Part shown: positions 1 to 64,000 of the stretch, piece after piece
Layout: the number at the start of each line of letters is the position of its first letter
How positions within the stretch are numbered: position 1 is the stretch's first letter
Source: an uncultured Gammaproteobacteria bacterium
Lineage (GTDB): Bacteria > Patescibacteriota > Microgenomatia > Curtissbacterales > GWA2-41-24
Length of the DNA: 64,000 nucleotides
Direction of reading: 5' to 3'
Assembly (NCBI GenBank): GCA_964562855.1
Contig: CAZLVB010000001.1
Span: forward strand, 3,614-67,613
Position numbers and translations under genes: made by a program
Notes under the pieces: model-generated
Told to the model about the DNA's origin: nothing
Databases searched by the model: none
The model's input: only the letters and a program-made list of their open reading frames with translations

Positions 1-845
1 TTATGAATAAAATTGCCGAATTTTAGACCCAAGTCCTGATCCTGCAAAATGAATTTTATTGATTTCTCGATGTCCTCAAGCCGGGGTCTGCCGGTTGTAA
101 CTTCAAAACGCTGTAAGATTACTTTTGGGGGTATCAAAACAACGAGTGGCAGGGCAAGTGTGATAGTTATCAACAAAAAACCGGCCAAATATTTTTTAGG
201 GACAGAGAGAATATCTTTTTTCCAAATAAAAAAAGTAGCAATGAATAAAAGCGGCACAAAAATCCTTTCCGCATGATAGGTATACGCCGATAAAGCCAAA
301 AGAATACCGCTTACGATAAGCAATTTTTTATTTTTCAACCCATACAAAAAGGCGGTGATAGAACTTGCAGCAAAGAAGAGTCCCACAGTTGCTTCAAAGC
401 CAACCCGGGAAAACTGGAGATGCCAGGGGGAGATGGCCAACATTAGCATAGCTACTGTCGGAATATCCAATTTCAAATAATTACCAATTTCAAATTTCAA
501 ATTCGAGTTTTCAAATAGTTTTTTAGCTAAAAGATATAGTACGGGGACGGTCAGAAATCCGAAGATTGCAGATGGAAGCCTAGCGGCAAAAGGTGTCAGC
601 CCAAAAACGGCAACTGAGGGGATATTGAAGTACATGTAAAGTGGGGGTTTATAGTCGTCAAAAGATCTGTTGGTTATGGGTAGGAAGTCGCCGTATTCAT
701 CTTTGCCAGTTTTGAGAATTGAGTAGGCATTATAGGCATTACTGTTTTCGTCCCAATCTAAACTCAAAGGAATTTGTCCTAATTTGTAAAACCGGAGAAT
801 AAATGCTAAAAAAAGAATTGCCAAGAATATTGTTTTTCTACTCAA
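1..845 (-). CDS. GT39/PMT-like GT-C membrane glycosyltransferase paralog; partial, C-terminus lies beyond the window start
   Basis: Hand translation of the minus strand (frame with + coordinates divisible by 3) is open from 845 to 3. N-terminus reads LSRKTIFLAILFLAFILRFYKLGQIPLSLDWDENSNAYNAYSILKTGKDEYG ... LAISPWHLQFSRVGFE, matching the DE-motif N-terminus and ISPWH motif of the other paralogs. Putative TTG start at 843-845 preceded by GAGGAG. Confidence 0.6.
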   Translation of the reverse strand, partial: MSRKTIFLAILFLAFILRFYKLGQIPLSLDWDENSNAYNAYSILKTGKDEYGDFLPITNRSFDDYKPPLYMYFNIPSVAVFGLTPFAARLPSAIFGFLTVPVLYLLAKKLFENSNLKFEIGNYLKLDIPTVAMLMLAISPWHLQFSRVGFEATVGLFFAASSITAFLYGLKNKKLLIVSGILLALSAYTYHAERIFVPLLFIATFFIWKKDILSVPKKYLAGFLLITITLALPLVVLIPPKVILQRFEVTTGRPRLEDIEKSIKFILQDQDLGLKFGNFIH

Positions 846-2556
846 TTTTTTGCTCCTCTAACCTTTTTTTAATCTGGTCAACTTCATACACTTCAAAAAG
901 TCTGTCCCCATTGGGATCATCGACAGTAAAAATTGGCTTGACTTTAAACGATAATTCTTTGGCTTCTGTACCTTCAACCGCCAGCAAGGAGTTGACAGGA
1001 AGGGTTTCGGTACTGGGTGCTGATGGATAAAAGGTAAATTGGCCAATTTTTTCGATTACCTGCCACCCTCCCTGGTCGCGATATCTGACCACTGAGTTTA
1101 GAAAATTTTCGGGATCATATTTTTCGTAAAACAAGTAATGGATATATTGTTTGGCGTCATCCCCTTTTCTCGAAACTGCGATTTCACTATATGCGAACTT
1201 TTTGCTCTCCAAATAATTAAAAAGGTCCTTGTAACCATATCTTTGGTATCTTGCATAAACTTTTGGATAGAAATAAATCATATCTGTCCAAAATCGGGCT
1301 ATGGAGGCTAAAATGACAAGTAGTACGGCAATGCCTAACAACTGTTTTGCCCGTCTATTTTGTATCAGGGCAAAGAGTGTCATTAGACCAAAGGCGGCTA
1401 TAATCTGGGGAATTGGCATCAAGATGTTTAATCTGCCCGGATTACCAACACCCGTTATTGAAGGCCCGATAGGTATAATCAGAATCCAGGCAAGAAGCAG
1501 TAAGGAATTACTATTTTTAAATTTTAAGAGAGAAATTAGCCCGATTATCAAAAGCGGCAGTTCGAAAGTGTAAAAAAAACCTCTTAAGGGTACAGACTGA
1601 TAACCGGTGTAATTACCTTTTATGTAATAAGTTTCAGGCGATAAATTTGAGAAATAATTATTAAGATAAGTGGATAAGAAATAGGTATATTTATTGTATA
1701 TAACTGAGCAGACAAACATTGATAGTCCAGGTTGACATGAACCACGCCGAGAATTAATATCGTCAACTATTCCGCTTCTTTGAACTCCGGCAATAAAACT
1801 TTCCTGGAAAAATCGGGACTGGCCTTTAAAAGTTAATACAGTTGGAATCAGGGGTGTCAGCAGAATAAGAAATAATACTACGTTTCTCGCAAGCGCCGGC
1901 CAGATTGTTCTAAGTTTTCCTCGGTAAAAATAAATCAGCGCGGCAAGAAAAAGAGGCACGAAGAGCCAGCTGGAGCGGTAAATATAAAAACAGAGAGCAA
2001 ATCCAATAAAAGCAAAAGTTAGATATTTGCTATCCTTCAACCCCTTCAAGAAAAAATAGGTAGAGATTACTATAAAGAAAATTAAAATATCGGATTCAAA
2101 TGCATTGCGTGAAGCGACAATGTGCCACGGGGAGATTGCCAACATTAGCGCAGCTAATGTTGGAATTTCCAATTTCCAATTTCCAATTTCCAATAATTTT
2201 TTTAAGTCTTTAAAAAGTTCTTTAGTCAGCAGGTATGTCGCCCAGACAGCCAGAACGCCAAATGCTGCCGACGGGAGTCTTGTAGCGAATTCGTTGACTC
2301 CAAAGAAAAATTGTGAAACTACTGTTAAGTAAAGATATCCGACCAGCTTCCAGTCACCGAAACTTTCGAAAACCGGAAATGGTAAAAATCTCCCCCACTC
2401 GTCTTGGCCGTTTTTAAGAATCGAATAAGCATTGTAACCAAAAGCCGCCTCATCATCGTTAAAGCCGATGGGGATCGTGGTGAGATTTATGAAACGCAAT
2501 AAAACCGCTACCAAAATTATTGCGAGTAAGAAAAAATTGCCCCTGGCCCACTTCAT
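838..2556 (-). CDS. GT39/PMT-like (dolichyl/polyprenyl-phosphate-mannose-protein mannosyltransferase family) polytopic membrane glycosyltransferase
   Basis: 572 aa ORF with N-terminal TM segment followed by a DDEAAFGYNAYSILKNGQDEWG loop-1 DE motif and an ISPWH motif. Paralogous to 4037, 6217, 7809 and 9415. Confidence 0.75.
   Translation of the reverse strand: MKWARGNFFLLAIILVAVLLRFINLTTIPIGFNDDEAAFGYNAYSILKNGQDEWGRFLPFPVFESFGDWKLVGYLYLTVVSQFFFGVNEFATRLPSAAFGVLAVWATYLLTKELFKDLKKLLEIGNWKLEIPTLAALMLAISPWHIVASRNAFESDILIFFIVISTYFFLKGLKDSKYLTFAFIGFALCFYIYRSSWLFVPLFLAALIYFYRGKLRTIWPALARNVVLFLILLTPLIPTVLTFKGQSRFFQESFIAGVQRSGIVDDINSRRGSCQPGLSMFVCSVIYNKYTYFLSTYLNNYFSNLSPETYYIKGNYTGYQSVPLRGFFYTFELPLLIIGLISLLKFKNSNSLLLLAWILIIPIGPSITGVGNPGRLNILMPIPQIIAAFGLMTLFALIQNRRAKQLLGIAVLLVILASIARFWTDMIYFYPKVYARYQRYGYKDLFNYLESKKFAYSEIAVSRKGDDAKQYIHYLFYEKYDPENFLNSVVRYRDQGGWQVIEKIGQFTFYPSAPSTETLPVNSLLAVEGTEAKELSFKVKPIFTVDDPNGDRLFEVYEVDQIKKRLEEQKIE
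2139..2195. repeat. perfect 11-bp inverted repeat (CCAACATTAGC-GCA-GCTAATGTTGG, 2139-2163) followed by 4 perfect copies of heptanucleotide TTCCAAT (2168-2195), inside the CDS of GT39 paralog 838..2556
   Basis: Read directly from the sequence. The same palindrome is present at 10668-10692 in paralog 9415..11109; a degenerate copy is at 436-460. The repeat region translates in frame to LEIGNWKLEIPTLAALMLA. Confidence 0.8.
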
Positions 2557-4040
2557 GGTATTACCTGGTACAATCTCATGTAGCTATTCCCTACTCCTTT
2601 TTGGAATTTAACAACAAATTTTAAATTTCGATTTGTAATCTCTTTTTGATTCTCGTTAAAAACAAAGTACGTTTTATTAATTTGCGCCTGCTCTAGTGCC
2701 TGTTGAGAAAGTTTATTTGTATCTACCGGCCAAAAGCCGGTGATTTGTACGTTGTGATTACCGAAAAAATAAATCAGAAGGGCATACGGCAGTAGCCCAA
2801 AAGTACCTTCGGTTCCAACGTAAATCTGTTTATCTTTTGATTCGTTACGAATGATTTCAACGACCTCGTTAACTCCGTATCCCGCCGGCCAATCATTTAG
2901 ATACTGGCCCTTATCACTGTCGGCAATTCTTGCCTTTGTAGGGCTAGTCAGGAGAAAGTATGACGAAGAAAGAGGTAATATCAAAAACAAAGCAAAAATG
3001 GCTACGAATGATTTTTTAAATTGAGGAATTCGATCTAAAAAACTAATTACTCCGTGCGACAAAATAATTATTAAAAACGGAAAATAAAAAAGAAGAAACC
3101 TTGGGTAAATTACTTTATTGAAAACGGCCATCGCCAAAAACGGTATCAAAAATAAAAAAGATAAATAAATTATTCTTTTGTTCATTTTGTAGATTCCCCA
3201 AATAGCAGAAATTATAAAGATTAAGAACAGGGGCCATGTAATATAAGACGCAATCCATGTAGAAAGAGTAAAAAGGTTTGATTTAAAGAAAATGAGAGGA
3301 TCTTTTGCCACTTCTGAAAAAGGCCTGATAAATTCCAAGTTTTTGCGACCAATAATGTAAAACAGCGGGGAAAGTCTTAAACTGTTGTACATAAGTTGGG
3401 TTAAAACCACAGAAATGGCAGAAAGCCCAAGCCATTTTAAAAATTTGACATTCCGATTTTTTGCCGTGAAATCAAAAAGCAATAAAGAGAGCGGCAGAAA
3501 ATACAGAAAAAATACCCCAGACGATTTAGTAATCATTGCTAAGCCAATGGCAAAACCTGAAAATATAGATGTATCAAGACGTGGATTTTTGATGAGTTTA
3601 ACTGCAAACAAAATACTCAATATTCCAAACATTGTCAGCAACGAATCAAAAAGGGCCATACGATCGTAGAGTAAAGTGAATGGTAAGATTACATATAGAA
3701 GCGCCGAAAGTTTAGCAACTTTATCTGAAAACAGTTCTCTCGTTAGAAAATAAATTGCGACGACTGAGCCAAAACCGGCCATGACTGAGACTGCTCTTGT
3801 GGCAATTAAAGGATCATTTATAAAATTTTGAAAAATAGCGGCAAGCCAAATAAATAACGGTTGTTTGCCGTCTTCTAGAGAAATAAACCGGTGGGCTGGA
3901 TCGTGAAGAGCGACTTGGGCCCAATAGCTGTAAATTGCCTCGTCGGTGAATATCGGAATAATCTTTAGGTTGATGATTCTTGTCAGAAAATAGACTAAAA
4001 CTAAAAGAGGCCAGAAGAAAAATTCGAATTTGTTTTTCAT
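2553..4040 (-). CDS. ArnT/PMT_2-like GT-C membrane glycosyltransferase
   Basis: 495 aa polytopic ORF with an FTDEAIYSYWAQV motif resembling the ArnT DE(A/T)xY(A/S) loop motif. Overlaps both neighbours by 4 nt. Confidence 0.6.
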   Translation of the reverse strand: MKNKFEFFFWPLLVLVYFLTRIINLKIIPIFTDEAIYSYWAQVALHDPAHRFISLEDGKQPLFIWLAAIFQNFINDPLIATRAVSVMAGFGSVVAIYFLTRELFSDKVAKLSALLYVILPFTLLYDRMALFDSLLTMFGILSILFAVKLIKNPRLDTSIFSGFAIGLAMITKSSGVFFLYFLPLSLLLFDFTAKNRNVKFLKWLGLSAISVVLTQLMYNSLRLSPLFYIIGRKNLEFIRPFSEVAKDPLIFFKSNLFTLSTWIASYITWPLFLIFIISAIWGIYKMNKRIIYLSFLFLIPFLAMAVFNKVIYPRFLLFYFPFLIIILSHGVISFLDRIPQFKKSFVAIFALFLILPLSSSYFLLTSPTKARIADSDKGQYLNDWPAGYGVNEVVEIIRNESKDKQIYVGTEGTFGLLPYALLIYFFGNHNVQITGFWPVDTNKLSQQALEQAQINKTYFVFNENQKEITNRNLKFVVKFQKGVGNSYMRLYQVIP

Positions 4041-5650
4041 CGTGAAGAGATTCCTATATCGAAAACCCGTTGGCCTTCTAAATTGCTGACGGAATCGACT
4101 TTTTGAGCATCGGGAGGCAGTTGTTCCGGACTTGCAATAAAAAGCGCCTTGCCGGTAAGGGTAATATTGCCAAGACTATCACTGAATCTGTATTTATCAA
4201 AAGCCTCTACATCCAAAAAGTAAAATTTGTCTCTTTCGGTCTGGGACGTTTGCCAATAAAGTTTTGGTTCGTACTTAGTATAAAAAAGGAAATAAATATA
4301 TGGCCTTCCTTGGGCTTTTGTGACTACTATTTGATCGACTTGATCGTAATATTTTTGGGAAGCTTCAACAACCTGTTTGTAGCCGTATTGCCAGGAGCCT
4401 GAATAATTTAGAGGCCAGTGAATGTAATACATATGCAAGTAATAGAAAAAGTTGAGAGCCAATAATAAAAACGTTGCAATAAAAAAGATTTTTTTGAATT
4501 TGATTAGTTGATAAAGATAATATGCTCCAAAGGCGGCGATTAGTTGAAACGTTGGCAGAATATGGACCATTCTCAGTGCGTGCGGAGTTTCTCGAGCAGT
4601 GGCAGGACCAAGAGGTGAAACTAGCATCCAGCCAATGATTAACCACCGATACTGATGTTTTTTGGAAAATAAGAAATAAATGCCCGCCAATATTAATGGC
4701 AGATCGACAAGATAAAGTTCGCCAACTTCCTGGATTGAAAGTCTTGGATTAACATCTCCGCGAAAAAATAGGAAACTTGGGTTAAAAGCATCTAAATAAT
4801 GTTTTAAGTATTCTTGTGCATAAAATAAGCGCCGGTTGTGAATTAAATTGGACCACAAGGAATAGTTATCACGTACTTGATATCTTCTTGATTCGTCTAT
4901 GGGTTTTAAATCCCTAAAAATCGTGACTTCATTAAACCTAAGTTTGCCTTCGATAGTAATGGTTGCGAATTTAAATAGTGGCCAAAAAAGAAAAAGTGCT
5001 ACGATTGCGGTCGCAGTAACTAACTTGAGATTCGCCATAATTTGTTTTCTAAATTGCAGAAATAATATAGCCAAAATAAACGGCACAAAGAGCCTCTGGC
5101 CGGTGAACGTGTAGATTGCAGCTAAGAAGGAGAGTGCAGAAAAAAATAAGTAATATGATTTACCGGTCGCGAATTTTAAAAATAGATAGATCCCCAGTGT
5201 TGAAAAAAACAGGCCTAAATTTGCTTCAAAAGCCCCTCTTGAGAACTGTAAGTGCCAAGGGGAAATTGTTAAAAATAAAGCTGCAAGAAGCGAGATAACT
5301 TCTCTCTTAAAAAGTATTTTGGAAATTAAATAAACTAAAATAACAGTCAAAACTCCAAAAAAAGCAGAAGGGAATCTAATTGAGAATTCGTTTAGACCAA
5401 ATAAGGCCACTGACGGTACAGTTGTATAAATATAGCCTGGAGGCTTGTAATCACCAAAAGCTGCAAAATTAGTCAGTGGCATAAATTTACCGTGTTCATC
5501 ATGGCCAGTTTTAAGTATTGAATAAGCGTTGTAACCCAAAGAGGCCTCATCCCAATAAAGCGAGGGCGGGACAGATGAGAGTTTATAAAGTCTTAAAAAT
5601 AAGGCTAGCAGAACAATAGATATTAAGAGAACATTATTTAAATTTTTCAT
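4037..5650 (-). CDS. GT39/PMT-like membrane glycosyltransferase paralog
   Basis: 537 aa; YWDEASLGYNAYSILKTGHDEHGKFMPL and ISPWHLQFSRGAFE motifs. Confidence 0.75.
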   Translation of the reverse strand: MKNLNNVLLISIVLLALFLRLYKLSSVPPSLYWDEASLGYNAYSILKTGHDEHGKFMPLTNFAAFGDYKPPGYIYTTVPSVALFGLNEFSIRFPSAFFGVLTVILVYLISKILFKREVISLLAALFLTISPWHLQFSRGAFEANLGLFFSTLGIYLFLKFATGKSYYLFFSALSFLAAIYTFTGQRLFVPFILAILFLQFRKQIMANLKLVTATAIVALFLFWPLFKFATITIEGKLRFNEVTIFRDLKPIDESRRYQVRDNYSLWSNLIHNRRLFYAQEYLKHYLDAFNPSFLFFRGDVNPRLSIQEVGELYLVDLPLILAGIYFLFSKKHQYRWLIIGWMLVSPLGPATARETPHALRMVHILPTFQLIAAFGAYYLYQLIKFKKIFFIATFLLLALNFFYYLHMYYIHWPLNYSGSWQYGYKQVVEASQKYYDQVDQIVVTKAQGRPYIYFLFYTKYEPKLYWQTSQTERDKFYFLDVEAFDKYRFSDSLGNITLTGKALFIASPEQLPPDAQKVDSVSNLEGQRVFDIGISSR

Positions 5651-5654
5651 CTCG

Positions 5655-6230
5655 CTAATTAAAAAAGATATTATTACATACCGACTTTAATTGCCAATTG
5701 AAGATGAAGTACCAGATAGTTAAGTAGCTTAGGGCAACTAAAATAAATATTGACTGGGCCGATTTGGCAAGTCGCCCGATCCCCCATAGAGAAAACGTGT
5801 ATCTTGACAAGGCTAACAAATAAAACTCCAGTTTGGATGAAGAAGCAATAATTGCGTATAACGGTACAGCTAGGAATGTCAAAAAATGGACTAGAGACCA
5901 AAAACGTTTTTTTCTGGTAATTTCAACTATTCCTAAGATCAGTAGTACAACACCAACTGGCCCGACGGTTTCGAATAACAACTTAGGGGTAAAAGTGGAT
6001 AAATACGATTTGCCAAATTCGTAGAGGCCGGCACTTGCTTTATTATGAAAAAAACGGGCGACGGTTCTTTCTATATCTGTATCTGTAGCCGTTTGTGATT
6101 CGACATTAATTTTTACTGAAAGCGGGATAAAGCTATAATCGATAAATTGCTTACAACCGGTGGTTTGCCACATTCTAAAAGCATAAACTGAAACTATTAG
6201 TAAAATTAAAACTAATTTAATTTTTGCCAT
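5655..6230 (-). CDS. hypothetical membrane protein
   Basis: 191 aa ORF with an N-terminal hydrophobic segment and about four predicted TM helices. It sits between two GT39 paralogs. No recognisable family. Confidence 0.4.
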   Translation of the reverse strand: MAKIKLVLILLIVSVYAFRMWQTTGCKQFIDYSFIPLSVKINVESQTATDTDIERTVARFFHNKASAGLYEFGKSYLSTFTPKLLFETVGPVGVVLLILGIVEITRKKRFWSLVHFLTFLAVPLYAIIASSSKLEFYLLALSRYTFSLWGIGRLAKSAQSIFILVALSYLTIWYFIFNWQLKSVCNNIFFN

Positions 6231-7818
6231 TTATTTTCCAGAGAGAATATATATGACGCCCATTAGTATCATTGGCTGCAGTAAGCCAATCACCGTCGAC
6301 CTTCTTCCATGACGGTGCAACGTATAAAATTCTTCCTTTATTGTACAAATCAAAATCGTCAGAAGTGAAAATGTATTTTGAGAATCCATCCTTGTTGCCT
6401 TCAGTTGCGAACTTTTGTGGATCGTATTTTTTATAAAACAGAACATATATATATGGAACTTGGGTAATGTTGGAGATATAAATTTTGTCAAAAGTATTTT
6501 CGAATTGCACCAACTTTTCTACCATTTGCTTGTTGCCATCTTGCCAGTCCGCGGAAAATTTTCGCGGATAATGAATAAAAAGTAGGTGCACATAGGTTAA
6601 AAATGAATAGACAATGACAATCGAAATCATCAGCTTGATAATGTACGGTTTGTAATTTGAGAAGAGATGGTATAACCCTAACCCTGATAAAAAAGCCATT
6701 GGCACTGCCATTTGAAGAGTCCTGTATGCGTGAGGCGCTGGATTGACGATACTGGCTGGAATGGGAGCAACAAAAAGCATTGCAAGTAATAACTTAACCG
6801 ACTTTTTATCCTGGCCTCTAAGTGCAAAAAGGGCAACAATAATTAAAATTAGCTCAAAAGAAAATATTTGGCCCATGTCGACTTGAGAATGCCTGCCGGT
6901 TTGATCCCCGTTTATGAAAAGGAAGGTAGGCGAGAAATGTTCAATATAGTTGTTTAAAGCGATCGAGGAATAATAAAAAGGCTTGGACCAGTATCCGGAT
7001 AAAAGTCTCAACGGTCTTTTGGAACTTTGATCAAACCCGACTCTAGCCATTTCGAAATCACCAGGATCGAATCCCGACTGGGAAATCGCCCTAGCTCTAC
7101 CATTTGGCGAAAAAGTGAAAGTAAAAAGCGGCAGAAAAATAATTACTCCGACGATCACCGGAATTATTAAAATCTTGATCATTTTTCTGAGTTGGTTGAA
7201 ATAAATTAAAAAAATCGCAAAGATCATCAGGGGGGTAAAGATTCTATAGGCATGATAGCTGTACATTGAAAGATCAAAGAGGATAAAAGCGGCTGTGAAA
7301 TAAGCCCATTTCTTCTTTTCAAACGAATTTAAAAAAATAAATAAGCCACTCATAAAGAAAAAGAGACCGGCCGTTGATTCAAAACCAGCTCTGGAAAACT
7401 GTATATGCCAAGGTGAAATAGCTAAGAATAATGTCGAGAATAAGGATAATTTTTCATTTTTGGTTAATTTGTAAACGATTAAAAAGAAAACTAATACGGT
7501 GATGGATCCTAAAAAAGCGCTTGGAAGACGAACTGCAAATTCATTCAGGCCGAATACTGCAATCGATGGTACAAGCAAATAATGATAAACGGGTAGTTTC
7601 CAGTCACCGAAGCTTTCAAAGAACAATGGCAGAGTAACTCCGTGGTGATCCTTACCCGTTTTAAGCAGGGAGTAAGCATCGTAACCAAAAACCGCTTCAT
7701 CCCAATAAAGCCCAGGCGGATTGAGCCCCAATTTATAGAAGCGTAGAATGCCAGCTAGGATCAAAATCACCAAGAGGATTACAAGCTTATGATTTGAGAT
7801 TTTAATTTTCATTGCCAT
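6217..7818 (-). CDS. GT39/PMT-like membrane glycosyltransferase paralog
   Basis: 533 aa; LYWDEAVFGYDAYSLLKTGKDHHG and ISPWHIQFSRAGFE motifs. Confidence 0.75.
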   Translation of the reverse strand: MAMKIKISNHKLVILLVILILAGILRFYKLGLNPPGLYWDEAVFGYDAYSLLKTGKDHHGVTLPLFFESFGDWKLPVYHYLLVPSIAVFGLNEFAVRLPSAFLGSITVLVFFLIVYKLTKNEKLSLFSTLFLAISPWHIQFSRAGFESTAGLFFFMSGLFIFLNSFEKKKWAYFTAAFILFDLSMYSYHAYRIFTPLMIFAIFLIYFNQLRKMIKILIIPVIVGVIIFLPLFTFTFSPNGRARAISQSGFDPGDFEMARVGFDQSSKRPLRLLSGYWSKPFYYSSIALNNYIEHFSPTFLFINGDQTGRHSQVDMGQIFSFELILIIVALFALRGQDKKSVKLLLAMLFVAPIPASIVNPAPHAYRTLQMAVPMAFLSGLGLYHLFSNYKPYIIKLMISIVIVYSFLTYVHLLFIHYPRKFSADWQDGNKQMVEKLVQFENTFDKIYISNITQVPYIYVLFYKKYDPQKFATEGNKDGFSKYIFTSDDFDLYNKGRILYVAPSWKKVDGDWLTAANDTNGRHIYSLWKINGKN

Positions 7819-9452
7819 TCACCTATAAGGAATATTTCTTTTTTTTGCGAGTAGTCAGAAACTGTATACAGTTTTATAAATCGTTTCTCTCTGCCGATTG
7901 CCTGCAGTTCCTGAGGCGAAATTGCTAGCAATGTCTTTGTTCCGCTAATAGAGTCAATTGCGGCCTCGTCCAAATCCTTGCCGCCGCTATCCCAGTATGT
8001 GGTGCCGAATTTGTATTTACCAATGCGCTCTTGATTAAAGCCGAAATAGTTTTGAGGCTCAATTTTATTGTAAAAAAGATAGAAGATATAAGGTTTCCAG
8101 TAGCGTCCGGTCACAATAACCGAGTCGTAACTATTTTCAATTTCTGCAATTTGGGAAAACATCTGCTTATAGCCGTAAGCCCAGCTCGCACTGTCTTTAA
8201 GAGGGTAGACAAAATAATAGCTGTAAATATAATTTGTAAAAAATAGAATAATTGCAATGACAGCTAATATTTTATAAATCTGTCTCTTAACAAGAACTGC
8301 TTGTAATCCTAATGCGGACAGCATAATTAAAGATGGCAGCATCAATAAAGAGCGCAGTGCGTGTGGTGATTGTTGGGAAAATGCTGCAGGAAGCGGAGAA
8401 AAAACTAACCAGGCCGCAATAAATATTTTTGATTTTAACTCAACTTTTTTCATTAAAATCCAAAACCCTATAAAAATTAATGGTAATTCGAAAAGATAGA
8501 AGTTGCCGTGATACGCAGAATGATGACGCGGATTAGAATCACCCCCGAAAAACAAAAACGGGAATGAAAAGTGCGAAAAATAGTTATTTGCCGCCGTAAA
8601 AATGTAAGGTATTCTTCTGTTTAGGAAAAAATTCGCAAAAACGCTTGGATTTTTTGCCTTGGCATCCACATAATCTACTGTCAGTGATTTGTCCGAAAAA
8701 ATGCTAATTTCGGAAATATGTTTTACTCCCACGGGTCGAAAGGTTTGAATTATTAAGGGGGTAAGAAAAAGTATAGATATCGCTAAGCCCGATAGATAGT
8801 ATCTGACATTTTTGAATATCAATTTATTAAAAACGATAAAGAATACAAGTACTATAAGAGGTACAAACAATTTTGGTGAATGATAGAAAAAGATCGAAGT
8901 CGCAAGCACAGGAATTGAAAATAAAGCTACTAGGCGATTTCCTGTGCCATAAAACAGCATATTGGATCCTAACACCACAAGTGTTAGTGCTACGTTTGCT
9001 TCAAATGCAGCTCTTGAAAATTGCAGGTGCCAAGGGGAAATTGCCAGAAGGGCCGAGGCACTTAGCGCCACCTGTTCGCTAAGTTTGTAATTTGCAAAGA
9101 GATTTTTGGATAAAAAATAGATGCCGATGACTGCAAAAACACCGAAGAGCGCGGAAGGAAATCTTACTGAAAATTCAGAAAGGCCTAAGAATTTTATAAA
9201 AGGTGCGTCAAGATATATATACCCCGGAAGCTTATAATCGTTAAAAGATTTAAATAATATAGGCAGCTTTGTTCCGTACTCATCTGTTTGATTTTTAGCT
9301 ATAGAAAAAGCATTATACCCATTGGCTACTTCATCCCAATATAAAGAAACAGGAAAAGACTCAAGCTTATAAAATCTAAGAATTGCCGCAATAACTGTGA
9401 TTACAATAAGAAGTTTATATTTCATCTGAAACAATGTGGATAGCTGGTTCAC
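7809..9452 (-). CDS. GT39/PMT-like membrane glycosyltransferase paralog
   Basis: 547 aa; LYWDEVANGYNAFSIAKNQTDEYG and ISPWHLQFSRAAFE motifs. Confidence 0.75.
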   Translation of the reverse strand: MNQLSTLFQMKYKLLIVITVIAAILRFYKLESFPVSLYWDEVANGYNAFSIAKNQTDEYGTKLPILFKSFNDYKLPGYIYLDAPFIKFLGLSEFSVRFPSALFGVFAVIGIYFLSKNLFANYKLSEQVALSASALLAISPWHLQFSRAAFEANVALTLVVLGSNMLFYGTGNRLVALFSIPVLATSIFFYHSPKLFVPLIVLVFFIVFNKLIFKNVRYYLSGLAISILFLTPLIIQTFRPVGVKHISEISIFSDKSLTVDYVDAKAKNPSVFANFFLNRRIPYIFTAANNYFSHFSFPFLFFGGDSNPRHHSAYHGNFYLFELPLIFIGFWILMKKVELKSKIFIAAWLVFSPLPAAFSQQSPHALRSLLMLPSLIMLSALGLQAVLVKRQIYKILAVIAIILFFTNYIYSYYFVYPLKDSASWAYGYKQMFSQIAEIENSYDSVIVTGRYWKPYIFYLFYNKIEPQNYFGFNQERIGKYKFGTTYWDSGGKDLDEAAIDSISGTKTLLAISPQELQAIGREKRFIKLYTVSDYSQKKEIFLIGEWQ

Positions 9453-11109
9453 CGTTTATATAATTGATAACTTTCAAGGTTTTGCCTTTGCCGGATAATT
9501 CTTGTGGTGTCCCCACAAAAAGAGTTTTTGCTTCTTGTCGTTGTTGTTCATAATCAATCGGTCTAAAAAGGTATCTATCAAATTTATTTCTATCTTCCAG
9601 AAAACCGCCAGAAACAGTACCCCCCTCCTCTAAATATTTTTTGGGGTCGTACTTTAGGTAGTAGAGCCAAAATTCGTGAGGTTGTTCTAATTTGGTGGAA
9701 ACAATGACACGATCATATCTATCTTTAATCTCTTCAGAGTATAGTGCCGCTTCTCGTCTTCCATATATCCAGGCTTTCGAATATTCGTAGGGCATATGAA
9801 TATAGTATTGATGAAGGTAAAATGAAAAATTCGCAAATAATAGTAAAGCTACGAAAATTGTAAACAATCGTTTATGTTTGAAGGAAGAATAAATAGTGAA
9901 AGCACCAATTGCAGTAAATATCTGATAAGTAGGCAAATATATCTCACTTCTTAGGGAATGAGGAACTCCCCAAGTTACAGATGAGGCAATCGGCGCTATC
10001 AAAAACCACCAAAATATAATAACTTTCGACTTAACCTCAAATTTTTTGGCAATTAAAAAATAAATTCCGGCGAGGATAAACGGAATGTCCCAAAGATATA
10101 AAAGTCCGATTTGTGGAGCATGATGTCTGTCCATATCGGCATTCAAAAAGAGAAAATCAGGTCTAAAATGTGAAAGATAATTTTCAATTAAAATCGGAAT
10201 ATAGACAAGACGACGATTATGGAAAATTCGGCCCAACGTCAGCTGCCCTTGATTTTCGTCCTGTGCAATTAATTCGGCAGCCTTATATTGAGGAGAGACG
10301 TCGGCAAAAATAGTTGTACCTTTAAACCTCATTTGTCCTGCTGTAGAAAAAATAACTGGCAATAAAACTAGTGCAAAAATTAGGGAAATTGCCGCGGGTA
10401 GGATTAGCGATTTGATTGATTTTAAAAGGTTATCTTTAAATAGATAAATTAAAACTATGGAATAAATGGGCACAAAAACTCGGGCATTATGGTACATAAA
10501 AAGATTTACACCGAAAGCAATGGCAGATATGGATAACCAAAGGGTTCTCTTTCGGTCTTTGCTTGTGATTGCCTTCAAAAAAGCCCATGTGGCCGATACA
10601 GACAAAAAAATAGCACTGTTTGTTTCGAAAGCAACCCTCGAAAATTGTAAGTGCCAAGGGGAGATGGCCAACATTAGCGCAGCTAATGTTGGAATGTCCA
10701 ATTGAAACGTTTTCCTTTGGAAAAGCAAATTTCTAATTTCTAATGAATTGACTAATTGGGATGGGGGTCTTGGGAATAATTCTTTGACCATCAAATAGGT
10801 GAATAAAACTGCTAAGACTCCAAGAATTGCCGAAGGTAATCTAACAGCGAAGTCATTGAGTCCGAAAATAGCAATTGAGGGTACTACCAGATAGGTGTAA
10901 ACTGGCGGCTTGTAATCGTCAAATGATCTAAAAGATAAAGGAAATTTATAGCCATATTCGTCCCGGCCAGTCTTAAGAATTGAAAGGGCATTATAACCGT
11001 GGGCAGTTTCGTCCCAGTCAAGACTAGGAGGGTTCTGGCCGAGCTGATAAAACCTCAAGATTGCAGCAAGCAGAATTATTAGAATCAAGTAAAAATTATT
11101 TTTTAACAT
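9415..11109 (-). CDS. GT39/PMT-like membrane glycosyltransferase paralog
   Basis: 564 aa; LDWDETAHGYNALSILKTGRDEYG motif and IPTLAALMLAISPWHLQFSRVAFE, sharing the identical palindromic block with gene 838..2556. Confidence 0.75.
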   Translation of the reverse strand: MLKNNFYLILIILLAAILRFYQLGQNPPSLDWDETAHGYNALSILKTGRDEYGYKFPLSFRSFDDYKPPVYTYLVVPSIAIFGLNDFAVRLPSAILGVLAVLFTYLMVKELFPRPPSQLVNSLEIRNLLFQRKTFQLDIPTLAALMLAISPWHLQFSRVAFETNSAIFLSVSATWAFLKAITSKDRKRTLWLSISAIAFGVNLFMYHNARVFVPIYSIVLIYLFKDNLLKSIKSLILPAAISLIFALVLLPVIFSTAGQMRFKGTTIFADVSPQYKAAELIAQDENQGQLTLGRIFHNRRLVYIPILIENYLSHFRPDFLFLNADMDRHHAPQIGLLYLWDIPFILAGIYFLIAKKFEVKSKVIIFWWFLIAPIASSVTWGVPHSLRSEIYLPTYQIFTAIGAFTIYSSFKHKRLFTIFVALLLFANFSFYLHQYYIHMPYEYSKAWIYGRREAALYSEEIKDRYDRVIVSTKLEQPHEFWLYYLKYDPKKYLEEGGTVSGGFLEDRNKFDRYLFRPIDYEQQRQEAKTLFVGTPQELSGKGKTLKVINYINGEPAIHIVSDEI

Positions 11110-12814
11110 TTCTTAAAACTAGACCGGCTGCCAGCAGGAAAGACCCGAGACTGAGATAATTTGCAAACAACCTTGTTGGAGTTTCTCCAAATTTTACATC
11201 TACTTCGTGGCCACCTTTGGTTAATTTAATGCTCATGAGCCCGGATGCGTCCTGTTCACTGTCAAGATCGAGACTTGTAGTGTTGGTAATTTCAAATTCT
11301 TGATGCAGACTAAGTTTTTGGCCATCAACAAATATTGTGACACCTGGAAAGTAAAACTTATTTATTCTTATCTGGGCGCTTTCGGAATTGACGTCTACCT
11401 CAAAAGACAGTCTATTTGATTTGGCACGTACATTAGACAAACTTGATTCGCCGGATAAATTTTCGACATTTATGCTGGGGTCAAAACCTATTGGTACTTT
11501 GGTGGATTGCCTCCATATCGGAGTAAATTCATTATACTGAGTAGCTGTACCCGAGTAATCGGAAAAATGATCGTCGGGCCACATTAGACTTTGATTAATT
11601 CTTAAGTGATTGCGATTAGCTATCAACACCGCTAAAACCAGAAAGATAAATATCAAACCTGGTTTTAATGCCTTAGCAGCAAAAGCGGCCAGATAGGCCA
11701 ACGATACAGATACAATTCCTAAAAGCCTCCAAGGAAGATCGATAAAATGCAGAAACTTGATTTTTTGCCAAATTATGGTGTTAGGTTTAATCTGCAACAT
11801 TAAAAATATTGCAAGCAAGGCAATTGCAAAGAAAAAAAAGATTAGCCAATTTTCGGCTTTTGAGAAAGACAGTTTCTTTTTAAAAAAAGCATATACCAAA
11901 AGAAAAAACACTAGGAGTAAAATCAATATATGCGCTAAGCCAATTTGGAAAGATATTTGGTCATTAACTGTTCCCGGTAGGTCAAATCCGTATCCCCATG
12001 GAGATCGGATAAGCTGCTTTAAGGTGACAAAATGATTTTCATAGGCAGTTCTTATGATTTCGTCGAATCTTGTGAATCTGCGTTCAAAAACTGACGGCAG
12101 GTAAGTCACGGCTGAAAGCAAAAATCCCCAAATTGCGACAATTGCCGAGTTCCTGAGCATTCGAGCAAAATTTTTGTTGAGCGCCAACACAATTGCGTAT
12201 CCTGCAATTAAAGGGGCTGCCAAGATTGCTACTAAATTCTGAGAAAGTAACAAAGCAGAAAATGAGAGCACACTAATAGCTAGCCATTTCCAAGTATTCT
12301 CTTTCCATAGTTTAGTAATTGAAAATAACAATAAAGGAAGAAAAGTATATGCTAAAAGCTCGGAGATTGAGCCGCGAACGTATATCAAGGAAAATCTGTA
12401 GGGAGCCCACATATAAAACAGTGCGCCCAAAAAGGCCGCTTTTTCAGACTTGAAAACTGCTTTAAGCCAAAGATAGCTAAAAATTCCCGAAAAAATAAAG
12501 CCGACAGCCATCAGAATTTTAAAACTATCTGCGAAAGAAAAACCCAAGAAATGAATTACTGAACCAAAAGCATAGGGTAACGGATATATGTAAACGAATA
12601 TCGGGCTTCCTAGGCCGTTGTAGAAGTTGCCAGCAAAACGTGGCGGAAATTGGCCATCGCTAAGGGCTTGATAATAAGCTGCAATGCGCGCCGCATGGGT
12701 TTCGCCGTCGTGACTCGTGTAAAAACCCGGAAGAGTCAAACTTTTAAGCGCAGGTGCTGAAAGGATAATCAGAGCAGCTATAGCCAGAAAATTCGGATTA
12801 TACCAAAACCTCAC
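11096..12814 (-). CDS. large polytopic membrane protein, putative GT-C-type glycosyltransferase (unnamed family B)
   Basis: 572 aa; N-terminal motif FYTSHDGETHAARIAAYYQALSDGQFPPRF...NGLGSPIFVYIYPLPY shared with 26484..28226 and 34100..35710. Many TM helices, then a C-terminal soluble domain. Confidence 0.5.
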   Translation of the reverse strand: MRFWYNPNFLAIAALIILSAPALKSLTLPGFYTSHDGETHAARIAAYYQALSDGQFPPRFAGNFYNGLGSPIFVYIYPLPYAFGSVIHFLGFSFADSFKILMAVGFIFSGIFSYLWLKAVFKSEKAAFLGALFYMWAPYRFSLIYVRGSISELLAYTFLPLLLFSITKLWKENTWKWLAISVLSFSALLLSQNLVAILAAPLIAGYAIVLALNKNFARMLRNSAIVAIWGFLLSAVTYLPSVFERRFTRFDEIIRTAYENHFVTLKQLIRSPWGYGFDLPGTVNDQISFQIGLAHILILLLVFFLLVYAFFKKKLSFSKAENWLIFFFFAIALLAIFLMLQIKPNTIIWQKIKFLHFIDLPWRLLGIVSVSLAYLAAFAAKALKPGLIFIFLVLAVLIANRNHLRINQSLMWPDDHFSDYSGTATQYNEFTPIWRQSTKVPIGFDPSINVENLSGESSLSNVRAKSNRLSFEVDVNSESAQIRINKFYFPGVTIFVDGQKLSLHQEFEITNTTSLDLDSEQDASGLMSIKLTKGGHEVDVKFGETPTRLFANYLSLGSFLLAAGLVLRNVKK

Positions 12815-12839
12815 ACTACAAATTCTAGCACAAAGAATT

Positions 12840-13907
12840 TTACGGTTGAGGGTAAATTACTTTTCCTTGTGGGTTACCGGCAAATCGGCCATTTTCAAAA
12901 ACAATTTGGCCACGAATTACAACTTTTTTGACCTTCCCCCTACCCTCCATGCCAACAAATGGCGTCCAGCCGCATTTGGTAAATAAACCTTTATTGGAGA
13001 TCTTGTATTTTTTAGCAGTGTCGATCTCCACATAGGTTTCCTGTTGGTTTGGAAGACTGAAAATTATTCGGGGATTAGTGCAAGCCAATTCTATCAACCG
13101 TTCAAGACTAATTCTCTCTTGAGTGACAGCATTTAACATTAAAGGCAAAGTCGTTTCTAATCCGGGAACTCCATATTTAGGCGAGGAGTGATCGTATTTT
13201 TCTGCAAGCGTATGGGGGGCATGATCTGTTGAAATCATATCTATTTTGTCAAGATTTAACCACAGTTTTTCTTGATCTTTTTTGGATAAAAGTGGCGGTT
13301 TCATCACTCCTTGCGGACCGAGTCTTTTAAGGTCACTCTTGTTCAGAAAGAGGTGGTGGGGGCAAACTTCGCTGCTAATATCAAGACCATCGCTTTTGGC
13401 CTTATTGACTGCCCTAATCTGGTCAAATGCGATATGACAAATGTGAAGTTTTTTCCTGTATTTCCTGGCTAATCTGATGGCTGCCTCAACGGTTTTCCCT
13501 TCAGCGTGAACCATTATCGGCAAAGGACTATTCCACAATTTAAAAATTACTTCTCTGTCTGCCGCTTTATCAATCAGAAGCGGGCCTGTCGTTTGGTTCA
13601 TGTAGACTTTTAGGCCAAAAACTTTTCGCCGTACTTGTTTAAAATATTTCGTAGATAAGGAAGTGCCCCCAAAATTAAAACCGACATCGCACCAAATTTT
13701 GTCTTGAGCAAGATTTATTTTGTCCTCTAAGTCGTTGGGGGTAGCAGTCGGCGGAGAGTTATTTGGCATATCCAAAATCTGGGTATAGCCGCCGGCAACA
13801 GCCGCTTGGGTACCAGTATAGAAATCTTCTTTGTACGTCGCCCCAGGTTCTCTCAGATGAACATGGACGTCGACAAGTCCGGGGAGCTTTATTAAATTAC
13901 TTTTCAA
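12840..13907 (-). CDS. pyrC: dihydroorotase
   Basis: 355 aa; metal-binding motif LPGLVDVHVHLREPG and ISTDHAPH typical of the dihydroorotase/amidohydrolase family. Confidence 0.75.
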   Translation of the reverse strand: MKSNLIKLPGLVDVHVHLREPGATYKEDFYTGTQAAVAGGYTQILDMPNNSPPTATPNDLEDKINLAQDKIWCDVGFNFGGTSLSTKYFKQVRRKVFGLKVYMNQTTGPLLIDKAADREVIFKLWNSPLPIMVHAEGKTVEAAIRLARKYRKKLHICHIAFDQIRAVNKAKSDGLDISSEVCPHHLFLNKSDLKRLGPQGVMKPPLLSKKDQEKLWLNLDKIDMISTDHAPHTLAEKYDHSSPKYGVPGLETTLPLMLNAVTQERISLERLIELACTNPRIIFSLPNQQETYVEIDTAKKYKISNKGLFTKCGWTPFVGMEGRGKVKKVVIRGQIVFENGRFAGNPQGKVIYPQP

Positions 13908-13979
13908 ATTAGATCTGATTTTAGCATATGGATCATTTTTGCTTGTATAATGAAAATTACTCAGAGGGCAAATTCAATT

Positions 13980-15209
13980 ATGAAGATTAGTATTTCGAAT
14001 GTAATTATCCTTTTAATCTTCTCTTTTGCTGTTTTTTCCGGATTTATTACTTATCGGGCCAGTTGGTTCAATATCGACAAACACTTTTCACTTCTTGCAC
14101 AGAGTTTCCTTAAAAATGACTTGTTTCTTGATCCTAACAATCTTCCAAATGGGGATTACGTAGATTATCAAGGAAAGCAATATCTGTTTTTTGGACCGAT
14201 GCCTTCAATCTTACTTATGCCTCTCGTTGCATTTTTCGGAAAGAATTTTCCCCAAATGACACTATCTATTTCTTCACTGATCATAATATTTCTGGGCATT
14301 TTCTTTTTATCCAAAAAAATAAAATTTTCGACTGCAGACTCATTTTGGCTTGCCAACTTTTTTGTCTTCGGGACAGTTCTATATTTTGTCGGCTTAGTAA
14401 ATATATCAGCATATCTTGTCCAAGCCGTTGCGACCGCCTTTGTAGTACTGGCGCTTTTGGAATATTTTACAAAGAGACGGTGGTTTGTAATTGGAGTACT
14501 TGTCGCGGCAGCAGGGGCTACAAGAATTACGCTATTCGGCATGATGCTATTTTTCCTTTTAGAAATATTTCGAATGAGAGACAAAATAGACGTTAAAAGA
14601 AATCTAACTTTATTACTTATCCCGGTAATCTTTTCCTTATCAGTGCTTGGGCTATATAATTTTCGGCGATTTCATTCGCCTTTTGACACCGGCTATACCC
14701 GTAACGTCTCGGTTTTGGATAAAAATTACTACAATTATAAAGAAGGCTGGTTTAGCGTTAAGCACATACCGGCAAATCTGTATGCTCTATTTATAGCAAC
14801 TCCCAAGCCGGTATTAAAGGAAGGAATAGAATTTGTTTTGAAGTTTCCATATCTAAAGGTAGATCATTTGGGAATGGCTATATGGATCACTTCCCCGCTT
14901 TTTATCTACCTATTAAAAATTAAGAGGGAAGGTTATACAATTTCGGCATTTTTGACGATTCTTGCAATGTCAATCCCTTCACTTGTCTATTTTGGTATTG
15001 GAATCTCGCAATTCGGCTACCGCTACAGTTTGGATTTTTTACCTCTACTATTTTTAATTCTTTTATCCGCATTTGCCCAAAAAAAATTGCCACCTTTTTC
15101 TAAATTGTTAATTCTAACAGGTATAATTTTTGATACTTTTTACATGGCCAGTATTTGGAATGATTATCCTCTCTTGCATTTTTGGGATTACCTTGGGATT
15201 AATTTCTGA
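13980..15209 (+). CDS. polytopic membrane protein (possible GT-C-like glycosyltransferase); the only plus-strand gene
   Basis: ORF 13950..15209 (419 aa) with about 11 TM helices. The second in-frame ATG at 13980 has a GAGGG about 10 nt upstream, and a TATAAT-like box overlaps the first ATG, so 13980 is the preferred start. Confidence 0.5.
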   Translation: MKISISNVIILLIFSFAVFSGFITYRASWFNIDKHFSLLAQSFLKNDLFLDPNNLPNGDYVDYQGKQYLFFGPMPSILLMPLVAFFGKNFPQMTLSISSLIIIFLGIFFLSKKIKFSTADSFWLANFFVFGTVLYFVGLVNISAYLVQAVATAFVVLALLEYFTKRRWFVIGVLVAAAGATRITLFGMMLFFLLEIFRMRDKIDVKRNLTLLLIPVIFSLSVLGLYNFRRFHSPFDTGYTRNVSVLDKNYYNYKEGWFSVKHIPANLYALFIATPKPVLKEGIEFVLKFPYLKVDHLGMAIWITSPLFIYLLKIKREGYTISAFLTILAMSIPSLVYFGIGISQFGYRYSLDFLPLLFLILLSAFAQKKLPPFSKLLILTGIIFDTFYMASIWNDYPLLHFWDYLGINF

Positions 15210-16020
15210 ATATTCCTACTTTAACTAAACCCGTCTGAGATATTAAATATGTAAAAACTGTCCATAAAGTCATCAGGCCATATTTTGCAGATCTTCTGAA
15301 ATTAATGGAGGACGCCTCGGGAAAATATTTACAAGGAACAGGAATCTCTGAGATATTAAATTTCTTTGCTAAGGCGTAAATAAGAATCTCTTGATCGAAG
15401 ACAAAATCATCCGAGAATTTCTGATACGGAATTGTTTTTAAAACCTTGGCGGAAAATGCCCGGAAGCCCGTATGATACTCCGATAAATTCAGGCCCATTG
15501 ATAAATTTTCAATTAATGTTAAAAACCTATTCGCAAGATATTTCCATAAAGGCATTCCGCTTGACAATACCTGATATCGAGTTTGAATTCTGGAACCTAA
15601 CATTATCTCGGCTCTGCCATTAACAACCGGTTCGCAAAGGACTCCTACAAGTTTTGCGTCATACTGATAATCTGGGTGAACCATAACTACAATATCCGGA
15701 TTCCTTTTGAGCGCCTGATCATAGCAGGTTTTTTGGTTACCACCGTAACCCTTATTTTTTCTATGTAGATAAACAGTAATCCCTAAATTTTCAGCCTTTT
15801 TGACTGTCCGGTCTTGCGATGCATCATCGACAAGAATAATCTCTTTGATTAGATCTTTGGGTAGATCGTCAAACGTTTTCTTGACAGTTTTCTCTGCATT
15901 GTAGGCAGGCATGACCACAATTATTTTGGGCTTTAATTTTGAATCCCAAAGGACGTTATGATTTTTCAAATTTAACCAAGACCTCCCGATCAGAAAGTGG
16001 TGAGTGATATACAGTGCCAT
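15199..16020 (-). CDS. GT2 family glycosyltransferase (polyprenyl-phosphate sugar synthase-like)
   Basis: KIIVVMPAYNAEKTV...ILVDDASQDRT GT2 signature. The annotated N-terminal about 25 aa overlaps the upstream gene and the GC-rich insert, so the true start is probably internal, near 15969. Confidence 0.65.
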   Translation of the reverse strand: MALYITHHFLIGRSWLNLKNHNVLWDSKLKPKIIVVMPAYNAEKTVKKTFDDLPKDLIKEIILVDDASQDRTVKKAENLGITVYLHRKNKGYGGNQKTCYDQALKRNPDIVVMVHPDYQYDAKLVGVLCEPVVNGRAEIMLGSRIQTRYQVLSSGMPLWKYLANRFLTLIENLSMGLNLSEYHTGFRAFSAKVLKTIPYQKFSDDFVFDQEILIYALAKKFNISEIPVPCKYFPEASSINFRRSAKYGLMTLWTVFTYLISQTGLVKVGIFRN

Positions 16021-16915
16021 GCGGTCCTCGCTTGCGCTGCGGGCCTAGAGTGGTGAGTGACGAGTCGAAAATAAGATAAGGCAATTTTGTCAGGGCCCAA
16101 ACGAAACCGGTAAAGAAAGCTAAATCGAGAGACGCTAGAGCTTTGAGAAAATGGTAAGGGAGCCATAGGAGATGTTGAATAATCCAAAAAGGATCGGCAA
16201 TATTTTTCCAAACAAAAAGGAATTGATTTCTATAAGAAACGGCCTTTACTAAAAACAAAGATTTTGAGGTTTTAATGGCGCCCTCCTGGTGAAAATGGTC
16301 GACTTTGGATTTTAGTTCGAAAAAACATTTATATCCTGATCGCCAAGCTCGCAAAGATAGATCTATATCTTCCCAATAAAACGGCGCAAATACTTCGTCG
16401 AAGCCATTAAGCTCTAAAAATTTTTTTTTATCAAAAATTCCAGAACCTCCCGAAACCCAAAGGGTTTCTCCGCTGTTTGACGGTAATTTAAAGTGACTCA
16501 CGAATCCTTTCGTAAAAGATGCGCCACCTTTACCGCGAATTACCACCTTACCATCCTCAGGACTCATATCAGCAAAACCCACGGCAAACATTTTCTGATC
16601 TTTAAAATATTTTAGTGAATCTTTAAGAAAATTTTCTTTCGGTAAAACATCGGAGTTGAGAAGAACAACCAGGCTTCCAGAGGCTGTTTTAACTCCTTCG
16701 TTAACTGCCGCAGCGAACCCGCGGTTTTGCGAAAATTGTATTATTTTTATTTTCCTAAAATTTTTTTTGAGATATTGTACCGACTGATCAGTTGATGCGT
16801 CATCAACTACAATAATCTCGCAGTTTTTGCAGTTCTTTATAACAGCCGGAAGGTTTTTGGCAAGCAGGTGCCTGCCATTGTAATTAGGAATGATTACTGA
16901 TATTTTTTCTTCCAT
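15956..16915 (-). CDS. GT2 family glycosyltransferase
   Basis: ISVIIPNYNGRHLL...IVVDDASTDQS...DxD-like motifs; 319 aa. The C-terminal 27 aa are encoded by the GC-rich insert. Confidence 0.7.
   Translation of the reverse strand: MEEKISVIIPNYNGRHLLAKNLPAVIKNCKNCEIIVVDDASTDQSVQYLKKNFRKIKIIQFSQNRGFAAAVNEGVKTASGSLVVLLNSDVLPKENFLKDSLKYFKDQKMFAVGFADMSPEDGKVVIRGKGGASFTKGFVSHFKLPSNSGETLWVSGGSGIFDKKKFLELNGFDEVFAPFYWEDIDLSLRAWRSGYKCFFELKSKVDHFHQEGAIKTSKSLFLVKAVSYRNQFLFVWKNIADPFWIIQHLLWLPYHFLKALASLDLAFFTGFVWALTKLPYLIFDSSLTTLGPQRKRGPHGTVYHSPLSDREVLVKFEKS
15996..16060. repeat. 12-bp direct repeat AGTGGTGAGTGA (15996-16007 and 16049-16060) flanking a 41-bp GC-rich segment (about 63% GC); insertion-like element at the junction of two GT2 genes
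   Basis: Exact 12-mer found twice, 53 nt apart. The intervening sequence tatacagtgccatgcggtcctcgcttgcgctgcgggcctag is compositionally anomalous for this roughly 35% GC window. Confidence 0.5.
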
Positions 16916-19221
16916 CCAATTAAAAATAAAGCCAGTAATATTACCGAGGCTGCCGAAATATATAAACCATTATAAAATGAGCGGGGTCTGAATCTAAATT
17001 CAACAATGTGCTCACCTTCCGGGATAAGCACTGACTGAAACATGTAATTGACCTTTTTTATTTCCGTCATTTCGTCGTCAATAAATGCTTGCCATCCCGG
17101 GTAATAAGGATTGGAGACGACAAGTGGGGCTTTTTTGTCTGAGCTTACCTTCAGTCTAAAAAATTGATCTTCATATTTGATAAAATCAACATTGCTTTGA
17201 AATTCTTGTCTTGGAAACGAAAACGATGTCGAAACAGAACTTTCTGACAAGTCAAAATTTTTGTCAATCATCTTTTCTAGCTCTTCTTCTGGGCTTCTAA
17301 CCTGTATCACTTCTTTAACAAAAAAGGCTCTCGGTAAGGAATTTTTGTCTTTAAAAATTTTAGTTTCACCTTCTTGAAATATTTTTTCCAATCCCTCTTT
17401 ATTTAAATCGTCGAATGTGACTATGTACCTGGTGTTTAAAAAATTTGATATTTTGCTATCAAATTTTTGGGGTGTAACAAAACGATTAAATGAGCCTGGT
17501 TCACTAACTTTCCCAGACTCCCAAACAGTAACTAATTGAGCATAATTTTTGAGAAATAGCGGGTCATAGCCTGCGACATTTTCTAATTTATAAACAGCAG
17601 AAGTGTTTGCGTTTAGAATTCTTCGATCGGTTGTAAGCAATCTGAAAGGTTTTGGCTGGCTTGAGAGAAAATCGGTTGTATTTGTATTTGGAAAAATCCA
17701 GGATAATTTTGAAAATGACGTAAATTTATAAGCGAAACGAAAAAGTTCCGCCAAAGTTAATACTAAGATAGCTGATATGATTAGTGGTCTTAGATTCTTC
17801 AGGACTGACGAGAGTAAAAGTAATAAGGTGAAAGAAGCCGCTACAGTGACCGGAAGAATTAAATTTCGAAATGCAACTCGATAGGGGTCAAAGCCGTAAA
17901 TCTGAGAAAAATTATTTCTATTTAATAAAGTGTAAGCGAATAAAAATGTTAATCCAGCTAACACAGACAAGGCTACAAGAAATATTTGTTTAGATTTAGA
18001 TTTTTTTTGTAATTGTTCAAATCCGAAACTGGCAAGTGTGACTAGAGAAAAAGCTAATACAAAAATGATTCTTGAGGGTTGCATTGAGGAGAGAAACGGA
18101 AAATTATATTTGTAAGGAATTATTGATATCGGGTTTCTTAAAGCAAGCAATGCCGAAACAATTGCAATAGATACAAAAAAAATGTGCACTTTACTTCTTT
18201 TCCCAAACAAAATTGATAGTGCAAAAATAAAAGGGATTATCCCAACATAAGGAACAAACTCAGCATAATTCCACACGCCCCAATAATTGTATGTAGTTGG
18301 ATTACCAAAATAGTCGGGGGCTACAATCTGCGCAAGCTGCTTAAAGGGTATAAACCAGTCCTCTCTTTGTGGAAAATAGCCCTGATCAATACTTCTTGCA
18401 GAATAATTAATAAATTCTAAAGACGGTAAAATTTGTATTGCTGTTGCACCTAAACCTAAAATAACAGTTGCTAAAGTCGGGATAACTAAATCTTTTCTTG
18501 GAGACTGAAAGAACTTAAAAAGCAAGTAAATCAAAATTAAAGATATTGAATAAAAAGCGGTCTGCCAGTGACCAGCGAAAACTATCTGGGAGATAGTAAA
18601 TGCTAAAAGCAAAAGCCAAAATTTAAGACGACTTTTAAAAAATTTATTGATTGAGTAAAGACTTAATGGAAGCCAAACCGCAGCTGCAGTTACGGTTCCC
18701 CACATAAGCCATACCATAAAAAAACTAGTAAACGGTAAGACTATTGCTCCAAAAAGAGAAGCCAGATTGGAAAGATCAAGGCTTTTTAAAAAAAGATACA
18801 TAAAAAATGCGGTTAAAATCGGGATCAAAATTATTTCTGTTGACCAAGCAGCATTAAAAGGTAGAATGAAAAATAAGACGTTAAAAATCTGAAATGGTGC
18901 GGATTGAATGTTGGCTAGCAAAGGCTGTCCAGAGAAACTGTATGGATTCCAGAGAGGAAGTTCAAGCTTTTTAAAATTTTCAATCGTCAGATATCTCCAG
19001 GGATAGGTTTGCAAAACAGGATCGGTAGTTAAGGGATTTTTGACTGGAAACTTGCCAGGAAGAAAGCCGTCGAAAGACTGGTCGCGCCATGGATGATAAA
19101 GGCCAAGTAGACTATCTGTGGGGATAGGTACTTTACCGGTGAGTAGTTTTGGCAAAAAAAAGGAGAAAACGATTATACAGGCAAGGATGGCGAAAATCGA
19201 CTTAAAAAAGTATTTTTTCAT
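16894..19221 (-). CDS. YfhO-like large GT-C membrane glycosyltransferase
   Basis: 775 aa; about 13 N-terminal TM helices followed by a large C-terminal extracytoplasmic domain. Paralogous to 35780..38194. Architecture resembles the YfhO/GtlB lipoteichoic-acid and cell-wall glycosylating GT-C enzymes. Confidence 0.5.
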   Translation of the reverse strand: MKKYFFKSIFAILACIIVFSFFLPKLLTGKVPIPTDSLLGLYHPWRDQSFDGFLPGKFPVKNPLTTDPVLQTYPWRYLTIENFKKLELPLWNPYSFSGQPLLANIQSAPFQIFNVLFFILPFNAAWSTEIILIPILTAFFMYLFLKSLDLSNLASLFGAIVLPFTSFFMVWLMWGTVTAAAVWLPLSLYSINKFFKSRLKFWLLLLAFTISQIVFAGHWQTAFYSISLILIYLLFKFFQSPRKDLVIPTLATVILGLGATAIQILPSLEFINYSARSIDQGYFPQREDWFIPFKQLAQIVAPDYFGNPTTYNYWGVWNYAEFVPYVGIIPFIFALSILFGKRSKVHIFFVSIAIVSALLALRNPISIIPYKYNFPFLSSMQPSRIIFVLAFSLVTLASFGFEQLQKKSKSKQIFLVALSVLAGLTFLFAYTLLNRNNFSQIYGFDPYRVAFRNLILPVTVAASFTLLLLLSSVLKNLRPLIISAILVLTLAELFRFAYKFTSFSKLSWIFPNTNTTDFLSSQPKPFRLLTTDRRILNANTSAVYKLENVAGYDPLFLKNYAQLVTVWESGKVSEPGSFNRFVTPQKFDSKISNFLNTRYIVTFDDLNKEGLEKIFQEGETKIFKDKNSLPRAFFVKEVIQVRSPEEELEKMIDKNFDLSESSVSTSFSFPRQEFQSNVDFIKYEDQFFRLKVSSDKKAPLVVSNPYYPGWQAFIDDEMTEIKKVNYMFQSVLIPEGEHIVEFRFRPRSFYNGLYISAASVILLALFLIGWKKKYQ

Positions 19222-20251
19222 ATTCCCCTATAAACTTTTTTGCACTGAACCGTCGACTACTCAGAATTGCATTTTGCGAGAGTTTCGCAAGTTTTTCTTT
19301 ATCGTTTATTAGATTTAAAGTGAACTCATAAAGCTGGGTTTTCGTTGACCAGAGCAATCCGTTCTTCTCATGTGTAACTATTTCCTTCTGTCCGCCTTTA
19401 CCAATCACAATCGGCACAGCTCCTGCTGCTTGAGCTTCTACCGTGGCTATACCAAAGTGCTCCATTTTTTGAGGATTGCTTTCTTCGTCTTCACCAAAAC
19501 CCGTAGCATGCCAGTAAATTGAGGCTTTAGAATAATATTTTCTTAATTTTTCAAAAGATAGATTCTCTACTATTCTGATTGCATGACCCAGGGTACTTTT
19601 TTTTAATCTTCTCAAATACTTATAGTCTTCTTTTTTTGCTTGACCAATTAACACGAGTTTCCATCCAGGAATTTTTTTGTAAAGTTCCTTAAATACTTCT
19701 ATTAAAACTTCTTGTTTTTTGGGGTGAAGCTGATTCTGGCTGAATCTTCCGACAGACAATATTAGTTTGTCTTTTTCCCCTTTTTTTATCGAGTCTATTT
19801 CTACTGGAGGGTAGACAACTTGCGAGTTGACACCGTAACTTTTATCGATATACCCTTTAGTGAACTTAGAATTCGTAACCACCCATTTGAACCTTTTTAA
19901 ATTTATCTTAGTTTTAAGACTAATTTTTGAAAATTTGAATGGAACTTGAAAATGGAGAATATTTTTTGATGCTAAACTAAAAGGCACGCTACCATCGGAT
20001 AAAATAAAAATGCAATTATAGCCAAGGGTTGCAAATGATTTTTCCAATAAATTTTTTTTAAATATGTTTTCTACAAATCTTGTCCTAGAAAGGTCTATCT
20101 TTAAAAATTTCGCAAGAGGTGCCTTAATTTGCGAATCATCCCAGAAAATATCTACAATATGTTCTCGGGAAAGATGCGCGGCCAATGTCAACATGTATCT
20201 TTCCCCGCCTCCAAATGTATCTAGATAGGGACTAAAAAAACCAAACCTCAT
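19202..20251 (-). CDS. GT4 (group 1) glycosyltransferase
   Basis: 349 aa; C-terminal EHFGIATVEAQAAGAVPIV matches the GT4 E-x7-E nucleotide-sugar binding motif. Confidence 0.7.
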   Translation of the reverse strand: MRFGFFSPYLDTFGGGERYMLTLAAHLSREHIVDIFWDDSQIKAPLAKFLKIDLSRTRFVENIFKKNLLEKSFATLGYNCIFILSDGSVPFSLASKNILHFQVPFKFSKISLKTKINLKRFKWVVTNSKFTKGYIDKSYGVNSQVVYPPVEIDSIKKGEKDKLILSVGRFSQNQLHPKKQEVLIEVFKELYKKIPGWKLVLIGQAKKEDYKYLRRLKKSTLGHAIRIVENLSFEKLRKYYSKASIYWHATGFGEDEESNPQKMEHFGIATVEAQAAGAVPIVIGKGGQKEIVTHEKNGLLWSTKTQLYEFTLNLINDKEKLAKLSQNAILSSRRFSAKKFIGEYEKILF

Positions 20252-20958
20252 ACTTTTTGAATTACAACGTATGCTCGATTAACCAAATCCGAGTAATCCT
20301 TATATGTCAAAAAATGGTACAGCGCAGGATTAGTAAGAAGATTAAAAACCAACTTCGTAAAATAAATAAACTTTCTGACATATTTAATCTGAGGATCAAA
20401 TATAAAAATCCGAAAGAGAATATTATTAATGTTTAGATTCCCTGAGTAGAAAACTTTAGCTTTGAAATCGCCGCGATAATTTTCGATCTCATCATTAGTT
20501 GGCAAACCGTATTTAATATGTTCTTTTAAGTATTGAACATTTATACCCTTTGCCTCCAAAAATTTTTGGATCCTGCTTTCATAGAGTAGATGTTTTTCCG
20601 TACCGATTGGGAAAGAGACAATTAATTTTTTTTTGGTAATAACAAGTAACTTTTGCATAAAGTATTTCCGTTCATTTTTGGGGATGTGTTCCAAAACATC
20701 AATCGATGTAACCACATCAAATGAATTTTTTTTAAAAGGAATTTTATTTTTTTTGATAATTACGTCACCACCTGTTAAATTTGCAACAACCAACTTTGAT
20801 GGTTTACAAAAAAGAGATAGATGATTTAATTCTCCCCCAATATCGACTACGGTTTCGCCTTTTCTGATTATGCCGCCCACAACTCTATGTCTTTCATAAA
20901 CGTCGTAGGGCAAAAAGAGTTTTTTAAACTGCAAGCTGTCTATATTTCTGTTTAACAT
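20248..20958 (-). CDS. class I SAM-dependent methyltransferase
   Basis: 236 aa; VVDIGGE...SFDVVTSIDVLEHIP match methyltransferase motifs I and post-II. Confidence 0.6.
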   Translation of the reverse strand: MLNRNIDSLQFKKLFLPYDVYERHRVVGGIIRKGETVVDIGGELNHLSLFCKPSKLVVANLTGGDVIIKKNKIPFKKNSFDVVTSIDVLEHIPKNERKYFMQKLLVITKKKLIVSFPIGTEKHLLYESRIQKFLEAKGINVQYLKEHIKYGLPTNDEIENYRGDFKAKVFYSGNLNINNILFRIFIFDPQIKYVRKFIYFTKLVFNLLTNPALYHFLTYKDYSDLVNRAYVVIQKV

Positions 20959-21694
20959 CGTTTTGAATTTCCCATAAATAAGTCAAAACAATCGCCTGAT
21001 GGGTTGCTTGATATAACGACTCTATTAAACCAGCAATACCATCTAGAAATCCTCTTTTTGCAAAATATCTTCTTAAGAATTCAAAAGTCATGGCTTTTAT
21101 AATTGTCAAAATAGTCACTCGGGTATTTAGTTTAGTATAAAGATCTGCTTCTGTTTTCCCCCAAGTTGTGCTTTTTTTGAGCATTTTTTCCAAACTCCTT
21201 GCCGTATAATGTAGTATCGGATATTTAAGTCGCCCGAATTCACCTTCAATAATCGGACTTTCATGAACCTTGCCCTGCCATTCTTTAAAAGTAGACCTCT
21301 TAAATAATCTCGGAACATAATCGGGCCACCAACCTCCATGTCTAAGCCACTTTCCCAGAATAATGTTTTTTCGGGAGATATAGAAAGCGGAGTACTTTCC
21401 GGCGATGACCGCCTTTTTAATTTCATCGATCAACTTTTCATCAAGTCTTTCGTCAGCATCGACGTATAACAACCAGTCGCCTTTTGCTTCCTTTGCTAAA
21501 AGATTGCGATTCTTGGAGAAATCCTCAAAGTTGGACCTGAGAATATTTTTTGTATATTTTTGAGCAATTTCTCGTGTTTTGTCGGTTGAGTTTTGATCAC
21601 AAACGATAATTTCATTTAAAAAGTGAAGTTGGCGAAGACAATCCTCGATCATTTCCTCCTCGTTTTTGGTCAAAATTAACGCGGAAATACTCAC
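20924..21694 (-). CDS. GT2 family glycosyltransferase
   Basis: ISALILTKNEEEMIEDCL...IIVCDQNSTDKT...YVDADE motifs. Confidence 0.7.
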   Translation of the reverse strand: MSISALILTKNEEEMIEDCLRQLHFLNEIIVCDQNSTDKTREIAQKYTKNILRSNFEDFSKNRNLLAKEAKGDWLLYVDADERLDEKLIDEIKKAVIAGKYSAFYISRKNIILGKWLRHGGWWPDYVPRLFKRSTFKEWQGKVHESPIIEGEFGRLKYPILHYTARSLEKMLKKSTTWGKTEADLYTKLNTRVTILTIIKAMTFEFLRRYFAKRGFLDGIAGLIESLYQATHQAIVLTYLWEIQNDVKQKYRQLAV

Positions 21695-22587
21695 TGATTA
21701 AAACTCCCTTTGCCTAAATTAAGCGTAACAAAGTCCAGGAATGCTTTTCTTTTGATTGGATCACCAAAGTTCTTTAAAATTTGTTTTGCGACTGCCAATT
21801 TAGTTTTTAATTTGGCGTACTTGATAGCAAAAAGCAATCTGTTTCTAGTGATGTAGTAATCCTGAAGTAAAGAACCGGATCCCCCTGCTGAACCTGCATT
21901 TTTATGCCAAATAATAGCTTGCGGCGCAAACATTATTGAAAGATTTGCTTTTTTTGCTCTGACACAAAAATCCATATCCTCAAGATATAAAAAATATTTC
22001 TCGTCAAAATAGCCGATTTTTTCCCAAACTTTTCTTTTGACAAACATGCACGCACCGGTAGCGTAGTTTATTTCCTTACTCGTGGCAAATTGACCACGAT
22101 CTACCTCATCCACGCCCACATGGATACCGATAATATTTTGCCAATCAATCTTGCCACCGGCATACCAGATAATTTTTCCAAGATCAGTTGTTTTATAACG
22201 GTTCTTATGAAACTCGAAGCCCTTTGCAAAGTAAATTTTAGGAGAAATAATATCTGCTTTTTTTGCTCCACTTAATAATTCAGTCAAAAGGTTTGAGTCA
22301 ACAAGGGTATCGTTGTTTAGAATAAGTAAGTAGTCGGCACCTCTTTTTATCGCCTCTTTAATGCCGGCATTGTTGCCTCCACTATAGCCTAAATTTCTTT
22401 CGAGTGATATCAGATGAATGTCTTGTAACCTTGACAAAGCTTCAGCCGATCCATCGCCAGAACCATTATCCACGACGATAGTCTCGATCTTGAAATTGCC
22501 GCTTTTGACTCTTCGCAAAGAATCTAAACAGGATAAGGTATTTTCAAGGCCTTGGTAATTTAAAATAATAATTGCTATTTTAGGCAT
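21691..22587 (-). CDS. GT2 family glycosyltransferase
   Basis: IAIIILNYQGLENTLSCLDSL...IVVDNGSGDGS, LLILNNDT and YLEDMD motifs. Confidence 0.7.
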   Translation of the reverse strand: MPKIAIIILNYQGLENTLSCLDSLRRVKSGNFKIETIVVDNGSGDGSAEALSRLQDIHLISLERNLGYSGGNNAGIKEAIKRGADYLLILNNDTLVDSNLLTELLSGAKKADIISPKIYFAKGFEFHKNRYKTTDLGKIIWYAGGKIDWQNIIGIHVGVDEVDRGQFATSKEINYATGACMFVKRKVWEKIGYFDEKYFLYLEDMDFCVRAKKANLSIMFAPQAIIWHKNAGSAGGSGSLLQDYYITRNRLLFAIKYAKLKTKLAVAKQILKNFGDPIKRKAFLDFVTLNLGKGSFNQ

Positions 22588-24083
22588 CAGGATTCCTTAT
22601 CTGCTTTCGACAGTCTGTAAAGATGAATTCCGTTTTGTATAGACCACGTTTTTTCTATTTTAATAGGTTTAAAAACAGCCACTTCCCAAACGGTATAATT
22701 TTCAATCATTTGAGGTGTGTCTCTAGAAATTAAGTAAAGTATGTCAGATTCTGGATATTGCTCTACATCTAGAGGTTTTTTATTGTTTATATCCACTAAG
22801 TATCTATAAGGACGAGCTCTCGTATCTCCGTCTAGGGTTGCAGCAATATTAAATTTTTTGAAATCGTTTACATCATCAACAATAATCTTTGATGCTTTTT
22901 TAATACCAACCAAATTCCACCCTTTTGGCATTGTATAACCTTCAAGTCGATTGAGGTTCAAATTTAAAAGATTCTGCATGAGCATTTGAAATACCAATAA
23001 CAAAATAAAGGCTTTAATGAGAAAATGGCCAAACAGACTATATATAGTTACTAGTGATATAGAAAAGATAAGAATTAGCGCTACATAAGAGGGTGAAAGA
23101 TAATGCAAATTTACCCCCTGAGAATAAAATCCCAGTAAAAACAAATTTATAATTATTGTTATCACTAAAAATAAAACTACGTCTGTTTTCTCCCTATTTT
23201 TCAATAGATATACAATAACTCCTACAAGCATAATAAGAACTATTGGTAAAACATAATAACCGTTGATATGGAGAATTATATAAAATAAATTTTCTATTGA
23301 ATCTTTAAGGTTTTGGAAAAAATTGTTGGTAGTTAAAAAATTTTGATTATTATTTAATTGTTTTAGAAATTCGTTGGTTATAAAAAAACCATGGCGTATT
23401 TCAAACAAAATTTGGGGAGAAATCGCAACAAGGAAACCTAGAACTATTTTAAATAAATTAACAAACCTGTTCCGAAAGATTGTAAAGACTATTATTGCGA
23501 TTATTTGCGAAACTGCGATGTAATGGAGCTGAAAAAGAATCCCGGCGGAAAATCCGATTAAAAATATCGCCAAAAAACTCTTGGAAATTTTTTTTATTAA
23601 TAAGAAATAAAAAAATATACCAAGAGCCGAGAAGAAGGGAATCATGTGGGGGTTAGATGGAGCTCTAGATTGATCTATCAATAAGGGGTTAGATGCAAAA
23701 AGAAGACTGGCAATAATGGCTACAGGCTTAGCATAAAATTTGGTAGCTACTAAGTAAATTAACAGCAGAGTAAAAATCGAAAGGATAACTGTTAAAATTG
23801 CAGGTCCTATCGGATCATAGTTGGTAAAAAATAATGAGGGAGCAATAATGTAATAATATGCCGGCCCAAGAAAAAGTTGGCCAATATTATTGTAAGGACC
23901 AATTTTCGGACCAAGTAAGGTGAATTTCTGATCAACAATCATTCTTTTTACAATTAAAAAATCGTAACCTTGGTCACCCCCAAAGGTAGTTAGTGTTTCA
24001 AGTCGCCAAAACCTTATAAAAGCTGCGGCAATTATTATTAAAATAATCAGCCAGTGTGAAAAAACAAATTTCTTCAAATTCAC
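22587..24083 (-). CDS. polytopic membrane protein, putative GT-C-type glycosyltransferase (unnamed family C)
   Basis: 498 aa. Starts with GTG. Motif TFGGDQGYDFLIVKRMIVDQKFTLLGPKIGP..LFLGPAYYY is shared with 40887..42311 and 44044..45663. Confidence 0.5.
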   Translation of the reverse strand: MNLKKFVFSHWLIILIIIAAAFIRFWRLETLTTFGGDQGYDFLIVKRMIVDQKFTLLGPKIGPYNNIGQLFLGPAYYYIIAPSLFFTNYDPIGPAILTVILSIFTLLLIYLVATKFYAKPVAIIASLLFASNPLLIDQSRAPSNPHMIPFFSALGIFFYFLLIKKISKSFLAIFLIGFSAGILFQLHYIAVSQIIAIIVFTIFRNRFVNLFKIVLGFLVAISPQILFEIRHGFFITNEFLKQLNNNQNFLTTNNFFQNLKDSIENLFYIILHINGYYVLPIVLIMLVGVIVYLLKNREKTDVVLFLVITIIINLFLLGFYSQGVNLHYLSPSYVALILIFSISLVTIYSLFGHFLIKAFILLLVFQMLMQNLLNLNLNRLEGYTMPKGWNLVGIKKASKIIVDDVNDFKKFNIAATLDGDTRARPYRYLVDINNKKPLDVEQYPESDILYLISRDTPQMIENYTVWEVAVFKPIKIEKTWSIQNGIHLYRLSKADKES

Positions 24084-24110
24084 TTGTAAAATTATATATC
24101 AGCAGTATCT
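24084..24110 (-). promoter_or_regulatory. extended -10 promoter (CTGCTGATATATAAT) 7 nt upstream of the GTG start of gene 22587..24083; leaderless or very short leader
   Basis: Minus-strand sequence reads ...tagatACTGCTGATATATAATtttacaaGTG. The TGnTATAAT-like core recurs at three other gene starts in the window. Confidence 0.45.
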
Positions 24111-24133
24111 AACGAAGCGAGGTGAAGCTGAGC

Positions 24134-25036
24134 TTAGAGTCTCCTTCTTAATTTATAATAAACTTTCTTGGCAGGATTTTCCTCAATCAAAGTCTGATAA
24201 ATCCAGAATCTTATATCTTTCGCAGCACGAGAAAATTCTTTTAGTGTATGTTTAAGAAAATTATCCGGTGTTAGATCCTTAAAATTTTCTTTTCTTTCCC
24301 AAACTTTAGCAAAAAAAACCAACATATAAAAAGACTGAAAAAGTGAAAGGACCAACCCGTGGAGACCGTCTTTATACCCCTTCTGGAAGAAAAAAGTCTT
24401 AACAAAATCGTTTATCGGCCAGCGAATTGCATCGTACCAGGCGATATTTTTTTCCTCTCTTAAAAAATTTTCTGTTTCTGATTCTGTATAAGTTTTATCA
24501 AGTTTTTGGATAAACTGGGAAACTGTTTCGTAATTGTGATGGATCATGGGACTCTCAAGCTGGCCGACATTTCCAGAAACTTCAAGTTTTTCGTGAACAT
24601 GCTTTAGCGGAAACTTTCCTTTGCCTTTTTTGAACAGGCGCAAGTTTAGATCGGGCCACCAGATAGAGTTTTTAATCCATTTGCCAAAGATAATGTTCTT
24701 GCGAGGAATTTCGTATCCCGAGAAATGTCTATCGTTGATTTTAGATCTAATTTCGCCAGTTAATTTGGGTGTTAATCTCTCGTCCGCATCTAATGATAGA
24801 ATCCAGTCACCAGCAGCTTTTTCAAAACCGAAGTTTTTATTTTTGTTGAGCATCACAGGGTCATTTTCTCTTACAAAAATCTTTGACGTGTACTTTCTTG
24901 CAATCTCTACGGTTTTATCGATTGAGGAATTGTCGATAAATATTATTTCGTCTGCAAGGTCCTTTACGCTTTTAAGACAATCTTCAATTTTTTTTCCCTC
25001 GTTAAATGCAGAAATAACCACACTAATTTTGCTCAT
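24134..25036 (-). CDS. GT2 family glycosyltransferase
   Basis: ISVVISAFNEGKKIEDCL...IIFIDNSSIDKT...SLDADE motifs. Confidence 0.7.
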   Translation of the reverse strand: MSKISVVISAFNEGKKIEDCLKSVKDLADEIIFIDNSSIDKTVEIARKYTSKIFVRENDPVMLNKNKNFGFEKAAGDWILSLDADERLTPKLTGEIRSKINDRHFSGYEIPRKNIIFGKWIKNSIWWPDLNLRLFKKGKGKFPLKHVHEKLEVSGNVGQLESPMIHHNYETVSQFIQKLDKTYTESETENFLREEKNIAWYDAIRWPINDFVKTFFFQKGYKDGLHGLVLSLFQSFYMLVFFAKVWERKENFKDLTPDNFLKHTLKEFSRAAKDIRFWIYQTLIEENPAKKVYYKLRRRL

Positions 25037-26508
25037 CTATTCTTAAAAACAATTGAGTCAATAATAATTTTAGCATCTTCCAGTAGATGTCTTTTAAAAA
25101 TAGCCAACGAAAGTGCTAAATAAATTATTATCCCAAGAAGTATTACGAAAACCAAACTTATAATGTTTTGCGCCAGATTTTGCTGAACGGTGTGTACAAT
25201 TAAAAACATAGCGACCGACGTTAGAAGAGGCCCAAAAATACTCCTTCCTACAGATATGGGGATTTCCTTTTTAACAAGATAGATTGTAACAAGTGAGGTT
25301 GATGCAACAACTGCGGAAGCAATACCTACCCCAATAAAGCCGAATCTTAAAACCAAAGGTATTGTCAGAATCCATGTCGAGGTCGTCCAAAACATCATTA
25401 GCTTTAAAACTATTTTAGGCCGGCCGGTGGCAAAAAGGACATTGGTAAAAGTCGTGGAGATTGCTGAAAAAATACTATTGACTGCAAATAGGTAAAGCAG
25501 GGGCAAGGCAGGTTCCCATTTTTGATATCTGGGAATTACTTCGATCAACTTTGGAGCAATTGCAATCACCCCAAAGACAGAGGGATAGACAAGATACGTA
25601 ACAAAAAATAATGATTTCTCGATTGCCTTACCCAAAGCTTGCTTATGCTCCTGTAGTCTTGAATAAGCAGGAAAGGTAACCCTGTTGACACTGTCCATAA
25701 AAAACCTCAGCGGTAAAAAGGCGAATTTCTGCGACCAACCGATGTAACCAATCTGGCTAAAAGTAAGGATCTTTCCCAAAATTACAATCAAAAGGTCATC
25801 TTTTAAGAGGGCAAGAATACTATTGAGTTGAAATGGGATCCCAAAGGAAGTAAGTTTTTTTGCTATATTTTTTTCGAAACTTAAAGCCGGTTTCCAGGGA
25901 GCAAGAATGTAAATTACGGTTAAACCAGCAACGCCTCTTATTAGAACAGCCCAGGTAAAACTTGATATACCAAATCCAGAAATAGCCAAGAAAACTGCTG
26001 TTGTATAAAAAACAATGTTTTCGGCAATCTGGGGGATAACAAGTTTCGTAAAGTTTAATTTTCTTTCGAGGATAATGGAGGGGATAGTTTTTAAAGAAGA
26101 TAGCAAAAGAGAAAAAATCAGGATCCTTATAAGCCATAATCCTTGATTATCAAGATTGTAAAAATCGGCTATTGTTTTTGAAAAAATAAAACCCAAGAAA
26201 ACGAGAGTGAGAACAATAGTTTGCTGAATAGTAAAGGTGGTTGATAAATCTTTTTGATTTAAATCTTCTTTTTTTTGGATAAGAGCGGCGGCTAGTCCTA
26301 CGTCCGAAAAATATACGAATATATTAATTAGGGCTGAAACAAAAACGTAAATTCCGTAAGTTGGTTCATCCAAAATAATTGTAAGAATGAAAACCGCCGC
26401 ATAGGTAAAGATTTGAATAAAAAGGGTTCTTAGTGTAAAGGTAATTACGCCAGAGATTGCCTTTTTCTTAATAAGCTGAATGTCTAATTGGTCTTGAGTG
26501 TCTGCCAT
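25033..26508 (-). CDS. Wzx-like oligosaccharide/polysaccharide flippase (MOP superfamily)
   Basis: 491 aa; about 14 TM helices; DVGLAAALIQKKEDL motif typical of polysaccharide biosynthesis and Wzx proteins. Confidence 0.6.
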   Translation of the reverse strand: MADTQDQLDIQLIKKKAISGVITFTLRTLFIQIFTYAAVFILTIILDEPTYGIYVFVSALINIFVYFSDVGLAAALIQKKEDLNQKDLSTTFTIQQTIVLTLVFLGFIFSKTIADFYNLDNQGLWLIRILIFSLLLSSLKTIPSIILERKLNFTKLVIPQIAENIVFYTTAVFLAISGFGISSFTWAVLIRGVAGLTVIYILAPWKPALSFEKNIAKKLTSFGIPFQLNSILALLKDDLLIVILGKILTFSQIGYIGWSQKFAFLPLRFFMDSVNRVTFPAYSRLQEHKQALGKAIEKSLFFVTYLVYPSVFGVIAIAPKLIEVIPRYQKWEPALPLLYLFAVNSIFSAISTTFTNVLFATGRPKIVLKLMMFWTTSTWILTIPLVLRFGFIGVGIASAVVASTSLVTIYLVKKEIPISVGRSIFGPLLTSVAMFLIVHTVQQNLAQNIISLVFVILLGIIIYLALSLAIFKRHLLEDAKIIIDSIVFKNR

Positions 26509-28226
26509 TTTTTAAAAACAAATATTGATAGTACTGATATCGACAACAAAGAAATCAAATTACCAAGTGTCCTTATAAGCGTGTTATTAAATTCTAACGA
26601 AATTACGTGAATTCCTTTGGGAACTTCAAAAGTTATTAATTTCAATCGATTGTTATCGTCTATTTTTATTCTCTTCCCATCAACCGCTGCCCCCCAGCCG
26701 GGAAAATTGAATATGTTCGCTTTGACTTGAGCATCGGTTTCGGCTATGGCTGTAAATTCAACACTTGAGGGTGTCTCCTTCAGGTTCTCTACTGTAGCTT
26801 TTCCGTTTATAACTTCTATTTTTTCCTCTGGAGTATCGTCTTTTGTAATTTTAACTATATTAGTCCCTAATTCACTTTTTGTAAGTTCTGCTCCTTTGGG
26901 CAGGTACTCAAAAGAAGATGATGAAACATACCAATTGATTGTTTCAGGAGAAGTTGCAGATTCATCAGTCAGATCTAATCTATACGACTGGGGCTTAAAA
27001 AGTTTTAAATTTACTATTAACAAAATCAAAACTAATATCAGGAATCCGTAAAATCGCAATATGGGTAATCTTAGAAATTCTAAAAAGGTTCCGGCTAAGA
27101 ATGAGCTAAAAAGCGCTGTAAATATCAAGAATCTCCAGGGAAACTGTAAGTACTGAAGAGGTGATATTAAATCCCAAATTGCTTTCGAATAGAAAGTTGT
27201 CATGAAAGCAGAGAAGAGAAAAAGCAGAAAGAAGACGGTTGGCAGTTTAGAGTTGACGGTTGGCAGTTTAGAGATGCCTTTATTTTTTAAAAAAATGACA
27301 AGAGATAAAAGCACTGCAGCAACTGATACTAATACATGGAGTTTCCCAATCTTGAAAGAGATTCCATCTGCAAGACCTGCGGCTGACCCTCCAAAGCCCC
27401 ACATCCAATTCCATAATTGCTGTGGATAGACGAAATGAATTTTGTAATTAGCTAGATTAACCAAAAGCAGGTCATCAACGATTGTAAATTTTTTCTCGAA
27501 AAGTGCCGGTAGCCAAAAAAACGCAGAGAGGCCGAATGAGTAAACAATTGACAATAAACAATTGACAGCTAACGGTTTTTTCTCTGGAGATCTCCAAATC
27601 AGAAACAAAAGATAAAAGGGCAAAATGAACATGAAGGGAAGAAAAATAAGATTGTGGGTAATCATCAAAAACGCCAGAAAGAGTGAAGATAAAACCAGAT
27701 AGATACTTTTGTTGGTTGCCGCCAGTTTGTAGAATGACCAAAGAATCAAAGGCAGCCAGACAAAAGAAAAACTTTCAGCAAGAGCCCCTCTTACATAAAT
27801 ATCTAGAGCCCGATATGGAACTGCCATATAAAATACAGCGCTTGAAAGTGATGGCAGTCTGCCAAAAAATTCTTTGGAGAATATGTACATCGCTATGCCT
27901 GAAGCAAAAATAGATAAGAAAAATACAATTTTTACACTGTTGATAAGCCCGAACCCAACGTTGTGAAAAATATCACCCAAGGCATAAACCAAAGGCGGAT
28001 AGAAAACGAATAGTGGATACCCAAACCCAAAACCCAATCCGTCTACCCATCTTACCGGAAACTGGCCGGATTTTAATGCTTTGTCAAAAACAAACAATCG
28101 GGCTATCTGTTGATCGTCGTGAATAACAAAAAGACCCGGTTTAAAAAGAGGTAGGGACAAAATTATGGACACTAGAAAAATCAAAATCAGAATTACTAAA
28201 TTATTTCTCATTTGGGACAAAAACAT
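26484..28226 (-). CDS. polytopic membrane protein, putative GT-C-type glycosyltransferase (family B paralog)
   Basis: 580 aa; N-terminal HDDQQIARLFVFDKALKSGQFPVRWVDGLGFGFGYPLFVFYPPLVY, the same motif as 11096..12814 and 34100..35710. Confidence 0.5.
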   Translation of the reverse strand: MFLSQMRNNLVILILIFLVSIILSLPLFKPGLFVIHDDQQIARLFVFDKALKSGQFPVRWVDGLGFGFGYPLFVFYPPLVYALGDIFHNVGFGLINSVKIVFFLSIFASGIAMYIFSKEFFGRLPSLSSAVFYMAVPYRALDIYVRGALAESFSFVWLPLILWSFYKLAATNKSIYLVLSSLFLAFLMITHNLIFLPFMFILPFYLLFLIWRSPEKKPLAVNCLLSIVYSFGLSAFFWLPALFEKKFTIVDDLLLVNLANYKIHFVYPQQLWNWMWGFGGSAAGLADGISFKIGKLHVLVSVAAVLLSLVIFLKNKGISKLPTVNSKLPTVFFLLFLFSAFMTTFYSKAIWDLISPLQYLQFPWRFLIFTALFSSFLAGTFLEFLRLPILRFYGFLILVLILLIVNLKLFKPQSYRLDLTDESATSPETINWYVSSSSFEYLPKGAELTKSELGTNIVKITKDDTPEEKIEVINGKATVENLKETPSSVEFTAIAETDAQVKANIFNFPGWGAAVDGKRIKIDDNNRLKLITFEVPKGIHVISLEFNNTLIRTLGNLISLLSISVLSIFVFKKWQTLKTN

Positions 28227-29634
28227 AAACCGGGAGATTAAACCCTTTCTGAAAATCTCTAATCAATTCATACTTATTATAGTAGATAAAAAGAGTAGAA
28301 TCATCGTAAATAGCTCTTGCGAAATCATGGCCGGAAAGAGCCTGTTTTTCCCAGTGACTATTAAGAGAGTATAAAATTGTCGAATTCGACCTTGGTTTTG
28401 AGAAGCTCTTTTTTAGATTAGCGTTCGCATCGAATGCAGTCTTTTGTGCACCAATCATCCATGAATTCGATCTGTAAAACGAAACTGTTGTATGGGAGGT
28501 AATTACCCAGATTAATAAAATAGGCACAAATAGAATCGTCACCCGACTAGTAATAACGAGATAGGCTATTAAAAAATAAACACCTACGGACGCTAGCGTT
28601 AAGTACATTGTGAAAGTATGGTTGGGTAAAACGAGTACTGGCAAAATGCCGACAAAAAACCAGAAGATAGAAAATATCAATATGCGAATATTAAGAAGCA
28701 ATCTCTGCTTAAAAATAAAGACTAGGGGAACGACTACTCCTAAGGCTAAAATCCAGAGAGTGCCTATAAAACTCTTGGCTGTGAGCCACCAATAATCAAG
28801 TAAAAATTTGTTATTAAAAAAGATCAAGTTATCAATTATCTGCTTTTTAAACTCTTCAGGAATATTGAATGACCAGAGTATATACCAGAAAAATGCTTTT
28901 GCCGACTCGAAATTTAACACAACTTTATATTCCAAAATATTTGGTACTTTAATTAGAAGTAATCTTAAAAGCAGGTAAGTAATCGTGATTAAAATGAATG
29001 GTAGAAATTTTACTAATGATCTTATAAGAGTATGTTTTTTTACGAAGAAGTAGTAAAAACCAATGATTACCGGCCAGGTTACTGAGAATTCGTAAGAACC
29101 GATAGTTATTAGAAAACTGCCAATAGTTAGTAAATAATATCTTTTTGCTCCGGTTTCCTCGTGTTTCAAAAAAAGTAAGGCAGTTGAAAGCCAAAAGAAT
29201 GTTCCAATAATATTGTATGCTGCTGCAATCCATGTGATCGACATGAAGTGAATCGAGGAGGTGAGCCAAAGTGAACCTGCAAAAAGACCAATTCGATCAT
29301 CCGAAGTAACTTTGTTTACCACTTTTACAATTAAAAAAAATGTCAAAAAGAACAATAGAAAAGTAATTAATCTATATCCAACGGGGTTTAATCCGAATAT
29401 TGAGTATGAGATAAAAAAATAATTTTGGAGACTAACTGGCCTGTATGCAATTATATCGCTTCTGAATTTAAAAAAACTTAAATATTCTGAAAGATTGCTT
29501 GCCTTAGAGATATTAATCTCAAAAAAATCATCCTGAAAGAAATAATAATCAAGACTTTGTCGGTAAAGTAAAAAAGCAATTGCGAAAAAAATGAGTATTA
29601 TAGAAAAAAATTTAAGCCTAGTTGAAGATATCAT
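28201..29634 (-). CDS. polytopic membrane protein (unnamed family D)
   Basis: 477 aa; YYFFQDDFFE motif. Tandem paralog of 29635..31137. Confidence 0.45.
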   Translation of the reverse strand: MISSTRLKFFSIILIFFAIAFLLYRQSLDYYFFQDDFFEINISKASNLSEYLSFFKFRSDIIAYRPVSLQNYFFISYSIFGLNPVGYRLITFLLFFLTFFLIVKVVNKVTSDDRIGLFAGSLWLTSSIHFMSITWIAAAYNIIGTFFWLSTALLFLKHEETGAKRYYLLTIGSFLITIGSYEFSVTWPVIIGFYYFFVKKHTLIRSLVKFLPFILITITYLLLRLLLIKVPNILEYKVVLNFESAKAFFWYILWSFNIPEEFKKQIIDNLIFFNNKFLLDYWWLTAKSFIGTLWILALGVVVPLVFIFKQRLLLNIRILIFSIFWFFVGILPVLVLPNHTFTMYLTLASVGVYFLIAYLVITSRVTILFVPILLIWVITSHTTVSFYRSNSWMIGAQKTAFDANANLKKSFSKPRSNSTILYSLNSHWEKQALSGHDFARAIYDDSTLFIYYNKYELIRDFQKGFNLPVYVFVPNEK

Positions 29635-31137
29635 CTAATATTTTAACGTTGGGGAAATCTCATAAAATTGGGACTGCTTTGGCAAGTCTACTCTTTCAAG
29701 AAAATTTGCGTAAAAACTTTTTAGACTAGAATCATTATAAATTACTTGCATTGCATCATTGTAATTTAACGTCTGCCTAACTGTGCTTATATCCTTCAGT
29801 GAAAATTTATGCCGGACATTGAAATCAAGATCGCCAGGCCTGAAAAGGAAGACTGCTCCGCCTTGGGGATTTGTTACGGTCTTTTTAGTAAAGTCAACGT
29901 AGGCTTTTGAAATCGCCTGCTCGTTCCTCACCCAATGAGTAGCCCGTGTAAATCTAAAATTGTAAAAGGCTACCCATATCCATAAAACCAAAAGAGCAAA
30001 CAGATAAAGATGTGGCGCCTTTTTTATCGATTGTAAAATTATTAATATTAATCCGATGCCCGCAAAACCAAGATATATCGGGTAAGAATGATTTACTAAA
30101 GGCAAAACAGGAGCAAGACCTAATACCAAGAAAACACAACACCATGAATAGAATTTGATATTGCCATTTAAGGTTTTGAGAAATAGTTTTAATAAAACGA
30201 GAAAAAGAAGAGAAACCCCAAGTGAAATTTGCCAGAATTGGGTTATGACTTTAATCGACTGGGCAAGCTGGCTGGGAAAAATTAAAGATTTAAAGCTTTC
30301 GGGGAAACCTAACGCCCAAAAAATGTACCAAAAGAGATTATTCACTATTTGAAAATTTATACTCAAAGCATAATCCCCTTTTGCCGGTATAGGGAACATC
30401 AAAAATCTCAAAATTAGGTAAAAAATATCGATCAATAAAAATGGTAAAAGATACTTAAAAAACTTCATTTTCCCGTTAATTGCAAGATACACAAACATTA
30501 TCAGGGGCAAAACTAGGGTTAATTCCGAAGAAGCCATTGCAAGAGCAAAAAAAATAAGACTTACCCAAAAATTAGAAATTTTTTTATATTTCAGTAGTCT
30601 CAGAAGAAAAATCAGAGATAATACCTGAAAAAGAGGCCCGATAATATAAGAGGTTGTCGACAGCCAACTTAAGCTAACGAAATGAACGGGCCAGGTTGCA
30701 TAAAGAAAAGCACCTATAATTGCTAGCCTGCGGTTTAGAGTAAGCAATGAAAATAGATGGTAGACTGCAACAATGAGAAGTAGAAATATTAAAAAAGAAG
30801 TAAGATGGAATCCTTGCGGGTTGAGCCCAAACAACAAATAGTTAAATTTAAAAAAAATGGGCATGGAAAGCGGCCGCCAGTAAATAATGTCTGTTCTAAA
30901 CTCAAAAAAAGAAGCAAGACTCCCCGTCCTTATCCAATTTAGAACAAACCAGTCGTCCTGAAAAAAATAGTAATTGAGACTTTGATAAAAGAAGAAAAAG
31001 CTAATGGAACAAATGGATAACAAAAAAATCTGTACTTTTAGATTCCTTAGAAATTTAATTGCTCTTTGGGAACCCATGCAGTTTTTTGTTGAGGCCCCAA
31101 AAATACCACTTAAGATATTTTGGCAACCATTTTGCAA
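29635..31137 (-). CDS. polytopic membrane protein (family D paralog)
   Basis: 500 aa; YYFFQDDWFVLN motif. Start probably at an internal Met near 31077. Confidence 0.45.
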   Translation of the reverse strand: MQNGCQNILSGIFGASTKNCMGSQRAIKFLRNLKVQIFLLSICSISFFFFYQSLNYYFFQDDWFVLNWIRTGSLASFFEFRTDIIYWRPLSMPIFFKFNYLLFGLNPQGFHLTSFLIFLLLIVAVYHLFSLLTLNRRLAIIGAFLYATWPVHFVSLSWLSTTSYIIGPLFQVLSLIFLLRLLKYKKISNFWVSLIFFALAMASSELTLVLPLIMFVYLAINGKMKFFKYLLPFLLIDIFYLILRFLMFPIPAKGDYALSINFQIVNNLFWYIFWALGFPESFKSLIFPSQLAQSIKVITQFWQISLGVSLLFLVLLKLFLKTLNGNIKFYSWCCVFLVLGLAPVLPLVNHSYPIYLGFAGIGLILIILQSIKKAPHLYLFALLVLWIWVAFYNFRFTRATHWVRNEQAISKAYVDFTKKTVTNPQGGAVFLFRPGDLDFNVRHKFSLKDISTVRQTLNYNDAMQVIYNDSSLKSFYANFLERVDLPKQSQFYEISPTLKY

Positions 31138-31852
31138 GATAAAAACGGGATTCTTTAGTCAAATATGTCCAGGTAGTCGGTACTTCAGTTACTCTAAATC
31201 CCGAAAAATGCGCTTTTACTGTTAATTCGATTGCTAGTTCAAATCCACCGTCTGACTCTATCTTTATTTTTTGTAAAAATCTTTTGGAATAAAGTCGAAA
31301 AGAATTTGTGGCATCGTGAGTCGGTAGCCCCACTAAATAATGGAGGCTGATGCCAGCAATTCTGGAGAGAATTTGTTTGACAACCGGCCCCCCAATTTGA
31401 TGTCCTCCTTCCATGTAACGCGATGCCGCGATTACATCGAAGCCTTGATTAAACTTTTCCATCATTGTGTTTAGAACTTTTGGATCATCGGTTAAATCTG
31501 CCATCATTACACAAACAGCATTTCCTTTGGCTTTCGCAAGTCCTGTCTTCAGAGCATTTAGCGCTCCCCTGCCATATGTGTTTTTAACAAGCTTTACGTT
31601 CGGAAATCTTTTTTGAAATTTTTTTACTGGAGAAATGGTAGTATCCTCATTCATATCATAGATTATTAGCAATTCATGGGGAATTTCGACTGATGTTTCA
31701 ACTCTTTTTATGGTCTGCCTTATCACTTTGCCTTCATTGTAAACGGGCATGACGATTGATAATCTCACGATTCTCATTTTAAACAGCGTTTTGAATGGAG
31801 TCAAAGAAAGAGTTTGGTTATATATCGCGCCATTTGGCCTCGAAGATTTCAC
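31055..31852 (-). CDS. GT2 polyprenyl/dolichyl-phosphate mannose (or glucose) synthase-like
   Basis: LSIVMPVYNEGKVI motif and DPM1-like soluble GT2 body. Likely start at an internal Met (MRIVRLSIVMPVYNE), about 31777. Confidence 0.65.
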   Translation of the reverse strand: MKSSRPNGAIYNQTLSLTPFKTLFKMRIVRLSIVMPVYNEGKVIRQTIKRVETSVEIPHELLIIYDMNEDTTISPVKKFQKRFPNVKLVKNTYGRGALNALKTGLAKAKGNAVCVMMADLTDDPKVLNTMMEKFNQGFDVIAASRYMEGGHQIGGPVVKQILSRIAGISLHYLVGLPTHDATNSFRLYSKRFLQKIKIESDGGFELAIELTVKAHFSGFRVTEVPTTWTYLTKESRFYLAKWLPKYLKWYFWGLNKKLHGFPKSN

Positions 31853-33146
31853 CCAAGCCCTCTACCGGTCGTTTAGCGAGATGATTTTCGAGAGATTTGA
31901 TAGTAAAGATGATTTTATTGGTTCTGAAAACGTTCCAAACGTCGCAAACTACACAGGTTTTGGAAACAAGCTTTCTGACTTTGGTTATATCCATCTTTTT
32001 ATAGAAGTCGTGATTGGTGGCAAGAAAAATCAAGTCGGCACCTTTTAGGGTTTCTGAGAGGTCTTTTTGGTAGCCGGCAACATAAGGGTCATGCAAGAAA
32101 ACTCTGGCCCTCTCACGCTCCAGGGCTTTTTTGACTTTGAAGGCCAGCGATTCGCGAATATCGTCTATTTCTGCTTTAAAAGCCAAACCTAAAATTACTG
32201 CCTTTTTACCCTGAAGCCTAGTACGTTCTCTAACTTTCTTGATCAAGAACAAAGGAATTGATTCGTTTATTTTCCAACTGGTAGCAATTAAATCTGCAAA
32301 GGGCACGTCGCCTATCAGAAAGAATCCGTCTTTAAAAAGACAAGGGCCGCCTGTTAAACCTGGCAGGGCCAGTCCCCCTCTTTTGTAGTTTCTATTCACC
32401 AAATCTACTATTTTGTAAATGTCTCTGTGATTGTTTCCGGCCAAAATCATAAACTCGTTGGCTATTGCAAAGTTGATATAACGATACATGTTAGTAAAAA
32501 GTTTTGCTAACTCCGCTGAAACCGAATCTGAAGTATTTACTTCAATTCCCAGATTTTTGAAGAAATCTGCGGCCTTTTGAGCAGAATTTCTCTCGGCTCC
32601 TCCGATTATTTGAGGAATTTCGGCAAGTTCGGCCAATGAGCGTCCCTCCGCAATCCTCTCCGGACAAAATGCCAGATAAAAATTTTGGCCAACTTTAAAG
32701 CCCTCCTCTTCAAGATACGCCTTGACATAATCAGTTGTACCAGGCGAGACTGTTGATCTAAGTATTAAAAGCTGCCCTTTTTTAAGGTATGGGCGTGCTA
32801 CTGCCAGGGCTTTGTCAATTTGCACGAGCGAGGGATTCATGTTTTCGTCAACCGGGGTTCCGAGGGTGAGAATTATGACACGGACTTTGGCAATGTTTGA
32901 AAAATCCGTGGTGACTTTAAATGACTTGCCTATATATTTCTCCAAAAGCTGTTGAGACCCCTCTTCTATAAAAGGCATTCGCATGCGGGAGAGCAGATTA
33001 ATCTTTTGGGAGTCTACATCTATGCCATATACGCTATGACCCTTGTCTGCCAAAAATAGGGCCAGCGGTAAACCGACTCTACCGACACCGACAACAGCTA
33101 CCGGCGGTTTTAAATTTTTCCTTGCTCTTTTTGGGTTTTTAGCCAA
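31818..33146 (-). CDS. nucleotide-sugar dehydrogenase (UDP-glucose/GDP-mannose dehydrogenase family; WecC/WbpA-like)
   Basis: 442 aa; N-terminal Rossmann VAVVGVGRVGLPLALFLADKGHSV; catalytic Cys region GGPCLFKD. Confidence 0.65.
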   Translation of the reverse strand: MAKNPKRARKNLKPPVAVVGVGRVGLPLALFLADKGHSVYGIDVDSQKINLLSRMRMPFIEEGSQQLLEKYIGKSFKVTTDFSNIAKVRVIILTLGTPVDENMNPSLVQIDKALAVARPYLKKGQLLILRSTVSPGTTDYVKAYLEEEGFKVGQNFYLAFCPERIAEGRSLAELAEIPQIIGGAERNSAQKAADFFKNLGIEVNTSDSVSAELAKLFTNMYRYINFAIANEFMILAGNNHRDIYKIVDLVNRNYKRGGLALPGLTGGPCLFKDGFFLIGDVPFADLIATSWKINESIPLFLIKKVRERTRLQGKKAVILGLAFKAEIDDIRESLAFKVKKALERERARVFLHDPYVAGYQKDLSETLKGADLIFLATNHDFYKKMDITKVRKLVSKTCVVCDVWNVFRTNKIIFTIKSLENHLAKRPVEGLGEIFEAKWRDI

Positions 33147-34081
33147 TGAACTACCTCCTTTAGTCCAGTTTCAAATTTTACTTCCGGTTGCCAGTTTATC
33201 ATCTTTTTTATTTTAGTAATATCCGGTACTCGTCTTTTGATATCGAACTGGAATCCTCTTACATATTTAACTCTAAGTGATTTTTTAATACCCATAATTC
33301 TCCACAGCAGTTTTGCCAGATAGATCATTTTTATTTCCTCATCACTACCTATGTTGAAGGTTTGATTTTCCCCTTTGTCGCTAAGAGCAACCTGGATAAC
33401 GCCATTTGCGATATCTGAAACATGAGTAAAGCATCTAGTCTGCTGGCCATCTCCCAGGAGTTCCAATGGGTACTGTCCGTTAAGAATTTTGCGCACTAAA
33501 TCCGGTATGACATGAGCATAGCCGACCTCTCTTTCCGGAAATTCGTTTATGCCATACGCATTAAATGGTCTGCATATCGAATAAGGCAATTTGTATTGAT
33601 CCCAAAAGGCATGGCAATACCATTCGCCTATCAACTTCGAAAAACCATATGACGTTACTGGCGGTGGAATTCTTTTGATATCATCCTCTTTCGAGGGAAA
33701 AGATTTGGTCGACTCGAAAACCATGGACGACGAAATATAAACTATTCTTTTGACTTTACTTTTGGCCGCTGCCTCGAAAGTGGAACTGTAAATTTTGTTG
33801 TTTTCAGAAAGAATAGTTGCCGGATATTTATGAAAATAACCGATTCCGCCTATTTTGGCGGCTGCGTTTATAACTATATCTATACCTTTAAAGATCTCAG
33901 AAGTGTTATTAGTATTTGTCAGGTCGACTTTTTTAAAATCCGCCCGCTTGTCAACAGAAGCGTCTTTCTTGGAAAGATCATCAGCAATTCTGACATAGAA
34001 ATTGCGCTCTAGAAGTTGTTTGACTATCTCGCTTCCGATAAAGCCGGCGCCTCCTGTAACCATAAATTTAATTTTGTTCAT
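33110..34081 (-). CDS. NAD-dependent sugar epimerase/dehydratase (SDR family)
   Basis: 323 aa; MVTGGAGFIGSEIV Rossmann motif; YxxxK present in YGFSKLIGE. Confidence 0.65.
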   Translation of the reverse strand: MNKIKFMVTGGAGFIGSEIVKQLLERNFYVRIADDLSKKDASVDKRADFKKVDLTNTNNTSEIFKGIDIVINAAAKIGGIGYFHKYPATILSENNKIYSSTFEAAAKSKVKRIVYISSSMVFESTKSFPSKEDDIKRIPPPVTSYGFSKLIGEWYCHAFWDQYKLPYSICRPFNAYGINEFPEREVGYAHVIPDLVRKILNGQYPLELLGDGQQTRCFTHVSDIANGVIQVALSDKGENQTFNIGSDEEIKMIYLAKLLWRIMGIKKSLRVKYVRGFQFDIKRRVPDITKIKKMINWQPEVKFETGLKEVVHWLKTQKEQGKI

Positions 34082-34099
34082 TTGTCAGATGAATTTAGG

Positions 34100-35710
34100 C
34101 TATCTATTTTGATCCCTTCTTAACCATAAACGATACCCGCTAAGTGCTACAATCAATATCGCAATGAGGGAAATATACTCGCTAAATCTGTGCATTGGTG
34201 AACGAGTGTAATTGATTATAACTTCATGAACCCCAGGTGACAACTTAAAAGTGATAAGTCCCGAATTGTTTACATAATCAATTGGGATTTTTTGACCTTC
34301 TGATTTAACCTGCCAACCGGGAAAATAGATTGTATTTACCTTGACTTGCGACTCACCTGAACTTTCTATTCTTACCCGATATCGACTATGTTTGATAGTC
34401 GACTCTAGAATCTTTGCGTTCCCTTGCACTATTTCAATTTTGTCCGTCGCACGCTTTTGAGGTTTTTCTTTCACCCATAATGGGAGATATTCATCTTGAA
34501 CTGTTGTTGAGTCTTCGTTGGTTGTATAAAAACCGTCTCCCCTATTTACAAACGCAGAAGGTTTTGTATAGAAAATAGTTGAAATGATTGCTGCTGCAAC
34601 AATCAATAAGACGGCAACTCGCGGTTTCTTGATATTCTGAATAATAAATGCAGAAAAAAAGGCAGAGGCAAAAACTGTTACCGACAAAAGCCTCCACGGA
34701 AATTGAATAACATCTACATAGGGGATTTTCTGCCAGATTATTAATGACGGTTTGGTCATTAAGAAGATGCTGATGGCAACAACTATCAGCATAAAATCCA
34801 CAACATGATTTCTATTTTTTTTGGCAAACCTCAGAAAGATCGCTGAAACAATCACTGCCTGTGATACAAGGCCGAGTTGAGGTGAAAATCCGCCTATACC
34901 GGGTCTTGGCCCGTAACCCCAGGTCGGAATAATCAGGTGTTTAATATTAACGAGATGGTCCGATATATTAGCAACTTTTATTTGAGAGGCGCGTACATAT
35001 TGAAGATCGTAAAGCGCAGGTAACCAGAAAAAGGCCGAGACTAAAGCTCCTCCAAGAAACGCAGCCGAAATATGCAATCTTTTTTTGGGTAATGACAAAA
35101 GTGAAATTATCCATAAAAGCGATACAAATATAACAGCAATCACATTATGTGAAAGAATTAAAAGAGCAATAACGATCGTCAAGATTGGTAAAAAAAAATT
35201 TTTACCCTCTTTTATTTTGAAAAGACTGCCAAGAATAAGCGGAATAAACAAAAAAGCAAGATTCTCCCCAATTGAGCCCCTAACATAAAGGTCAACGAAG
35301 CGATACGGAACAAAAAGGTATAAGACAGCGCCGGTAAAGGCAGCATATTTAGTAAAAACTTGAGAAAGTGCCCAGTACATGGCAATGGAGGAAGCAATTG
35401 TAGAAACAGCAAAAATTATTTTGACACTATCGACAAAACTTACGCCTAAAAGTTTCGGCACTTCGGACAAGTAAAACGGCAACGGATAGAGAAAATTCAA
35501 AACCGGATAGCCGAAATTGCCGTTAAGTCTATCAACAAATCGTACGGGAAACTGACCGTCGACAAGCGTTTGATGAAAAGCAGTAAATCGAATTACCATC
35601 CATTCGCCGTCATGACTTTCGAAATAGCCCTTTTTAAAAAACGGCCAGACGGCAATAAGTGACAGCAAAATTACTAAAATCAGGTAAGAATACTTCTTTG
35701 TAATAATCAT
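34100..35710 (-). CDS. polytopic membrane protein, putative GT-C-type glycosyltransferase (family B paralog)
   Basis: 536 aa; HDGEWMVIRFTAFHQTLVDGQFPVRFVDRLNGNFGYPVLNFLYPLPFY. Confidence 0.5.
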   Translation of the reverse strand: MIITKKYSYLILVILLSLIAVWPFFKKGYFESHDGEWMVIRFTAFHQTLVDGQFPVRFVDRLNGNFGYPVLNFLYPLPFYLSEVPKLLGVSFVDSVKIIFAVSTIASSIAMYWALSQVFTKYAAFTGAVLYLFVPYRFVDLYVRGSIGENLAFLFIPLILGSLFKIKEGKNFFLPILTIVIALLILSHNVIAVIFVSLLWIISLLSLPKKRLHISAAFLGGALVSAFFWLPALYDLQYVRASQIKVANISDHLVNIKHLIIPTWGYGPRPGIGGFSPQLGLVSQAVIVSAIFLRFAKKNRNHVVDFMLIVVAISIFLMTKPSLIIWQKIPYVDVIQFPWRLLSVTVFASAFFSAFIIQNIKKPRVAVLLIVAAAIISTIFYTKPSAFVNRGDGFYTTNEDSTTVQDEYLPLWVKEKPQKRATDKIEIVQGNAKILESTIKHSRYRVRIESSGESQVKVNTIYFPGWQVKSEGQKIPIDYVNNSGLITFKLSPGVHEVIINYTRSPMHRFSEYISLIAILIVALSGYRLWLRRDQNR

Positions 35711-35779
35711 TTCTATGTTTTGTCAGCTTTCCACTTCGGTTATTTAAATAATTAAAGTGAGTTTAAAAGCCTACGTTAT

Positions 35780-38194
35780 TTAAAACTCTTTCTTTCGCCA
35801 AAAGATGAGACTGCCGATTAACAGCCCACCGATCGAGGCTAAAGATACTGCTGACCCCATTTTGAAAGACTTCGGTTCATAATTGAAACGGACCGAATGG
35901 AAGCCGCTAGGCACAGCCACTCCTCTTAAGGCATAATGGGCTCTCAAAAGAGGAGTTTTCCGGCCGTCAATTGTTACCTGCCAATCCGGGTCATAGGTAT
36001 CAGAGATAAAAAGAAGACTATTATAATCGGATTCAAAATCGATAACAATTTTATTCGGCTCGTAATTTAAAACTTTAGGGACTGTGATTTCAGAAGCCAA
36101 ATCGGTAATCTGAATGGGTGGTTCCTGCTCAAGAATTAAAGTCTCCAAATTAAAATTAGAATCATAAATTTTATTGATGATTTCTTGATCGTTTTTAGCA
36201 ACATGATACTTGGTGGTCATAAATATTCTGGGCAATGCTGTTTCCCTTAGGTAAACCTGAAACTTATCGTATTGCCAAAACCCGCTGACTTTGTCATTTG
36301 GAAATCTTTCGTAATGCCAATCTAAACCTGTTTTGGGATTATCCTCCTTATCCAATAAATATTTGACGCCTAATAGATCAAACAATCTTCTACGGTAGCC
36401 GTTTTCCTCATTGGGAACGACGGCATCGGACCTCAAATATGTTTCTGGGACTTGACCTGAGAAACTTGAAGCTAAAAGTTCTGCGTATCTTGAGTATCTT
36501 AAAGTATCGTAACCCTCAACAGCATAGACTTGATAATGAGTTGGAAAATTGAAATCTATATGAGCAGTTCCTCCACCGTAAAAACGGTCTATTCCCGCAT
36601 TATTTTTTAGCCAGTAAAATAGTGGGTGATCCGGAAAAATAAATTTCTTTGGGGCGACAGGTAAGAATTTGTTTGTATAATAAATGCCACCCATAAGAAC
36701 CATGGTAAAAATTCCCAAGATATAAATATATTTGAATATTTCTTTTTTTAGTTTCATTAATTTTTGTGCTCTTTGCAAAATTAAAATGCCTAAAGGTATT
36801 GCTAAAAACATTCCGGTTGGCAGAATTAAATTTCTCCGTGTCACTGCAAGATTGATAAGCCATGTTTCTTTGGGTTGTAAAAAATACTGACCGGATATTG
36901 CAAAGATCCAAAGCAGCAAATATACCCCTGCAATAGGAATCAAAAATTTCAAAAATCGCCTAAGGTATCCCTTATTTTGAAAATTTTTAATCAGATCTTC
37001 AAAACCAAACGCAGCCAGGATAATTAAGAAAAATATCGAAATCGAAATAAATCTGGAAGGTGTTGTTGAGTCTATAAGTGGAAGCCTAAAAACCTTTATT
37101 ACGTAAGTTATCGGTCCATTAACGGCAGACAATATGAAAAATAAAGAAGTGATTGTTGCAAATATTACGAATTTATATTTTCTTAATTTATATATTGCCC
37201 ATAAAGCAAAAACCAATGGAATTACACCAAAATAAGGGGTAAAATCCCCATACGATTGACTCCAGAAATTATTGTTTGCCGGATGTCCGAAAAAATCACT
37301 GGCAAAAAAAGTTATTAGGTTTTTAAAAGGCATGATCCCTAAGTCGAAGGCGTAAGTAGAAAATGGAAGGGATATCGGGGAAAGTTTATAAAAGTGATAA
37401 GTTGGTACTAGCTGAACAGCGACCAGCAAAAAGGAGCTTATGGTTATCAATGCTAGCCTAAGTAATCCTCCCTGACTAAATTTGAATTTATACAACCAAT
37501 AAATCAAGGCAGAGATGTAGAGATATATCGTTGTTTGAGGATGTCCCGCAAGAATTGCCATTGATAGTGAAATAGTCATCAATAAGGCAAATCGTGTTTT
37601 TGATTTTTCATGGTATTTGTTTATTGAATAAATTATTAGTGGTAGCCAAATGTAGCTGTGGGTAACATTACCGTTTTCCATCCATGTAATAAGATAACTG
37701 GAAAGCATAAAAGCGACTGCTCCAAACAAAGACGGGATTTTTGAAATGCTGAAACTTCTTATGGCTAAATACATAAAAATACCTCCAAGAAACGGCTGCA
37801 GCACAATGAGTAAAATCCAGGCGTTTTTGGGGTCTGTTAGAAAATAAAAACCAGTCAGCGGGTAAAACACGCTCGACTGAAAATTAGCCAAAAGGGGCTG
37901 GCCGGAAAATGTGTAAGGATTCCAAAGTGGAAATTCTCCTTTTTTAATTTGATTTAGCGCAAATTCTTTCCAGGGGTAAATCTGACGGACGCTATCTGCA
38001 CCTATCAGTTCCTTGTGTGTAGTCCATGGATTGTAACCTTCCCACCCGCCTGAATACCAAGGGAAGTAAAAGGAAACTAACAAATCGCCAGGTATTGGAT
38101 AAAGATCTTTCAAAAATATTTTGAAAAAAATAAGACAGGTAATCGCGAAAATGGCGAGTATAGGCATAATTTTTAGAAAAAAATTTTTTTTCAT
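35780..38194 (-). CDS. YfhO-like large GT-C membrane glycosyltransferase
   Basis: 804 aa. Paralog of 16894..19221, with shared motifs ELPLWNPYSFSGQPLLAN vs EFPLWNPYTFSGQPLLAN. Confidence 0.5.
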   Translation of the reverse strand: MKKNFFLKIMPILAIFAITCLIFFKIFLKDLYPIPGDLLVSFYFPWYSGGWEGYNPWTTHKELIGADSVRQIYPWKEFALNQIKKGEFPLWNPYTFSGQPLLANFQSSVFYPLTGFYFLTDPKNAWILLIVLQPFLGGIFMYLAIRSFSISKIPSLFGAVAFMLSSYLITWMENGNVTHSYIWLPLIIYSINKYHEKSKTRFALLMTISLSMAILAGHPQTTIYLYISALIYWLYKFKFSQGGLLRLALITISSFLLVAVQLVPTYHFYKLSPISLPFSTYAFDLGIMPFKNLITFFASDFFGHPANNNFWSQSYGDFTPYFGVIPLVFALWAIYKLRKYKFVIFATITSLFFILSAVNGPITYVIKVFRLPLIDSTTPSRFISISIFFLIILAAFGFEDLIKNFQNKGYLRRFLKFLIPIAGVYLLLWIFAISGQYFLQPKETWLINLAVTRRNLILPTGMFLAIPLGILILQRAQKLMKLKKEIFKYIYILGIFTMVLMGGIYYTNKFLPVAPKKFIFPDHPLFYWLKNNAGIDRFYGGGTAHIDFNFPTHYQVYAVEGYDTLRYSRYAELLASSFSGQVPETYLRSDAVVPNEENGYRRRLFDLLGVKYLLDKEDNPKTGLDWHYERFPNDKVSGFWQYDKFQVYLRETALPRIFMTTKYHVAKNDQEIINKIYDSNFNLETLILEQEPPIQITDLASEITVPKVLNYEPNKIVIDFESDYNSLLFISDTYDPDWQVTIDGRKTPLLRAHYALRGVAVPSGFHSVRFNYEPKSFKMGSAVSLASIGGLLIGSLIFWRKKEF

Positions 38195-39381
38195 TTAAGT
38201 TTTCTGACATGACTCTTTATGACTATCAAAAAAACTGTGATAAAAGCTGGAATAAAAAGAACTGTTTGAATAAAGCCGAGCGTTTGCGGCTGTGACCAGT
38301 CGCCGTAAAAAAGAAAAGGAAGGTAGCGCAAGCTTGCTCCTATAGAAAAGGCCAGAGCAATCGTTATCAATTTTATATTAGGCAAAAGAGCAACTATTGG
38401 GAGGGTCCAAAAAAGATACCACGGCTGGAACTGGACCTGCGTGGCTCCCGACGACACAAAAGGGACACTGATTCTAAATGTGGAGAATACAAAAGTGAAG
38501 ATGGTCATTGTTATCAAGCTTAGCATAACAACCCGTTTGGCTGATCGGCGGAAGAAAATTAACCAGGGTAGATTAAGTATCGATATATATTTAACAAAGA
38601 CCCCTATTAAGAGGGCAACATACGACCCTACAGTCTTTTTAAGAGTCAAAAGATAAATTGGCATTATTATAAAAGTTGCTAGGACGACATCATTGTGAGC
38701 ATTGGCGACGCCTTCGATCAGCAGTAAAGGGTTTAGGGCATAGAACGCTGTACCCAAAAGGACTTTTCCTGGATTTAATTTTTGGAGGATTTTATAAATT
38801 AGATAAGAGTTTACTAGGTGAAAAATACTTATAAAAACCTTGAAGGCAAAAAAATTGAGTAAAAATTTACCAAAACCTAATACTGCCGGGATAAGTGACA
38901 TGCCAAGCCACATTGGGCCATACGGTGAATATCGATGGACCCAGCGCATGAAACGTAACCATTCGTCCTGAGGAAAATCCAAAGGTCGATGAGTATAGGG
39001 ACTGGCATGATAATTGAGAATAATCTTGGCATCAAAAAGATAATTGAAAAGATCGGAAGATAAAAAGGGGTAGGCAAAAATCAAAACAGCAGTATTTGTA
39101 GCTATAGCTAATTTTAAATACTCCTTTGTTGTTTTTTTTCTGTTCAATAACCATAAATTGAATATGAAAAATAAAAAAGCAATTATTATAAACACCAGAT
39201 AGAGAGATGTCGCTAGCGGTCTATTAAAATATCCAAGTTTTTGCATTTGGCTTATAAATGCTAGGACGAGGTGGTTTTGGGATAAAGTAAGATTAAGATC
39301 TACGTAGGCATAAGAAAAAACTGTTACGAGACCGTAAAGTAGTAAGTTTACAAAAAGTAAAAATTTCTCAAAATTTGACAC
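38191..39381 (-). CDS. polytopic membrane protein, possible GT87/DUF2029-like mannosyltransferase
   Basis: 396 aa, about 10 TM helices, HRYSPYGPMW loop motif. The family assignment is tentative. Confidence 0.4.
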   Translation of the reverse strand: MSNFEKFLLFVNLLLYGLVTVFSYAYVDLNLTLSQNHLVLAFISQMQKLGYFNRPLATSLYLVFIIIAFLFFIFNLWLLNRKKTTKEYLKLAIATNTAVLIFAYPFLSSDLFNYLFDAKIILNYHASPYTHRPLDFPQDEWLRFMRWVHRYSPYGPMWLGMSLIPAVLGFGKFLLNFFAFKVFISIFHLVNSYLIYKILQKLNPGKVLLGTAFYALNPLLLIEGVANAHNDVVLATFIIMPIYLLTLKKTVGSYVALLIGVFVKYISILNLPWLIFFRRSAKRVVMLSLITMTIFTFVFSTFRISVPFVSSGATQVQFQPWYLFWTLPIVALLPNIKLITIALAFSIGASLRYLPFLFYGDWSQPQTLGFIQTVLFIPAFITVFLIVIKSHVRKLK

Positions 39382-39402
39382 AAAACAAGCTTTCTTATTT
39401 TA

Positions 39403-40887
39403 CTATTTTAGAACCTTGATCAACACGTAGTCTTGATGCTCGGCTATAAGTTCATACCTATTTTTCTCAATATTATCCAAGTTGAGTCTCCAGCCTTCAG
39501 TTAATAATAAAAAAGGTTTTTTCCCAAAAGATATAATACCCTTAAGACTGTTTCTTGGAAACGGCTCACCTTGTACATGATAAACTTTTTTCTGTGAATA
39601 AAAGACAGCACCCGGCAGGAAAAATTCATTGTCAAGATATAAGGTTTCTGGCCGCATCCTTGCTGCCGTTGCGGTATACGCTAAACCACTTGTTGATTTA
39701 TCAAAAAGTTTAATCTCGTCTCTAAATTCGTAAATTTGCTTAAGTGATAAAGCCAAAATTAAGCAAATAGTAACTGCAGAAGCGATCGCTGTTTTATTTT
39801 TACGGATAAAAATAACGAATTTTTTAGGCAAAAAGTTTTTATTTAGAGTAACAACTTTTAGGGAGTAAAAAAGTATTTGATAAAGTGAGAATGCAATAAA
39901 AATCCCAAGTATAGGATAAAGGGGGATTAGATGCCAAATTTCTGTTTTTGAATTTGTTAAAAAACCGAATATAAGGATTAAAAACCAAATGTATAGCACA
40001 AAAAGTATCGGGGTTTTAAATAGAAATGCTACTGATCCGACAAGAGCAATTAGGGCGGGATAAAACCATTCTAGAATTCCATAATGCAGATAGACAAAGG
40101 TCAAAGAAGAACCAATCTCTTCAAAATTTGGTTTCACCTTAAACTCTGGTCTTAATCCAACATTTATCAAGTGATTTAAAAAATTCAAGCCGTAAACTTT
40201 GATATTTATAACTAGCCATGGGGCTAAAATTAATGAAAATAAAAAAACCCCTATTAAGGTTCTTTTAATTGGGGCTGATTTATTTTTAATAAACGTAAAG
40301 ATTAATATAATAAGAATCGGAGGTAAAATAGTCAGCCCAATGACTGACTTAGTTAGCAACGAAAAGGCAAAAGATATCGCAAACGGATAGACCCAGTTTA
40401 AGTTGTTTCTTATCTTAACGGCACAATAAAAGGTAAATAAATAAAAAAAGATAAAAACAGTATCTAAATTACCAGATCTTGCCCTTAAGATAAACCAGAC
40501 GGAGGAAAGTAACATTAAAGCCGCACCCATTCCAATGATCCGGTTAAAGAGGTTTTTACCAATAAGATACAAAGTTATAACCGAACCAAATCCCGCCAAT
40601 GCTGAGGGAAAGCGGGCAGCAAAATCTGTCACCCCAAATACTAAAAATGAGATTGCCATTAGCAAAAATGCCAAAGGCGGATGATCTATATATGGTGATT
40701 CGTTAAAATAAAGAATCAGGGGCTGGTAACTTGTTAAAATATTCCTTGCTATCTCTGCGTACCAGGCTTCATCGAAATCAACCAGGCTTGTCGCACCAAG
40801 ATTGTAAAAAAATAAAGGCGAAAAAACCAGAATGGTTATAATGGCGAAAATATCACTTTTGTATTTTTTAAGAAAATTTCTAACCAT
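39403..40887 (-). CDS. ArnT-like (GT83/PMT_2) polyprenyl-phosphate-dependent glycosyltransferase
   Basis: 494 aa; LVDFDEAWYAEIARN is a near-canonical ArnT DExRYAEI motif. Confidence 0.65.
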   Translation of the reverse strand: MVRNFLKKYKSDIFAIITILVFSPLFFYNLGATSLVDFDEAWYAEIARNILTSYQPLILYFNESPYIDHPPLAFLLMAISFLVFGVTDFAARFPSALAGFGSVITLYLIGKNLFNRIIGMGAALMLLSSVWFILRARSGNLDTVFIFFYLFTFYCAVKIRNNLNWVYPFAISFAFSLLTKSVIGLTILPPILIILIFTFIKNKSAPIKRTLIGVFLFSLILAPWLVINIKVYGLNFLNHLINVGLRPEFKVKPNFEEIGSSLTFVYLHYGILEWFYPALIALVGSVAFLFKTPILFVLYIWFLILIFGFLTNSKTEIWHLIPLYPILGIFIAFSLYQILFYSLKVVTLNKNFLPKKFVIFIRKNKTAIASAVTICLILALSLKQIYEFRDEIKLFDKSTSGLAYTATAARMRPETLYLDNEFFLPGAVFYSQKKVYHVQGEPFPRNSLKGIISFGKKPFLLLTEGWRLNLDNIEKNRYELIAEHQDYVLIKVLK

Positions 40888-42311
40888 TAATTAACTTGGT
40901 GAATTTTGACAATTTTAATAAAATGGTCGAATCCAATAGAAACTGTTTTTGCGGGGAAACTTCTTTCGTACTTTATTTTTAAATAATAAGATGGTTCATC
41001 AAATCCAAAAACGTATAAGTTTCCACCCCCCTCTTGTGGCCCCTTCCCCAAGGCTTTGAACAAAAAGGGGTAACCGTTATTAATTGCAAGTGGCAAGCTG
41101 TAATGTACATTAAATGTGTCTTGGGCGGAATCACGGATAACATAGGTGACCGCTTCTTTTTTAATTCTGTAGTTGATTACACTTTTATAATTTATATTAC
41201 TTTTAATATTCATGAATAAAAAAAATGTAATAAATATTAAAAAGATAAGAAAATTTTTTCTGATTACAAAAGAAATAATAATGATAAATGGTAATAAGGA
41301 TTGTAGGAGGTAATAATCTGGAATATGTCCCTTGTAAAACAAGAATCCAAAAACTGGCAAGAATAACCATACAGGAAAAATAAAAAATAGGTTGTTTTTT
41401 TTCTTGAGTAGAAAATAGGTTCCTAATACAACAAGGCACAGAATGAATATCAGGAAAATAGTATTTGCAGATTGAAAAAGATAATTGGCAAAAAACGGCA
41501 GATTTATATTTCTAACAAGATAAATTGATTTATTGAAATAATTTTGAGAACCTGCGTTCTGGCTTATGAATTTTAGAAAATTTTCCCAAAGAATATTATC
41601 GTGCCTAAAATTAAAAATAATTAACGGAAGAAAGTTTAGTAAAAAAGCAGCAACTGCAAGTACAAAATAGAAATAATTTTTCCTTTCTCTTAAGAAAGCC
41701 GTTAAAATAAATGCGACGGCAGAAAAAATGAAAACCGGGTTAAAATTTACGGTAGCAATCCCCGCTATGAAAGCCCCTATTATCAAAAAAATACTTTTCC
41801 TCCTGAAATATTGATAAATCGAGTACATAAGTCCAATTGACGAAAGAAATAAGAAATAATTACTGTTGACTCCCCACTCATACGAAATTTGAGCAAAGGA
41901 TACTGAATAAATAATGGTAGAAATAAGAGCAGTCTTTGCGTCGAAAATGCTTCTTATCACAATATATAGAATTGGAATAGTGATAGTTCCTAAAATGGCG
42001 TAAAAATAAGGAACGCAATCCGGCAGAAGACTGCAAAACTTGTAGGGGATGAATTGAATCCAATTATGCAAAGGTCCAAGGTAAAATCCTTTGAAAGAAA
42101 GCTCTTGCCCTATAAGAGTTACCTTGTGATTTACAAAAAAGTCATATGCGGAATTTGCGGCATACTCCTGATCAAAATCGAAAGGGAATCCCTCACGAAT
42201 TTTGTAAAATCGCAAGAGTGCACCAGCTAAAATAACAAGTAAAAGCGGAATTGCGCCAACGTATCTATTTATAGATGCCCCGAAGGTCATTAAGGCGAAC
42301 TTTGACAACAT
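40887..42311 (-). CDS. polytopic membrane protein, putative GT-C-type (family C paralog)
   Basis: 474 aa; FDFDQEYAANSAYDF...TLIGQELSFKGFYLGPLHNW motif as in 22587..24083 and 44044..45663. Confidence 0.45.
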   Translation of the reverse strand: MLSKFALMTFGASINRYVGAIPLLLVILAGALLRFYKIREGFPFDFDQEYAANSAYDFFVNHKVTLIGQELSFKGFYLGPLHNWIQFIPYKFCSLLPDCVPYFYAILGTITIPILYIVIRSIFDAKTALISTIIYSVSFAQISYEWGVNSNYFLFLSSIGLMYSIYQYFRRKSIFLIIGAFIAGIATVNFNPVFIFSAVAFILTAFLRERKNYFYFVLAVAAFLLNFLPLIIFNFRHDNILWENFLKFISQNAGSQNYFNKSIYLVRNINLPFFANYLFQSANTIFLIFILCLVVLGTYFLLKKKNNLFFIFPVWLFLPVFGFLFYKGHIPDYYLLQSLLPFIIIISFVIRKNFLIFLIFITFFLFMNIKSNINYKSVINYRIKKEAVTYVIRDSAQDTFNVHYSLPLAINNGYPFLFKALGKGPQEGGGNLYVFGFDEPSYYLKIKYERSFPAKTVSIGFDHFIKIVKIHQVN

Positions 42312-43020
42312 CTCTCAGCATTCTTAAAGAGTCTTTTATTGGGCTAACCCTGGTGGTGGCAACATGATGCCAGATAATTGGTACTTCTTTGATTTTATAC
42401 CCGTGTTTTTTAGCAATGAATAATAATTCGACATCGAATGCCGTGACGAGTGCCCCCTTAATTCTCTTCCCCTTGCCATAAACCTTAAGTTTTCCAAATA
42501 ATTCCTTCGCAACATTACTCTTGAAACATTTGAATCCTGCCTGAGTATCCCAAATTCCCCTGACTGCAATAAATTGCACTACAAGATTAAAGACAAGCCC
42601 CATTAAGTGCCTATAAAACGGCTCCTTCTCCCTCTTTGCGCCAGGCAGTTGCCTTGAACCTATGACGATATCGTATTCGGGAAAATGAGGCAAGAGTTTT
42701 TCAATCTCTGAAATCGGTGTGGCTTGGTCAAAGTCGGTAAAAAGAACAAATTCTCCTTTTGCAGCGAGTACTCCAGTTTTGACAGTTTCGGCCTTACCTT
42801 GGTGAGGATTTTTAATTAAACGAAAGTTTTTGTATTTTTTGACAAATTTTTCTGCCAATTGCGAAGTTTTATCCTCAGAACCATCATCAATTATTATTGC
42901 TTCATAAGAATAATTCTGTTGATCAAGATACTGCGGAACTTGCGCCAGAAGCCCTTTTTCAAAATTTGGCTCTTCGTTATAGGCGGGAATAACAACAGAA
43001 AGGAAGATTTTGTCTGGCAT
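42265..43020 (-). CDS. GT2 polyprenyl-phosphate sugar synthase-like glycosyltransferase
   Basis: LSVVIPAYNEEPNF...IIIDDGSEDKT...FTDFDQ motifs; 251 aa. Confidence 0.7.
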   Translation of the reverse strand: MPDKIFLSVVIPAYNEEPNFEKGLLAQVPQYLDQQNYSYEAIIIDDGSEDKTSQLAEKFVKKYKNFRLIKNPHQGKAETVKTGVLAAKGEFVLFTDFDQATPISEIEKLLPHFPEYDIVIGSRQLPGAKREKEPFYRHLMGLVFNLVVQFIAVRGIWDTQAGFKCFKSNVAKELFGKLKVYGKGKRIKGALVTAFDVELLFIAKKHGYKIKEVPIIWHHVATTRVSPIKDSLRMLRDVVKVRLNDLRGIYK

Positions 43021-43045
43021 TTAATTATTATATCAGCAGATCGCT
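43021..43045 (-). promoter_or_regulatory. extended -10 promoter (CTGCTGATATAAT) 6 nt upstream of the ATG of GT2 gene 42265..43020
   Basis: Minus strand: ...gatCTGCTGATATAATaattaaATGccagac. TG-a-TATAAT matches the extended -10 consensus. No Shine-Dalgarno sequence, implying a leaderless mRNA. Confidence 0.5.
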
Positions 43046-43075
43046 TTGGCACACTTCGTCGTGCCAAGAGCGCTC
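43039..43075 (-). terminator. imperfect 13-bp stem-loop 3' of pyrB, candidate intrinsic terminator or RNA structure
   Basis: GATCGCT-TTGGCAC-[acttcgtc]-GTGCCAA-G-AGCGCTC. On the minus-strand RNA it is followed by AU-rich cugcugauauaauaauu. The U-tract is imperfect, so confidence is low. Confidence 0.3.
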
Positions 43076-43117
43076 CTCTGATATACTTTTAGCTTACACT
43101 AAAATCTGAGGTTTTGC

Positions 43118-44026
43118 CTATGCGTTGTCAAAAAGCATTTTTAGAAGTGCCATTCTGACGAAGACTCCGTTATGAGCTTGTTCGAAATAAAGGGCTCTGG
43201 GATCCGAATCTACTTCTTGGCTTATTTCATCAACGCGCGGTAGAGGGTGAAGTATTAACGCGGTTTTTTTAATATATTTTAGAGCTTTTTTGTCTAAAAT
43301 ATATTTACCTGAATATTTTTTGTAATCTTCGCCTAAGTATTCTTTAGGGATTCTAGTTTGATAAATTACGTCTGCTTTCTTAATTGCTTCTAAGTAATCT
43401 TCGGTTTCGGAAAATCGAACTTTTTTGGCGCTAAAATATTTTCTGAAATCGGTTGGGATACGTAAAGATTTCGGTGAAACGAAAATAATATTGACACTCG
43501 GATAATTTGCCAATAAATAGGAAAGAGAATGCACAGACCTGTAAACGGACAGTGCTCCTGCCATAGCTATGGTAAACCTGGGATTTTTGACTTTGGAAAA
43601 GATAGTGTATAGATCCAGCAACGCTTGAGTCGGATGCTCTCCGCCTCCGTCGCCCGCATTAATGACTGGCACGGTAGAATAGCTAGCCGCCAAGCGGGCC
43701 GAACCGATTTTTGGATGCCTAATTACTATAACATCGCAATAATCATCTACGATCCTTATGGTATCCTCGAGAGTTTCTCCTTTAATCGCTGATGAGAATT
43801 CCTTAGCGTTTTCTGTTGATATAGTTGACCCGCCTAATTTGATCATTGCCGATTCGAAAGAAAATCTAGTCCTGGTTGATGGTTCGTAAAAAAGCGTGGC
43901 CATTATTTTTTTGTTTAGAAAATTCTGATTGTATTTCCCATTCTGGATTTCGTCTGCAATTTTAAAAAGCTTAGTCACCGTATCTTTATCAAATTGCTGT
44001 GCCGAAATTATGTGTTTAATTCTCAT
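43118..44026 (-). CDS. pyrB: aspartate carbamoyltransferase catalytic subunit
   Basis: 302 aa; STRTRFSFESAM carbamoyl-phosphate binding motif and HPLPRVDEI aspartate-domain motif. Confidence 0.85.
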   Translation of the reverse strand: MRIKHIISAQQFDKDTVTKLFKIADEIQNGKYNQNFLNKKIMATLFYEPSTRTRFSFESAMIKLGGSTISTENAKEFSSAIKGETLEDTIRIVDDYCDVIVIRHPKIGSARLAASYSTVPVINAGDGGGEHPTQALLDLYTIFSKVKNPRFTIAMAGALSVYRSVHSLSYLLANYPSVNIIFVSPKSLRIPTDFRKYFSAKKVRFSETEDYLEAIKKADVIYQTRIPKEYLGEDYKKYSGKYILDKKALKYIKKTALILHPLPRVDEISQEVDSDPRALYFEQAHNGVFVRMALLKMLFDNA

Positions 44027-44043
44027 AGTCTGATTATACTGCT

Positions 44044-45663
44044 TTATCCACCTTTAACTGCCGGTTTCCCAGCGGGATTGGGTGCCCCTGGCCAGTGAGT
44101 AAGCTTAAAAACCTTAATGCCGATTTCGGGTAAGTCCCATTCACCGACTATTTGCGCTCTTCCGAACCCGGCAATTTCCCAAATGGGATGTCCAAGTGGC
44201 GCACATGTTCTAGTTTCACAAACTACCAAAAGTTGCTCCGTTACTAATGTTTCAAGCTCGGTTGGACGAAATCCTTTTATTTCTAGAAAATACCTATATG
44301 CATGATCGCTATTGTGATCGGCAATCAGCGCAAAATTAAAAGGCTTATCTTCGCTTATTTTTGTCACAAAACCGGAAACGGTTGATGTTTGTTCAATTAA
44401 TCTATTTGGAGGGTATCTAAAAAGACCATTTGAAACAAAATATGCAACTGTTATGGCAGTTAAAATAAATGTAAAACTTCTAAAAAAAATGTTCTTCCAG
44501 AAAACACTAATAACTAAACCAAATAACAGAAAGGGTGCGGGGAACATAAATCCGAAGTAGTAATCAAAAAGCTGGCCAGCATAAAGCCTCGCACCCAGTA
44601 AGCCCCCCAAAAACCAGATGATACCTATGGAAAAAATTAGTTTTTTCTCACTAAATTTCCAATTTTTGGCCAGTCCATATATTCCTCCAACTGCCAAAAA
44701 CCAGTAAAATATCTTCGTGATAATTGTTTTATTGAGCTCTGATATGAATTCCAATAAGATATTACCGGTATTTGAGGCTTGCCAAACCAAATTTATCCTT
44801 TTGTAGCCAACAGTTGATCCCCGAGTTATAAATTCCCAGATTGTTTTAAAGTTAGGAAAATTATTTTTAATTTCGAACAATAAAAATGGCAAAACGGTGA
44901 CAATTGCTCCCGCTAACCCAGCAGCAAGATAAATGGGCCATTTTTTAAAACTAACATTAAAAAACAACACTAAGGTTGAAAGTAAAAATAAAACTGTTGC
45001 TAAATAGTGAAGCTGGATAGCGATGCCAAAGCACGCACCGGCAAGAAGAAAATAGATGACTTTTTTCTTTTGGATGCCTTTATAGAGAAAATAGAATAAG
45101 AGAAGCGCAAAAAATGGTAATGGGTTGGGATTCCAGGAAGATCTTGAATACCTAACAATAAGCGGGGCTGTTGCGTATAAAAAGCCGGCAAGAATTGCCG
45201 GCCAATAGCCCGCAGTTTCTGCAAGAAACTTAAAAAGTAAGAGCACGGTTAAGGCGCCAAATGCCGCCACCATGTATGAGGGTCCTACCGGGTCATATCG
45301 CCATAAATATAAGAATGGTGCGCCCATCCAATAATAAATTGGGCCAAGGTAGAAACCGCCTACAGAGGCAGTTGGACCTAAAAACGTTGGCCTTTTTTCC
45401 ATTATCATCTTTCTCATAACTAGCATATCTCTCCCCTCGTCTCCCAAAAAAACAACATAATCTCTAACCTTCCAAAATCGGAAGAACATGGCAGTTAAAA
45501 TTAAAATCAAAAAAATAATGAATTTTATTTTCGAATCCGCGAAACCACTGCTTCCCGCTCGGGGATGAAGTGGATGAGAAAACATCCTCCAAAGTCGACT
45601 GGTAAGTGAAGATGTCATATTTTTAAATTTTCCAAACTTCATGGGATGCTCCCTGGATTGCAA
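44044..45663 (-). CDS. polytopic membrane protein, putative GT-C-type (family C paralog)
   Basis: 539 aa; FLGDEGRDMLVMRKMIMEKRPTFLGPTASVGGFYLGPIYYW. Confidence 0.45.
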   Translation of the reverse strand: MQSREHPMKFGKFKNMTSSLTSRLWRMFSHPLHPRAGSSGFADSKIKFIIFLILILTAMFFRFWKVRDYVVFLGDEGRDMLVMRKMIMEKRPTFLGPTASVGGFYLGPIYYWMGAPFLYLWRYDPVGPSYMVAAFGALTVLLLFKFLAETAGYWPAILAGFLYATAPLIVRYSRSSWNPNPLPFFALLLFYFLYKGIQKKKVIYFLLAGACFGIAIQLHYLATVLFLLSTLVLFFNVSFKKWPIYLAAGLAGAIVTVLPFLLFEIKNNFPNFKTIWEFITRGSTVGYKRINLVWQASNTGNILLEFISELNKTIITKIFYWFLAVGGIYGLAKNWKFSEKKLIFSIGIIWFLGGLLGARLYAGQLFDYYFGFMFPAPFLLFGLVISVFWKNIFFRSFTFILTAITVAYFVSNGLFRYPPNRLIEQTSTVSGFVTKISEDKPFNFALIADHNSDHAYRYFLEIKGFRPTELETLVTEQLLVVCETRTCAPLGHPIWEIAGFGRAQIVGEWDLPEIGIKVFKLTHWPGAPNPAGKPAVKGG

Positions 45664-46851
45664 TTAAGATTCTTTCCAGATCAGCAGCGTATTTAAAAGA
45701 TAGTTTGCGAATAATCCGATAATTACTCCTACTGCCAAGCCGATTTGCTCATGAAGAGAAAGAACTCTGGCAAAAAATAAGATAGAAGTGAGCTGAATTA
45801 GTGGGCTGGCAAAGGATGTCGCATTAAATTTAAGAAACCTTAAAAAAATGGAGCCGTCGCGCGAACGATGTTTAAATGTCCAATTATCGTGAAACAGAAA
45901 GTTCAAAATTATAGATAGCTCGATAGAAACTATTGACGAAACTAAAAGCCTATCAAGAGTAACTGAAAATACTTTAGGTGCATGCTCGAAGCTGGGAATA
46001 AAGCTGAATAGAGGTTTTGCCAGTATTGGCAAGAAATAAATCTCTCCCCTGTTGAAAATTCCCAGCGTTATAGCATTTGTTAAATAACTTGCCACACCGA
46101 CTGTCAAAAATTTAAAGAAGGTTCTTGAACGTTCAATTCTAACCCTAATGCCAAATTTCAAAACATCCAAGGTGTAGGCAATAATTTTGGCTTTTGAATA
46201 GCCCCTTTTGCGGTCTTCGAAAGTTATAGGTATTTCTTTAATCTTTGCGCCAGCTTTGATAGCAGCATATAAAAAAGCCGGTTGAATTATGTAAGTTTTA
46301 GCCCTCCATGGAACTTTTGAAAAATCGATTTTTTCGAATAATGTTTTAGTAAAAACTCTGTAGGAATTTGTATATTCAGATAAATTAAACGTACCCCAAC
46401 TAAATTTACAATAGAGAGCAGAACCCCTTGTAAAGAGTCTCCTGTGCCATCCCAGTCGATTCTTACCACCTTTTGTGAGCCTTGAACCGTTTACTAAATC
46501 GAAACCTTTTTTTATGTATTCAACCATTTTAGGTAGCGATGCTGGGTCATGTGACAGGTCTCCATCCATTTGAGCAAGTACATCGGCTTTGAGTCTGTCA
46601 ATTGAATAACGATGTCCCTTGACGATGCCTACACCCAACCCTTTTTGTTTCACATCCAGGTAGTGCACTTTTGGATTTATTTTGGAGATTCTTTTTACAG
46701 TTTCTGCAGTACCGTCAAGAGAGTGACTGTCAGAAACTAAAACGTGCAGATCGAAATCCGGCAGTAATTTGGAAGCTTGGAGAATTTTTTTTATTACTTC
46801 TTCTATATTCTCTCCCTCGTTATAGGTAGGGACATTGACCACAAGTCTCAT
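45664..46851 (-). CDS. GT2 polyprenyl-phosphate glycosyltransferase fused to a C-terminal GtrA-like membrane domain
   Basis: 395 aa; the N-terminal 230 aa form a GT2 body ([13 protein letters not shown]...DGDLSHD); the C-terminal about 130 aa contain four TM helices of GtrA type ([20 protein letters not shown]). Confidence 0.65.
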
Positions 46852-47825
46852 CTGGAATTTTTCTTGAGGAGGTCTATATCTGCCTCGACCATTATCTTGA
46901 CAAGATCTTTAAAGGTAACTTGAGGCTGCCAACCCAAAATTTTGCGCGCTTTTGTGGAATCACCGATAAGAAAATCGACTTCGGCTGGTCTGAATAATTC
47001 CCGGGAAACTTTTACATATTTTTTCCAATTTTTTACGCCAATTACCTCAAAAGCCTCTTGGCAGAATTGGGCAACGGAGTGATTTTCCCCAGTTGCTATA
47101 ACAAAATCATCTGGAAGCTTTTGCTGGAGCATCATCCACATAGCCTTCACGTAATCTCCGGCAAAACCCCAGTCACGTTTGGCATCCAAATTCCCGAGTA
47201 CAATATGATCGGAAAGCCCTAGAAATATTCTGGCAACACCGTGGGATATCTTTCTGGTAACAAATTCTAAACCCCTCCTTGGCGATTCATGATTGAAAAG
47301 AATGCCGCTTACCGTAAACAAATCATATGATTCTCTGTAATTAATGGTGATCCAATGCGCATATACTTTTGCCACACCATAGGGGCTTCTTGGATGAAAT
47401 GGCGTCTTTTCATTCTGTGGTGATTCTTTAACCATCCCGAACATTTCAGATGAAGAGGCCTGGTAAAATCTGGCATCAGGCTTTACTTGCCGTAGGGCTT
47501 CGAGCATTCTGGTTGCACCCAAAGCGGTAAATTCCCCCGTAAGAACTGGTTGTGACCATGAAGTTGCGACAAAGCTTTGAGCTGCCAGATTATAGACCTC
47601 ATCGGGCATTGATTCAGACAGAGCCGAAGTTAACGACTGCTGATCTAAAAGATCACCCGGGATGAGAGTTATTCTATCCTCGATATGTTTAATTCTTTCG
47701 TAATTTGGCGTTGAGGTTCGTCTTGTCAGACCGAATACTTTATAATTTTTTGACAGCAAGAACTCTGCCAGATAAGATCCGTCCTGGCCTGTTATTCCCG
47801 TGATTAATGCTTTTTTTTGTGCCAT
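46848..47825 (-). CDS. gmd: GDP-mannose 4,6-dehydratase
   Basis: 325 aa; [33 protein letters not shown] and [12 protein letters not shown] canonical Gmd motifs. Confidence 0.85.
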
Positions 47826-47828
47826 TTT

Positions 47829-48824
47829 TTAATTTCTTGCGCTTTTTCGTTCAAACTCAATTGTATCAGATAAGGTTTTTTCTATTGGAATTTCTGGTAT
47901 CCATCCTGTTTGCTTTCTAAATTTTTCGAAATTGCAATACACTTTTTTTATTTCAATCGGCCTGAATAAATTTTTATTAACTCTTATTTTAATTTTTACT
48001 TTCGAAAATAATATCAGTTTTTTAAGAATATCAGCAATTTTGTAAGCTTTTTGCGAACCCAGATTATAAACTTCGCCGGGTTTACCAATTTCAGCGGCTA
48101 AGAAGTAGGCTCTGACCATGTCTCGCACATCGGTGAAGTCTCGCCAAACATCCAGATTGCCAACCTCTATTGTCCCGCCGTTATTTTTTTCAAGTGCCGC
48201 AATTTGTTCAGCAAACGCTGGTACAACAAAGTGGGGTGCTTGTCTGGGTCCGATGTGATTAAAAGGCCTAACTCTTACAATCTTTAGTTTACTTTGTAAG
48301 AAATACTGGAGGCCTAACATGTCCTGGGCTACTTTTGATACGGCATAGGGGGAAACTGGCGCAATGGGAGCATTTTCATCCACAGGTAAATGCTTGGCAT
48401 CTATATTCCCATATTCTTCCGAAGAACCAATAACCAAAATCTTTGCTTTGGGATTGGTTTCTTTTACGGCATTAAGTAAATATATCTGCGGAAAAATATT
48501 ATTGGCAAGAGTTTTTTTGGGAGTTTTAAAGCTTTCGGCTGCCGAAGAAACCGCAGCCAAATGAAAAACGTAATCCGGCTTAATATCTAAAACGTGATCT
48601 CTTACCTCTTTTTTTTTAAGTATGTTGCATGGTGACAAGTTAAGTTTGTGCTCAATGTGGGCAAGATTTTTAATTGAGTGATCGGGATGAAAGAATCCAA
48701 AAATTGTAAATTTTTTGGCAAGAAGGTATTCGGCAAGATGACTGCCGGCAAAACCAGCAATACCTGTGATAAGAACCTTCTTCGAAGAACCTTGATTCCT
48801 GACGGAATTTAAAGCTTTTTTCAT
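47829..48824 (-). CDS. rmd: GDP-4-dehydro-6-deoxy-D-mannose reductase (GDP-D-rhamnose synthase, Rmd-like)
   Basis: 331 aa SDR enzyme; VLITGIAGFAGSHLAEYLL, VRVRPFNHIGPRQ, DVWRDFTDVRDM and YNLGSQ align with characterised Rmd motifs. Lies immediately downstream of gmd. Confidence 0.7.
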   Translation of the reverse strand: MKKALNSVRNQGSSKKVLITGIAGFAGSHLAEYLLAKKFTIFGFFHPDHSIKNLAHIEHKLNLSPCNILKKKEVRDHVLDIKPDYVFHLAAVSSAAESFKTPKKTLANNIFPQIYLLNAVKETNPKAKILVIGSSEEYGNIDAKHLPVDENAPIAPVSPYAVSKVAQDMLGLQYFLQSKLKIVRVRPFNHIGPRQAPHFVVPAFAEQIAALEKNNGGTIEVGNLDVWRDFTDVRDMVRAYFLAAEIGKPGEVYNLGSQKAYKIADILKKLILFSKVKIKIRVNKNLFRPIEIKKVYCNFEKFRKQTGWIPEIPIEKTLSDTIEFERKSARN

Positions 48825-50125
48825 CGGCCGATTCCCACATATTTAAATCCTAATTGTTTTACCTTATCTATAACGAAAAAATTGCGGCCATCTATAATAA
48901 TCGGTGTTTTTAGGAGCCTTTTAACAAGTCTTAGATCCAGTTCTTTAAATTCAGACCATTCTGTAATCAAAACCAGTGCGTCACAGCCCGAAAGGGCACT
49001 GTAGGCGTCTTTTGCGAATTTGATATTTGGCAAAATCCTTCTGGTGTTTTCCATGGCTTGTGGATCATAGGCGGTTATTTTCGCCTTTAGATCCAAAAGG
49101 TGTTTGATAATTTTGATTGCCGGTGCTTCCCTGATATCATCTGTGTTTGCTTTAAAAGCCAGTCCCAAAACAGCCAATCTTTTGCCTTCCAGATTTTTTC
49201 TTTTGCCTTCAGGCGCATCAAGGGCGTTTCTAATCTTGGTGATAAATTTAAGAATTTGATTCTCGTTAATGGCATCTACCGCCCTTAGAAGTGCCAAGTC
49301 GTAGCCGAAAAACTGACCGATTGAAATAAAAGCCAAGACGTCTTTAGGCAGACAAGAGCCACCATAACCTACACCGGGATATAAGAAAGAGCGCCCGATG
49401 CGCTTGTCTTGCCCTACTCCTTCCAGCACTTTTTCGACATCCGCGCCGACCTTTTCGCAGAGATTTGCAATATCGTTTGCAAAGGAAACTTTCGTGGCCA
49501 GGAGTGCGTTTGATGCGTATTTAATTAATTGAGCGCTGCGCATGTCACAGATAATACGATTTCCGGAAATCGGCGCGTGCAATTCCAAAAGCATCCTTTG
49601 AGCCTTCTTGCTTGCAGAGCCGATAACAATCCTGTCTGGATTGAGCGTGTCTTCAATAGCTGTTCCTTCTCTTAAAAACTCAGGCGACGAGGCAAATTCA
49701 AATTTACTTTTGGCATATTTTTTGGCAGTTTGTTCAAGATCATCCTCGAAACCGATTGGAATGGTACTTTTTATGGTAATCAGAGTATATCCGGCAAGAT
49801 TTTTAGCCGTTTCTTCGACCGCTGAAAAGAGATATGAAAGATCCGCCTCTCCGTTATTTTTCGGAGGTGTTCCGACACAAATAAAAACTATTTTGGATTT
49901 CGGGACGGATTGGCTATAACTTGTAGTGAAAAGGAGTCTTTTTGCGTTTATATTTCTTTTGACATAATCTGCAAGTTGCGGTTCAAAAAAAGGTATTTTG
50001 GCTTTTTTTAGATTTTCAACTCTCTTTTTATCAATGTCGACACAATAAACCTTATTTCCTAAATCCGAAAAAATAGCTGCGGTGACTAATCCAACATAAC
50101 CAGCGCCGACTACTGTCAGAGTCAT
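48821..50125 (-). CDS. ugd: UDP-glucose 6-dehydrogenase
   Basis: 434 aa; MTLTVVGAGYVGLVTAAIF Rossmann motif; catalytic GGSCLPKD. Confidence 0.8.
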   Translation of the reverse strand: MTLTVVGAGYVGLVTAAIFSDLGNKVYCVDIDKKRVENLKKAKIPFFEPQLADYVKRNINAKRLLFTTSYSQSVPKSKIVFICVGTPPKNNGEADLSYLFSAVEETAKNLAGYTLITIKSTIPIGFEDDLEQTAKKYAKSKFEFASSPEFLREGTAIEDTLNPDRIVIGSASKKAQRMLLELHAPISGNRIICDMRSAQLIKYASNALLATKVSFANDIANLCEKVGADVEKVLEGVGQDKRIGRSFLYPGVGYGGSCLPKDVLAFISIGQFFGYDLALLRAVDAINENQILKFITKIRNALDAPEGKRKNLEGKRLAVLGLAFKANTDDIREAPAIKIIKHLLDLKAKITAYDPQAMENTRRILPNIKFAKDAYSALSGCDALVLITEWSEFKELDLRLVKRLLKTPIIIDGRNFFVIDKVKQLGFKYVGIGR

Positions 50126-50172
50126 ATTAAAAGGGTATCACGGGTACCAAAAGTACCACAAGTTCTTGGTTA

Positions 50173-51069
50173 CTATAGTAATTTTCCGCTTGACTGTTCA
50201 TATATGGTCTTTATTCCCTGCTCCCAATCGGTGGGTGTAAAGCCTAACTTTTTGATTCTCCCTGTTTTTAAGCCGCCATTAATTGGCCGTGGGGCCGGAA
50301 GTTTCGTTGTCAATATGGAGCCTTTCTTAACGGTTTGCGAATCACCGCCGAATTTATCTATTAGAGATTTTGCGAAATCGTATGGAGTTGTTATTCCGGG
50401 ACTTGCTATGTGGAAAATTCCTGATTCATTTTGGTCTAATATTAATTTGGTTGCAGGAGCAAGATCATCGATGAACGTGGGTGTGAAAAACTGGTCAGAA
50501 AACATCGGGAACAAACTTTTTTGGCGATATTTTCTTAAAATTGCCTTCGCAAAATCATCCTTATTTTGGAATCTTCCTCTATAAGGATAGGCGATCCTGA
50601 TAATAATAAAGTCCAGAAGCATCCTTTCAGTCTGCTTCTCCCCCTCCATTTTTGTGATACCGTACCAAGAAATTTTACTAATGTTTTTGGCTGGTGGGTC
50701 TTTCTCATTGTATGGTCCGCTTGTGCCGTCGAATACAAAATCTGTGGATATAGATATTAATTGTCTTTTAAATTTCCGTGCAGATTCCGCAACATTTTTT
50801 ACTCCTGCTACATTGATTTTCCAACAAAGGGCACTCTTGTCACCTCGCTGCTTTTCCGCTTCGTCGACATCGGTGAAGGCGGAAAATAAAATTAGAGCTT
50901 GAAAATTGTTACTCGAAAAAAAATTATTTACTGATTTTTGATCTGTTATATCTACGGGCCATTGACTATGCAGATCTGCCTCTATTATCTCGAAATTTTG
51001 GCGAGACAGCTGGCAAAATCTCGACCCAACCATCGATGAAGAACCAATAACCGCCAGGGTCGTTTTCAT
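50173..51069 (-). CDS. rfbD: dTDP-4-dehydrorhamnose reductase
   Basis: SISTDFVFDG motif. The ORF track extends to 51132, but an ATGA start/stop overlap with rfbB at 51066-51069 and the MKTTLAVIGSSSMVG Rossmann N-terminus favour a start at 51069. Confidence 0.7.
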   Translation of the reverse strand: MKTTLAVIGSSSMVGSRFCQLSRQNFEIIEADLHSQWPVDITDQKSVNNFFSSNNFQALILFSAFTDVDEAEKQRGDKSALCWKINVAGVKNVAESARKFKRQLISISTDFVFDGTSGPYNEKDPPAKNISKISWYGITKMEGEKQTERMLLDFIIIRIAYPYRGRFQNKDDFAKAILRKYRQKSLFPMFSDQFFTPTFIDDLAPATKLILDQNESGIFHIASPGITTPYDFAKSLIDKFGGDSQTVKKGSILTTKLPAPRPINGGLKTGRIKKLGFTPTDWEQGIKTIYEQSSGKLL

Positions 51070-52076
51070 CTTGTAACATATTGTTTTTGATAATAGTCCT
51101 GAAATGATCTGTCCTTGAGCTTTTTCCACCAATTCTCATTATTTTTATACCATTCAACGGTTAATCTTAGTGCTTTATCGAAATCATATTTTTGTGACCA
51201 TCCAAGTTCTTTCTTTATTTTTGAAGCGTCTATAGCATATCGTCTATCGTGACCCGGACGGTCTTTAACGTATTCAATCATCTTCTTATCTTGACCTAAA
51301 ACTTCTAAGATTTTTTTTACGACCTCTAAGTTGGCAATATCACTATCAGTTCCGATAAGATAAGTTTCTCCAACTTTACCTTTTTGTAAAACTGTCTCGA
51401 TGGCGCGTGCGTGATCTTCGACATAAAGCCAGTCGCGCACGTACAAGCCATCCCCATAAACAGGAACTTTTTTGCCTTCCAAAATATTGGTGATTGCCAG
51501 CGATATTAGTTTTTCCGGATATTGATACGGACCAAAGTTGTCCGCACAGTTTGTGATTGTAATCGGCAAACCAAAAGTAACATAGTAGGCCCTGACTAAA
51601 TGATCTGCTGCGGCCTTAGAAGCAGAATAGGGGCTTCTTGGGTTGTAAGGAGTATCTTCTGTAAATCTTTGAGCTGATTCCAGCTCTAAAGCACCAAAAA
51701 CTTCATCGGTGGAAATGTGATGAAAGCGTTCAACTTTTTCTTTATATGCAGCTTCAAGCAAAACTTGTGTGCCCAAAACATTGGTTTTGACAAATATTGA
51801 AGGGTCCATAATTGATCTGTCTACATGACTTTCGGCGGCAAAATGGACAACTATATTAACATTCTTCATCGCTTCTTTGACTATCTGGGCATTGCAGATA
51901 TCGCCTTTTATAAAAGTGTAATTTGGACTTTTTTCGACATCGGCGAGATTCTCTAAATTACCGGCGTATGTCAAGACATCTAAATTAACGATTTCATCAT
52001 CAGGATGATTTTCCAGCCAGTAGTGGATGAAGTTGGAGCCGATGAAGCCGGCCCCCCCAGTAACAAGTAACTTCAT
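51066..52076 (-). CDS. rfbB: dTDP-glucose 4,6-dehydratase
   Basis: 336 aa; MKLLVTGGAGFIGSNFIHYWL and YSASKAA motifs. Confidence 0.85.
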   Translation of the reverse strand: MKLLVTGGAGFIGSNFIHYWLENHPDDEIVNLDVLTYAGNLENLADVEKSPNYTFIKGDICNAQIVKEAMKNVNIVVHFAAESHVDRSIMDPSIFVKTNVLGTQVLLEAAYKEKVERFHHISTDEVFGALELESAQRFTEDTPYNPRSPYSASKAAADHLVRAYYVTFGLPITITNCADNFGPYQYPEKLISLAITNILEGKKVPVYGDGLYVRDWLYVEDHARAIETVLQKGKVGETYLIGTDSDIANLEVVKKILEVLGQDKKMIEYVKDRPGHDRRYAIDASKIKKELGWSQKYDFDKALRLTVEWYKNNENWWKKLKDRSFQDYYQKQYVTR

Positions 52077-52804
52077 TTTTCTTTCCTGATCTCTTCGGCT
52101 ACCTGAAGGTTGGCACGCAGTAGCTCATCAAACGAAGTTCCGGCATCAACCCACCAAGTATTGAGCATTTTGCAAATCATTGTTCCTTCAGAAACATAAA
52201 AATTATTAAGATCGGTGACTTCCAACTCTCCTCTGCCAGATGGTTTTTGCTTTTTAATAAAATCAAAAACCCGCCCGTCATACATATAGATTCCTGTCTG
52301 GCCTATGTCGCTTTTAGGCTTTTGCGGCTTCTCTTCAATCGAAACCACTTTGCCACCTTTAACCTCTATTACGCCATATTGCTTACTGGCAGTAGACATG
52401 TGTTTACCGTAAACAACGGCACCTTTTTCTACTTTTTCAAATTCCTCAACATCTTTTTGAAGCGACTGGGTAAAAATGTTGTCACCAAGAATTACCAGTA
52501 GTTTACCTGTATCTGCAAAATCTTGCGCTAAATTTATTGCCTGGGCAATGCCTCCTGCATCTTCCTGAATTTCGTAAGAGAGTTTAAGACCAAAGTCCTT
52601 GCCGGATCTTAATAGATTAATAAAAGCTCCGCTGTGGCTAGGGCCGGTAATTACAAGTACGTCCCTGATGCCCGCTTTAGCCATCGCCTCGAGCGGATAA
52701 AAAATCATCGGCTTGTTATAAATTGGGAGAAGATGCTTATTGGTAACCCAAGTCAAGGGACGAAGACGGGTAGCATTGCCGCCAGCTAAAATAACGCCTT
52801 TCAT
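52073..52804 (-). CDS. rfbA: glucose-1-phosphate thymidylyltransferase (short-form sugar nucleotidyltransferase)
   Basis: 243 aa; MKGVILAGGNATRLRPLT is the G-x-G-T-R-L pyrophosphorylase motif. Sits in an operon with rfbB and rfbD. Confidence 0.7.
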   Translation of the reverse strand: MKGVILAGGNATRLRPLTWVTNKHLLPIYNKPMIFYPLEAMAKAGIRDVLVITGPSHSGAFINLLRSGKDFGLKLSYEIQEDAGGIAQAINLAQDFADTGKLLVILGDNIFTQSLQKDVEEFEKVEKGAVVYGKHMSTASKQYGVIEVKGGKVVSIEEKPQKPKSDIGQTGIYMYDGRVFDFIKKQKPSGRGELEVTDLNNFYVSEGTMICKMLNTWWVDAGTSFDELLRANLQVAEEIRKEK

Positions 52805-52807
52805 TAT

Positions 52808-52846
52808 ATTTATTTGCTAATTATACAAGAGAAAAGACTGTCTCTT
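52808..52846 (-). promoter_or_regulatory. TTGTATAAT -10 box 16 nt upstream of the rfbA ATG, directly preceded by a 6-bp stem hairpin (AAGAGA-aaagactg-TCTCTT, 52827-52846)
   Basis: Minus strand: aagagacagtcttttctcTTGTATAATtagcaaataaatataaATG. Confidence 0.4.
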
Positions 52847-52859
52847 CAAAATTGGACCT

Positions 52860-53549
52860 TTAAACTTCAACAAGCACCGAGATTGGTAGATGATCAGAAG
52901 CTCTTGAGTTTTCAACATCGAAAGAGCTTGTTTTTAGATCTTTTGTCGTAAATATGTAGTCTAACCTCGTATCGACAGACTGAGGATTACATACCATACA
53001 TCCGGCAGGGTAAATACTCCAGGTCGGTTGTGATAAAGGATCTGAATCATTAAGAACTTTTTTAACTTTTTTTATAACTTTACTTTGAGGTGTCGCGTTA
53101 AAATCACCCATCAAGATTGCATTTTTGTTTGGTATATGTTTAAGGAGATTTATTACTTGTTCATCTTGCTCGTCCAAATGTTTTTGATGAGTGTGGATAA
53201 GATGTGTGCTAAATATATGCAGCGCTTTATCCTCAAACTGAATGTCAGCCCTAATAGCTGCCCGAGGATTGTTCTTTGAGAGGATATAGGTTTCGGTTTC
53301 AAAAATTTTGTATTTACTAAAGATTGCTGGCCCATCGTTATATACTTTTCCACGCCAAGTATGCTCAACTGGCGCAAAAATATGATAATAGCTCAATTTC
53401 TCAAGGGAACTGACGATATTTCTTTTAGGATCATCAGGCACTACTTCCTGTAAACCAATTATGTCTGCATTTGATGTTTTTAGAAAATCAACAACTTGAT
53501 CGAATTTTCCATTAATCCAGATATTCCAGGAAAGAATTTTCAGCTGCAT
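52860..53549 (-). CDS. endonuclease/exonuclease/phosphatase (EEP) family protein
   Basis: 229 aa; ILSWNIWINGKF...IGLQEV N-terminal EEP motif; C-terminal SDHLP. Confidence 0.6.
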   Translation of the reverse strand: MQLKILSWNIWINGKFDQVVDFLKTSNADIIGLQEVVPDDPKRNIVSSLEKLSYYHIFAPVEHTWRGKVYNDGPAIFSKYKIFETETYILSKNNPRAAIRADIQFEDKALHIFSTHLIHTHQKHLDEQDEQVINLLKHIPNKNAILMGDFNATPQSKVIKKVKKVLNDSDPLSQPTWSIYPAGCMVCNPQSVDTRLDYIFTTKDLKTSSFDVENSRASDHLPISVLVEV

Positions 53550-53559
53550 AGTTAAGCTT

Positions 53560-54468
53560 TCATTTCCGATAAAAATCGATTGTTCTTTTCAAGCCCTCGG
53601 TAAGATCTACTTTGGCTTTCCAGCCGACAGCTTTTTGGAGTTTTTTACTTGAGGCATAATTGGCGGCAACATCACCGGGCCTTTTTCCAAGATCATCAAT
53701 CGGGACCTTATAGCCGACGATTTCGAAAATCTGATCAACTACATCTTTTACTTTAATACCTTTTTCGGTTCCAATATTAAATATGTTAAATCCCGAAAGA
53801 TTCAAAACGTCTATATGAGCTTGTGCCAAATCTTCGATATAAATGAAATCGCGTATTTGTTCTCCCTGCCAGTAAAGTGGGATCGATTTTTTGGCAAGTG
53901 CCCCTTTGATGAAATTTGGGATGGCATGTGTTTCCGGTACATGCCGTTCTCCTGGACCGTATGGATTGAAATAACGCAAAATTATCGTATCGATCCCGTA
54001 AACTGTGTTAAAAGACTGTAAGAACGACTCGATTGACGCTTTACAGGCACCGTATGGATTGTCCGGTCTGACTGGCGCATCTTCTGTGATTGGCAATTTA
54101 TCGGGAGTTCCATAAACACAGGCGCTTGATGAAAAGATAATCTTTTTGACACCAACGTCTCTCATACTTTCCAAGAGCGAGACAGTGCCTATTACGTTAT
54201 TGTTGCAGTAGCCTATCGGGTCTTCGACCGATTCGGGAACGATGATGAGTCCCGCCATATGAATGACAGCATCTATACCCTTAAGCGCCTGTTTTGTCTT
54301 TTTTCCATCCCCTATGTCAGCAATTTGCAGTTTTGCACGTTTATCCACAAGATCTTTGTACCCCCTTTTAAGGTTATCCAAGACGACAACGTCGTGGCCT
54401 TTATCAAGAAGCAATCTTGTTACATAAGAGCCGATAAAGCCAGCACCACCGGTAACTAGAACTCGCAT
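53560..54468 (-). CDS. galE: UDP-glucose 4-epimerase
   Basis: 302 aa; MRVLVTGGAGFIGSYV, SSACVYG and YGACK motifs. Confidence 0.75.
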   Translation of the reverse strand: MRVLVTGGAGFIGSYVTRLLLDKGHDVVVLDNLKRGYKDLVDKRAKLQIADIGDGKKTKQALKGIDAVIHMAGLIIVPESVEDPIGYCNNNVIGTVSLLESMRDVGVKKIIFSSSACVYGTPDKLPITEDAPVRPDNPYGACKASIESFLQSFNTVYGIDTIILRYFNPYGPGERHVPETHAIPNFIKGALAKKSIPLYWQGEQIRDFIYIEDLAQAHIDVLNLSGFNIFNIGTEKGIKVKDVVDQIFEIVGYKVPIDDLGKRPGDVAANYASSKKLQKAVGWKAKVDLTEGLKRTIDFYRK

Positions 54469-54788
54469 TAGTCAAATTTACTTTTTTCGTATTTGGGCAA
54501 AACTATTTTACCCTTTTTCCCATTAAGCGGTATGTTAAGAGCATAGGCTAAAGCATTTGCGACAGAAACCCCGACTCTTGTTCCCGTAAACGAACCAGGG
54601 CCAGGATTAACCTCGATAGCTTTTAAATCGGCAAGCGATATTTTTTTCTTTTTTAAAATTTTGACTATCAAAGGCAGCAAAACTTGCGACCCCGGTTTCT
54701 GTTTCTCTACCAGCTGTATGCTGCCGCTTTTGTCGACTAGTTCGACTTTTACTTCTTGTGATTTGGTGGTATCAATTTTAAGAATCAT
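54468..54788 (-). CDS. tsaB: tRNA threonylcarbamoyladenosine biosynthesis protein TsaB (short, N-terminal-domain-only form)
   Basis: 106 aa; VNPGPGSFTGTRVGVSVANALAYAL matches the TsaB/YeaZ signature. Only about half the usual length. Confidence 0.65.
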   Translation of the reverse strand: MILKIDTTKSQEVKVELVDKSGSIQLVEKQKPGSQVLLPLIVKILKKKKISLADLKAIEVNPGPGSFTGTRVGVSVANALAYALNIPLNGKKGKIVLPKYEKSKFD

Positions 54789-54811
54789 CCTTCGGCCTCA
54801 CTCTTGTCATT

Positions 54812-54906
54812 CTCGACCTGATCGAGAATCCAGTTTCTGGATTCCTGCGAGTTTACCCTGAATAGATTCCCGCTTTTCCGCCAGAGGCGGACCCGCCTTT
54901 GGCGGG
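54812..54906. repeat. GC-rich cluster of four consecutive perfect stem-loops between tsaC and tsaB, overlapping the tsaC 3' end
   Basis: Hairpins: CTCGA-cctga-TCGAG (54812-54826); GAATCCAG-ttt-CTGGATTC (54826-54844, 8-bp stem); CCGCC-aga-GGCGG (54878-54890); CCCGCC-ttt-GGCGGG (54892-54906). Local GC content is far above background. Confidence 0.7.
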
Positions 54907-55551
54907 CGCGGGAATGACGGGGTTTCGCGACATAATCTTAACTGCTCCCTGCCTTAAAATTTTTGGTGGACTGACTGTTGCATCCACAACAGTCGATTCG
55001 ATTCCTTTTTGGCATTCACCAGAAATAGTCATGTCAGCGAGCTCAATAAGTTTAGGGTCAAGATCTTTAAACCTTGTGAGAGGCTTTTGACCATGAAAGT
55101 TGGCGGAAGTACCAATGATCGGGATGCCAATTCGATCTATCATTGATTTTACCAAATTCGAATCAGGCATTCGAAAGCCCATTTTGTCTTTTGTGATTTG
55201 ACTTTCAAGAATTACGGTTAACGCTCCGGGCCAATATTTTTTAATTAGCTTTTTGGCAGTCTCACTAATAATTGCCAGTTTTTCTACTTGGGTAATATTT
55301 GAGACTAAAATCGGGAAGGGCTGATCCCCGGGCGTACCTTTAATTTGATAAATACGATCAACTGCTGTCTGATTATCAAATCGGCAGCCGATTCCATAAA
55401 CGGTATCAGTAGGGAAAATGACAACTCCCCCATTCTTCAAGATGGTGGCGGCTTTCTCAAGATCCCTCCCTCTCGCTCCGCTCGAGGTCAGGATGACAGA
55501 AGAGTTTTTTGAAATTTTAAACCCTCCTGTCAATTTTGAAGAGTCTCTCAT
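54853..55551 (-). CDS. tsaC: L-threonylcarbamoyladenylate synthase (TsaC/YrdC)
   Basis: 232 aa; GGVVIFPTDTVYGIGC YrdC motif. The C-terminal about 25 aa (PAPAKGGSASGGKAGIYSG) are encoded by a GC-rich hairpin region and may not be native. Confidence 0.75.
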   Translation of the reverse strand: MRDSSKLTGGFKISKNSSVILTSSGARGRDLEKAATILKNGGVVIFPTDTVYGIGCRFDNQTAVDRIYQIKGTPGDQPFPILVSNITQVEKLAIISETAKKLIKKYWPGALTVILESQITKDKMGFRMPDSNLVKSMIDRIGIPIIGTSANFHGQKPLTRFKDLDPKLIELADMTISGECQKGIESTVVDATVSPPKILRQGAVKIMSRNPVIPAPAKGGSASGGKAGIYSG

Positions 55552-55960
55552 TTTCTGAAAGTGATTTTATAGAAATATCGATTCTTTTTTTGGGCAAAAA
55601 CTTTTTAATTTTCTCTGCCCATTCAACAGCTACAATAGTGTCAGAGTTGAACAGTTCTTCCAGTCCAAGATTTGTAAAATCATCTGCTTCTGATCTGTAT
55701 AAATCCAAATGGTGAAAAGTTAATTTTTTGGCTTGTATCATTATAGGATAGGACCTTAAAATTACAAAAGTCGGAGAAAGAACTCTAGTTTTTACACCCA
55801 GGCTCTTTGCTAATGCCTGAACAAAGATAGTTTTGCCTGCACCTAAATCTCCATACAGGGCGATAGTTTCACCGCCTTTGAGAGTATTTGCAATTTTTTT
55901 GGCTATCTGGTGTGTTTGATATGCTGATCGAGTTTTAACTTCCATATGATATATGCACAA
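55517..55960 (-). CDS. tsaE: tRNA threonylcarbamoyladenosine biosynthesis ATPase TsaE
   Basis: 147 aa; GDLGAGKT P-loop, SPTF and HLDLYR motifs. The real start may be the internal Met at about 55945. Confidence 0.75.
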   Translation of the reverse strand: MCIYHMEVKTRSAYQTHQIAKKIANTLKGGETIALYGDLGAGKTIFVQALAKSLGVKTRVLSPTFVILRSYPIMIQAKKLTFHHLDLYRSEADDFTNLGLEELFNSDTIVAVEWAEKIKKFLPKKRIDISIKSLSENERLFKIDRRV

Positions 55961-56298
55961 ATATTAGCACCGGTTATGTCAAAACCCAAATCATATAGAG
56001 CCATGTTTCTGCCCGGGACTAGGCTTTGATGATACTCATCTGAAACAGCATAAGCTAAAGTCAGAACGAACGAGACAATATAATTTTTTTGAGTCGCCCT
56101 AAACAATAGAAAGAACAGGATCGCGTATTCTGTTACATGAGCGATTTTCTTTGCGACAAAGTCCCATAAAAAGAATTGGCTCACGGAAATTTGTGGAATC
56201 GATGAAAATATAAAAATTACTACCGCCCATAAAATAACAGGCAGCCATCTTGAGGCTGCCGATTTGGCGTTTATGAGATTTGCAAGTTGTTTTCTCAA
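55903..56298 (-). CDS. VanZ-like membrane protein
   Basis: 131 aa, four predicted TM helices, conserved SDEYHQSLVPGR-type motif of the VanZ family. Confidence 0.5.
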   Translation of the reverse strand: MRKQLANLINAKSAASRWLPVILWAVVIFIFSSIPQISVSQFFLWDFVAKKIAHVTEYAILFFLLFRATQKNYIVSFVLTLAYAVSDEYHQSLVPGRNMALYDLGFDITGANICAYIIWKLKLDQHIKHTR

Positions 56299-57191
56299 TT
56301 TATATCTTTGCCCTCTTCTTTGTTATGTTCCTTATTTAAAGTCTTATTGTAAAGGACAAAGAAGCCAATTGACAAACCAATAAGAGTAACACCGGAGCCG
56401 GTTAACATAGCGGCAATTTTTGTTTTAGAAGATCCTTTTTGCTCCTCACTTGAGGTTGACTGTATCGGAGAGGCTTCCGGCGTAGAAGCCAGTAACAATT
56501 GCTCCTCTGTTTTATTCCCTAATACTTGGCTTGGAGTACTAATCGGTGTAGATTTTGCAACTGCTGCCGACGGTTTTGGTGTCGGCGTCGGGGATTTTGT
56601 TGAAGATGTTTGATTCGTGGAAGTTGGAGCAGGAGTTGGTGATGGTGACGGAGTGGGCATAGGTACTTGCTCAAAGGTAAAATTATCAAAATAAGCAATT
56701 GTTTGGGTAGTCGAAGAGAAAGCAGCAACTCCCTTAACTCTTGCTGAGTTGGCAGCATCCGGCGCGATTATAGCTTCGGTTGAGAGTAACTGATAAGAAG
56801 AGTTATTTTCTGTCAGCGTTATTGTTGAATCGTTATGGCTCAATTCTGAACCGCTGCCATTTGATGAAGAGTACCAAGCCACCCGTAATAAGATAGATGC
56901 AATATTATTATCATTTTTTAAGACGTAGCCAGAAAACGCATATGCTAGCCCTCCCGTTACTGGAATAATTTGATAAATCCATTTTGTACTTTGAGTCGAA
57001 CTTATAAATTTGGCTGCACTACTGCCGTTGTTAACCGGACTTGATGTAACTTGTAGATCACCACCATATTTTGACCAATTATTAATACCATCCTCAAAAT
57101 CCGCATTCGATAAAAGATTAGCAGCAAAAACTGTCTGGTGAAAAAATAGAAAAAGTACAAGAGCAAAAAGATAGGCAACTCTTTTGGGCAT
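56295..57191 (-). CDS. secreted, membrane-anchored surface protein with a CBM-like beta-sandwich domain and a Pro/Thr/Ser-rich linker
   Basis: 298 aa; signal peptide MPKRVAYLFALVLFLFFHQTVFA; NADFEDGINNWSKYGG...FDNFTF CBM4/9-like motifs; PMPTPSPSPTPAPTSTNQTSSTKSPTPTPKPS linker; C-terminal TM helix and basic tail. Confidence 0.55.
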   Translation of the reverse strand: MPKRVAYLFALVLFLFFHQTVFAANLLSNADFEDGINNWSKYGGDLQVTSSPVNNGSSAAKFISSTQSTKWIYQIIPVTGGLAYAFSGYVLKNDNNIASILLRVAWYSSSNGSGSELSHNDSTITLTENNSSYQLLSTEAIIAPDAANSARVKGVAAFSSTTQTIAYFDNFTFEQVPMPTPSPSPTPAPTSTNQTSSTKSPTPTPKPSAAVAKSTPISTPSQVLGNKTEEQLLLASTPEASPIQSTSSEEQKGSSKTKIAAMLTGSGVTLIGLSIGFFVLYNKTLNKEHNKEEGKDIN

Positions 57192-57194
57192 TAG

Positions 57195-57230
57195 CCCAAA
57201 AAATATAGTTTTTGGTAAGCTTTGTCAATG
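57195..57230 (-). promoter_or_regulatory. sigma70-like promoter for surface-protein gene 56295..57191 (TTGACA, 15-17 nt spacer, TATATT/TATTTT)
   Basis: Minus strand: cattgacaaagcttaccaaaaactatattttttgggctaATG. The -35 is a perfect TTGACA at + coordinates 57223-57228. Confidence 0.35.
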
Positions 57231-57301
57231 ATCAAGTACTGCAAACAAAAATTCCATTTTTTCGCTATGGCGAGTTTTTGGAATATTTTTTCGCCTTAGA
57301 G

Positions 57302-58450
57302 TTACGGAATGTGCCAGTAGAGGGTGACAACATCATTACCATGATCAACTATCACCCCTTTTCCAACAGTACCAGTTAGGTCGCAGGATGCGGTGTCTGA
57401 AGCGCGGTATGCTGTTCCCCCTTCAGCAGCATAAATGGGTCGTCCCCAAGTAGGTCCTTCACTAAAAGGATAAGCGAAATCTATGCCGGTGTGTATGCCT
57501 CGAAAATAGGGTTCGGCAAATTTTGTAGTAATTATGCTACCAGGCAAAGGGTGCTGAAATCTCCCACTATTAATATAGTCCATCGGATTCACTTTATTTT
57601 GCATACCGATAACTTTGCCACCTTCCACTTTAGCAGGAGTCATAACTTCAAAATGGAGATGCGGCCCAGTCGAACAACCTGTATTGCCAACGAAAGCTAT
57701 AACATCACTCCGATCGACAGGACCAACTTTTACGCCGACATTTCCAAGGGCTCTAGCAATTGAAGCAGCGTCTGCCTGAAGTTTGCGCAGTTCTTCTTGA
57801 TATTTCTTCTCATCGTTCTGAGTGATTCTTAAAAAGTCGTCCTTTTCCCTTTTTTGGCTGGCTAGAAGTACGTTGGCGGCATCTAACTTTTTCTTAGCTT
57901 CTTCAATTTGCGTCTGTTTGTCTTCTCTGTCTTCTTTCTGATTGCTGTAGTTTGCCTTCGTCGACTGCAGGTCTGCCAAAATCTTCTTGTCATTTTCCTG
58001 TACTTGTTTAACGTACTGAAGCCTAAGTATCAGATCAGAAAAATCGCGGGAAGTTAAAAGGAGTTCGATATTAGAGACAAAACTTTGCTGGTATGTTGCA
58101 ACAATACGCTGTTTTAAAAGAACCTCAAGTCTGTTAACCGAATCGGTAATGTAGCCGATTCTAAAACCTAAGACTCCTATTTCTTTTTCCAGCTGATCAA
58201 TTTTGGCCTGGGCTTCTTCGATCCTCAGCTCCGTAAGCTTGATTTGGCTGTTGATAAACGTTATTTGCTCAGCCAAGTCGCGTTCTGTCTTTTGAAGTTC
58301 TGAAATCTTCGCAGAGACTTCGGCTATCTTCTTCTGAATTTCCTGGTATTTATCGACTTCTGATTGAGCGAAAACAGCGACCGCGAAAAAAGAACTTATG
58401 AGTATAATTAAAAGCAGCAGGAAAATCTTGGGCAGAAACTTTTTGACCAT
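57302..58450 (-). CDS. M23 family metallopeptidase with N-terminal coiled coil (EnvC/PcsB/RipC-like FtsEX-associated hydrolase)
   Basis: 382 aa; signal anchor, about 200 aa of heptad-rich coiled coil, then a C-terminal M23 domain with an HxxxD motif (HTGIDF) and GNTGCSTGPHLHFEV. Confidence 0.7.
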   Translation of the reverse strand: MVKKFLPKIFLLLLIILISSFFAVAVFAQSEVDKYQEIQKKIAEVSAKISELQKTERDLAEQITFINSQIKLTELRIEEAQAKIDQLEKEIGVLGFRIGYITDSVNRLEVLLKQRIVATYQQSFVSNIELLLTSRDFSDLILRLQYVKQVQENDKKILADLQSTKANYSNQKEDREDKQTQIEEAKKKLDAANVLLASQKREKDDFLRITQNDEKKYQEELRKLQADAASIARALGNVGVKVGPVDRSDVIAFVGNTGCSTGPHLHFEVMTPAKVEGGKVIGMQNKVNPMDYINSGRFQHPLPGSIITTKFAEPYFRGIHTGIDFAYPFSEGPTWGRPIYAAEGGTAYRASDTASCDLTGTVGKGVIVDHGNDVVTLYWHIP

Positions 58451-58460
58451 ATTTTAAATT

Positions 58461-59336
58461 TTACCTAACTTTTAAATATCTGAACAAGGCAATCGTGGCG
58501 CCGGCAATTCCCACAAATGCGGCGACTAATGCCTCTCCTGCCCAAAGATAGACAAAGAAAAGAGGGCTAATTGGGAAAACCTCTATGGGGCTTAGAATCT
58601 TTTGAATATTCGGTGAATAAAATAAAAGAAGCGAATACGTGATAGTTGTAGCTAGTGTTGCACCAATAATTCCATAGATTGCCCCTTCTATAAAAAATGG
58701 CCTTGCAATATACCATTTCGTTGCGCCTACTAAACTCATTATAGAAATTTCGTCACGACGGATAGCAATTCTCATACCTACTACCATTATTATTATAAGG
58801 AAGGAAACAGCGGTTAGGCTCGCAATAAAGACGATACCTCCAATTTTCAAAACATTTAAAGTCCTGCTTAAACCTTCCGCAGCCTGCTCAGAAAGACTAA
58901 CAACCTGATCAACTTCCTCTCTGCTCTCAACCGCCTTTTTAATTTCTATGATGCCTTCTGGTTTTGTAACCGCAATCTGAATTGACCTTGGAAGAAAATC
59001 TGAAGTTACCGATTCGAGCAGTTGAGGATCATTTTTAAATCTTTCTCGGTAAATTGCCAGAGCTTCCTCTTTGGAAATCACTTTTATCTCTTTAGAAAAC
59101 CCGGTATTTCTTACGATTTCAATAGTTTGCGAAATTTGGGAATCATTTGCTTCATCTTTGAAAAATACATTTACTTCTGGCCGCTCCTGAAGATCTTTGA
59201 GAACCAATTGACCACCAAAAATCAAGATTACAAAGATGGAAGAAACAAAGAATGTCAAAGACATAGCAAGGGCCGCCGCCAGTGCTTGATATGGGCTGCG
59301 CCTGAGAAGTTTTATCGTTTTTTTAACCTGATTCAT
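58461..59336 (-). CDS. ftsX: cell division ABC transporter permease FtsX
   Basis: 291 aa; N-terminal TM helix, periplasmic domain, three C-terminal TM helices. Immediately downstream of ftsE with a 14-nt overlap. Confidence 0.7.
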   Translation of the reverse strand: MNQVKKTIKLLRRSPYQALAAALAMSLTFFVSSIFVILIFGGQLVLKDLQERPEVNVFFKDEANDSQISQTIEIVRNTGFSKEIKVISKEEALAIYRERFKNDPQLLESVTSDFLPRSIQIAVTKPEGIIEIKKAVESREEVDQVVSLSEQAAEGLSRTLNVLKIGGIVFIASLTAVSFLIIIMVVGMRIAIRRDEISIMSLVGATKWYIARPFFIEGAIYGIIGATLATTITYSLLLFYSPNIQKILSPIEVFPISPLFFVYLWAGEALVAAFVGIAGATIALFRYLKVR

Positions 59337-60009
59337 ATTTACCTTCTTTTTCGTCTTTTGTTAATTTACCCTCTTCGAGAACCACAACCCTCTTTTTAAA
59401 ATGGTTGACTATCGATGCATTGTGCGTTGCCATTAAAACAGTAGTTTTGTCTTCCTTATTTATTTTATCCAAAAGCGAGACTACGCTCAAAGCGGTTTTG
59501 GGGTCAAGATCGGCTGTTGGCTCATCTGCAAGAAGTATTTGCGGATTTGAAATTATGGCCCTGGCAATCGCCGTTCTTTGAACTTCGCCGCCGGAAAGCT
59601 CTGCCGGGAATCTTTCTGCTTTTTCCAAAAGTCCGACTTTATCAAGCACACCGGATACCTCCTTTTCGATATCAGATTCCTTTTTGGAGAGAACTTCCAA
59701 AGGCAGTGCTACATTTTCAAAAACCGTCCTTGTTAAAAGTAACTTAAAATCTTGAAACACTGTGCCTATCTGTCTTCGCAGGCCGGGAATTTTTGCTTGG
59801 GGAAGTAAAAAGATGTCTTCGTCACCAATTAAAATTCTGCCACTTGTCGGTGAAATTTCCCTAGTTATTAATTTCAAAAGCGTGGATTTTCCAGCACCAC
59901 TTGGTCCAACAATAAAAACGAATTCTCCATCGGTAATTTTTAGGTCAACATCCTCTAAGGCAATTTGATCACCTGCGTATTTTTTTGTAACAGCTTCGAA
60001 TTTAAGCAT
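59323..60009 (-). CDS. ftsE: cell division ABC transporter ATP-binding protein FtsE
   Basis: 228 aa; Walker A GPSGAGKST, ABC signature LSGGEVQR, Walker B ILLADEPT. Confidence 0.85.
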   Translation of the reverse strand: MLKFEAVTKKYAGDQIALEDVDLKITDGEFVFIVGPSGAGKSTLLKLITREISPTSGRILIGDEDIFLLPQAKIPGLRRQIGTVFQDFKLLLTRTVFENVALPLEVLSKKESDIEKEVSGVLDKVGLLEKAERFPAELSGGEVQRTAIARAIISNPQILLADEPTADLDPKTALSVVSLLDKINKEDKTTVLMATHNASIVNHFKKRVVVLEEGKLTKDEKEGKYESG

Positions 60010-60026
60010 GGGGCAGTAGCGTATAG

Positions 60027-60503
60027 TTAATCGACAACTTCAACTTTACCAACATCCATAAGCCAGCCAACCTGGGAAGAGCCAAATGTCTCACCAAAAA
60101 CCTTTACTTTTTTGCCCATGTATTCGTCAAGATCCAGAACGCTTGACGTCAGATAAGCGGTCTGGCTTTCTCCCCCCGGCCTGATCAGGCGATGAGTGCC
60201 CTGAGCATACTTGTCGAGCTTGTCATTTTTTTCCACAACCCCTTCTGTCTCGTCCCTAAAAGTCTGGTTAAAGGATTGTTTCTGCTCGCCTGTTAATGTT
60301 TCCTCTGAAAGTGCGGCTTTTTGAGTTTCTGCAGCTATTTTTTTTCTGGATGATAATACTAATCCCGAAAAAATTCCTGCTGCTATTACTACAAAAATAA
60401 TGAATATAGGTAAAAATTTAGCCGTTAAATTTGCCCTTTGGGGAACTTTTCTGAGAAGTGATGTGACCGGTGAAGTTTTTGCTAGATTTTGATCATCTGT
60501 CAT
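60027..60503 (-). CDS. hypothetical membrane-anchored protein
   Basis: 158 aa; a single TM helix (FLPIFIIFVVIAAGIFSGLVL) followed by a charged extracytoplasmic domain. No family recognised. Confidence 0.4.
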   Translation of the reverse strand: MTDDQNLAKTSPVTSLLRKVPQRANLTAKFLPIFIIFVVIAAGIFSGLVLSSRKKIAAETQKAALSEETLTGEQKQSFNQTFRDETEGVVEKNDKLDKYAQGTHRLIRPGGESQTAYLTSSVLDLDEYMGKKVKVFGETFGSSQVGWLMDVGKVEVVD

Positions 60504-60545
60504 TTTAGATATTTTGGTTCCCAGTAATTATATCAGCACTAAGCT
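60504..60545 (-). promoter_or_regulatory. extended -10 promoter (GTGCTGATATAAT) 22 nt upstream of the ATG of 60027..60503
   Basis: Minus strand: gcttaGTGCTGATATAATtactgggaaccaaaatatctaaATG. The same TGATATAAT core occurs at 24084-24110 and 43021-43045. Confidence 0.45.
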
Positions 60546-60579
60546 TAGAGCGACAACTATTTAGGTGTTAAGCGAAAGC

Positions 60580-61668
60580 TCACTTTTGCCCTAGGGTAAG
60601 CTCCTTCTTTATAAACTCTTCAAGATCACCATCCAATACTTGTTGTGCCTGCGTAGTTTCGTAACCCGTTCTTAAATCCTTAACAAGTTTATATGGATGT
60701 AAAACATAAGACCTGATTTGATTACCCCAGCCTGGCGTGACATGGCTGCCTTTTATCTTTTCTTTTTTCTCTTTTTCTTCTTTCTGCGCCAGGACCCAAA
60801 GCTTGGCTTTCAAGAGTTTTAAGGCGTTTTCCCTGTTTTGCGCCTGATATCTTTGAGTTTGGCAAGTTACGGTGATGCCGGTGGGGATGTGCTTTAGGCG
60901 GACAGCGGTAGATACCTTGTTAACATTTTGGCCTCCATGACCTCCCGATCTAAAGGCCTCAAACTCTAAATCTTCCGGCTTAATATCAATATCCTCAATT
61001 TCTTCGATTTGTGGCATAATTTCCACTAGGGCAAAAGACGTTTGTCTTAAATTAGCAGAATTAAACGGGGATTGTCTGACTAGGCGATGGACACCGGCCT
61101 CTGACTTGAGTAGTCCGTAGGCATAATCCTCATTGATATTAACTGAAACAGTTTTAAAACCGGCCTCTTCACCGGGTACTTCGTCAATTAATTCATAATT
61201 CCAGTCCTTTTGAGTAAAATATTTTTGGTACATACGGGCAAGCATGGCCACCCAATCCATTGCCTCCACTCCTCCCTGCCCGGCATGAATCGATAAGATT
61301 GCAGAATTTGCGTCGTATGGGCCAGAAAGAAACATTTTCTCCTCTAAATCAACAATTTTGTTTTCAAGGCCTTTCATCTCTTTTGTGAGATCGCTTAAAC
61401 CTTGTTCATCGGCAACTTCTATGAGAGTTTTAAGATCGGCAAGCTCCTTGTTTAATGAATCATATTTTTCTATCTCTCCTGTCAGGCTGGCTATTTTTCT
61501 CATCACTTCCTGTGCTTTTTGATGGTTTTTCCAAAACCCAGGCGAAAGTGATTCTGTTTCCAAATTCTTCAATTGATTTTGAGCCTGATCGCGCTTAAAG
61601 CTTTGTTTAATCCGTGTGTAGCGATCTTCCAGTTCTTGTAACTTTTGTATAAAATCCATAGCAGCCAA
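60580..61668 (-). CDS. prfB: peptide chain release factor 2
   Basis: SPF tripeptide ([15 protein letters not shown]) and GGQ motif ([12 protein letters not shown]). A single uninterrupted frame with no programmed +1 frameshift site. The ATG at 61659 is the likely true start because TATAAT overlaps the TTG at 61668. Confidence 0.85.
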
Positions 61669-61695
61669 TTATACAGCAAAAAACTGCTGAAACAT
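61657..61695 (-). promoter_or_regulatory. prfB promoter: TGCTGTATAAT with -10 ending 8 nt before ATG 61659 (leaderless), preceded by small hairpin CAGCagttttttGCTG
   Basis: Minus strand: ttcagcagttttttgctgTATAATtggctgctATGgatttt. TATAAT overlaps the TTG used as start by the ORF track, which supports ATG 61659 as the true start. Confidence 0.45.
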
Positions 61696-61710
61696 GAGCT
61701 TTAGGGAGCT

Positions 61711-62487
61711 TTATATACGGCTAAAAAACAGAAAAAGGATAATGCCTGCCGCTATTCGGTAGAATATAAAGGGGTAAAGTGATTTTGCCGAAAGATATTT
61801 TAAAAAATACTTAATAGTTAAAAACCCGAAAACACCAGACGAGATTATGCCGACTACAAAAAAGTTGAGATCAGCTTGATTAATCCCGGAAAGTATTGCT
61901 TCAAGAAATTTTTTTGCACCGGCTGCGGCAACTATTGGGCCAGAAAGCATAAAGGCAAATTTAGCCGCTTCGTCTCGCCGCAGTCCGATAAAAAGACCTG
62001 CAGATATAGTTGAGCCAGATCTGGAAATACCAGGAATTAAAGCAAGAGCTTGAAACATACCAATTACGAGTGAATGCAAAGGCGAAACCTTTCCATATTT
62101 CTCATACTTTTTTCCGTAATTCTCGGCCAAAAATAAGACAATACTAAATAAAATAAGACTTGCGGCTACAATCCATATTTGACGAAAAGAAGTATTGATC
62201 AAATCTTCTAAGAAAAAGCCGGCAATGGCTGCCGGAATTGTTCCTATTGCCAACTTTAGCATTAAGCCATTTCGGAGTTTAAAAGCCTCTAGGTAATTTT
62301 TCCAAAAAAATAAGAGCACAGCTAAGAGCGTACCTAAATGCAGTGAGGCATCAAAGGCAAGACCAAAATCCTGTTGTGAAATACCGAATATTTTTTCGAA
62401 AATAATTAGGTGGCCGGTTGAAGAAACGGGCAAAAATTCGGTCAAACCCTGGATGGCACCGGCCAGTATTGCTAAAAGGTAGGTCAC
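61711..62487 (-). CDS. uppP: undecaprenyl-diphosphate phosphatase
   Basis: 258 aa; LTEFLPVSSTGHLIIF and PGISRSGSTI BacA/UppP motifs. Confidence 0.85.
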   Translation of the reverse strand: MTYLLAILAGAIQGLTEFLPVSSTGHLIIFEKIFGISQQDFGLAFDASLHLGTLLAVLLFFWKNYLEAFKLRNGLMLKLAIGTIPAAIAGFFLEDLINTSFRQIWIVAASLILFSIVLFLAENYGKKYEKYGKVSPLHSLVIGMFQALALIPGISRSGSTISAGLFIGLRRDEAAKFAFMLSGPIVAAAGAKKFLEAILSGINQADLNFFVVGIISSGVFGFLTIKYFLKYLSAKSLYPFIFYRIAAGIILFLFFSRI

Positions 62488-62534
62488 GCATCCTTTATGA
62501 TGCCAGAGTCTCCAAGCCTAAGTCAAAATGTTAT

Positions 62535-63197
62535 TTACTGGTGGACGACGACTCTGGTGCCAACACTTGCCCAATTAAAAACAACACCGGCTTCTTCCGG
62601 TTTCATATTGATGCAGCCATGGCTCATTGGCTGTCCGAAATTACTATGCCAGTATGCACCGTGAATGCCGTAGCCCCTATAGTAATACATGGTATAGGGC
62701 ACATTGGGCAGATTATAATATGTACCCAGCGCTTTAGAGCCACCTTTCATCCTGGTGTACCTTAGTTTTGTCCAAATTGTCCACTGGCCTGTCGGTGTAG
62801 GAGCCCACTTGCCGGAAGAGATCAGAAAATTGCCCACAGTATTCGTGCCTTCTTTCATGTATAGTTTCTGCTCGGAAAGATCAACTTCTATCCATTTTTC
62901 AGCCGGATTCGTCTGTATACCTAAAACATCTGATCTTAGTGTTGCAACTGTATCTTTGAAAGGTACTTGTTTGTTTAAAAAGACGGCGGCATTTTCGCTA
63001 TTTAATTCTTGCGATTGGCTTTTAATGAAACTTTGATAATCGTTTTGCGAAATGTTATTTAAATTAATGCCCAACTTTAAACCAAGATGCTGATAAGTGG
63101 AGTAGATTTGCCTTTTTACCGGTGAGATAGCTATCAGAAAAAGTGCGAGGACAATAATTAGCCCTGAAATTGCACTAAACCCCTTGGCAGTTGGCAT
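62535..63197 (-). CDS. L,D-transpeptidase (YkuD domain) with N-terminal membrane anchor
   Basis: 220 aa; catalytic GIHGAYWHSNFGQPMSHGCINM motif with the H-x-n-S/T-H-G-C signature. Confidence 0.75.
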   Translation of the reverse strand: MPTAKGFSAISGLIIVLALFLIAISPVKRQIYSTYQHLGLKLGINLNNISQNDYQSFIKSQSQELNSENAAVFLNKQVPFKDTVATLRSDVLGIQTNPAEKWIEVDLSEQKLYMKEGTNTVGNFLISSGKWAPTPTGQWTIWTKLRYTRMKGGSKALGTYYNLPNVPYTMYYYRGYGIHGAYWHSNFGQPMSHGCINMKPEEAGVVFNWASVGTRVVVHQ

Positions 63198-63253
63198 TTA
63201 ACTTAGTATTAGAAAAAATCTCGTCCAAAGTCAAATGTCAGCTGATTTTTAGC

Positions 63254-63937
63254 CTAATCCCAAAACCTGTACTTAAACAAGTAAAAAATTGCGGCAATTC
63301 CGTCGCGCCAGTTGATCTTTTTTTCAGAAACAGATCTCGGTTTATAGCTAATAGGGACTTCGACTATTTTTATTCCTTTTTTGGCAGTTTTTGCCGTAAC
63401 TTCAGGACAAAACTCGAATCCTTTAGATCTAAGATTAAGGGCGAGCAAAAGGTCTTTTCTAAATACTTTATATCCGGTGGGCTCATCAGTTATTTTTGTC
63501 CCATAGAGAAAATTGGTAATCACGGTAACTACTCGGCCTCCAAAATTGAACGTCCAATGAGAAATTGGGTTATTGCCAAGCACTCGAGATCCGTAGACAA
63601 CATCGATATAATTGTTTTTGAAGGGTGCAAGAAGCATAGGTATATCAGAAGGATTGTATTCTAAATCCGCATCCTGAATCAAAACTAGATCGCCCGTTGC
63701 TTTTTTGAGGGCGCGGACTATAGATGCACCTTTACCTAAATTTTGCTTGTTAATAATAATTATCAACTTTTTGTCTTTGGGTAAATTTTTAAGAACTTGC
63801 AATGTTTGATCTGTAGAGCCATCGTCAACAATGATTATCTCTTTTTTATAAGGTATCCTTACCGCCAGAGCAGACTTGACTACTCTAACAAGCGTGCGTG
63901 CTTCGTTATAGCTTGGAATAATAATTGTCAATTTCAC
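63254..63937 (-). CDS. GT2 polyprenyl-phosphate sugar synthase-like glycosyltransferase
   Basis: 227 aa; GTG start; KLTIIIPSYNEARTL...IIIVDDGSTDQT...QDADLE motifs. Confidence 0.7.
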   Translation of the reverse strand: MKLTIIIPSYNEARTLVRVVKSALAVRIPYKKEIIIVDDGSTDQTLQVLKNLPKDKKLIIIINKQNLGKGASIVRALKKATGDLVLIQDADLEYNPSDIPMLLAPFKNNYIDVVYGSRVLGNNPISHWTFNFGGRVVTVITNFLYGTKITDEPTGYKVFRKDLLLALNLRSKGFEFCPEVTAKTAKKGIKIVEVPISYKPRSVSEKKINWRDGIAAIFYLFKYRFWD

Positions 63938-64000
63938 TTTGTTCTTTTTTGAATGATTATGGCTTGATTGATAACCTTTTCCCAGACAATATTGTAATCT
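63936..64000 (-). CDS. C-terminal fragment of an upstream gene running off the window end (unknown product)
   Basis: Minus-strand frame is open from 64000 to a TGA that overlaps the GTG start of the GT2 gene (GTGA junction) and reads ...DYNIVWEKVINQAIIIQKRTK*. Confidence 0.3.

Follow-up and report, generated by a model that had tools for sequence, protein, structure and literature searches.

Three compact paralogous membrane proteins with a predicted GT-C fold in a bacterial glycosyltransferase gene array

The stretch of DNA analysed here (64,000 nucleotides, hereafter the window) is rich in genes for GT-C proteins: 18 such genes, with 12 PMT_2-like paralogs, cover nearly half of its 64 kb. 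Three genes of this array encode membrane proteins of 536 to 580 residues that an earlier note on this DNA had singled out. Their open reading frames lie exactly where that note had placed them, and all three are found on the minus strand, which it had not given. They are listed below with the relevant parts of the first protein and with the neighbouring genes.

11096..12814, minus strand: paralog 1, 572 aa with a GTG start, a compact membrane protein predicted to be a YfhO-like, PF10131-type GT-C
12578..12712, minus strand: motif of the first extracytoplasmic loop of paralog 1 (residues 35-79), from conservation in 90 members and the AF2 model
11189..11467, minus strand: predicted extracytoplasmic beta-sandwich of paralog 1 (residues 450-542), with a conserved (Y/F)-F-P-G-W...DG...G-x-H element that reads FPGV in paralog 1
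11102..11179, minus strand: predicted C-terminal TM anchor and basic tail (RNVKK) of paralog 1 (residues 546-571), from the AF2 helix, hydropathy and loop charge counts
26484..28226, minus strand: paralog 2, 580 aa, 653 bits against the family HMM
34100..35710, minus strand: paralog 3, 536 aa, with a PF10131 match
35780..38194, minus strand: long YfhO-family GT-C protein, 804 aa, the closest named relative (Pfam PF09586, E 5e-25), directly upstream of paralog 3
16894..19221, minus strand: second long YfhO-family GT-C protein, 775 aa (Pfam PF09586, E 1e-21)
25033..26508, minus strand: Wzx/MOP-type flippase (Pfam Polysacc_synt_3, E 3e-52), immediately downstream of paralog 2 and overlapping it
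31055..31852, minus strand: GT2 protein, 265 aa, candidate polyprenyl-phosphate-sugar synthase (Pfam Glycos_transf_2)
15199..16020, 42265..43020, 45664..46851 and 63254..63937: similar GT2 genes

The paralogy of the three genes is well past chance. Pairwise BLASTP within the proteome of the window returned E-values of 1e-78 for paralogs 1 and 3, 4e-65 for paralogs 2 and 3 and 1e-50 for paralogs 1 and 2, with 28-32% identity across nearly the full length, and the proposal that they form one family is thereby upheld. A profile HMM of this family recovers exactly these three strong members in the window (622-654 bits); next in rank, with 49-72 bits, are the two long YfhO proteins. The three genes adjoin or overlap those of other GT-C proteins and of the Wzx-like flippase: paralog 2 shares 26 nt with the PMT_2-like gene upstream and 25 nt with the flippase gene downstream, and paralog 3 starts 69 nt after the long YfhO gene at 35780..38194. 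The orthogroup of paralog 1 carries Q192, the FPGV variant and an insertion of about 15 residues in the beta-sandwich, whereas H192 and FPGW are present in the others. The donor sugar or the site on the acceptor is most likely what distinguishes the three proteins from one another.

A distinctive part of these proteins is the first extracytoplasmic loop (EL1), whose N-terminal motif is found in all three as had been reported: SHDGETHAARIAAYYQALSDGQFPPRFAGNFYNGLGSPIFVYIYPLPY in paralog 1, IHDDQ-QIARLFVFDKALKSGQFPVRWVDGLGFGFGYPLFVFYPPLVY in paralog 2 and SHDGEWMVIRFTAFHQTLVDGQFPVRFVDRLNGNFGYPVLNFLYPLPF in paralog 3. In paralog 1 numbering, it follows the pattern H35-D36...R43...G54-Q-F-P57-x-R59-[WF]...G69-x-P71...P78-L79. 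Among 90 diverse members that are only about 30% identical, the core is retained at H35 (93%), R43 (98%), G54 (94%), P57 (81%), R59 (100%), G69 (99%) and P71 (99%). Position 36 is Asp in 99% and Glu in 1% and is thus acidic in every member; the absence of a conserved acidic residue from this loop, which the earlier note had named as grounds for abandoning a glycosyltransferase reading, is not what the alignment displays. Beyond the motif, R363 is kept in 99% of the members and K99, R147 and E152 in 91-92%, and the near-invariant polar residues all fall on predicted outer loops or at the outer ends of helices. A strict regular expression for EL1 fails on 35 of 98 full-length relatives, a set including several listed ORFs truncated at the N-terminus, because the G-Q-F segment varies (GNIP, WHIP, GMFP, HQIP, LQIP). 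Inspection of the complete sequences shows that most of them retain both the Asp and P-x-R-[WF], with occasional changes such as P-P-Q-W in one.

The AF2 model (pLDDT 95.5) contains 11 core TM helices and a twelfth, C-terminal TM anchor (residues 546-571). Its N-terminal part consists of TM1 (7-27), loop helices at 37-52, 72-75 and 79-89, and TM2 (94-121), and an extracytoplasmic region of about 146 residues (400-545) folds into a beta-sandwich at about 450-542. The layout of about ten TM helices and a C-terminal beta-rich domain of about 200 residues deduced from the sequence thus holds for the beta domain and requires amendment in the number of core helices, the size of the region and the final anchor, which had been overlooked. 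From a simple charge count for orientation (the 23 residues of the inner loops include 7 K/R, the 83 of the outer loops 9), we infer a topology with a cytoplasmic N-terminus, TM1, an extracytoplasmic loop of about 66 residues carrying two juxtamembrane helices, ten TM helices, the outer beta-sandwich, the TM anchor and a cytoplasmic basic tail. When the model was compared with known structures by Foldseek, the best 30 matches were all GT-C enzymes, and the TM core matches solved members of this class; the beta-sandwich alone gave generic, weak fold matches. At the sequence level, no similarity of the family to any solved structure or PDB chain was found. According to the model, the three paralogs carry the GT-C fold of lipid-sugar-dependent membrane glycosyltransferases, in agreement with the GT-C-like layout suspected beforehand; the similarity to a non-glycosyltransferase family that the earlier note had named as its other ground for refutation does not emerge.

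The family had been regarded as unnamed, which the database matches do not support. With 29.9 bits, paralog 3 exceeds the gathering cut-off of 26.4 bits set for Pfam PF10131, PTPS_related (residues 75-387 on profile positions 5-312 of 621). Of 80 representatives of the family, 59 match this model at E<=1e-3, the best of them at 1.4e-19, and precomputed annotation places many orthologs of paralog 1 in PF10131 as well. Orthologs of paralog 3 are 52-72% identical, some of them named 'YfhO family protein'; NCBI names of orthologs are either this or '6-pyruvoyl-tetrahydropterin synthase-related protein'. Paralogs 1 and 2 remain below every Pfam and NCBIfam threshold and have no PF10131 match even at E<=1, and, as a fair point in favour of the earlier note, the H-D...P-x-R-W motif of EL1 is not covered by the PF10131 model, nor is the C-terminal module. 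The three proteins seem to sit at the divergent edge of PF10131, itself a member of the GT-C clan CL0111 (PMC7801869).

The suggestion of a lineage-specific family, on the other hand, is not supported by a profile search, in which 6,160 clusters (50% identity) reached E<=1e-30 and 18,682 reached E<=1e-3. Genomic loci bearing the motif occur in many Microgenomates classes, other Patescibacteria, Anaerolineae and a MAG of Pacearchaeota, a DPANN archaeon. Judged by these matches, the family is already catalogued (PF10131, close to YfhO), uncharacterised and very widespread, so that the three genes alone, as divergent members of a catalogued GT-C family, make an ordinary though well-resolved finding. 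Searches of the literature found no experimental characterisation of a member of the compact clade or of PF10131, and to our knowledge there is none. On PF10131 or PTPS_related they returned the TMTC paper only, on the protein name an unrelated Clostridium paper, and on a link of YfhO or GT-C proteins with CPR bacteria no paper. Haloferax AglS, a Dol-P-Man mannosyltransferase, might perhaps be a further candidate for PF10131, but it plays no part in the argument. Part of the modest value of the finding lies in a high-confidence predicted fold and a candidate catalytic Asp for PF10131-type proteins, whose glycosyltransferase nature is hidden by a misleading Pfam name.

The closest named relatives are the long YfhO proteins. 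Aligned by hhalign with the single YfhO sequence of 35780..38194, the family profile reaches a probability of 97.6%; with a profile of this protein and its relatives, the global alignment reaches 100% (E 5e-46, 525 aligned columns, full length). Conversely, a jackhmmer search seeded with a YfhO protein of the window brings in the compact proteins with E-values of 1e-75 to 1e-100. The family HMM matches both window YfhO proteins in two pieces, HMM 65-400 for the TM core and 431-546 for the C-terminal module. Both groups share TM1 and a long first loop with a '...G-x-[FI]-P-x-W' element, the TM-core positions H192, P240...E244 and P-x-R363, and a C-terminal beta-sandwich with 'Y-x-P-G-W...DG' followed by a final TM anchor. 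Both are also encoded beside GT2 genes and flippases, as are multi-component transmembrane glycosylation systems (PMC8035078).

The two groups also differ. The compact proteins (536-580 aa against 775-804 aa) are some 250 residues shorter, about 250 YfhO residues (roughly 435-680) having no counterpart in the alignment; they lack the additional TM helices and the large extracytoplasmic insert between core and beta-sandwich, and their first loop has about 35 residues fewer. None of the three paralogs displays the full-length YfhO architecture of about 770-860 aa with added TM helices and a large outer domain, and none matches Pfam PF09586 (gathering threshold 28.5 bits) at E<=1, a model matched by 12 of the 80 representatives at E<=1e-3. 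H35-D36, R43, R59, K99, PYR...YVRG(147) and E152 are not conserved in the profile of the long YfhO proteins. Taken together, the profile alignments indicate that the compact family is a shortened YfhO.

The position of D36 can be related to known active sites through the PMT_2-like paralogs of the window. In hhalign comparisons with these proteins (probability 98.3%), their conserved DE occupies positions 37-38, one column from D36; the same DE motif aligns with the sole Asp-Glu pair of the aligned first-loop segment of the ArnT chain 5EZM (PDEGRYAEI). By residue count, and assuming an offset of three residues in the deposited chain, we take this pair to be D55/E56, the active-site residues of 5EZM shared with D77/E78 of Pmt1 and D281/D282 of EmbA (PMC7801869). 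The earlier note had asked whether residues of its HDG motif would align with catalytic ones, and by this two-step profile-profile alignment, whose register is uncertain by one residue, D36 would occupy the acidic GT-C position of ArnT D55, Pmt1 D77 and PglB D56, give or take one residue. A conserved Arg before TM10 is another hallmark of GT-C enzymes (PMC7801869); R363 lies where TM10 begins on the outer side, and the long YfhO proteins retain it too (PSR). The paralogs differ from ArnT and PMT_2 enzymes (GT83/GT39-like; structures 5EZM and 5F15) in carrying H-D-G/D instead of D-E, in lacking MIR domains and in having a C-terminal domain made of a beta-sandwich and a TM anchor. No Pfam PMT or PMT_2 match was obtained for any of the three, and PMT_2 weakly touches 19 of 80 relatives because of homology at the clan level.

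Characterised enzymes of the YfhO family use Und-P-sugar to add single sugars to teichoic acids or to Ser/Thr-rich regions of proteins (PMC8035078; PMC12041528). By analogy, the three paralogs most likely take a sugar from a polyprenyl-phosphate-sugar and attach it to a polymer or protein of the cell surface; a glycopolymer or Ser/Thr-rich proteins exposed there are possible acceptors. From the outward-facing conserved Arg and Lys residues and the neighbouring GT2 and Wzx-like genes, we infer a lipid-phosphate-linked sugar presented at the outer face as the type of donor. The GT2 genes are candidates for making such a donor: their best NCBIfam similarities are to PgfS, AglJ, PpgS, dolichyl-phosphate hexose transferase and ArnC, none of which reaches its curated cut-off.

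In the reaction we propose, a cytoplasmic GT2 enzyme of the array would, by homology, charge polyprenyl phosphate with a monosaccharide; a flippase, for which the adjacent Wzx-like protein is a possible candidate, would carry the lipid-linked sugar across the membrane; and the GT-C enzyme would move the sugar to an acceptor on the outer face. Where the first loop helix begins, Asp36, together with His35, would act as the aspartate of the ArnT D55 or Pmt1 D77 type that contacts and activates the acceptor. The donor phosphate would be bound by the outward-facing basic residues R59, K99, R147 and R363, and the beta-sandwich may help to hold the acceptor. Since R59, K99, R147 and E152 are not conserved in long YfhO proteins, the roles proposed for them would be family-specific and are speculative. 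We consider it probable that each gene encodes a compact, integral membrane glycosyltransferase of GT-C fold and PF10131/YfhO lineage that works by this mechanism and with these residue roles.

Other readings of the same fold were weighed. The paralogs might be GT-C enzymes of the oligosaccharyltransferase type (STT3, AglB, PglB-like), which would take an already assembled glycan en bloc from a polyprenyl-diphosphate carrier and attach it to protein. We regard this as improbable. The paralogs are unlike STT3, AglB and PglB (GT66) in lacking a WWDYG-type motif and a loop-1 DxD (WWD is absent from all three proteins and DxD from residues 1-95), and their extracytoplasmic domain is far smaller and unrelated. 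A GT-C fold may also persist without activity, as in PIG-U/GAB1, the model for an inactive GT-C-fold subunit in the GPI transamidase, and the paralogs could serve as scaffolds or acceptor-binding partners of neighbouring GT-C enzymes. This role has a slender chance. D36, R59, R363 and about 30 other outward residues are near-invariant at about 30% identity, a pattern expected of an active site rather than of a scaffold, and the conserved Asp lies at the canonical catalytic position in the profile alignment.

The proteins might finally be no glycosyltransferases at all, but polytopic proteins of another kind (transporters, flippases or proteases) whose likeness to GT-C proteins lies just in their many TM helices. 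Neither Pfam nor NCBIfam gives a match for paralog 1 or 2, and the Pfam name '6-pyruvoyl-tetrahydropterin synthase related' is uninformative. However, Foldseek retrieves transporters (MFS, GLUT) only at E>0.1, their TM-scores being about 0.12-0.14; the strong structural matches consist entirely of GT-C enzymes, and the full-length homology with YfhO is unambiguous. The predicted fold effectively refutes this explanation, which we consider extremely unlikely.

The same gene order is found again in 80 related loci. In related loci, the downstream neighbour of a family member is a Wzx-like gene in 15 of 142 cases and a GT2 gene of the type of 31055..31852 in 22 of 142. Genomes of the bacteria bearing the array measure about 1 Mb. 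It is the array as a whole, more than these three genes, that suggests a major investment of these organisms in surface glycosylation. The array is unusually dense and conserved, and it offers concrete targets for heterologous expression. The first-loop signature H-D...R...[FI]-P-x-R-[WF] is covered by no Pfam model. More tentatively, and with the balance of probability against it, the compact PF10131 clade might be a functionally distinct GT-C family, defined by this signature and dedicated to particular steps of a conserved Microgenomates multi-GT-C line that would build, on the outer side, a complex surface glycan or glycoprotein coat unlike known teichoic-acid or O-mannosylation systems. 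Such a line, if real, would bear on how ultrasmall CPR cells interact with their hosts. The gene order of the proposed line reads GT2, GT87-like, PMT_2, compact, YfhO, PMT_2, compact, compact, GT2, Wzx and onward.

The three open reading frames were found exactly at the positions first assigned to them, all on the minus strand:

11096..12814, minus strand, paralog 1, 572 aa with a GTG start
26484..28226, minus strand, paralog 2, 580 aa
34100..35710, minus strand, paralog 3, 536 aa

In an all-against-all BLASTP comparison of the 53 large ORFs of the window, the three pairs matched with E-values of 1e-78, 1e-50 and 4e-65 and 28-32% identity over nearly their full length. The three-way alignment has a mean column identity of 57% and displays the N-terminal motif described in the earlier note. 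When the window was searched with an HMM of the wider family, these three stood out as the sole strong members with 622-654 bits; the next scores, 49-72 bits, came from the two long YfhO proteins. Both the BLASTP E-values and the HMM scores establish a real paralog family rather than a chance resemblance.

This family had been presented as unnamed and possibly lineage-specific, and neither description can be retained. Paralogs 1 and 2 have no match in Pfam and none of the three matches NCBIfam, but paralog 3 exceeds the gathering score of PF10131 'PTPS_related' (29.9 versus 26.4 bits, residues 75-387), a member of GT-C clan CL0111 of unknown function (PMC7801869). When 80 diverse family representatives were scanned singly against Pfam, PF10131 was matched by 59 (best E-value 1.4e-19), PMT_2 by 19, YfhO by 12, STT3 by three and the AftD GT-C domain by two. 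The homologs that databases hold for paralogs 3 and 1 (50-72% identity) belong mainly to Candidatus Curtissbacteria and other Microgenomates; many of them come with assignments to PF10131 and/or PF09586 (YfhO) already computed, and the names in their sources are 'hypothetical', 'YfhO family protein', '6-pyruvoyl-tetrahydropterin synthase-related protein' or 'glycosyltransferase family 39 protein'. The GT-C family of the three paralogs is already catalogued, poorly named and uncharacterized. Its breadth is apparent from an exhaustive profile search: with clustering at 50% identity, 6,160 clusters fall at E<=1e-30 and 18,682 at E<=1e-3. One genome of each species was also scanned with the motif as seed, and this located motif-bearing loci in Curtiss-, Levy-, Gottesman-, Ames-, Roizman-, Davies-, Beckwith- and Chisholmbacteria, in other Patescibacteria, in Anaerolineae and in one Pacearchaeota MAG.

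The titles of many MAG records that stand for a species read 'uncultured Gammaproteobacteria' or 'Pseudomonadales' (loci L004, L006, L008, L012 and others). The loci under these titles are syntenic with Microgenomates glycosylation arrays, with protein identity up to 50-52%, and the titles look like unreliable, mislabelled taxonomy rather than a sign of the family in Proteobacteria. Six database representatives (P0121, P0122, P0124, P0127, P0187 and P0230) are 1,093-3,329 aa long and contain two to six stretches matching the family profile; they may represent GT-C modules that are fused or in tandem, or else genes that were not separated in gene calling.

The AlphaFold2 model of paralog 1 was built with a 90-sequence alignment and reached a pLDDT of 95.5 and a pTM of 0.94. 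It comprises the following elements:

residues 7-27, TM1
residues 37-52, 72-75 and 79-89, loop helices
up to residue 399, TM2 to TM11
residues 450-542, strands
residues 546-571, terminal helix

The soluble C-terminal domain announced earlier is present, but it spans ~146 aa instead of ~200 and is followed by a twelfth, C-terminal TM helix that had been missed. The best 30 Foldseek matches in the PDB are exclusively GT-C enzymes, namely yeast and human STT3, AglB, PglB, Pmt4, AftD, ArnT, EmbA/B and DPY19. Structure match scores to the model are as follows:

Pmt4, 22.2
AglB, 21.7
STT3B, 21.1
AftA, 19.2
Pmt2, 18.9
AftD, 18.5
PglB, 17.5
ALG12, 17.1
ArnT, 16.7
first unrelated fold, 8.4

The initial guess of a GT-C enzyme was therefore correct at the fold level. 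These fold results count against a non-glycosyltransferase protein, which we disfavour; in the Foldseek search, transporters surfaced only with E-values above 0.1 and had TM-scores of ~0.13.

Within the GT-C enzymes, the closest ties are with long YfhO proteins. The family profile aligned to a long YfhO protein of the window with 97.6% probability and to a profile built from 30 long YfhO sequences of related loci with 100% probability (E 5e-46), end to end over 525 columns. A jackhmmer search seeded with the YfhO protein of the window recruited compact proteins at E 1e-75 to 1e-100. In hmmsearch, the homology resolves into two pieces, the TM core (HMM 65-400) and the beta-sandwich with the terminal TM helix (HMM 431-546), the latter carrying in both groups a 'Y-[FY]-P-G-W...DG...G-x-H' motif. 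The ~250 residues that separate these pieces in long YfhO are without counterpart in the compact family. Both groups share H192, P240...E244, P-x-R363 and the beta-sandwich motif, whereas H35, R43, R59, K99, Y134, P138-Y139, R147 and E152 are specific to the compact family. Given these alignment, hmmsearch and jackhmmer ties, the most fitting name for the paralogs is compact YfhO-like GT-C proteins, lying on the divergent margin of PF10131.

Conservation was counted over 90 family members that are ~30% identical. The first extracytoplasmic loop does contain a conserved acidic residue, D36, which is Asp in 89 members and Glu in one. R59 (100%), R363 (99%), R43 (98%) and H35 (93%) are similarly constrained, and K99, R147 and E152 are conserved in 91-92%. 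With the model helices and alternating sidedness, the short inner loops hold seven K/R in 23 residues and the outer loops nine in 83; in this predicted topology, all near-invariant polar residues occupy outer loops or outer helix ends. R363 stands at the outer start of TM10, and a conserved Arg ahead of TM10 is a GT-C hallmark (PMC7801869). ArnT D55/E56, Pmt1 D77/E78 and EmbA D281/D282 represent a common loop 1 active-site motif, whose Asp contacts the acceptor and/or a metal (PMC7801869). The equivalence of D36 to such residues was judged through profile alignments, not coordinates. The family aligned by hhalign with the PMT_2-like paralogs of the window from TM1 onward (probability 98.3%, E 1.6e-14), placing their D-E motif (D in 72 and E in 69 of 76 sequences) opposite positions 37-38, one column off D36; in an ungapped register, D would pair with D and H40 with H. 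One of these paralogs (39403..40887) matched ArnT 5EZM (E 4.5e-10) with its F-D-E on the P-D-E of ArnT, which by our own residue count corresponds to D55/E56 on the assumption that the deposited chain is offset by 3 residues.

Each paralog is likely, in our view, to be an active GT-C enzyme that works on the outer face of the membrane and depends on a polyprenyl-phosphate-sugar donor, with Asp36 as the putative key catalytic or acceptor-binding residue. An inactive scaffold subunit is disfavoured by the conservation pattern. En bloc transfer in the manner of OST fares no better in motif tests: the three paralogs lack WWD, as well as DxD in their loop 1, and therefore the OST signature. The paralogs would be specialized for differing donors or acceptor positions. 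The orthogroup of paralog 1 has Q192 where 92% of the family has His, FPGV in place of FPGW around residue 492, and a ~15-residue beta-sandwich insertion of low pLDDT (residues 508-522); the last two are also present in P0123, a close relative. These deviations suggest an altered acceptor or donor specificity.

The conserved and extremely GT-C-dense array in which the paralogs reside is more notable than the paralogs themselves. The window has 37.6% GC and the array is nearly all on the minus strand, with 18 GT-C genes between 838 and 46851:

starts 838, 2553, 4037, 6217, 7809, 9415, 22587, 28201, 29635, 39403, 40887 and 44044, minus strand, 12 PMT_2-like GT-C genes
within 838..46851, minus strand, three compact PF10131-type GT-C genes
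35780..38194 and 16894..19221, minus strand, two long YfhO genes (804 and 775 aa)
38191..39381, minus strand, one GT87/MptA-like GT-C gene
in the array, nine GT2 genes and one GT1 gene
in the window, one Wzx/MOP flippase, one methyltransferase, two UDP-glucose dehydrogenases, several epimerases, an RmlD-like reductase and a nucleotidyltransferase

GT-C genes alone fill close to half of the 64-kb window; the largest contigs of the lineage reach ~1 Mb. Paralog 2 shares 26 nt with the PMT_2-like gene upstream of it and 25 nt with the flippase gene downstream, the overlap of paralog 1 with its downstream PMT_2-like gene is 14 nt, and a long YfhO gene precedes paralog 3 by 69 nt. For five GT2 genes, the best resemblance is to polyprenyl-phosphate-sugar synthases (AglJ, PgfS, PpgS, dolichyl-phosphate hexose transferase, ArnC), in every case below curated cut-offs. 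In multi-component transmembrane glycosylation, the Und-P-sugar is made by a GT-A enzyme and passes via a flippase to a GT-C enzyme, which transfers the sugar (PMC8035078); the gene context of the window is the genetic signature of such systems. The acceptors that YfhO-type enzymes of these systems glycosylate are teichoic acids or, on surface proteins, disordered stretches rich in Ser/Thr (PMC12041528).

The genes around the paralog 1 ortholog are collinear in another Curtissbacteria genome. For the 142 family ORFs in 80 related loci, labelled by best BLAST match, the neighbours were PMT_2-like genes (50 upstream, 19 downstream), a second family copy (47 and 43), long YfhO (11 and 12), a PgfS-like GT2 type (22 downstream) and Wzx (15 downstream). 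A stricter HMM criterion retained 98 full-length compact members in 64 loci, 32 of which hold two or three copies. The order GT2, GT87-like, PMT_2, compact, YfhO, PMT_2, compact, compact, GT2, Wzx, three GT2, YfhO, GT1 recurs in Microgenomates loci.

Other genes are interspersed. Pyrimidine-biosynthesis genes, dihydroorotase-like and aspartate carbamoyltransferase, lie inside the array (12840..13907 and 43118..44026, minus strand); the dihydroorotase-like gene immediately precedes the paralog 1 ortholog in related loci L001-L003 and L005-L007, and one gene intervenes in L004. A 191-aa ORF without Pfam match (5655..6230, minus strand) sits amid PMT_2-like genes, as in L001, L003 and L004, and may encode a small accessory protein for GT-C enzymes. 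A 419-aa ORF, also without Pfam match (13950..15209, plus strand), has just one plus-strand companion of 150 aa or longer in the window; its homologs in L003, L004 and L006 lie at the same position, likewise on the opposite strand. Past the sugar-nucleotide genes, the high-coordinate end carries housekeeping genes (57302..58450 and 60580..61668, minus strand), among them those for an M23 peptidase with PcsB-like coiled coil, a peptide chain release factor and proteins of the Sua5/YrdC and Exo_endo_phos families.

Follow-up and report, generated by a model that had tools for sequence, protein, structure and literature searches.

Which proteins flip Dol-P-Man and Und-P-sugars has been an open question for decades, and a gene in the DNA of an uncultured member of the Curtissbacteria (CPR; ~38% G+C) raises it in a compact form: does a protein that joins a GT2 glycosyltransferase to a GtrA-like membrane domain, encoded next to a GT-C gene, make a lipid-linked monosaccharide, help it across the membrane and pass it on to that GT-C enzyme? 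In work published in 2026 on the Pyrococcus furiosus enzyme (PfDPMS), the GtrA-like domain of type-III DPMS was proposed to be the flippase, and this type was regarded as restricted to hyperthermophilic archaea. Our analysis covered a stretch of 64,000 nucleotides, hereafter the window, and led us to the reading, with a probability of roughly 0.7, that the GT2-GtrA protein is a single-chain polyprenyl-phosphate glycosyltransferase resembling the archaeal type-III DPMS, which may help to flip its own product and which feeds the adjacent GT-C.

Domain architecture of the GT2-GtrA protein

The ORF starts with ATG, stops with TAA and comes from a host that is presumably mesophilic. The exact protein sequence is present in NCBI/Logan (P0001), and its orthologs among the matches listed are 68-83% identical to it, the named ones being Candidatus Curtissbacteria. 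The gene and its parts are as follows.

45664..46851, minus strand: GT2-GtrA gene, whole ORF, 395 aa; DPMS-like GT2 plus GtrA/DPMS four-TM-helix domain
46195..46851, minus strand: GT2 catalytic domain (GT-A fold), residues 1-219; PF00535 and PfDPMS alignment
46543..46566, minus strand: DxD metal/diphosphate motif D96-G-D98-L-S100-H101-D-P103, aligned to PfDPMS 89-DADLQHPP-96
46126..46194, minus strand: amphipathic interface helix (residues 220-242) linking the catalytic domain to the TM domain
46051..46125, minus strand: TMH1, residues 243-267 (AF2 model), carrying N259
45952..46050, minus strand: TMH1-TMH2 insert of 33 aa, residues 268-300, predicted extracytoplasmic, with short beta strands
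45676..45948, minus strand: PF04138 match, TMH2-TMH4, residues 302-392 (Pfam), with N317, N383 and an NFxxxxxWTF motif

Both domains expected from a sequence-only reading of this DNA were found by Pfam, with scores well beyond chance and over the curated cut-offs: Glycos_transf_2 (PF00535) at residues 7-174 (E = 1.1e-21; 77.9 bits vs a cut-off of 23.3), which with the DxD motif places the protein in the GT2 family, and GtrA_DPMS_TM (PF04138) at residues 302-392 (E = 5.6e-15; 56 bits vs 26.1), which shows that the C-terminal TM region does resemble GtrA, as that reading had claimed. The latter match covers profile positions 28-117 of 117 and spans TMH2-4 only, TMH1 being recognised via the alignment to TMH1 of PfDPMS. 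The AF2 model (pLDDT 85.7, pTM 0.76) agrees with the four TM helices foreseen earlier, although the domain measures about 150 aa and not 130; TMH2, TMH3 and TMH4 extend over residues 301-325, 335-363 and 368-391, the NFxxxxxWTF motif sits in TMH2, and the interface helix (220-241 in the model) corresponds in the alignment to the IFH2 region of PfDPMS. The basic loop 326-334 (three K/R) fits the cytoplasmic side, and the domain is predicted to have the four TM helices and two cytoplasmic termini that characterise PF04138.

Relationship to archaeal type-III DPMS

The closest solved full-length relative is PfDPMS, a type-III DPMS (5MLZ), which matches the protein end to end in two stretches (E = 4.9e-32), residues 1-266 aligning to PfDPMS 1-255. 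The N-terminal domain had been read as a GT2 enzyme of the GtrB/CsbB kind, and of this description the GT2 part stood while the rest gave way: in one and the same comparison PfDPMS scored E = 5e-32, ArnC about 3e-6 and GtrB 4e-4. When the AF2 model was compared by Foldseek, the top matches were again 5MLZ, 9EP0 and 5MM1 (E = 7e-22, TM 0.63/0.69), followed by ArnC and GtrB. Judged by its sequence, then, the catalytic domain is DPMS-like and not specifically GtrB/CsbB-like, and type-III DPMS is the right comparator. Because the TM domain of PfDPMS is itself GtrA-like (PDB 5MLZ, 5MM0, 5MM1, 9EP0; PMC5526996, PMC12992685), the fusion of GT2 with GtrA is a known architecture, and the protein is a new member of the DPMS-like synthase family. 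The Pfam name of PF04138 is already "GtrA/DPMS transmembrane domain", and JGI labels the orthologs dolichol-phosphate mannosyltransferase.

The comparison with the D1/D2 organisation of mycobacterial Ppm1, proposed earlier, did not hold. Ppm1 also joins a DPM1-type polyprenyl-phosphate mannose synthase catalytic domain to a membrane domain, but its D1 domain is N-terminal and of the apolipoprotein N-acyltransferase (Lnt-like, CN-hydrolase) type, whereas here the membrane domain is C-terminal and of the GtrA/DPMS type (PF04138), no CN-hydrolase/Lnt domain being found by Pfam. Ppm1 is therefore the wrong comparator.

The likeness to PfDPMS runs along the whole chain, a GT2 domain being followed in both by interface helices and four GtrA-type TM helices, at an overall identity of only about 26%. 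The DxD aspartates D96 and D98 are kept in 81-82 of the 82 full-length relatives, and D96, D98, L99, S100 and H101 are invariant in the orthologs, D96 and H101 corresponding to the sugar-contacting Asp89 and His94 of PfDPMS. Arg117, Arg131 and Ser135, which bind the phosphate of Dol-P, align to R124, R137 and T141, with both arginines present in 82/82 relatives, and a DPM1-like guanine loop, KxGLG(xA), is present. The polar pocket of PfDPMS (Asn248, Asn277 and Arg341) aligns to N259, N317 and N383, whose proximity to one another is read from this alignment only. N259 and N317 thus match the two asparagines, Asn248 and Asn277, that mark type-III enzymes, and the Asn at the Arg341 position is the same as in type-III enzymes outside the Thermococcales (PMC12992685). 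N317 is invariant and N259 occurs in at least 90% of the orthologs; among the 82 relatives, N259 is kept in 49 (17 more have Gln), N317 in 64 and N383 in 66.

The two proteins also differ. PfDPMS comes from a hyperthermophilic archaeon and, as a monomeric type-III enzyme, uses GDP-mannose and dolichyl phosphate, whereas the GT2-GtrA host is a CPR bacterium whose lipid is presumably undecaprenyl phosphate. The strict type-III motif sensu Gandini et al. 2026 (89-DADxQHPP-96, where x is L, F or Y) is replaced by DGDLSHDP, with A changed to G, the metal-ligand Q to S and P to D, and 55 of the 82 full-length relatives have Ser in place of this Gln. The SRY of PfDPMS is S123-R124-L (Tyr to Leu), and the guanine-contacting Asp39 aligns to Ser42. 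The gating Phe338, where Tyr is tolerated, aligns to Leu380, one position ahead of the invariant F381, and most relatives carry Trp immediately ahead of the pocket Asn. The TMH1-TMH2 loop has 33 aa compared with 4 aa in PfDPMS and 4-5 aa in 51 of the 82 relatives, and it is modelled with good confidence (pLDDT about 85-90, AF2). Finally, the coupling of the gene to gmd and rmd means that the sugar may be a 6-deoxy-mannose.

Across 31 orthologs, mean column identity is 0.85 in the catalytic domain, 0.75-0.82 in the TM helices and 0.61 in the insert. By this measure the TM helices are nearly as constrained as the catalytic core; they are unusually polar, with many invariant polar residues that include the Asn triad. 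The insert is the least conserved region, yet R268, G269, P280, D300, R301 and L302 are invariant in the orthologs.

Genomic context

The genes around the GT2-GtrA ORF on which the argument draws are the following.

44044..45642, minus strand: GT-C glycosyltransferase, PMT_2 (PF13231, 42.4 bits), ArnT-like predicted fold; syntenic
46848..47825, minus strand: gmd, GDP-mannose 4,6-dehydratase (TIGR01472, 437 bits vs a cut-off of 415)
47829..48824, minus strand: Rmd-like SDR, GDP-4-keto-6-deoxy-D-mannose reductase family, from PDB matches; syntenic
48821..50125, minus strand: NDP-sugar 6-dehydrogenase, UDP-glucose dehydrogenase-like (ugd), overlapping the rmd-like start; syntenic

The stop codon of gmd overlaps the GT2-GtrA start codon (ATGA). 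The best PDB matches of the Rmd-like SDR, both over the full length, are 2PK3 (E = 1.3e-69) and 6X3B (E = 5.7e-44), and it reaches no NCBIfam equivalog cut-off. A UXS/ArnA-like reading of this gene was discarded, since Rmd structures match at E = 1e-69 vs only about 1e-16 for UXS. A GalE-like gene also lies near the locus.

The order ugd / rmd / gmd / GT2-GtrA / GT-C is kept across 24 species-level genomes wherever the contig has the relevant flank. In Curtissbacteria-type loci, gmd lies immediately upstream of GT2-GtrA in 22/22 cases with an upstream flank and the Rmd-like reductase upstream of gmd in 21/22, while a GT-C follows downstream in 20/20 cases with a downstream flank. The cassette recurs in relatives sharing only 26-46% identity with P0123, a protein that shares 46% with GT2-GtrA. 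A Gmd/Rmd/SDR gene stands immediately upstream in only 10 of 31 distant relatives, one of the distant relatives being from candidate division WWE3. There are also natural fusions: P0147 combines GT2, GtrA and PMT_2 in one chain, with the GtrA module between synthase and transferase, and P0142 and P0214 combine GT2 with PMT_2.

The downstream gene had been taken as a GT-C starting at TTG 45663. Its PMT_2 match (42 bits) agrees with the GT-C assignment, but ATG 45642 is the more likely start, being preceded 6 nt upstream by an AGGGAG Shine-Dalgarno sequence and used by two independent gene calls. The product has an invariant FLGDEGRD loop-1 motif, and its AF2 model (pLDDT 79, pTM 0.81) is best matched in Foldseek by ArnT (5F15; E = 1.4e-8, TM 0.58), followed by OST/AglB/PglB, ALG12 and Pmt4; the predicted fold is of the GT-C type, with the undecaprenyl-phosphate-bound form of ArnT as its nearest structure. 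The link between GT2-GtrA and the GT-C is thus backed by more than proximity, namely synteny, recurrence in distant relatives, fusions and the predicted GT-C fold, and the earlier proposal that a three-component set is encoded together here is borne out.

Proposed function and donor sugar

From homology and context we infer the following sequence of events. A GDP-hexose would be loaded onto a polyprenyl-phosphate carrier in the membrane by an enzyme held there through its amphipathic interface helices and its fused four-helix GtrA/DPMS domain; the lipid-linked monosaccharide would then cross the membrane and would serve, on the outside of the cell, as a substrate of the ArnT-like GT-C encoded in the same operon (44044..45642), and possibly also of other GT-C/YfhO enzymes of the 64-kb island. 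The putative acceptor is a cell-envelope polymer or a protein.

A GDP-activated hexose of mannose configuration is suggested as donor because the KxGLG loop and the conserved, translationally coupled Gmd/Rmd genes point there; the GDP specificity is nevertheless not secure, because the DADxQHPP motif is altered and Asp39 is replaced by Ser42. Tentatively, and by a small margin, we favour GDP-D-rhamnose or another GDP-6-deoxyhexose. GDP-mannose itself is a possible, if somewhat doubtful, donor, and something other than either is unlikely. With GDP-mannose the protein would be a classical polyprenyl-phosphate mannose synthase feeding PMT-like GT-Cs that act on proteins or glycans, as Ppm1 and Pmt do in Actinobacteria, and its adjacency to gmd would reflect a shared GDP-mannose pool. 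This agrees with the best solved relative being a Dol-P-Man synthase, with the retention of D96 and H101 (Asp89 and His94) and of the DPM1-like KGLG loop, with neighbours that match PMT/PMT_2 (and one that matches MptA weakly) and with the JGI name of the orthologs. It fits less well with the ATGA overlap with gmd and the presence of the Rmd-like gene, kept in loci of the Curtissbacteria type and in several further lineages, as Gmd and Rmd together turn GDP-Man into GDP-D-rhamnose (the activity of the homologs 2PK3 and 6X3B), nor with the changes in the DADxQHPP motif and at the guanine-binding Asp39.

A donor call from residues near the mannose 6-OH was dropped, as Arg117, though conserved, also binds phosphate and Lys178 (KIL), a further ligand of the Dol-P phosphate in type-III enzymes, is not reliably alignable, being paired with R183 by HMMER and falling in a gapped region in MAFFT; no residue discriminating the 6-OH was identified in the GT2-GtrA/PfDPMS alignment. 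Alternatively, it could be cytoplasmic glycosyltransferases encoded in the island that draw on Gmd and Rmd.

Translocation of the product

For PfDPMS, flipping through the polar pocket has been proposed and not proven (PMC12992685), and "GtrA = flippase" is an unproven assignment even for the founding members of the family (PMC11127046, PMC12992685), for which reason the flipping step is an inferred one here as well. By analogy with PfDPMS, the chances seem about even that the fused TM domain helps to move the product through the membrane-embedded pocket N259/N317/N383.

It is rather unlikely that the four helices act only as membrane anchor and lipid-acceptor platform for the synthase while another protein, such as the Wzx/MOP-type flippase encoded in the window at 25033..26508 or an unrecognised scramblase, does the flipping. 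Such a role would agree with PfDPMS being fully active without its TM domain or with pocket mutations and with its TMD2 supporting the dolichol chain (PMC12992685), and the flippase role of GtrA has been challenged for Rv3789. Nonetheless, a single helix suffices to anchor type-I DPMS (PMC5526996), whereas here four helices have invariant polar residues and are conserved almost like the catalytic core, and the natural GT2+GtrA+GT-C fusions retain the GtrA module between synthase and transferase. MOP/Wzx flippases, moreover, normally handle Und-PP-oligosaccharides.

We regard it as improbable, though worth stating, that the family makes polyprenyl-phosphate D-rhamnose, flips it by itself and passes it straight to an ArnT-like GT-C dedicated to it, perhaps by way of the 33-aa outer-face insert specific to the lineage, and that the other DPMS-like GT2s of the island, which have no TM helices, might share its one GtrA domain. 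If this were true, an Asn-lined pocket would be a general bacterial and archaeal answer to how polyprenyl-phosphate monosaccharides cross the membrane. No paper on polyprenyl-monophosphate-rhamnose and nothing relevant on GtrA in CPR/Patescibacteria was found in the literature searched, whose coverage was incomplete, so that this is no proof of novelty.

Returning to the type-III DPMS-like synthase that may help to flip its product, the locus reveals a large bacterial (CPR) family that shares the architecture and the polar-pocket residues of type-III DPMS. The constraint on the TM helices, together with the fixed order with the GT-C and the occasional fusion, gives comparative support to a unit of synthase, translocation and transfer, and the family offers mesophilic proteins for flipping assays.

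Comparison with other glycosylation systems

The GtrA-GtrB-Gtr* and CsbB-GtcA-YfhO systems likewise combine, in clustered genes, a GT2 synthase of polyprenyl-P-monosaccharide inside, a GtrA-type module linked with translocation and a GT-C that transfers the sugar outside (PMC8035078, PMC7389260, PMC11127046), and at the GT2-GtrA locus all three components are encoded together. There, however, GtrA is a separate small protein, whereas here it is fused to the synthase; the synthase is DPMS-like and not GtrB/CsbB-like; the donor is probably a GDP-sugar and not a UDP-sugar; and the island pairs a single GtrA domain with about 20 GT-C-like genes and about 5 for DPMS-like GT2 enzymes.

Enzymes of the GtrB, CsbB and ArnC class are tetramers with two TM helices at the C-terminus, and the class motif is DADLQ. 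That the protein is an enzyme of this type, transferring Glc, GlcNAc or Gal from a UDP-sugar to give an Und-P-sugar for YfhO/GT-C decoration of wall polymers, is improbable: the top NCBIfam match (PgfS, 61 bits, far under the cut-off of 500), the Ser in place of the guanine-specific Asp39, the nearby ugd-like and GalE-like genes and the YfhO genes of the island would suit it, but the match to PfDPMS is stronger than that to GtrB/ArnC by at least 26 orders of magnitude, the KxGLGxA loop resembles that of DPM1, and four GtrA-type helices and DGDLS are found in place of the two helices and DADLQ of the class.

The Arn pathway is alike in that a GT2 polyprenyl-phosphate glycosyltransferase is followed by a GT-C of ArnT fold (5F15 being the best structural match) and in that genes for nucleotide-sugar modification, including a ugd-like one, share the operon. 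It differs in its synthase, ArnC being only distantly similar (E about 3e-6), and in its flippase ArnE/F, which is separate and SMR-like; the GT2-GtrA locus is also without ArnA, ArnB and ArnD homologs, its upstream SDR being Rmd-like and not ArnA/UXS-like.

The glycosyltransferase island

Further members of the island bear on the proposal, made from the sequence, that other GT-C and YfhO-like genes could use the same donor lipid.

42265..43020, minus strand: TM-less DPMS-like GT2, 251 aa; best PDB match PfDPMS (E = 1.2e-16); syntenic
40887..42311, minus strand: GT-C candidate, PMT_2 (28.2 bits vs a cut-off of 26.1), about 10 TM segments
39403..40887, minus strand: GT-C candidate, PMT_2 and PMT, also with weak ArnT and Pmt NCBIfam matches
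38191..39381, minus strand: 10-TM protein, weakly MptA-like (GT-C alpha-1,6-mannosyltransferase; TIGR03459); syntenic
35780..38194, minus strand: YfhO-family GT-C (PF09586, 88.4 bits)
16894..19221, minus strand: second YfhO-family GT-C, paralog of 35780..38194 (31% identity)

The YfhO-like genes had been named correctly, 16894..19221 and 35780..38194 matching YfhO with 77 and 88 bits, and so had the GT-C candidate 39403..40887 (PMT_2 71 bits, PMT 46 bits). The match of 38191..39381 to TIGR03459 (E = 1.3e-10; 40.8 bits) lies far under the cut-off of 439. A standalone GtrA gene was not seen, there being no second PF04138 match among the 50 Pfam-scanned ORFs of the window (every non-nested ORF of at least 100 aa except six downstream of 54.4 kb). 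The 191-aa, 4-TM ORF 5655..6230 was considered as a GtrA and set aside, as it has no similarity to the GtrA domain and no Pfam/NCBIfam match.

For annotation, these data indicate that Curtissbacteria, with their unusually large set of GT-Cs, would supply these enzymes with lipid-linked monosaccharides, a 6-deoxyhexose possibly among them. The TM-less GT2 encoded at 42265..43020 covers positions 3-211 of 213 in the NCBIfam dolichyl-P hexose transferase profile and is, by this similarity, a possible second polyprenyl-phosphate glycosyltransferase without a membrane domain of its own.

Domain architecture and distribution

The gene considered here lies among densely packed genes, nearly all on the minus strand, in a window of ~38% G+C:

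45664..46851 (-), GT2-GtrA gene, ATG to TAA, 395 aa

The sequence-only reading had described its product as a GT2 synthase fused to a GtrA-like domain, and Pfam agreed, with PF00535 (Glycos_transf_2) matching residues 7-174 (E 1.1e-21) and PF04138 ('GtrA/DPMS transmembrane domain') residues 302-392 (E 5.6e-15, 56 bits versus a cut-off of 26.1); the C-terminal transmembrane region, on whose similarity to PF04138 the reading hinged, does match that family. No other PDB sequence matched nearly as well as Pyrococcus furiosus dolichyl-phosphate mannose synthase, a "type-III DPMS" (PfDPMS; 5MLZ, E 4.9e-32), residues 1-266 corresponding to PfDPMS 1-255 and residues 305-392 to PfDPMS 265-350, two stretches that jointly span the whole protein; matches to ArnC (~3e-6) and GtrB (4e-4) were confined to the N-terminal half. 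Modelled with AlphaFold2 from 31 orthologs (pLDDT 85.7, pTM 0.76), the protein comprises a GT-A domain, an interface helix (220-241) and TM helices at 243-267, 301-325, 335-363 and 368-391, and Foldseek aligned the model over its full length with PfDPMS structures 5MLZ, 9EP0 and 5MM1 (E 7e-22, TM 0.63/0.69), followed by ArnC and GtrB. The GT2-GtrA "fusion" is an already described architecture, as reflected in the current Pfam name of PF04138, and automated annotation already has the orthologs as DPM synthases (JGI label dolichol-phosphate mannosyltransferase). The suggested comparison with Ppm1 D1/D2 does not apply to this protein.

NCBI/Logan contains the exact protein. The best 120 homologs listed were all GT2+PF04138 proteins, those named being from Candidatus Curtissbacteria (Microgenomates, CPR), and the 30 of them that were aligned are 68-83% identical to it. 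Of 1.84 billion representatives searched exhaustively with HMMER, 16,513 matched at E<=1e-3; 82 of the best 150 are 340-430 aa long, most of these 82 aligning over both domains, and one named relative comes from candidate division WWE3.

Conserved and variant residues

The PfDPMS lipid-phosphate ligands Arg117, Arg131 and Ser135 correspond to R124, R137 and T141, both arginines being present in 82/82 full-length relatives. D96 and H101 match Asp89 and His94, the residues that touch the 2- and 3-OH of mannose, and a DPM1-like guanine loop, KxGLG, is present. Where strict type-III enzymes have DADxQHPP, this protein has DGDLSHDP, Ser standing in place of the metal-ligand Gln (the majority state, 55/82 relatives), and the guanine-contacting Asp39 aligns to Ser42. 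The protein falls outside the rigorous type-III DPMS definition of Gandini et al. 2026 (PMC12992685), as a bacterial variation on that theme; strict type-III DPMS is reported to be confined to archaea, and the organisms fitting the definition are reported to be all hyperthermophiles (PMC12992685). Homology makes GDP-mannose a candidate donor, and a classical GDP-mannose-dependent synthase is a tenable, if not the preferred, alternative; the Asp39-to-Ser and Gln93-to-Ser changes leave room for another nucleotide sugar.

The PfDPMS membrane domain has a pocket in which 'flipped' Dol-P-Man is seen in 9EP0 (PMC12992685), and its lining residues are conserved here, Asn248 aligning to N259, Asn277 to N317 and Arg341 to N383, the last position being Asn in all non-Thermococcales type-III enzymes (PMC12992685). 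The gating Phe338 aligns to L380, adjoined by an invariant F381. In the model, TMH1 and TMH2 are separated by 33 residues (268-300) forming short strands on the outer face, predicted with good confidence, versus 4 residues in PfDPMS and 4-5 in 51/82 relatives. This insert has the lowest conservation of all segments (column identity 0.61), yet contains six invariant residues. Our additions here are the placement of this CPR family, with its conserved polar pocket, beside type-III DPMS, its DGDLSHDP version of the motif, and an outer-face insert of 33 aa.

It is rather unlikely that the TM domain is merely an anchor or lipid platform, with another protein flipping the product. Direct flippase evidence is lacking for any GtrA, which favours this view, as does the finding that the PfDPMS TM domain is dispensable for catalysis (PMC12992685); however, the TM helices are rich in invariant polar residues, with column identity of 0.75-0.82 versus 0.85 in the catalytic core, a conservation and polarity beyond the needs of a simple anchor. 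A GtrB/CsbB-type UDP-sugar enzyme is improbable, the least likely of the alternatives, given the differences in sequence and architecture.

Linkage to nucleotide-sugar and GT-C genes

The gene is flanked by:

immediately upstream, gmd, a genuine Gmd by TIGR01472 (437 bits versus a cut-off of 415)
next upstream, Rmd-like SDR, best solved relatives the Rmd reductases 2PK3 (E 1.3e-69) and 6X3B
third upstream, ugd-like dehydrogenase
44044..45642 (-), downstream GT-C (PMT_2)

The gmd stop codon overlaps the start codon of the GT2-GtrA gene as ATGA. Gmd and Rmd yield GDP-D-rhamnose in characterised systems. Across 24 species-representative genomes the order ugd / rmd / gmd / GT2-GtrA / GT-C / pyrB / short GT2 / GT-Cs / YfhO is conserved, with gmd directly before the GT2-GtrA gene in 22/22 loci with an upstream flank and a GT-C directly after it in 20/20 with a downstream flank. 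Using P0123, a relative 46% identical to our protein, as query, we collected 80 metagenomic loci with relatives 26-46% identical to P0123; the cassette recurs among them (e.g. L026, L037, L042, L047 and L056), a Gmd/Rmd/SDR gene lying directly upstream in 10/31 loci and a GT-C or TM-rich protein directly downstream in 14/27. Natural fusions also occur, joining GT2+GtrA+PMT_2 (P0147, 851 aa), GT2+PMT_2 (P0142 and P0214, 717 and 696 aa) and GT2+GtrA+DUF6798 (P0173, 995 aa), the last suggesting a place in this pathway for proteins with DUF6798. Conserved order, recurrence in distant loci and Rosetta-stone fusions, as independent lines, support the synthase, GtrA module and GT-C as a functional unit. 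Gene linkage, fusions and domain architecture support in substance the earlier interpretation that the GT2 enzymes make lipid-linked donors for extracytoplasmic transfer, to which we add a conserved cassette of GDP-6-deoxyhexose, synthase and GT-C genes, along with triple fusions occurring in nature.

The GT-C candidates proposed from sequence, 44044..45663 and 39403..40887, have PMT_2 or PMT matches, and the YfhO-like genes 16894..19221 and 35780..38194 have YfhO matches. At 44044..45663 (-), the longest reading of the ORF begins with TTG at 45663, directly after the upstream stop codon; most likely the start is ATG 45642 (532 aa), as two separate gene calls and a Shine-Dalgarno sequence, AGGGAG, indicate, and with orthologs of ~500 aa the true start may lie further downstream. 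In its AlphaFold2 model (pLDDT 79, pTM 0.81) the protein adopts a GT-C fold, the nearest structure being undecaprenyl-phosphate-bound ArnT (5F15, E 1.4e-8), then STT3/AglB/PglB, ALG12 and Pmt4; an invariant FLGDEGRD motif follows TM1. The C-terminal extracytoplasmic domain carries two invariant Cys (C475, C480) and an NSDHAYRY motif.

Building on the observed architecture, fold, largely retained catalytic and lipid-phosphate residues and gene linkage, we infer that the GT2 domain would transfer a GDP-activated, mannose-configured sugar to polyprenyl phosphate at the cytoplasmic face, that the product would then cross the membrane, possibly aided by the Asn-lined pocket of the fused domain, as proposed for PfDPMS, and that the adjacent ArnT-like GT-C would pass the sugar to an envelope acceptor. 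The conserved gmd/rmd coupling favours GDP-D-rhamnose or another 6-deoxyhexose as candidate donor; no account of polyprenyl-monophosphate rhamnose as a donor turned up in a literature search, which is weak evidence that such a donor is new.

The surrounding glycan-biosynthesis island

The island takes up 52 kb or more of the 64-kb window. By our own count, it holds 11 genes with PMT_2/PMT matches above the Pfam cut-off and two just under, two YfhO genes, five further large multi-TM proteins, five DPMS-like GT2 genes, other GT2 and GT4 genes, a Wzx/MOP flippase, UppP/BacA and many nucleotide-sugar enzymes. Among the DPMS-like GT2s only the GT2-GtrA protein has a TM domain, the others being short (227-273 aa):

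42265..43020 (-), best PDB match also PfDPMS (E 1e-16), paralog of the three below
31055..31852, 63254..63937 and 15199..16020, paralogs of its catalytic domain

Pairs of a short GT2 followed by a GT-C recur in distant loci. In Lactococcus, several GT-A/GT-C pairs are served by one GtrA protein (PMC8035078), and no second GtrA domain was detected in the island among the scanned ORFs of at least 100 aa; by analogy, we speculate that the GtrA domain may also serve 42265..43020.

Other features of the window were:

838..12814 (-), a run of eight adjoining genes, seven encoding large multi-TM proteins (495-572 aa; PMT_2 or PMT matches in six of the seven) plus one 191-aa ORF, a GT-C array amplified in tandem; those at 838, 4037, 6217, 7809 and 9415 are paralogs (32-37% identity)
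5655..6230 (-), the 191-aa ORF, four predicted TM segments, without Pfam or NCBIfam match and not similar to the GtrA domain
12840..13907 (-), amidohydrolase within the island, which could be dihydroorotase-like and so a second pyrimidine gene lying among glycan genes
13950..15209 (+), the sole convincing plus-strand gene of the window, 419 aa, ~9 TM segments, no Pfam match, which might be Wzy or O-antigen-ligase-like
11096..12814, 26484..28226 and 34100..35710 (-), three paralogs (29-32% identity, 536-580 aa, 10-11 TM segments), probably another GT-C-like family, only 34100..35710 having a Pfam match (PF10131, PTPS_related membrane protein)
38191..39381 (-), 396 aa, 10 TM, no Pfam match, syntenic in most related loci, and matched weakly in NCBIfam by alpha-(1->6)-mannopyranosyltransferase A (E 1.3e-10, 40.8 bits, cut-off 439), an enzyme that depends on polyprenyl-phosphate mannose
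43118..44026 (-), aspartate carbamoyltransferase-like gene (OTCace_N + OTCace) amid the glycosylation cassette, a position it keeps in at least 17 Curtissbacteria-type loci
50173..54468 (-), RmlD-, RmlB- and RmlA-like genes and a GalE gene

The scanned ORFs contained no recognisable RmlC. Across genomes the RmlA-like orthologs form two identity classes, 83-89% and 42-49%, suggesting that two different nucleotidyltransferases occupy this position.
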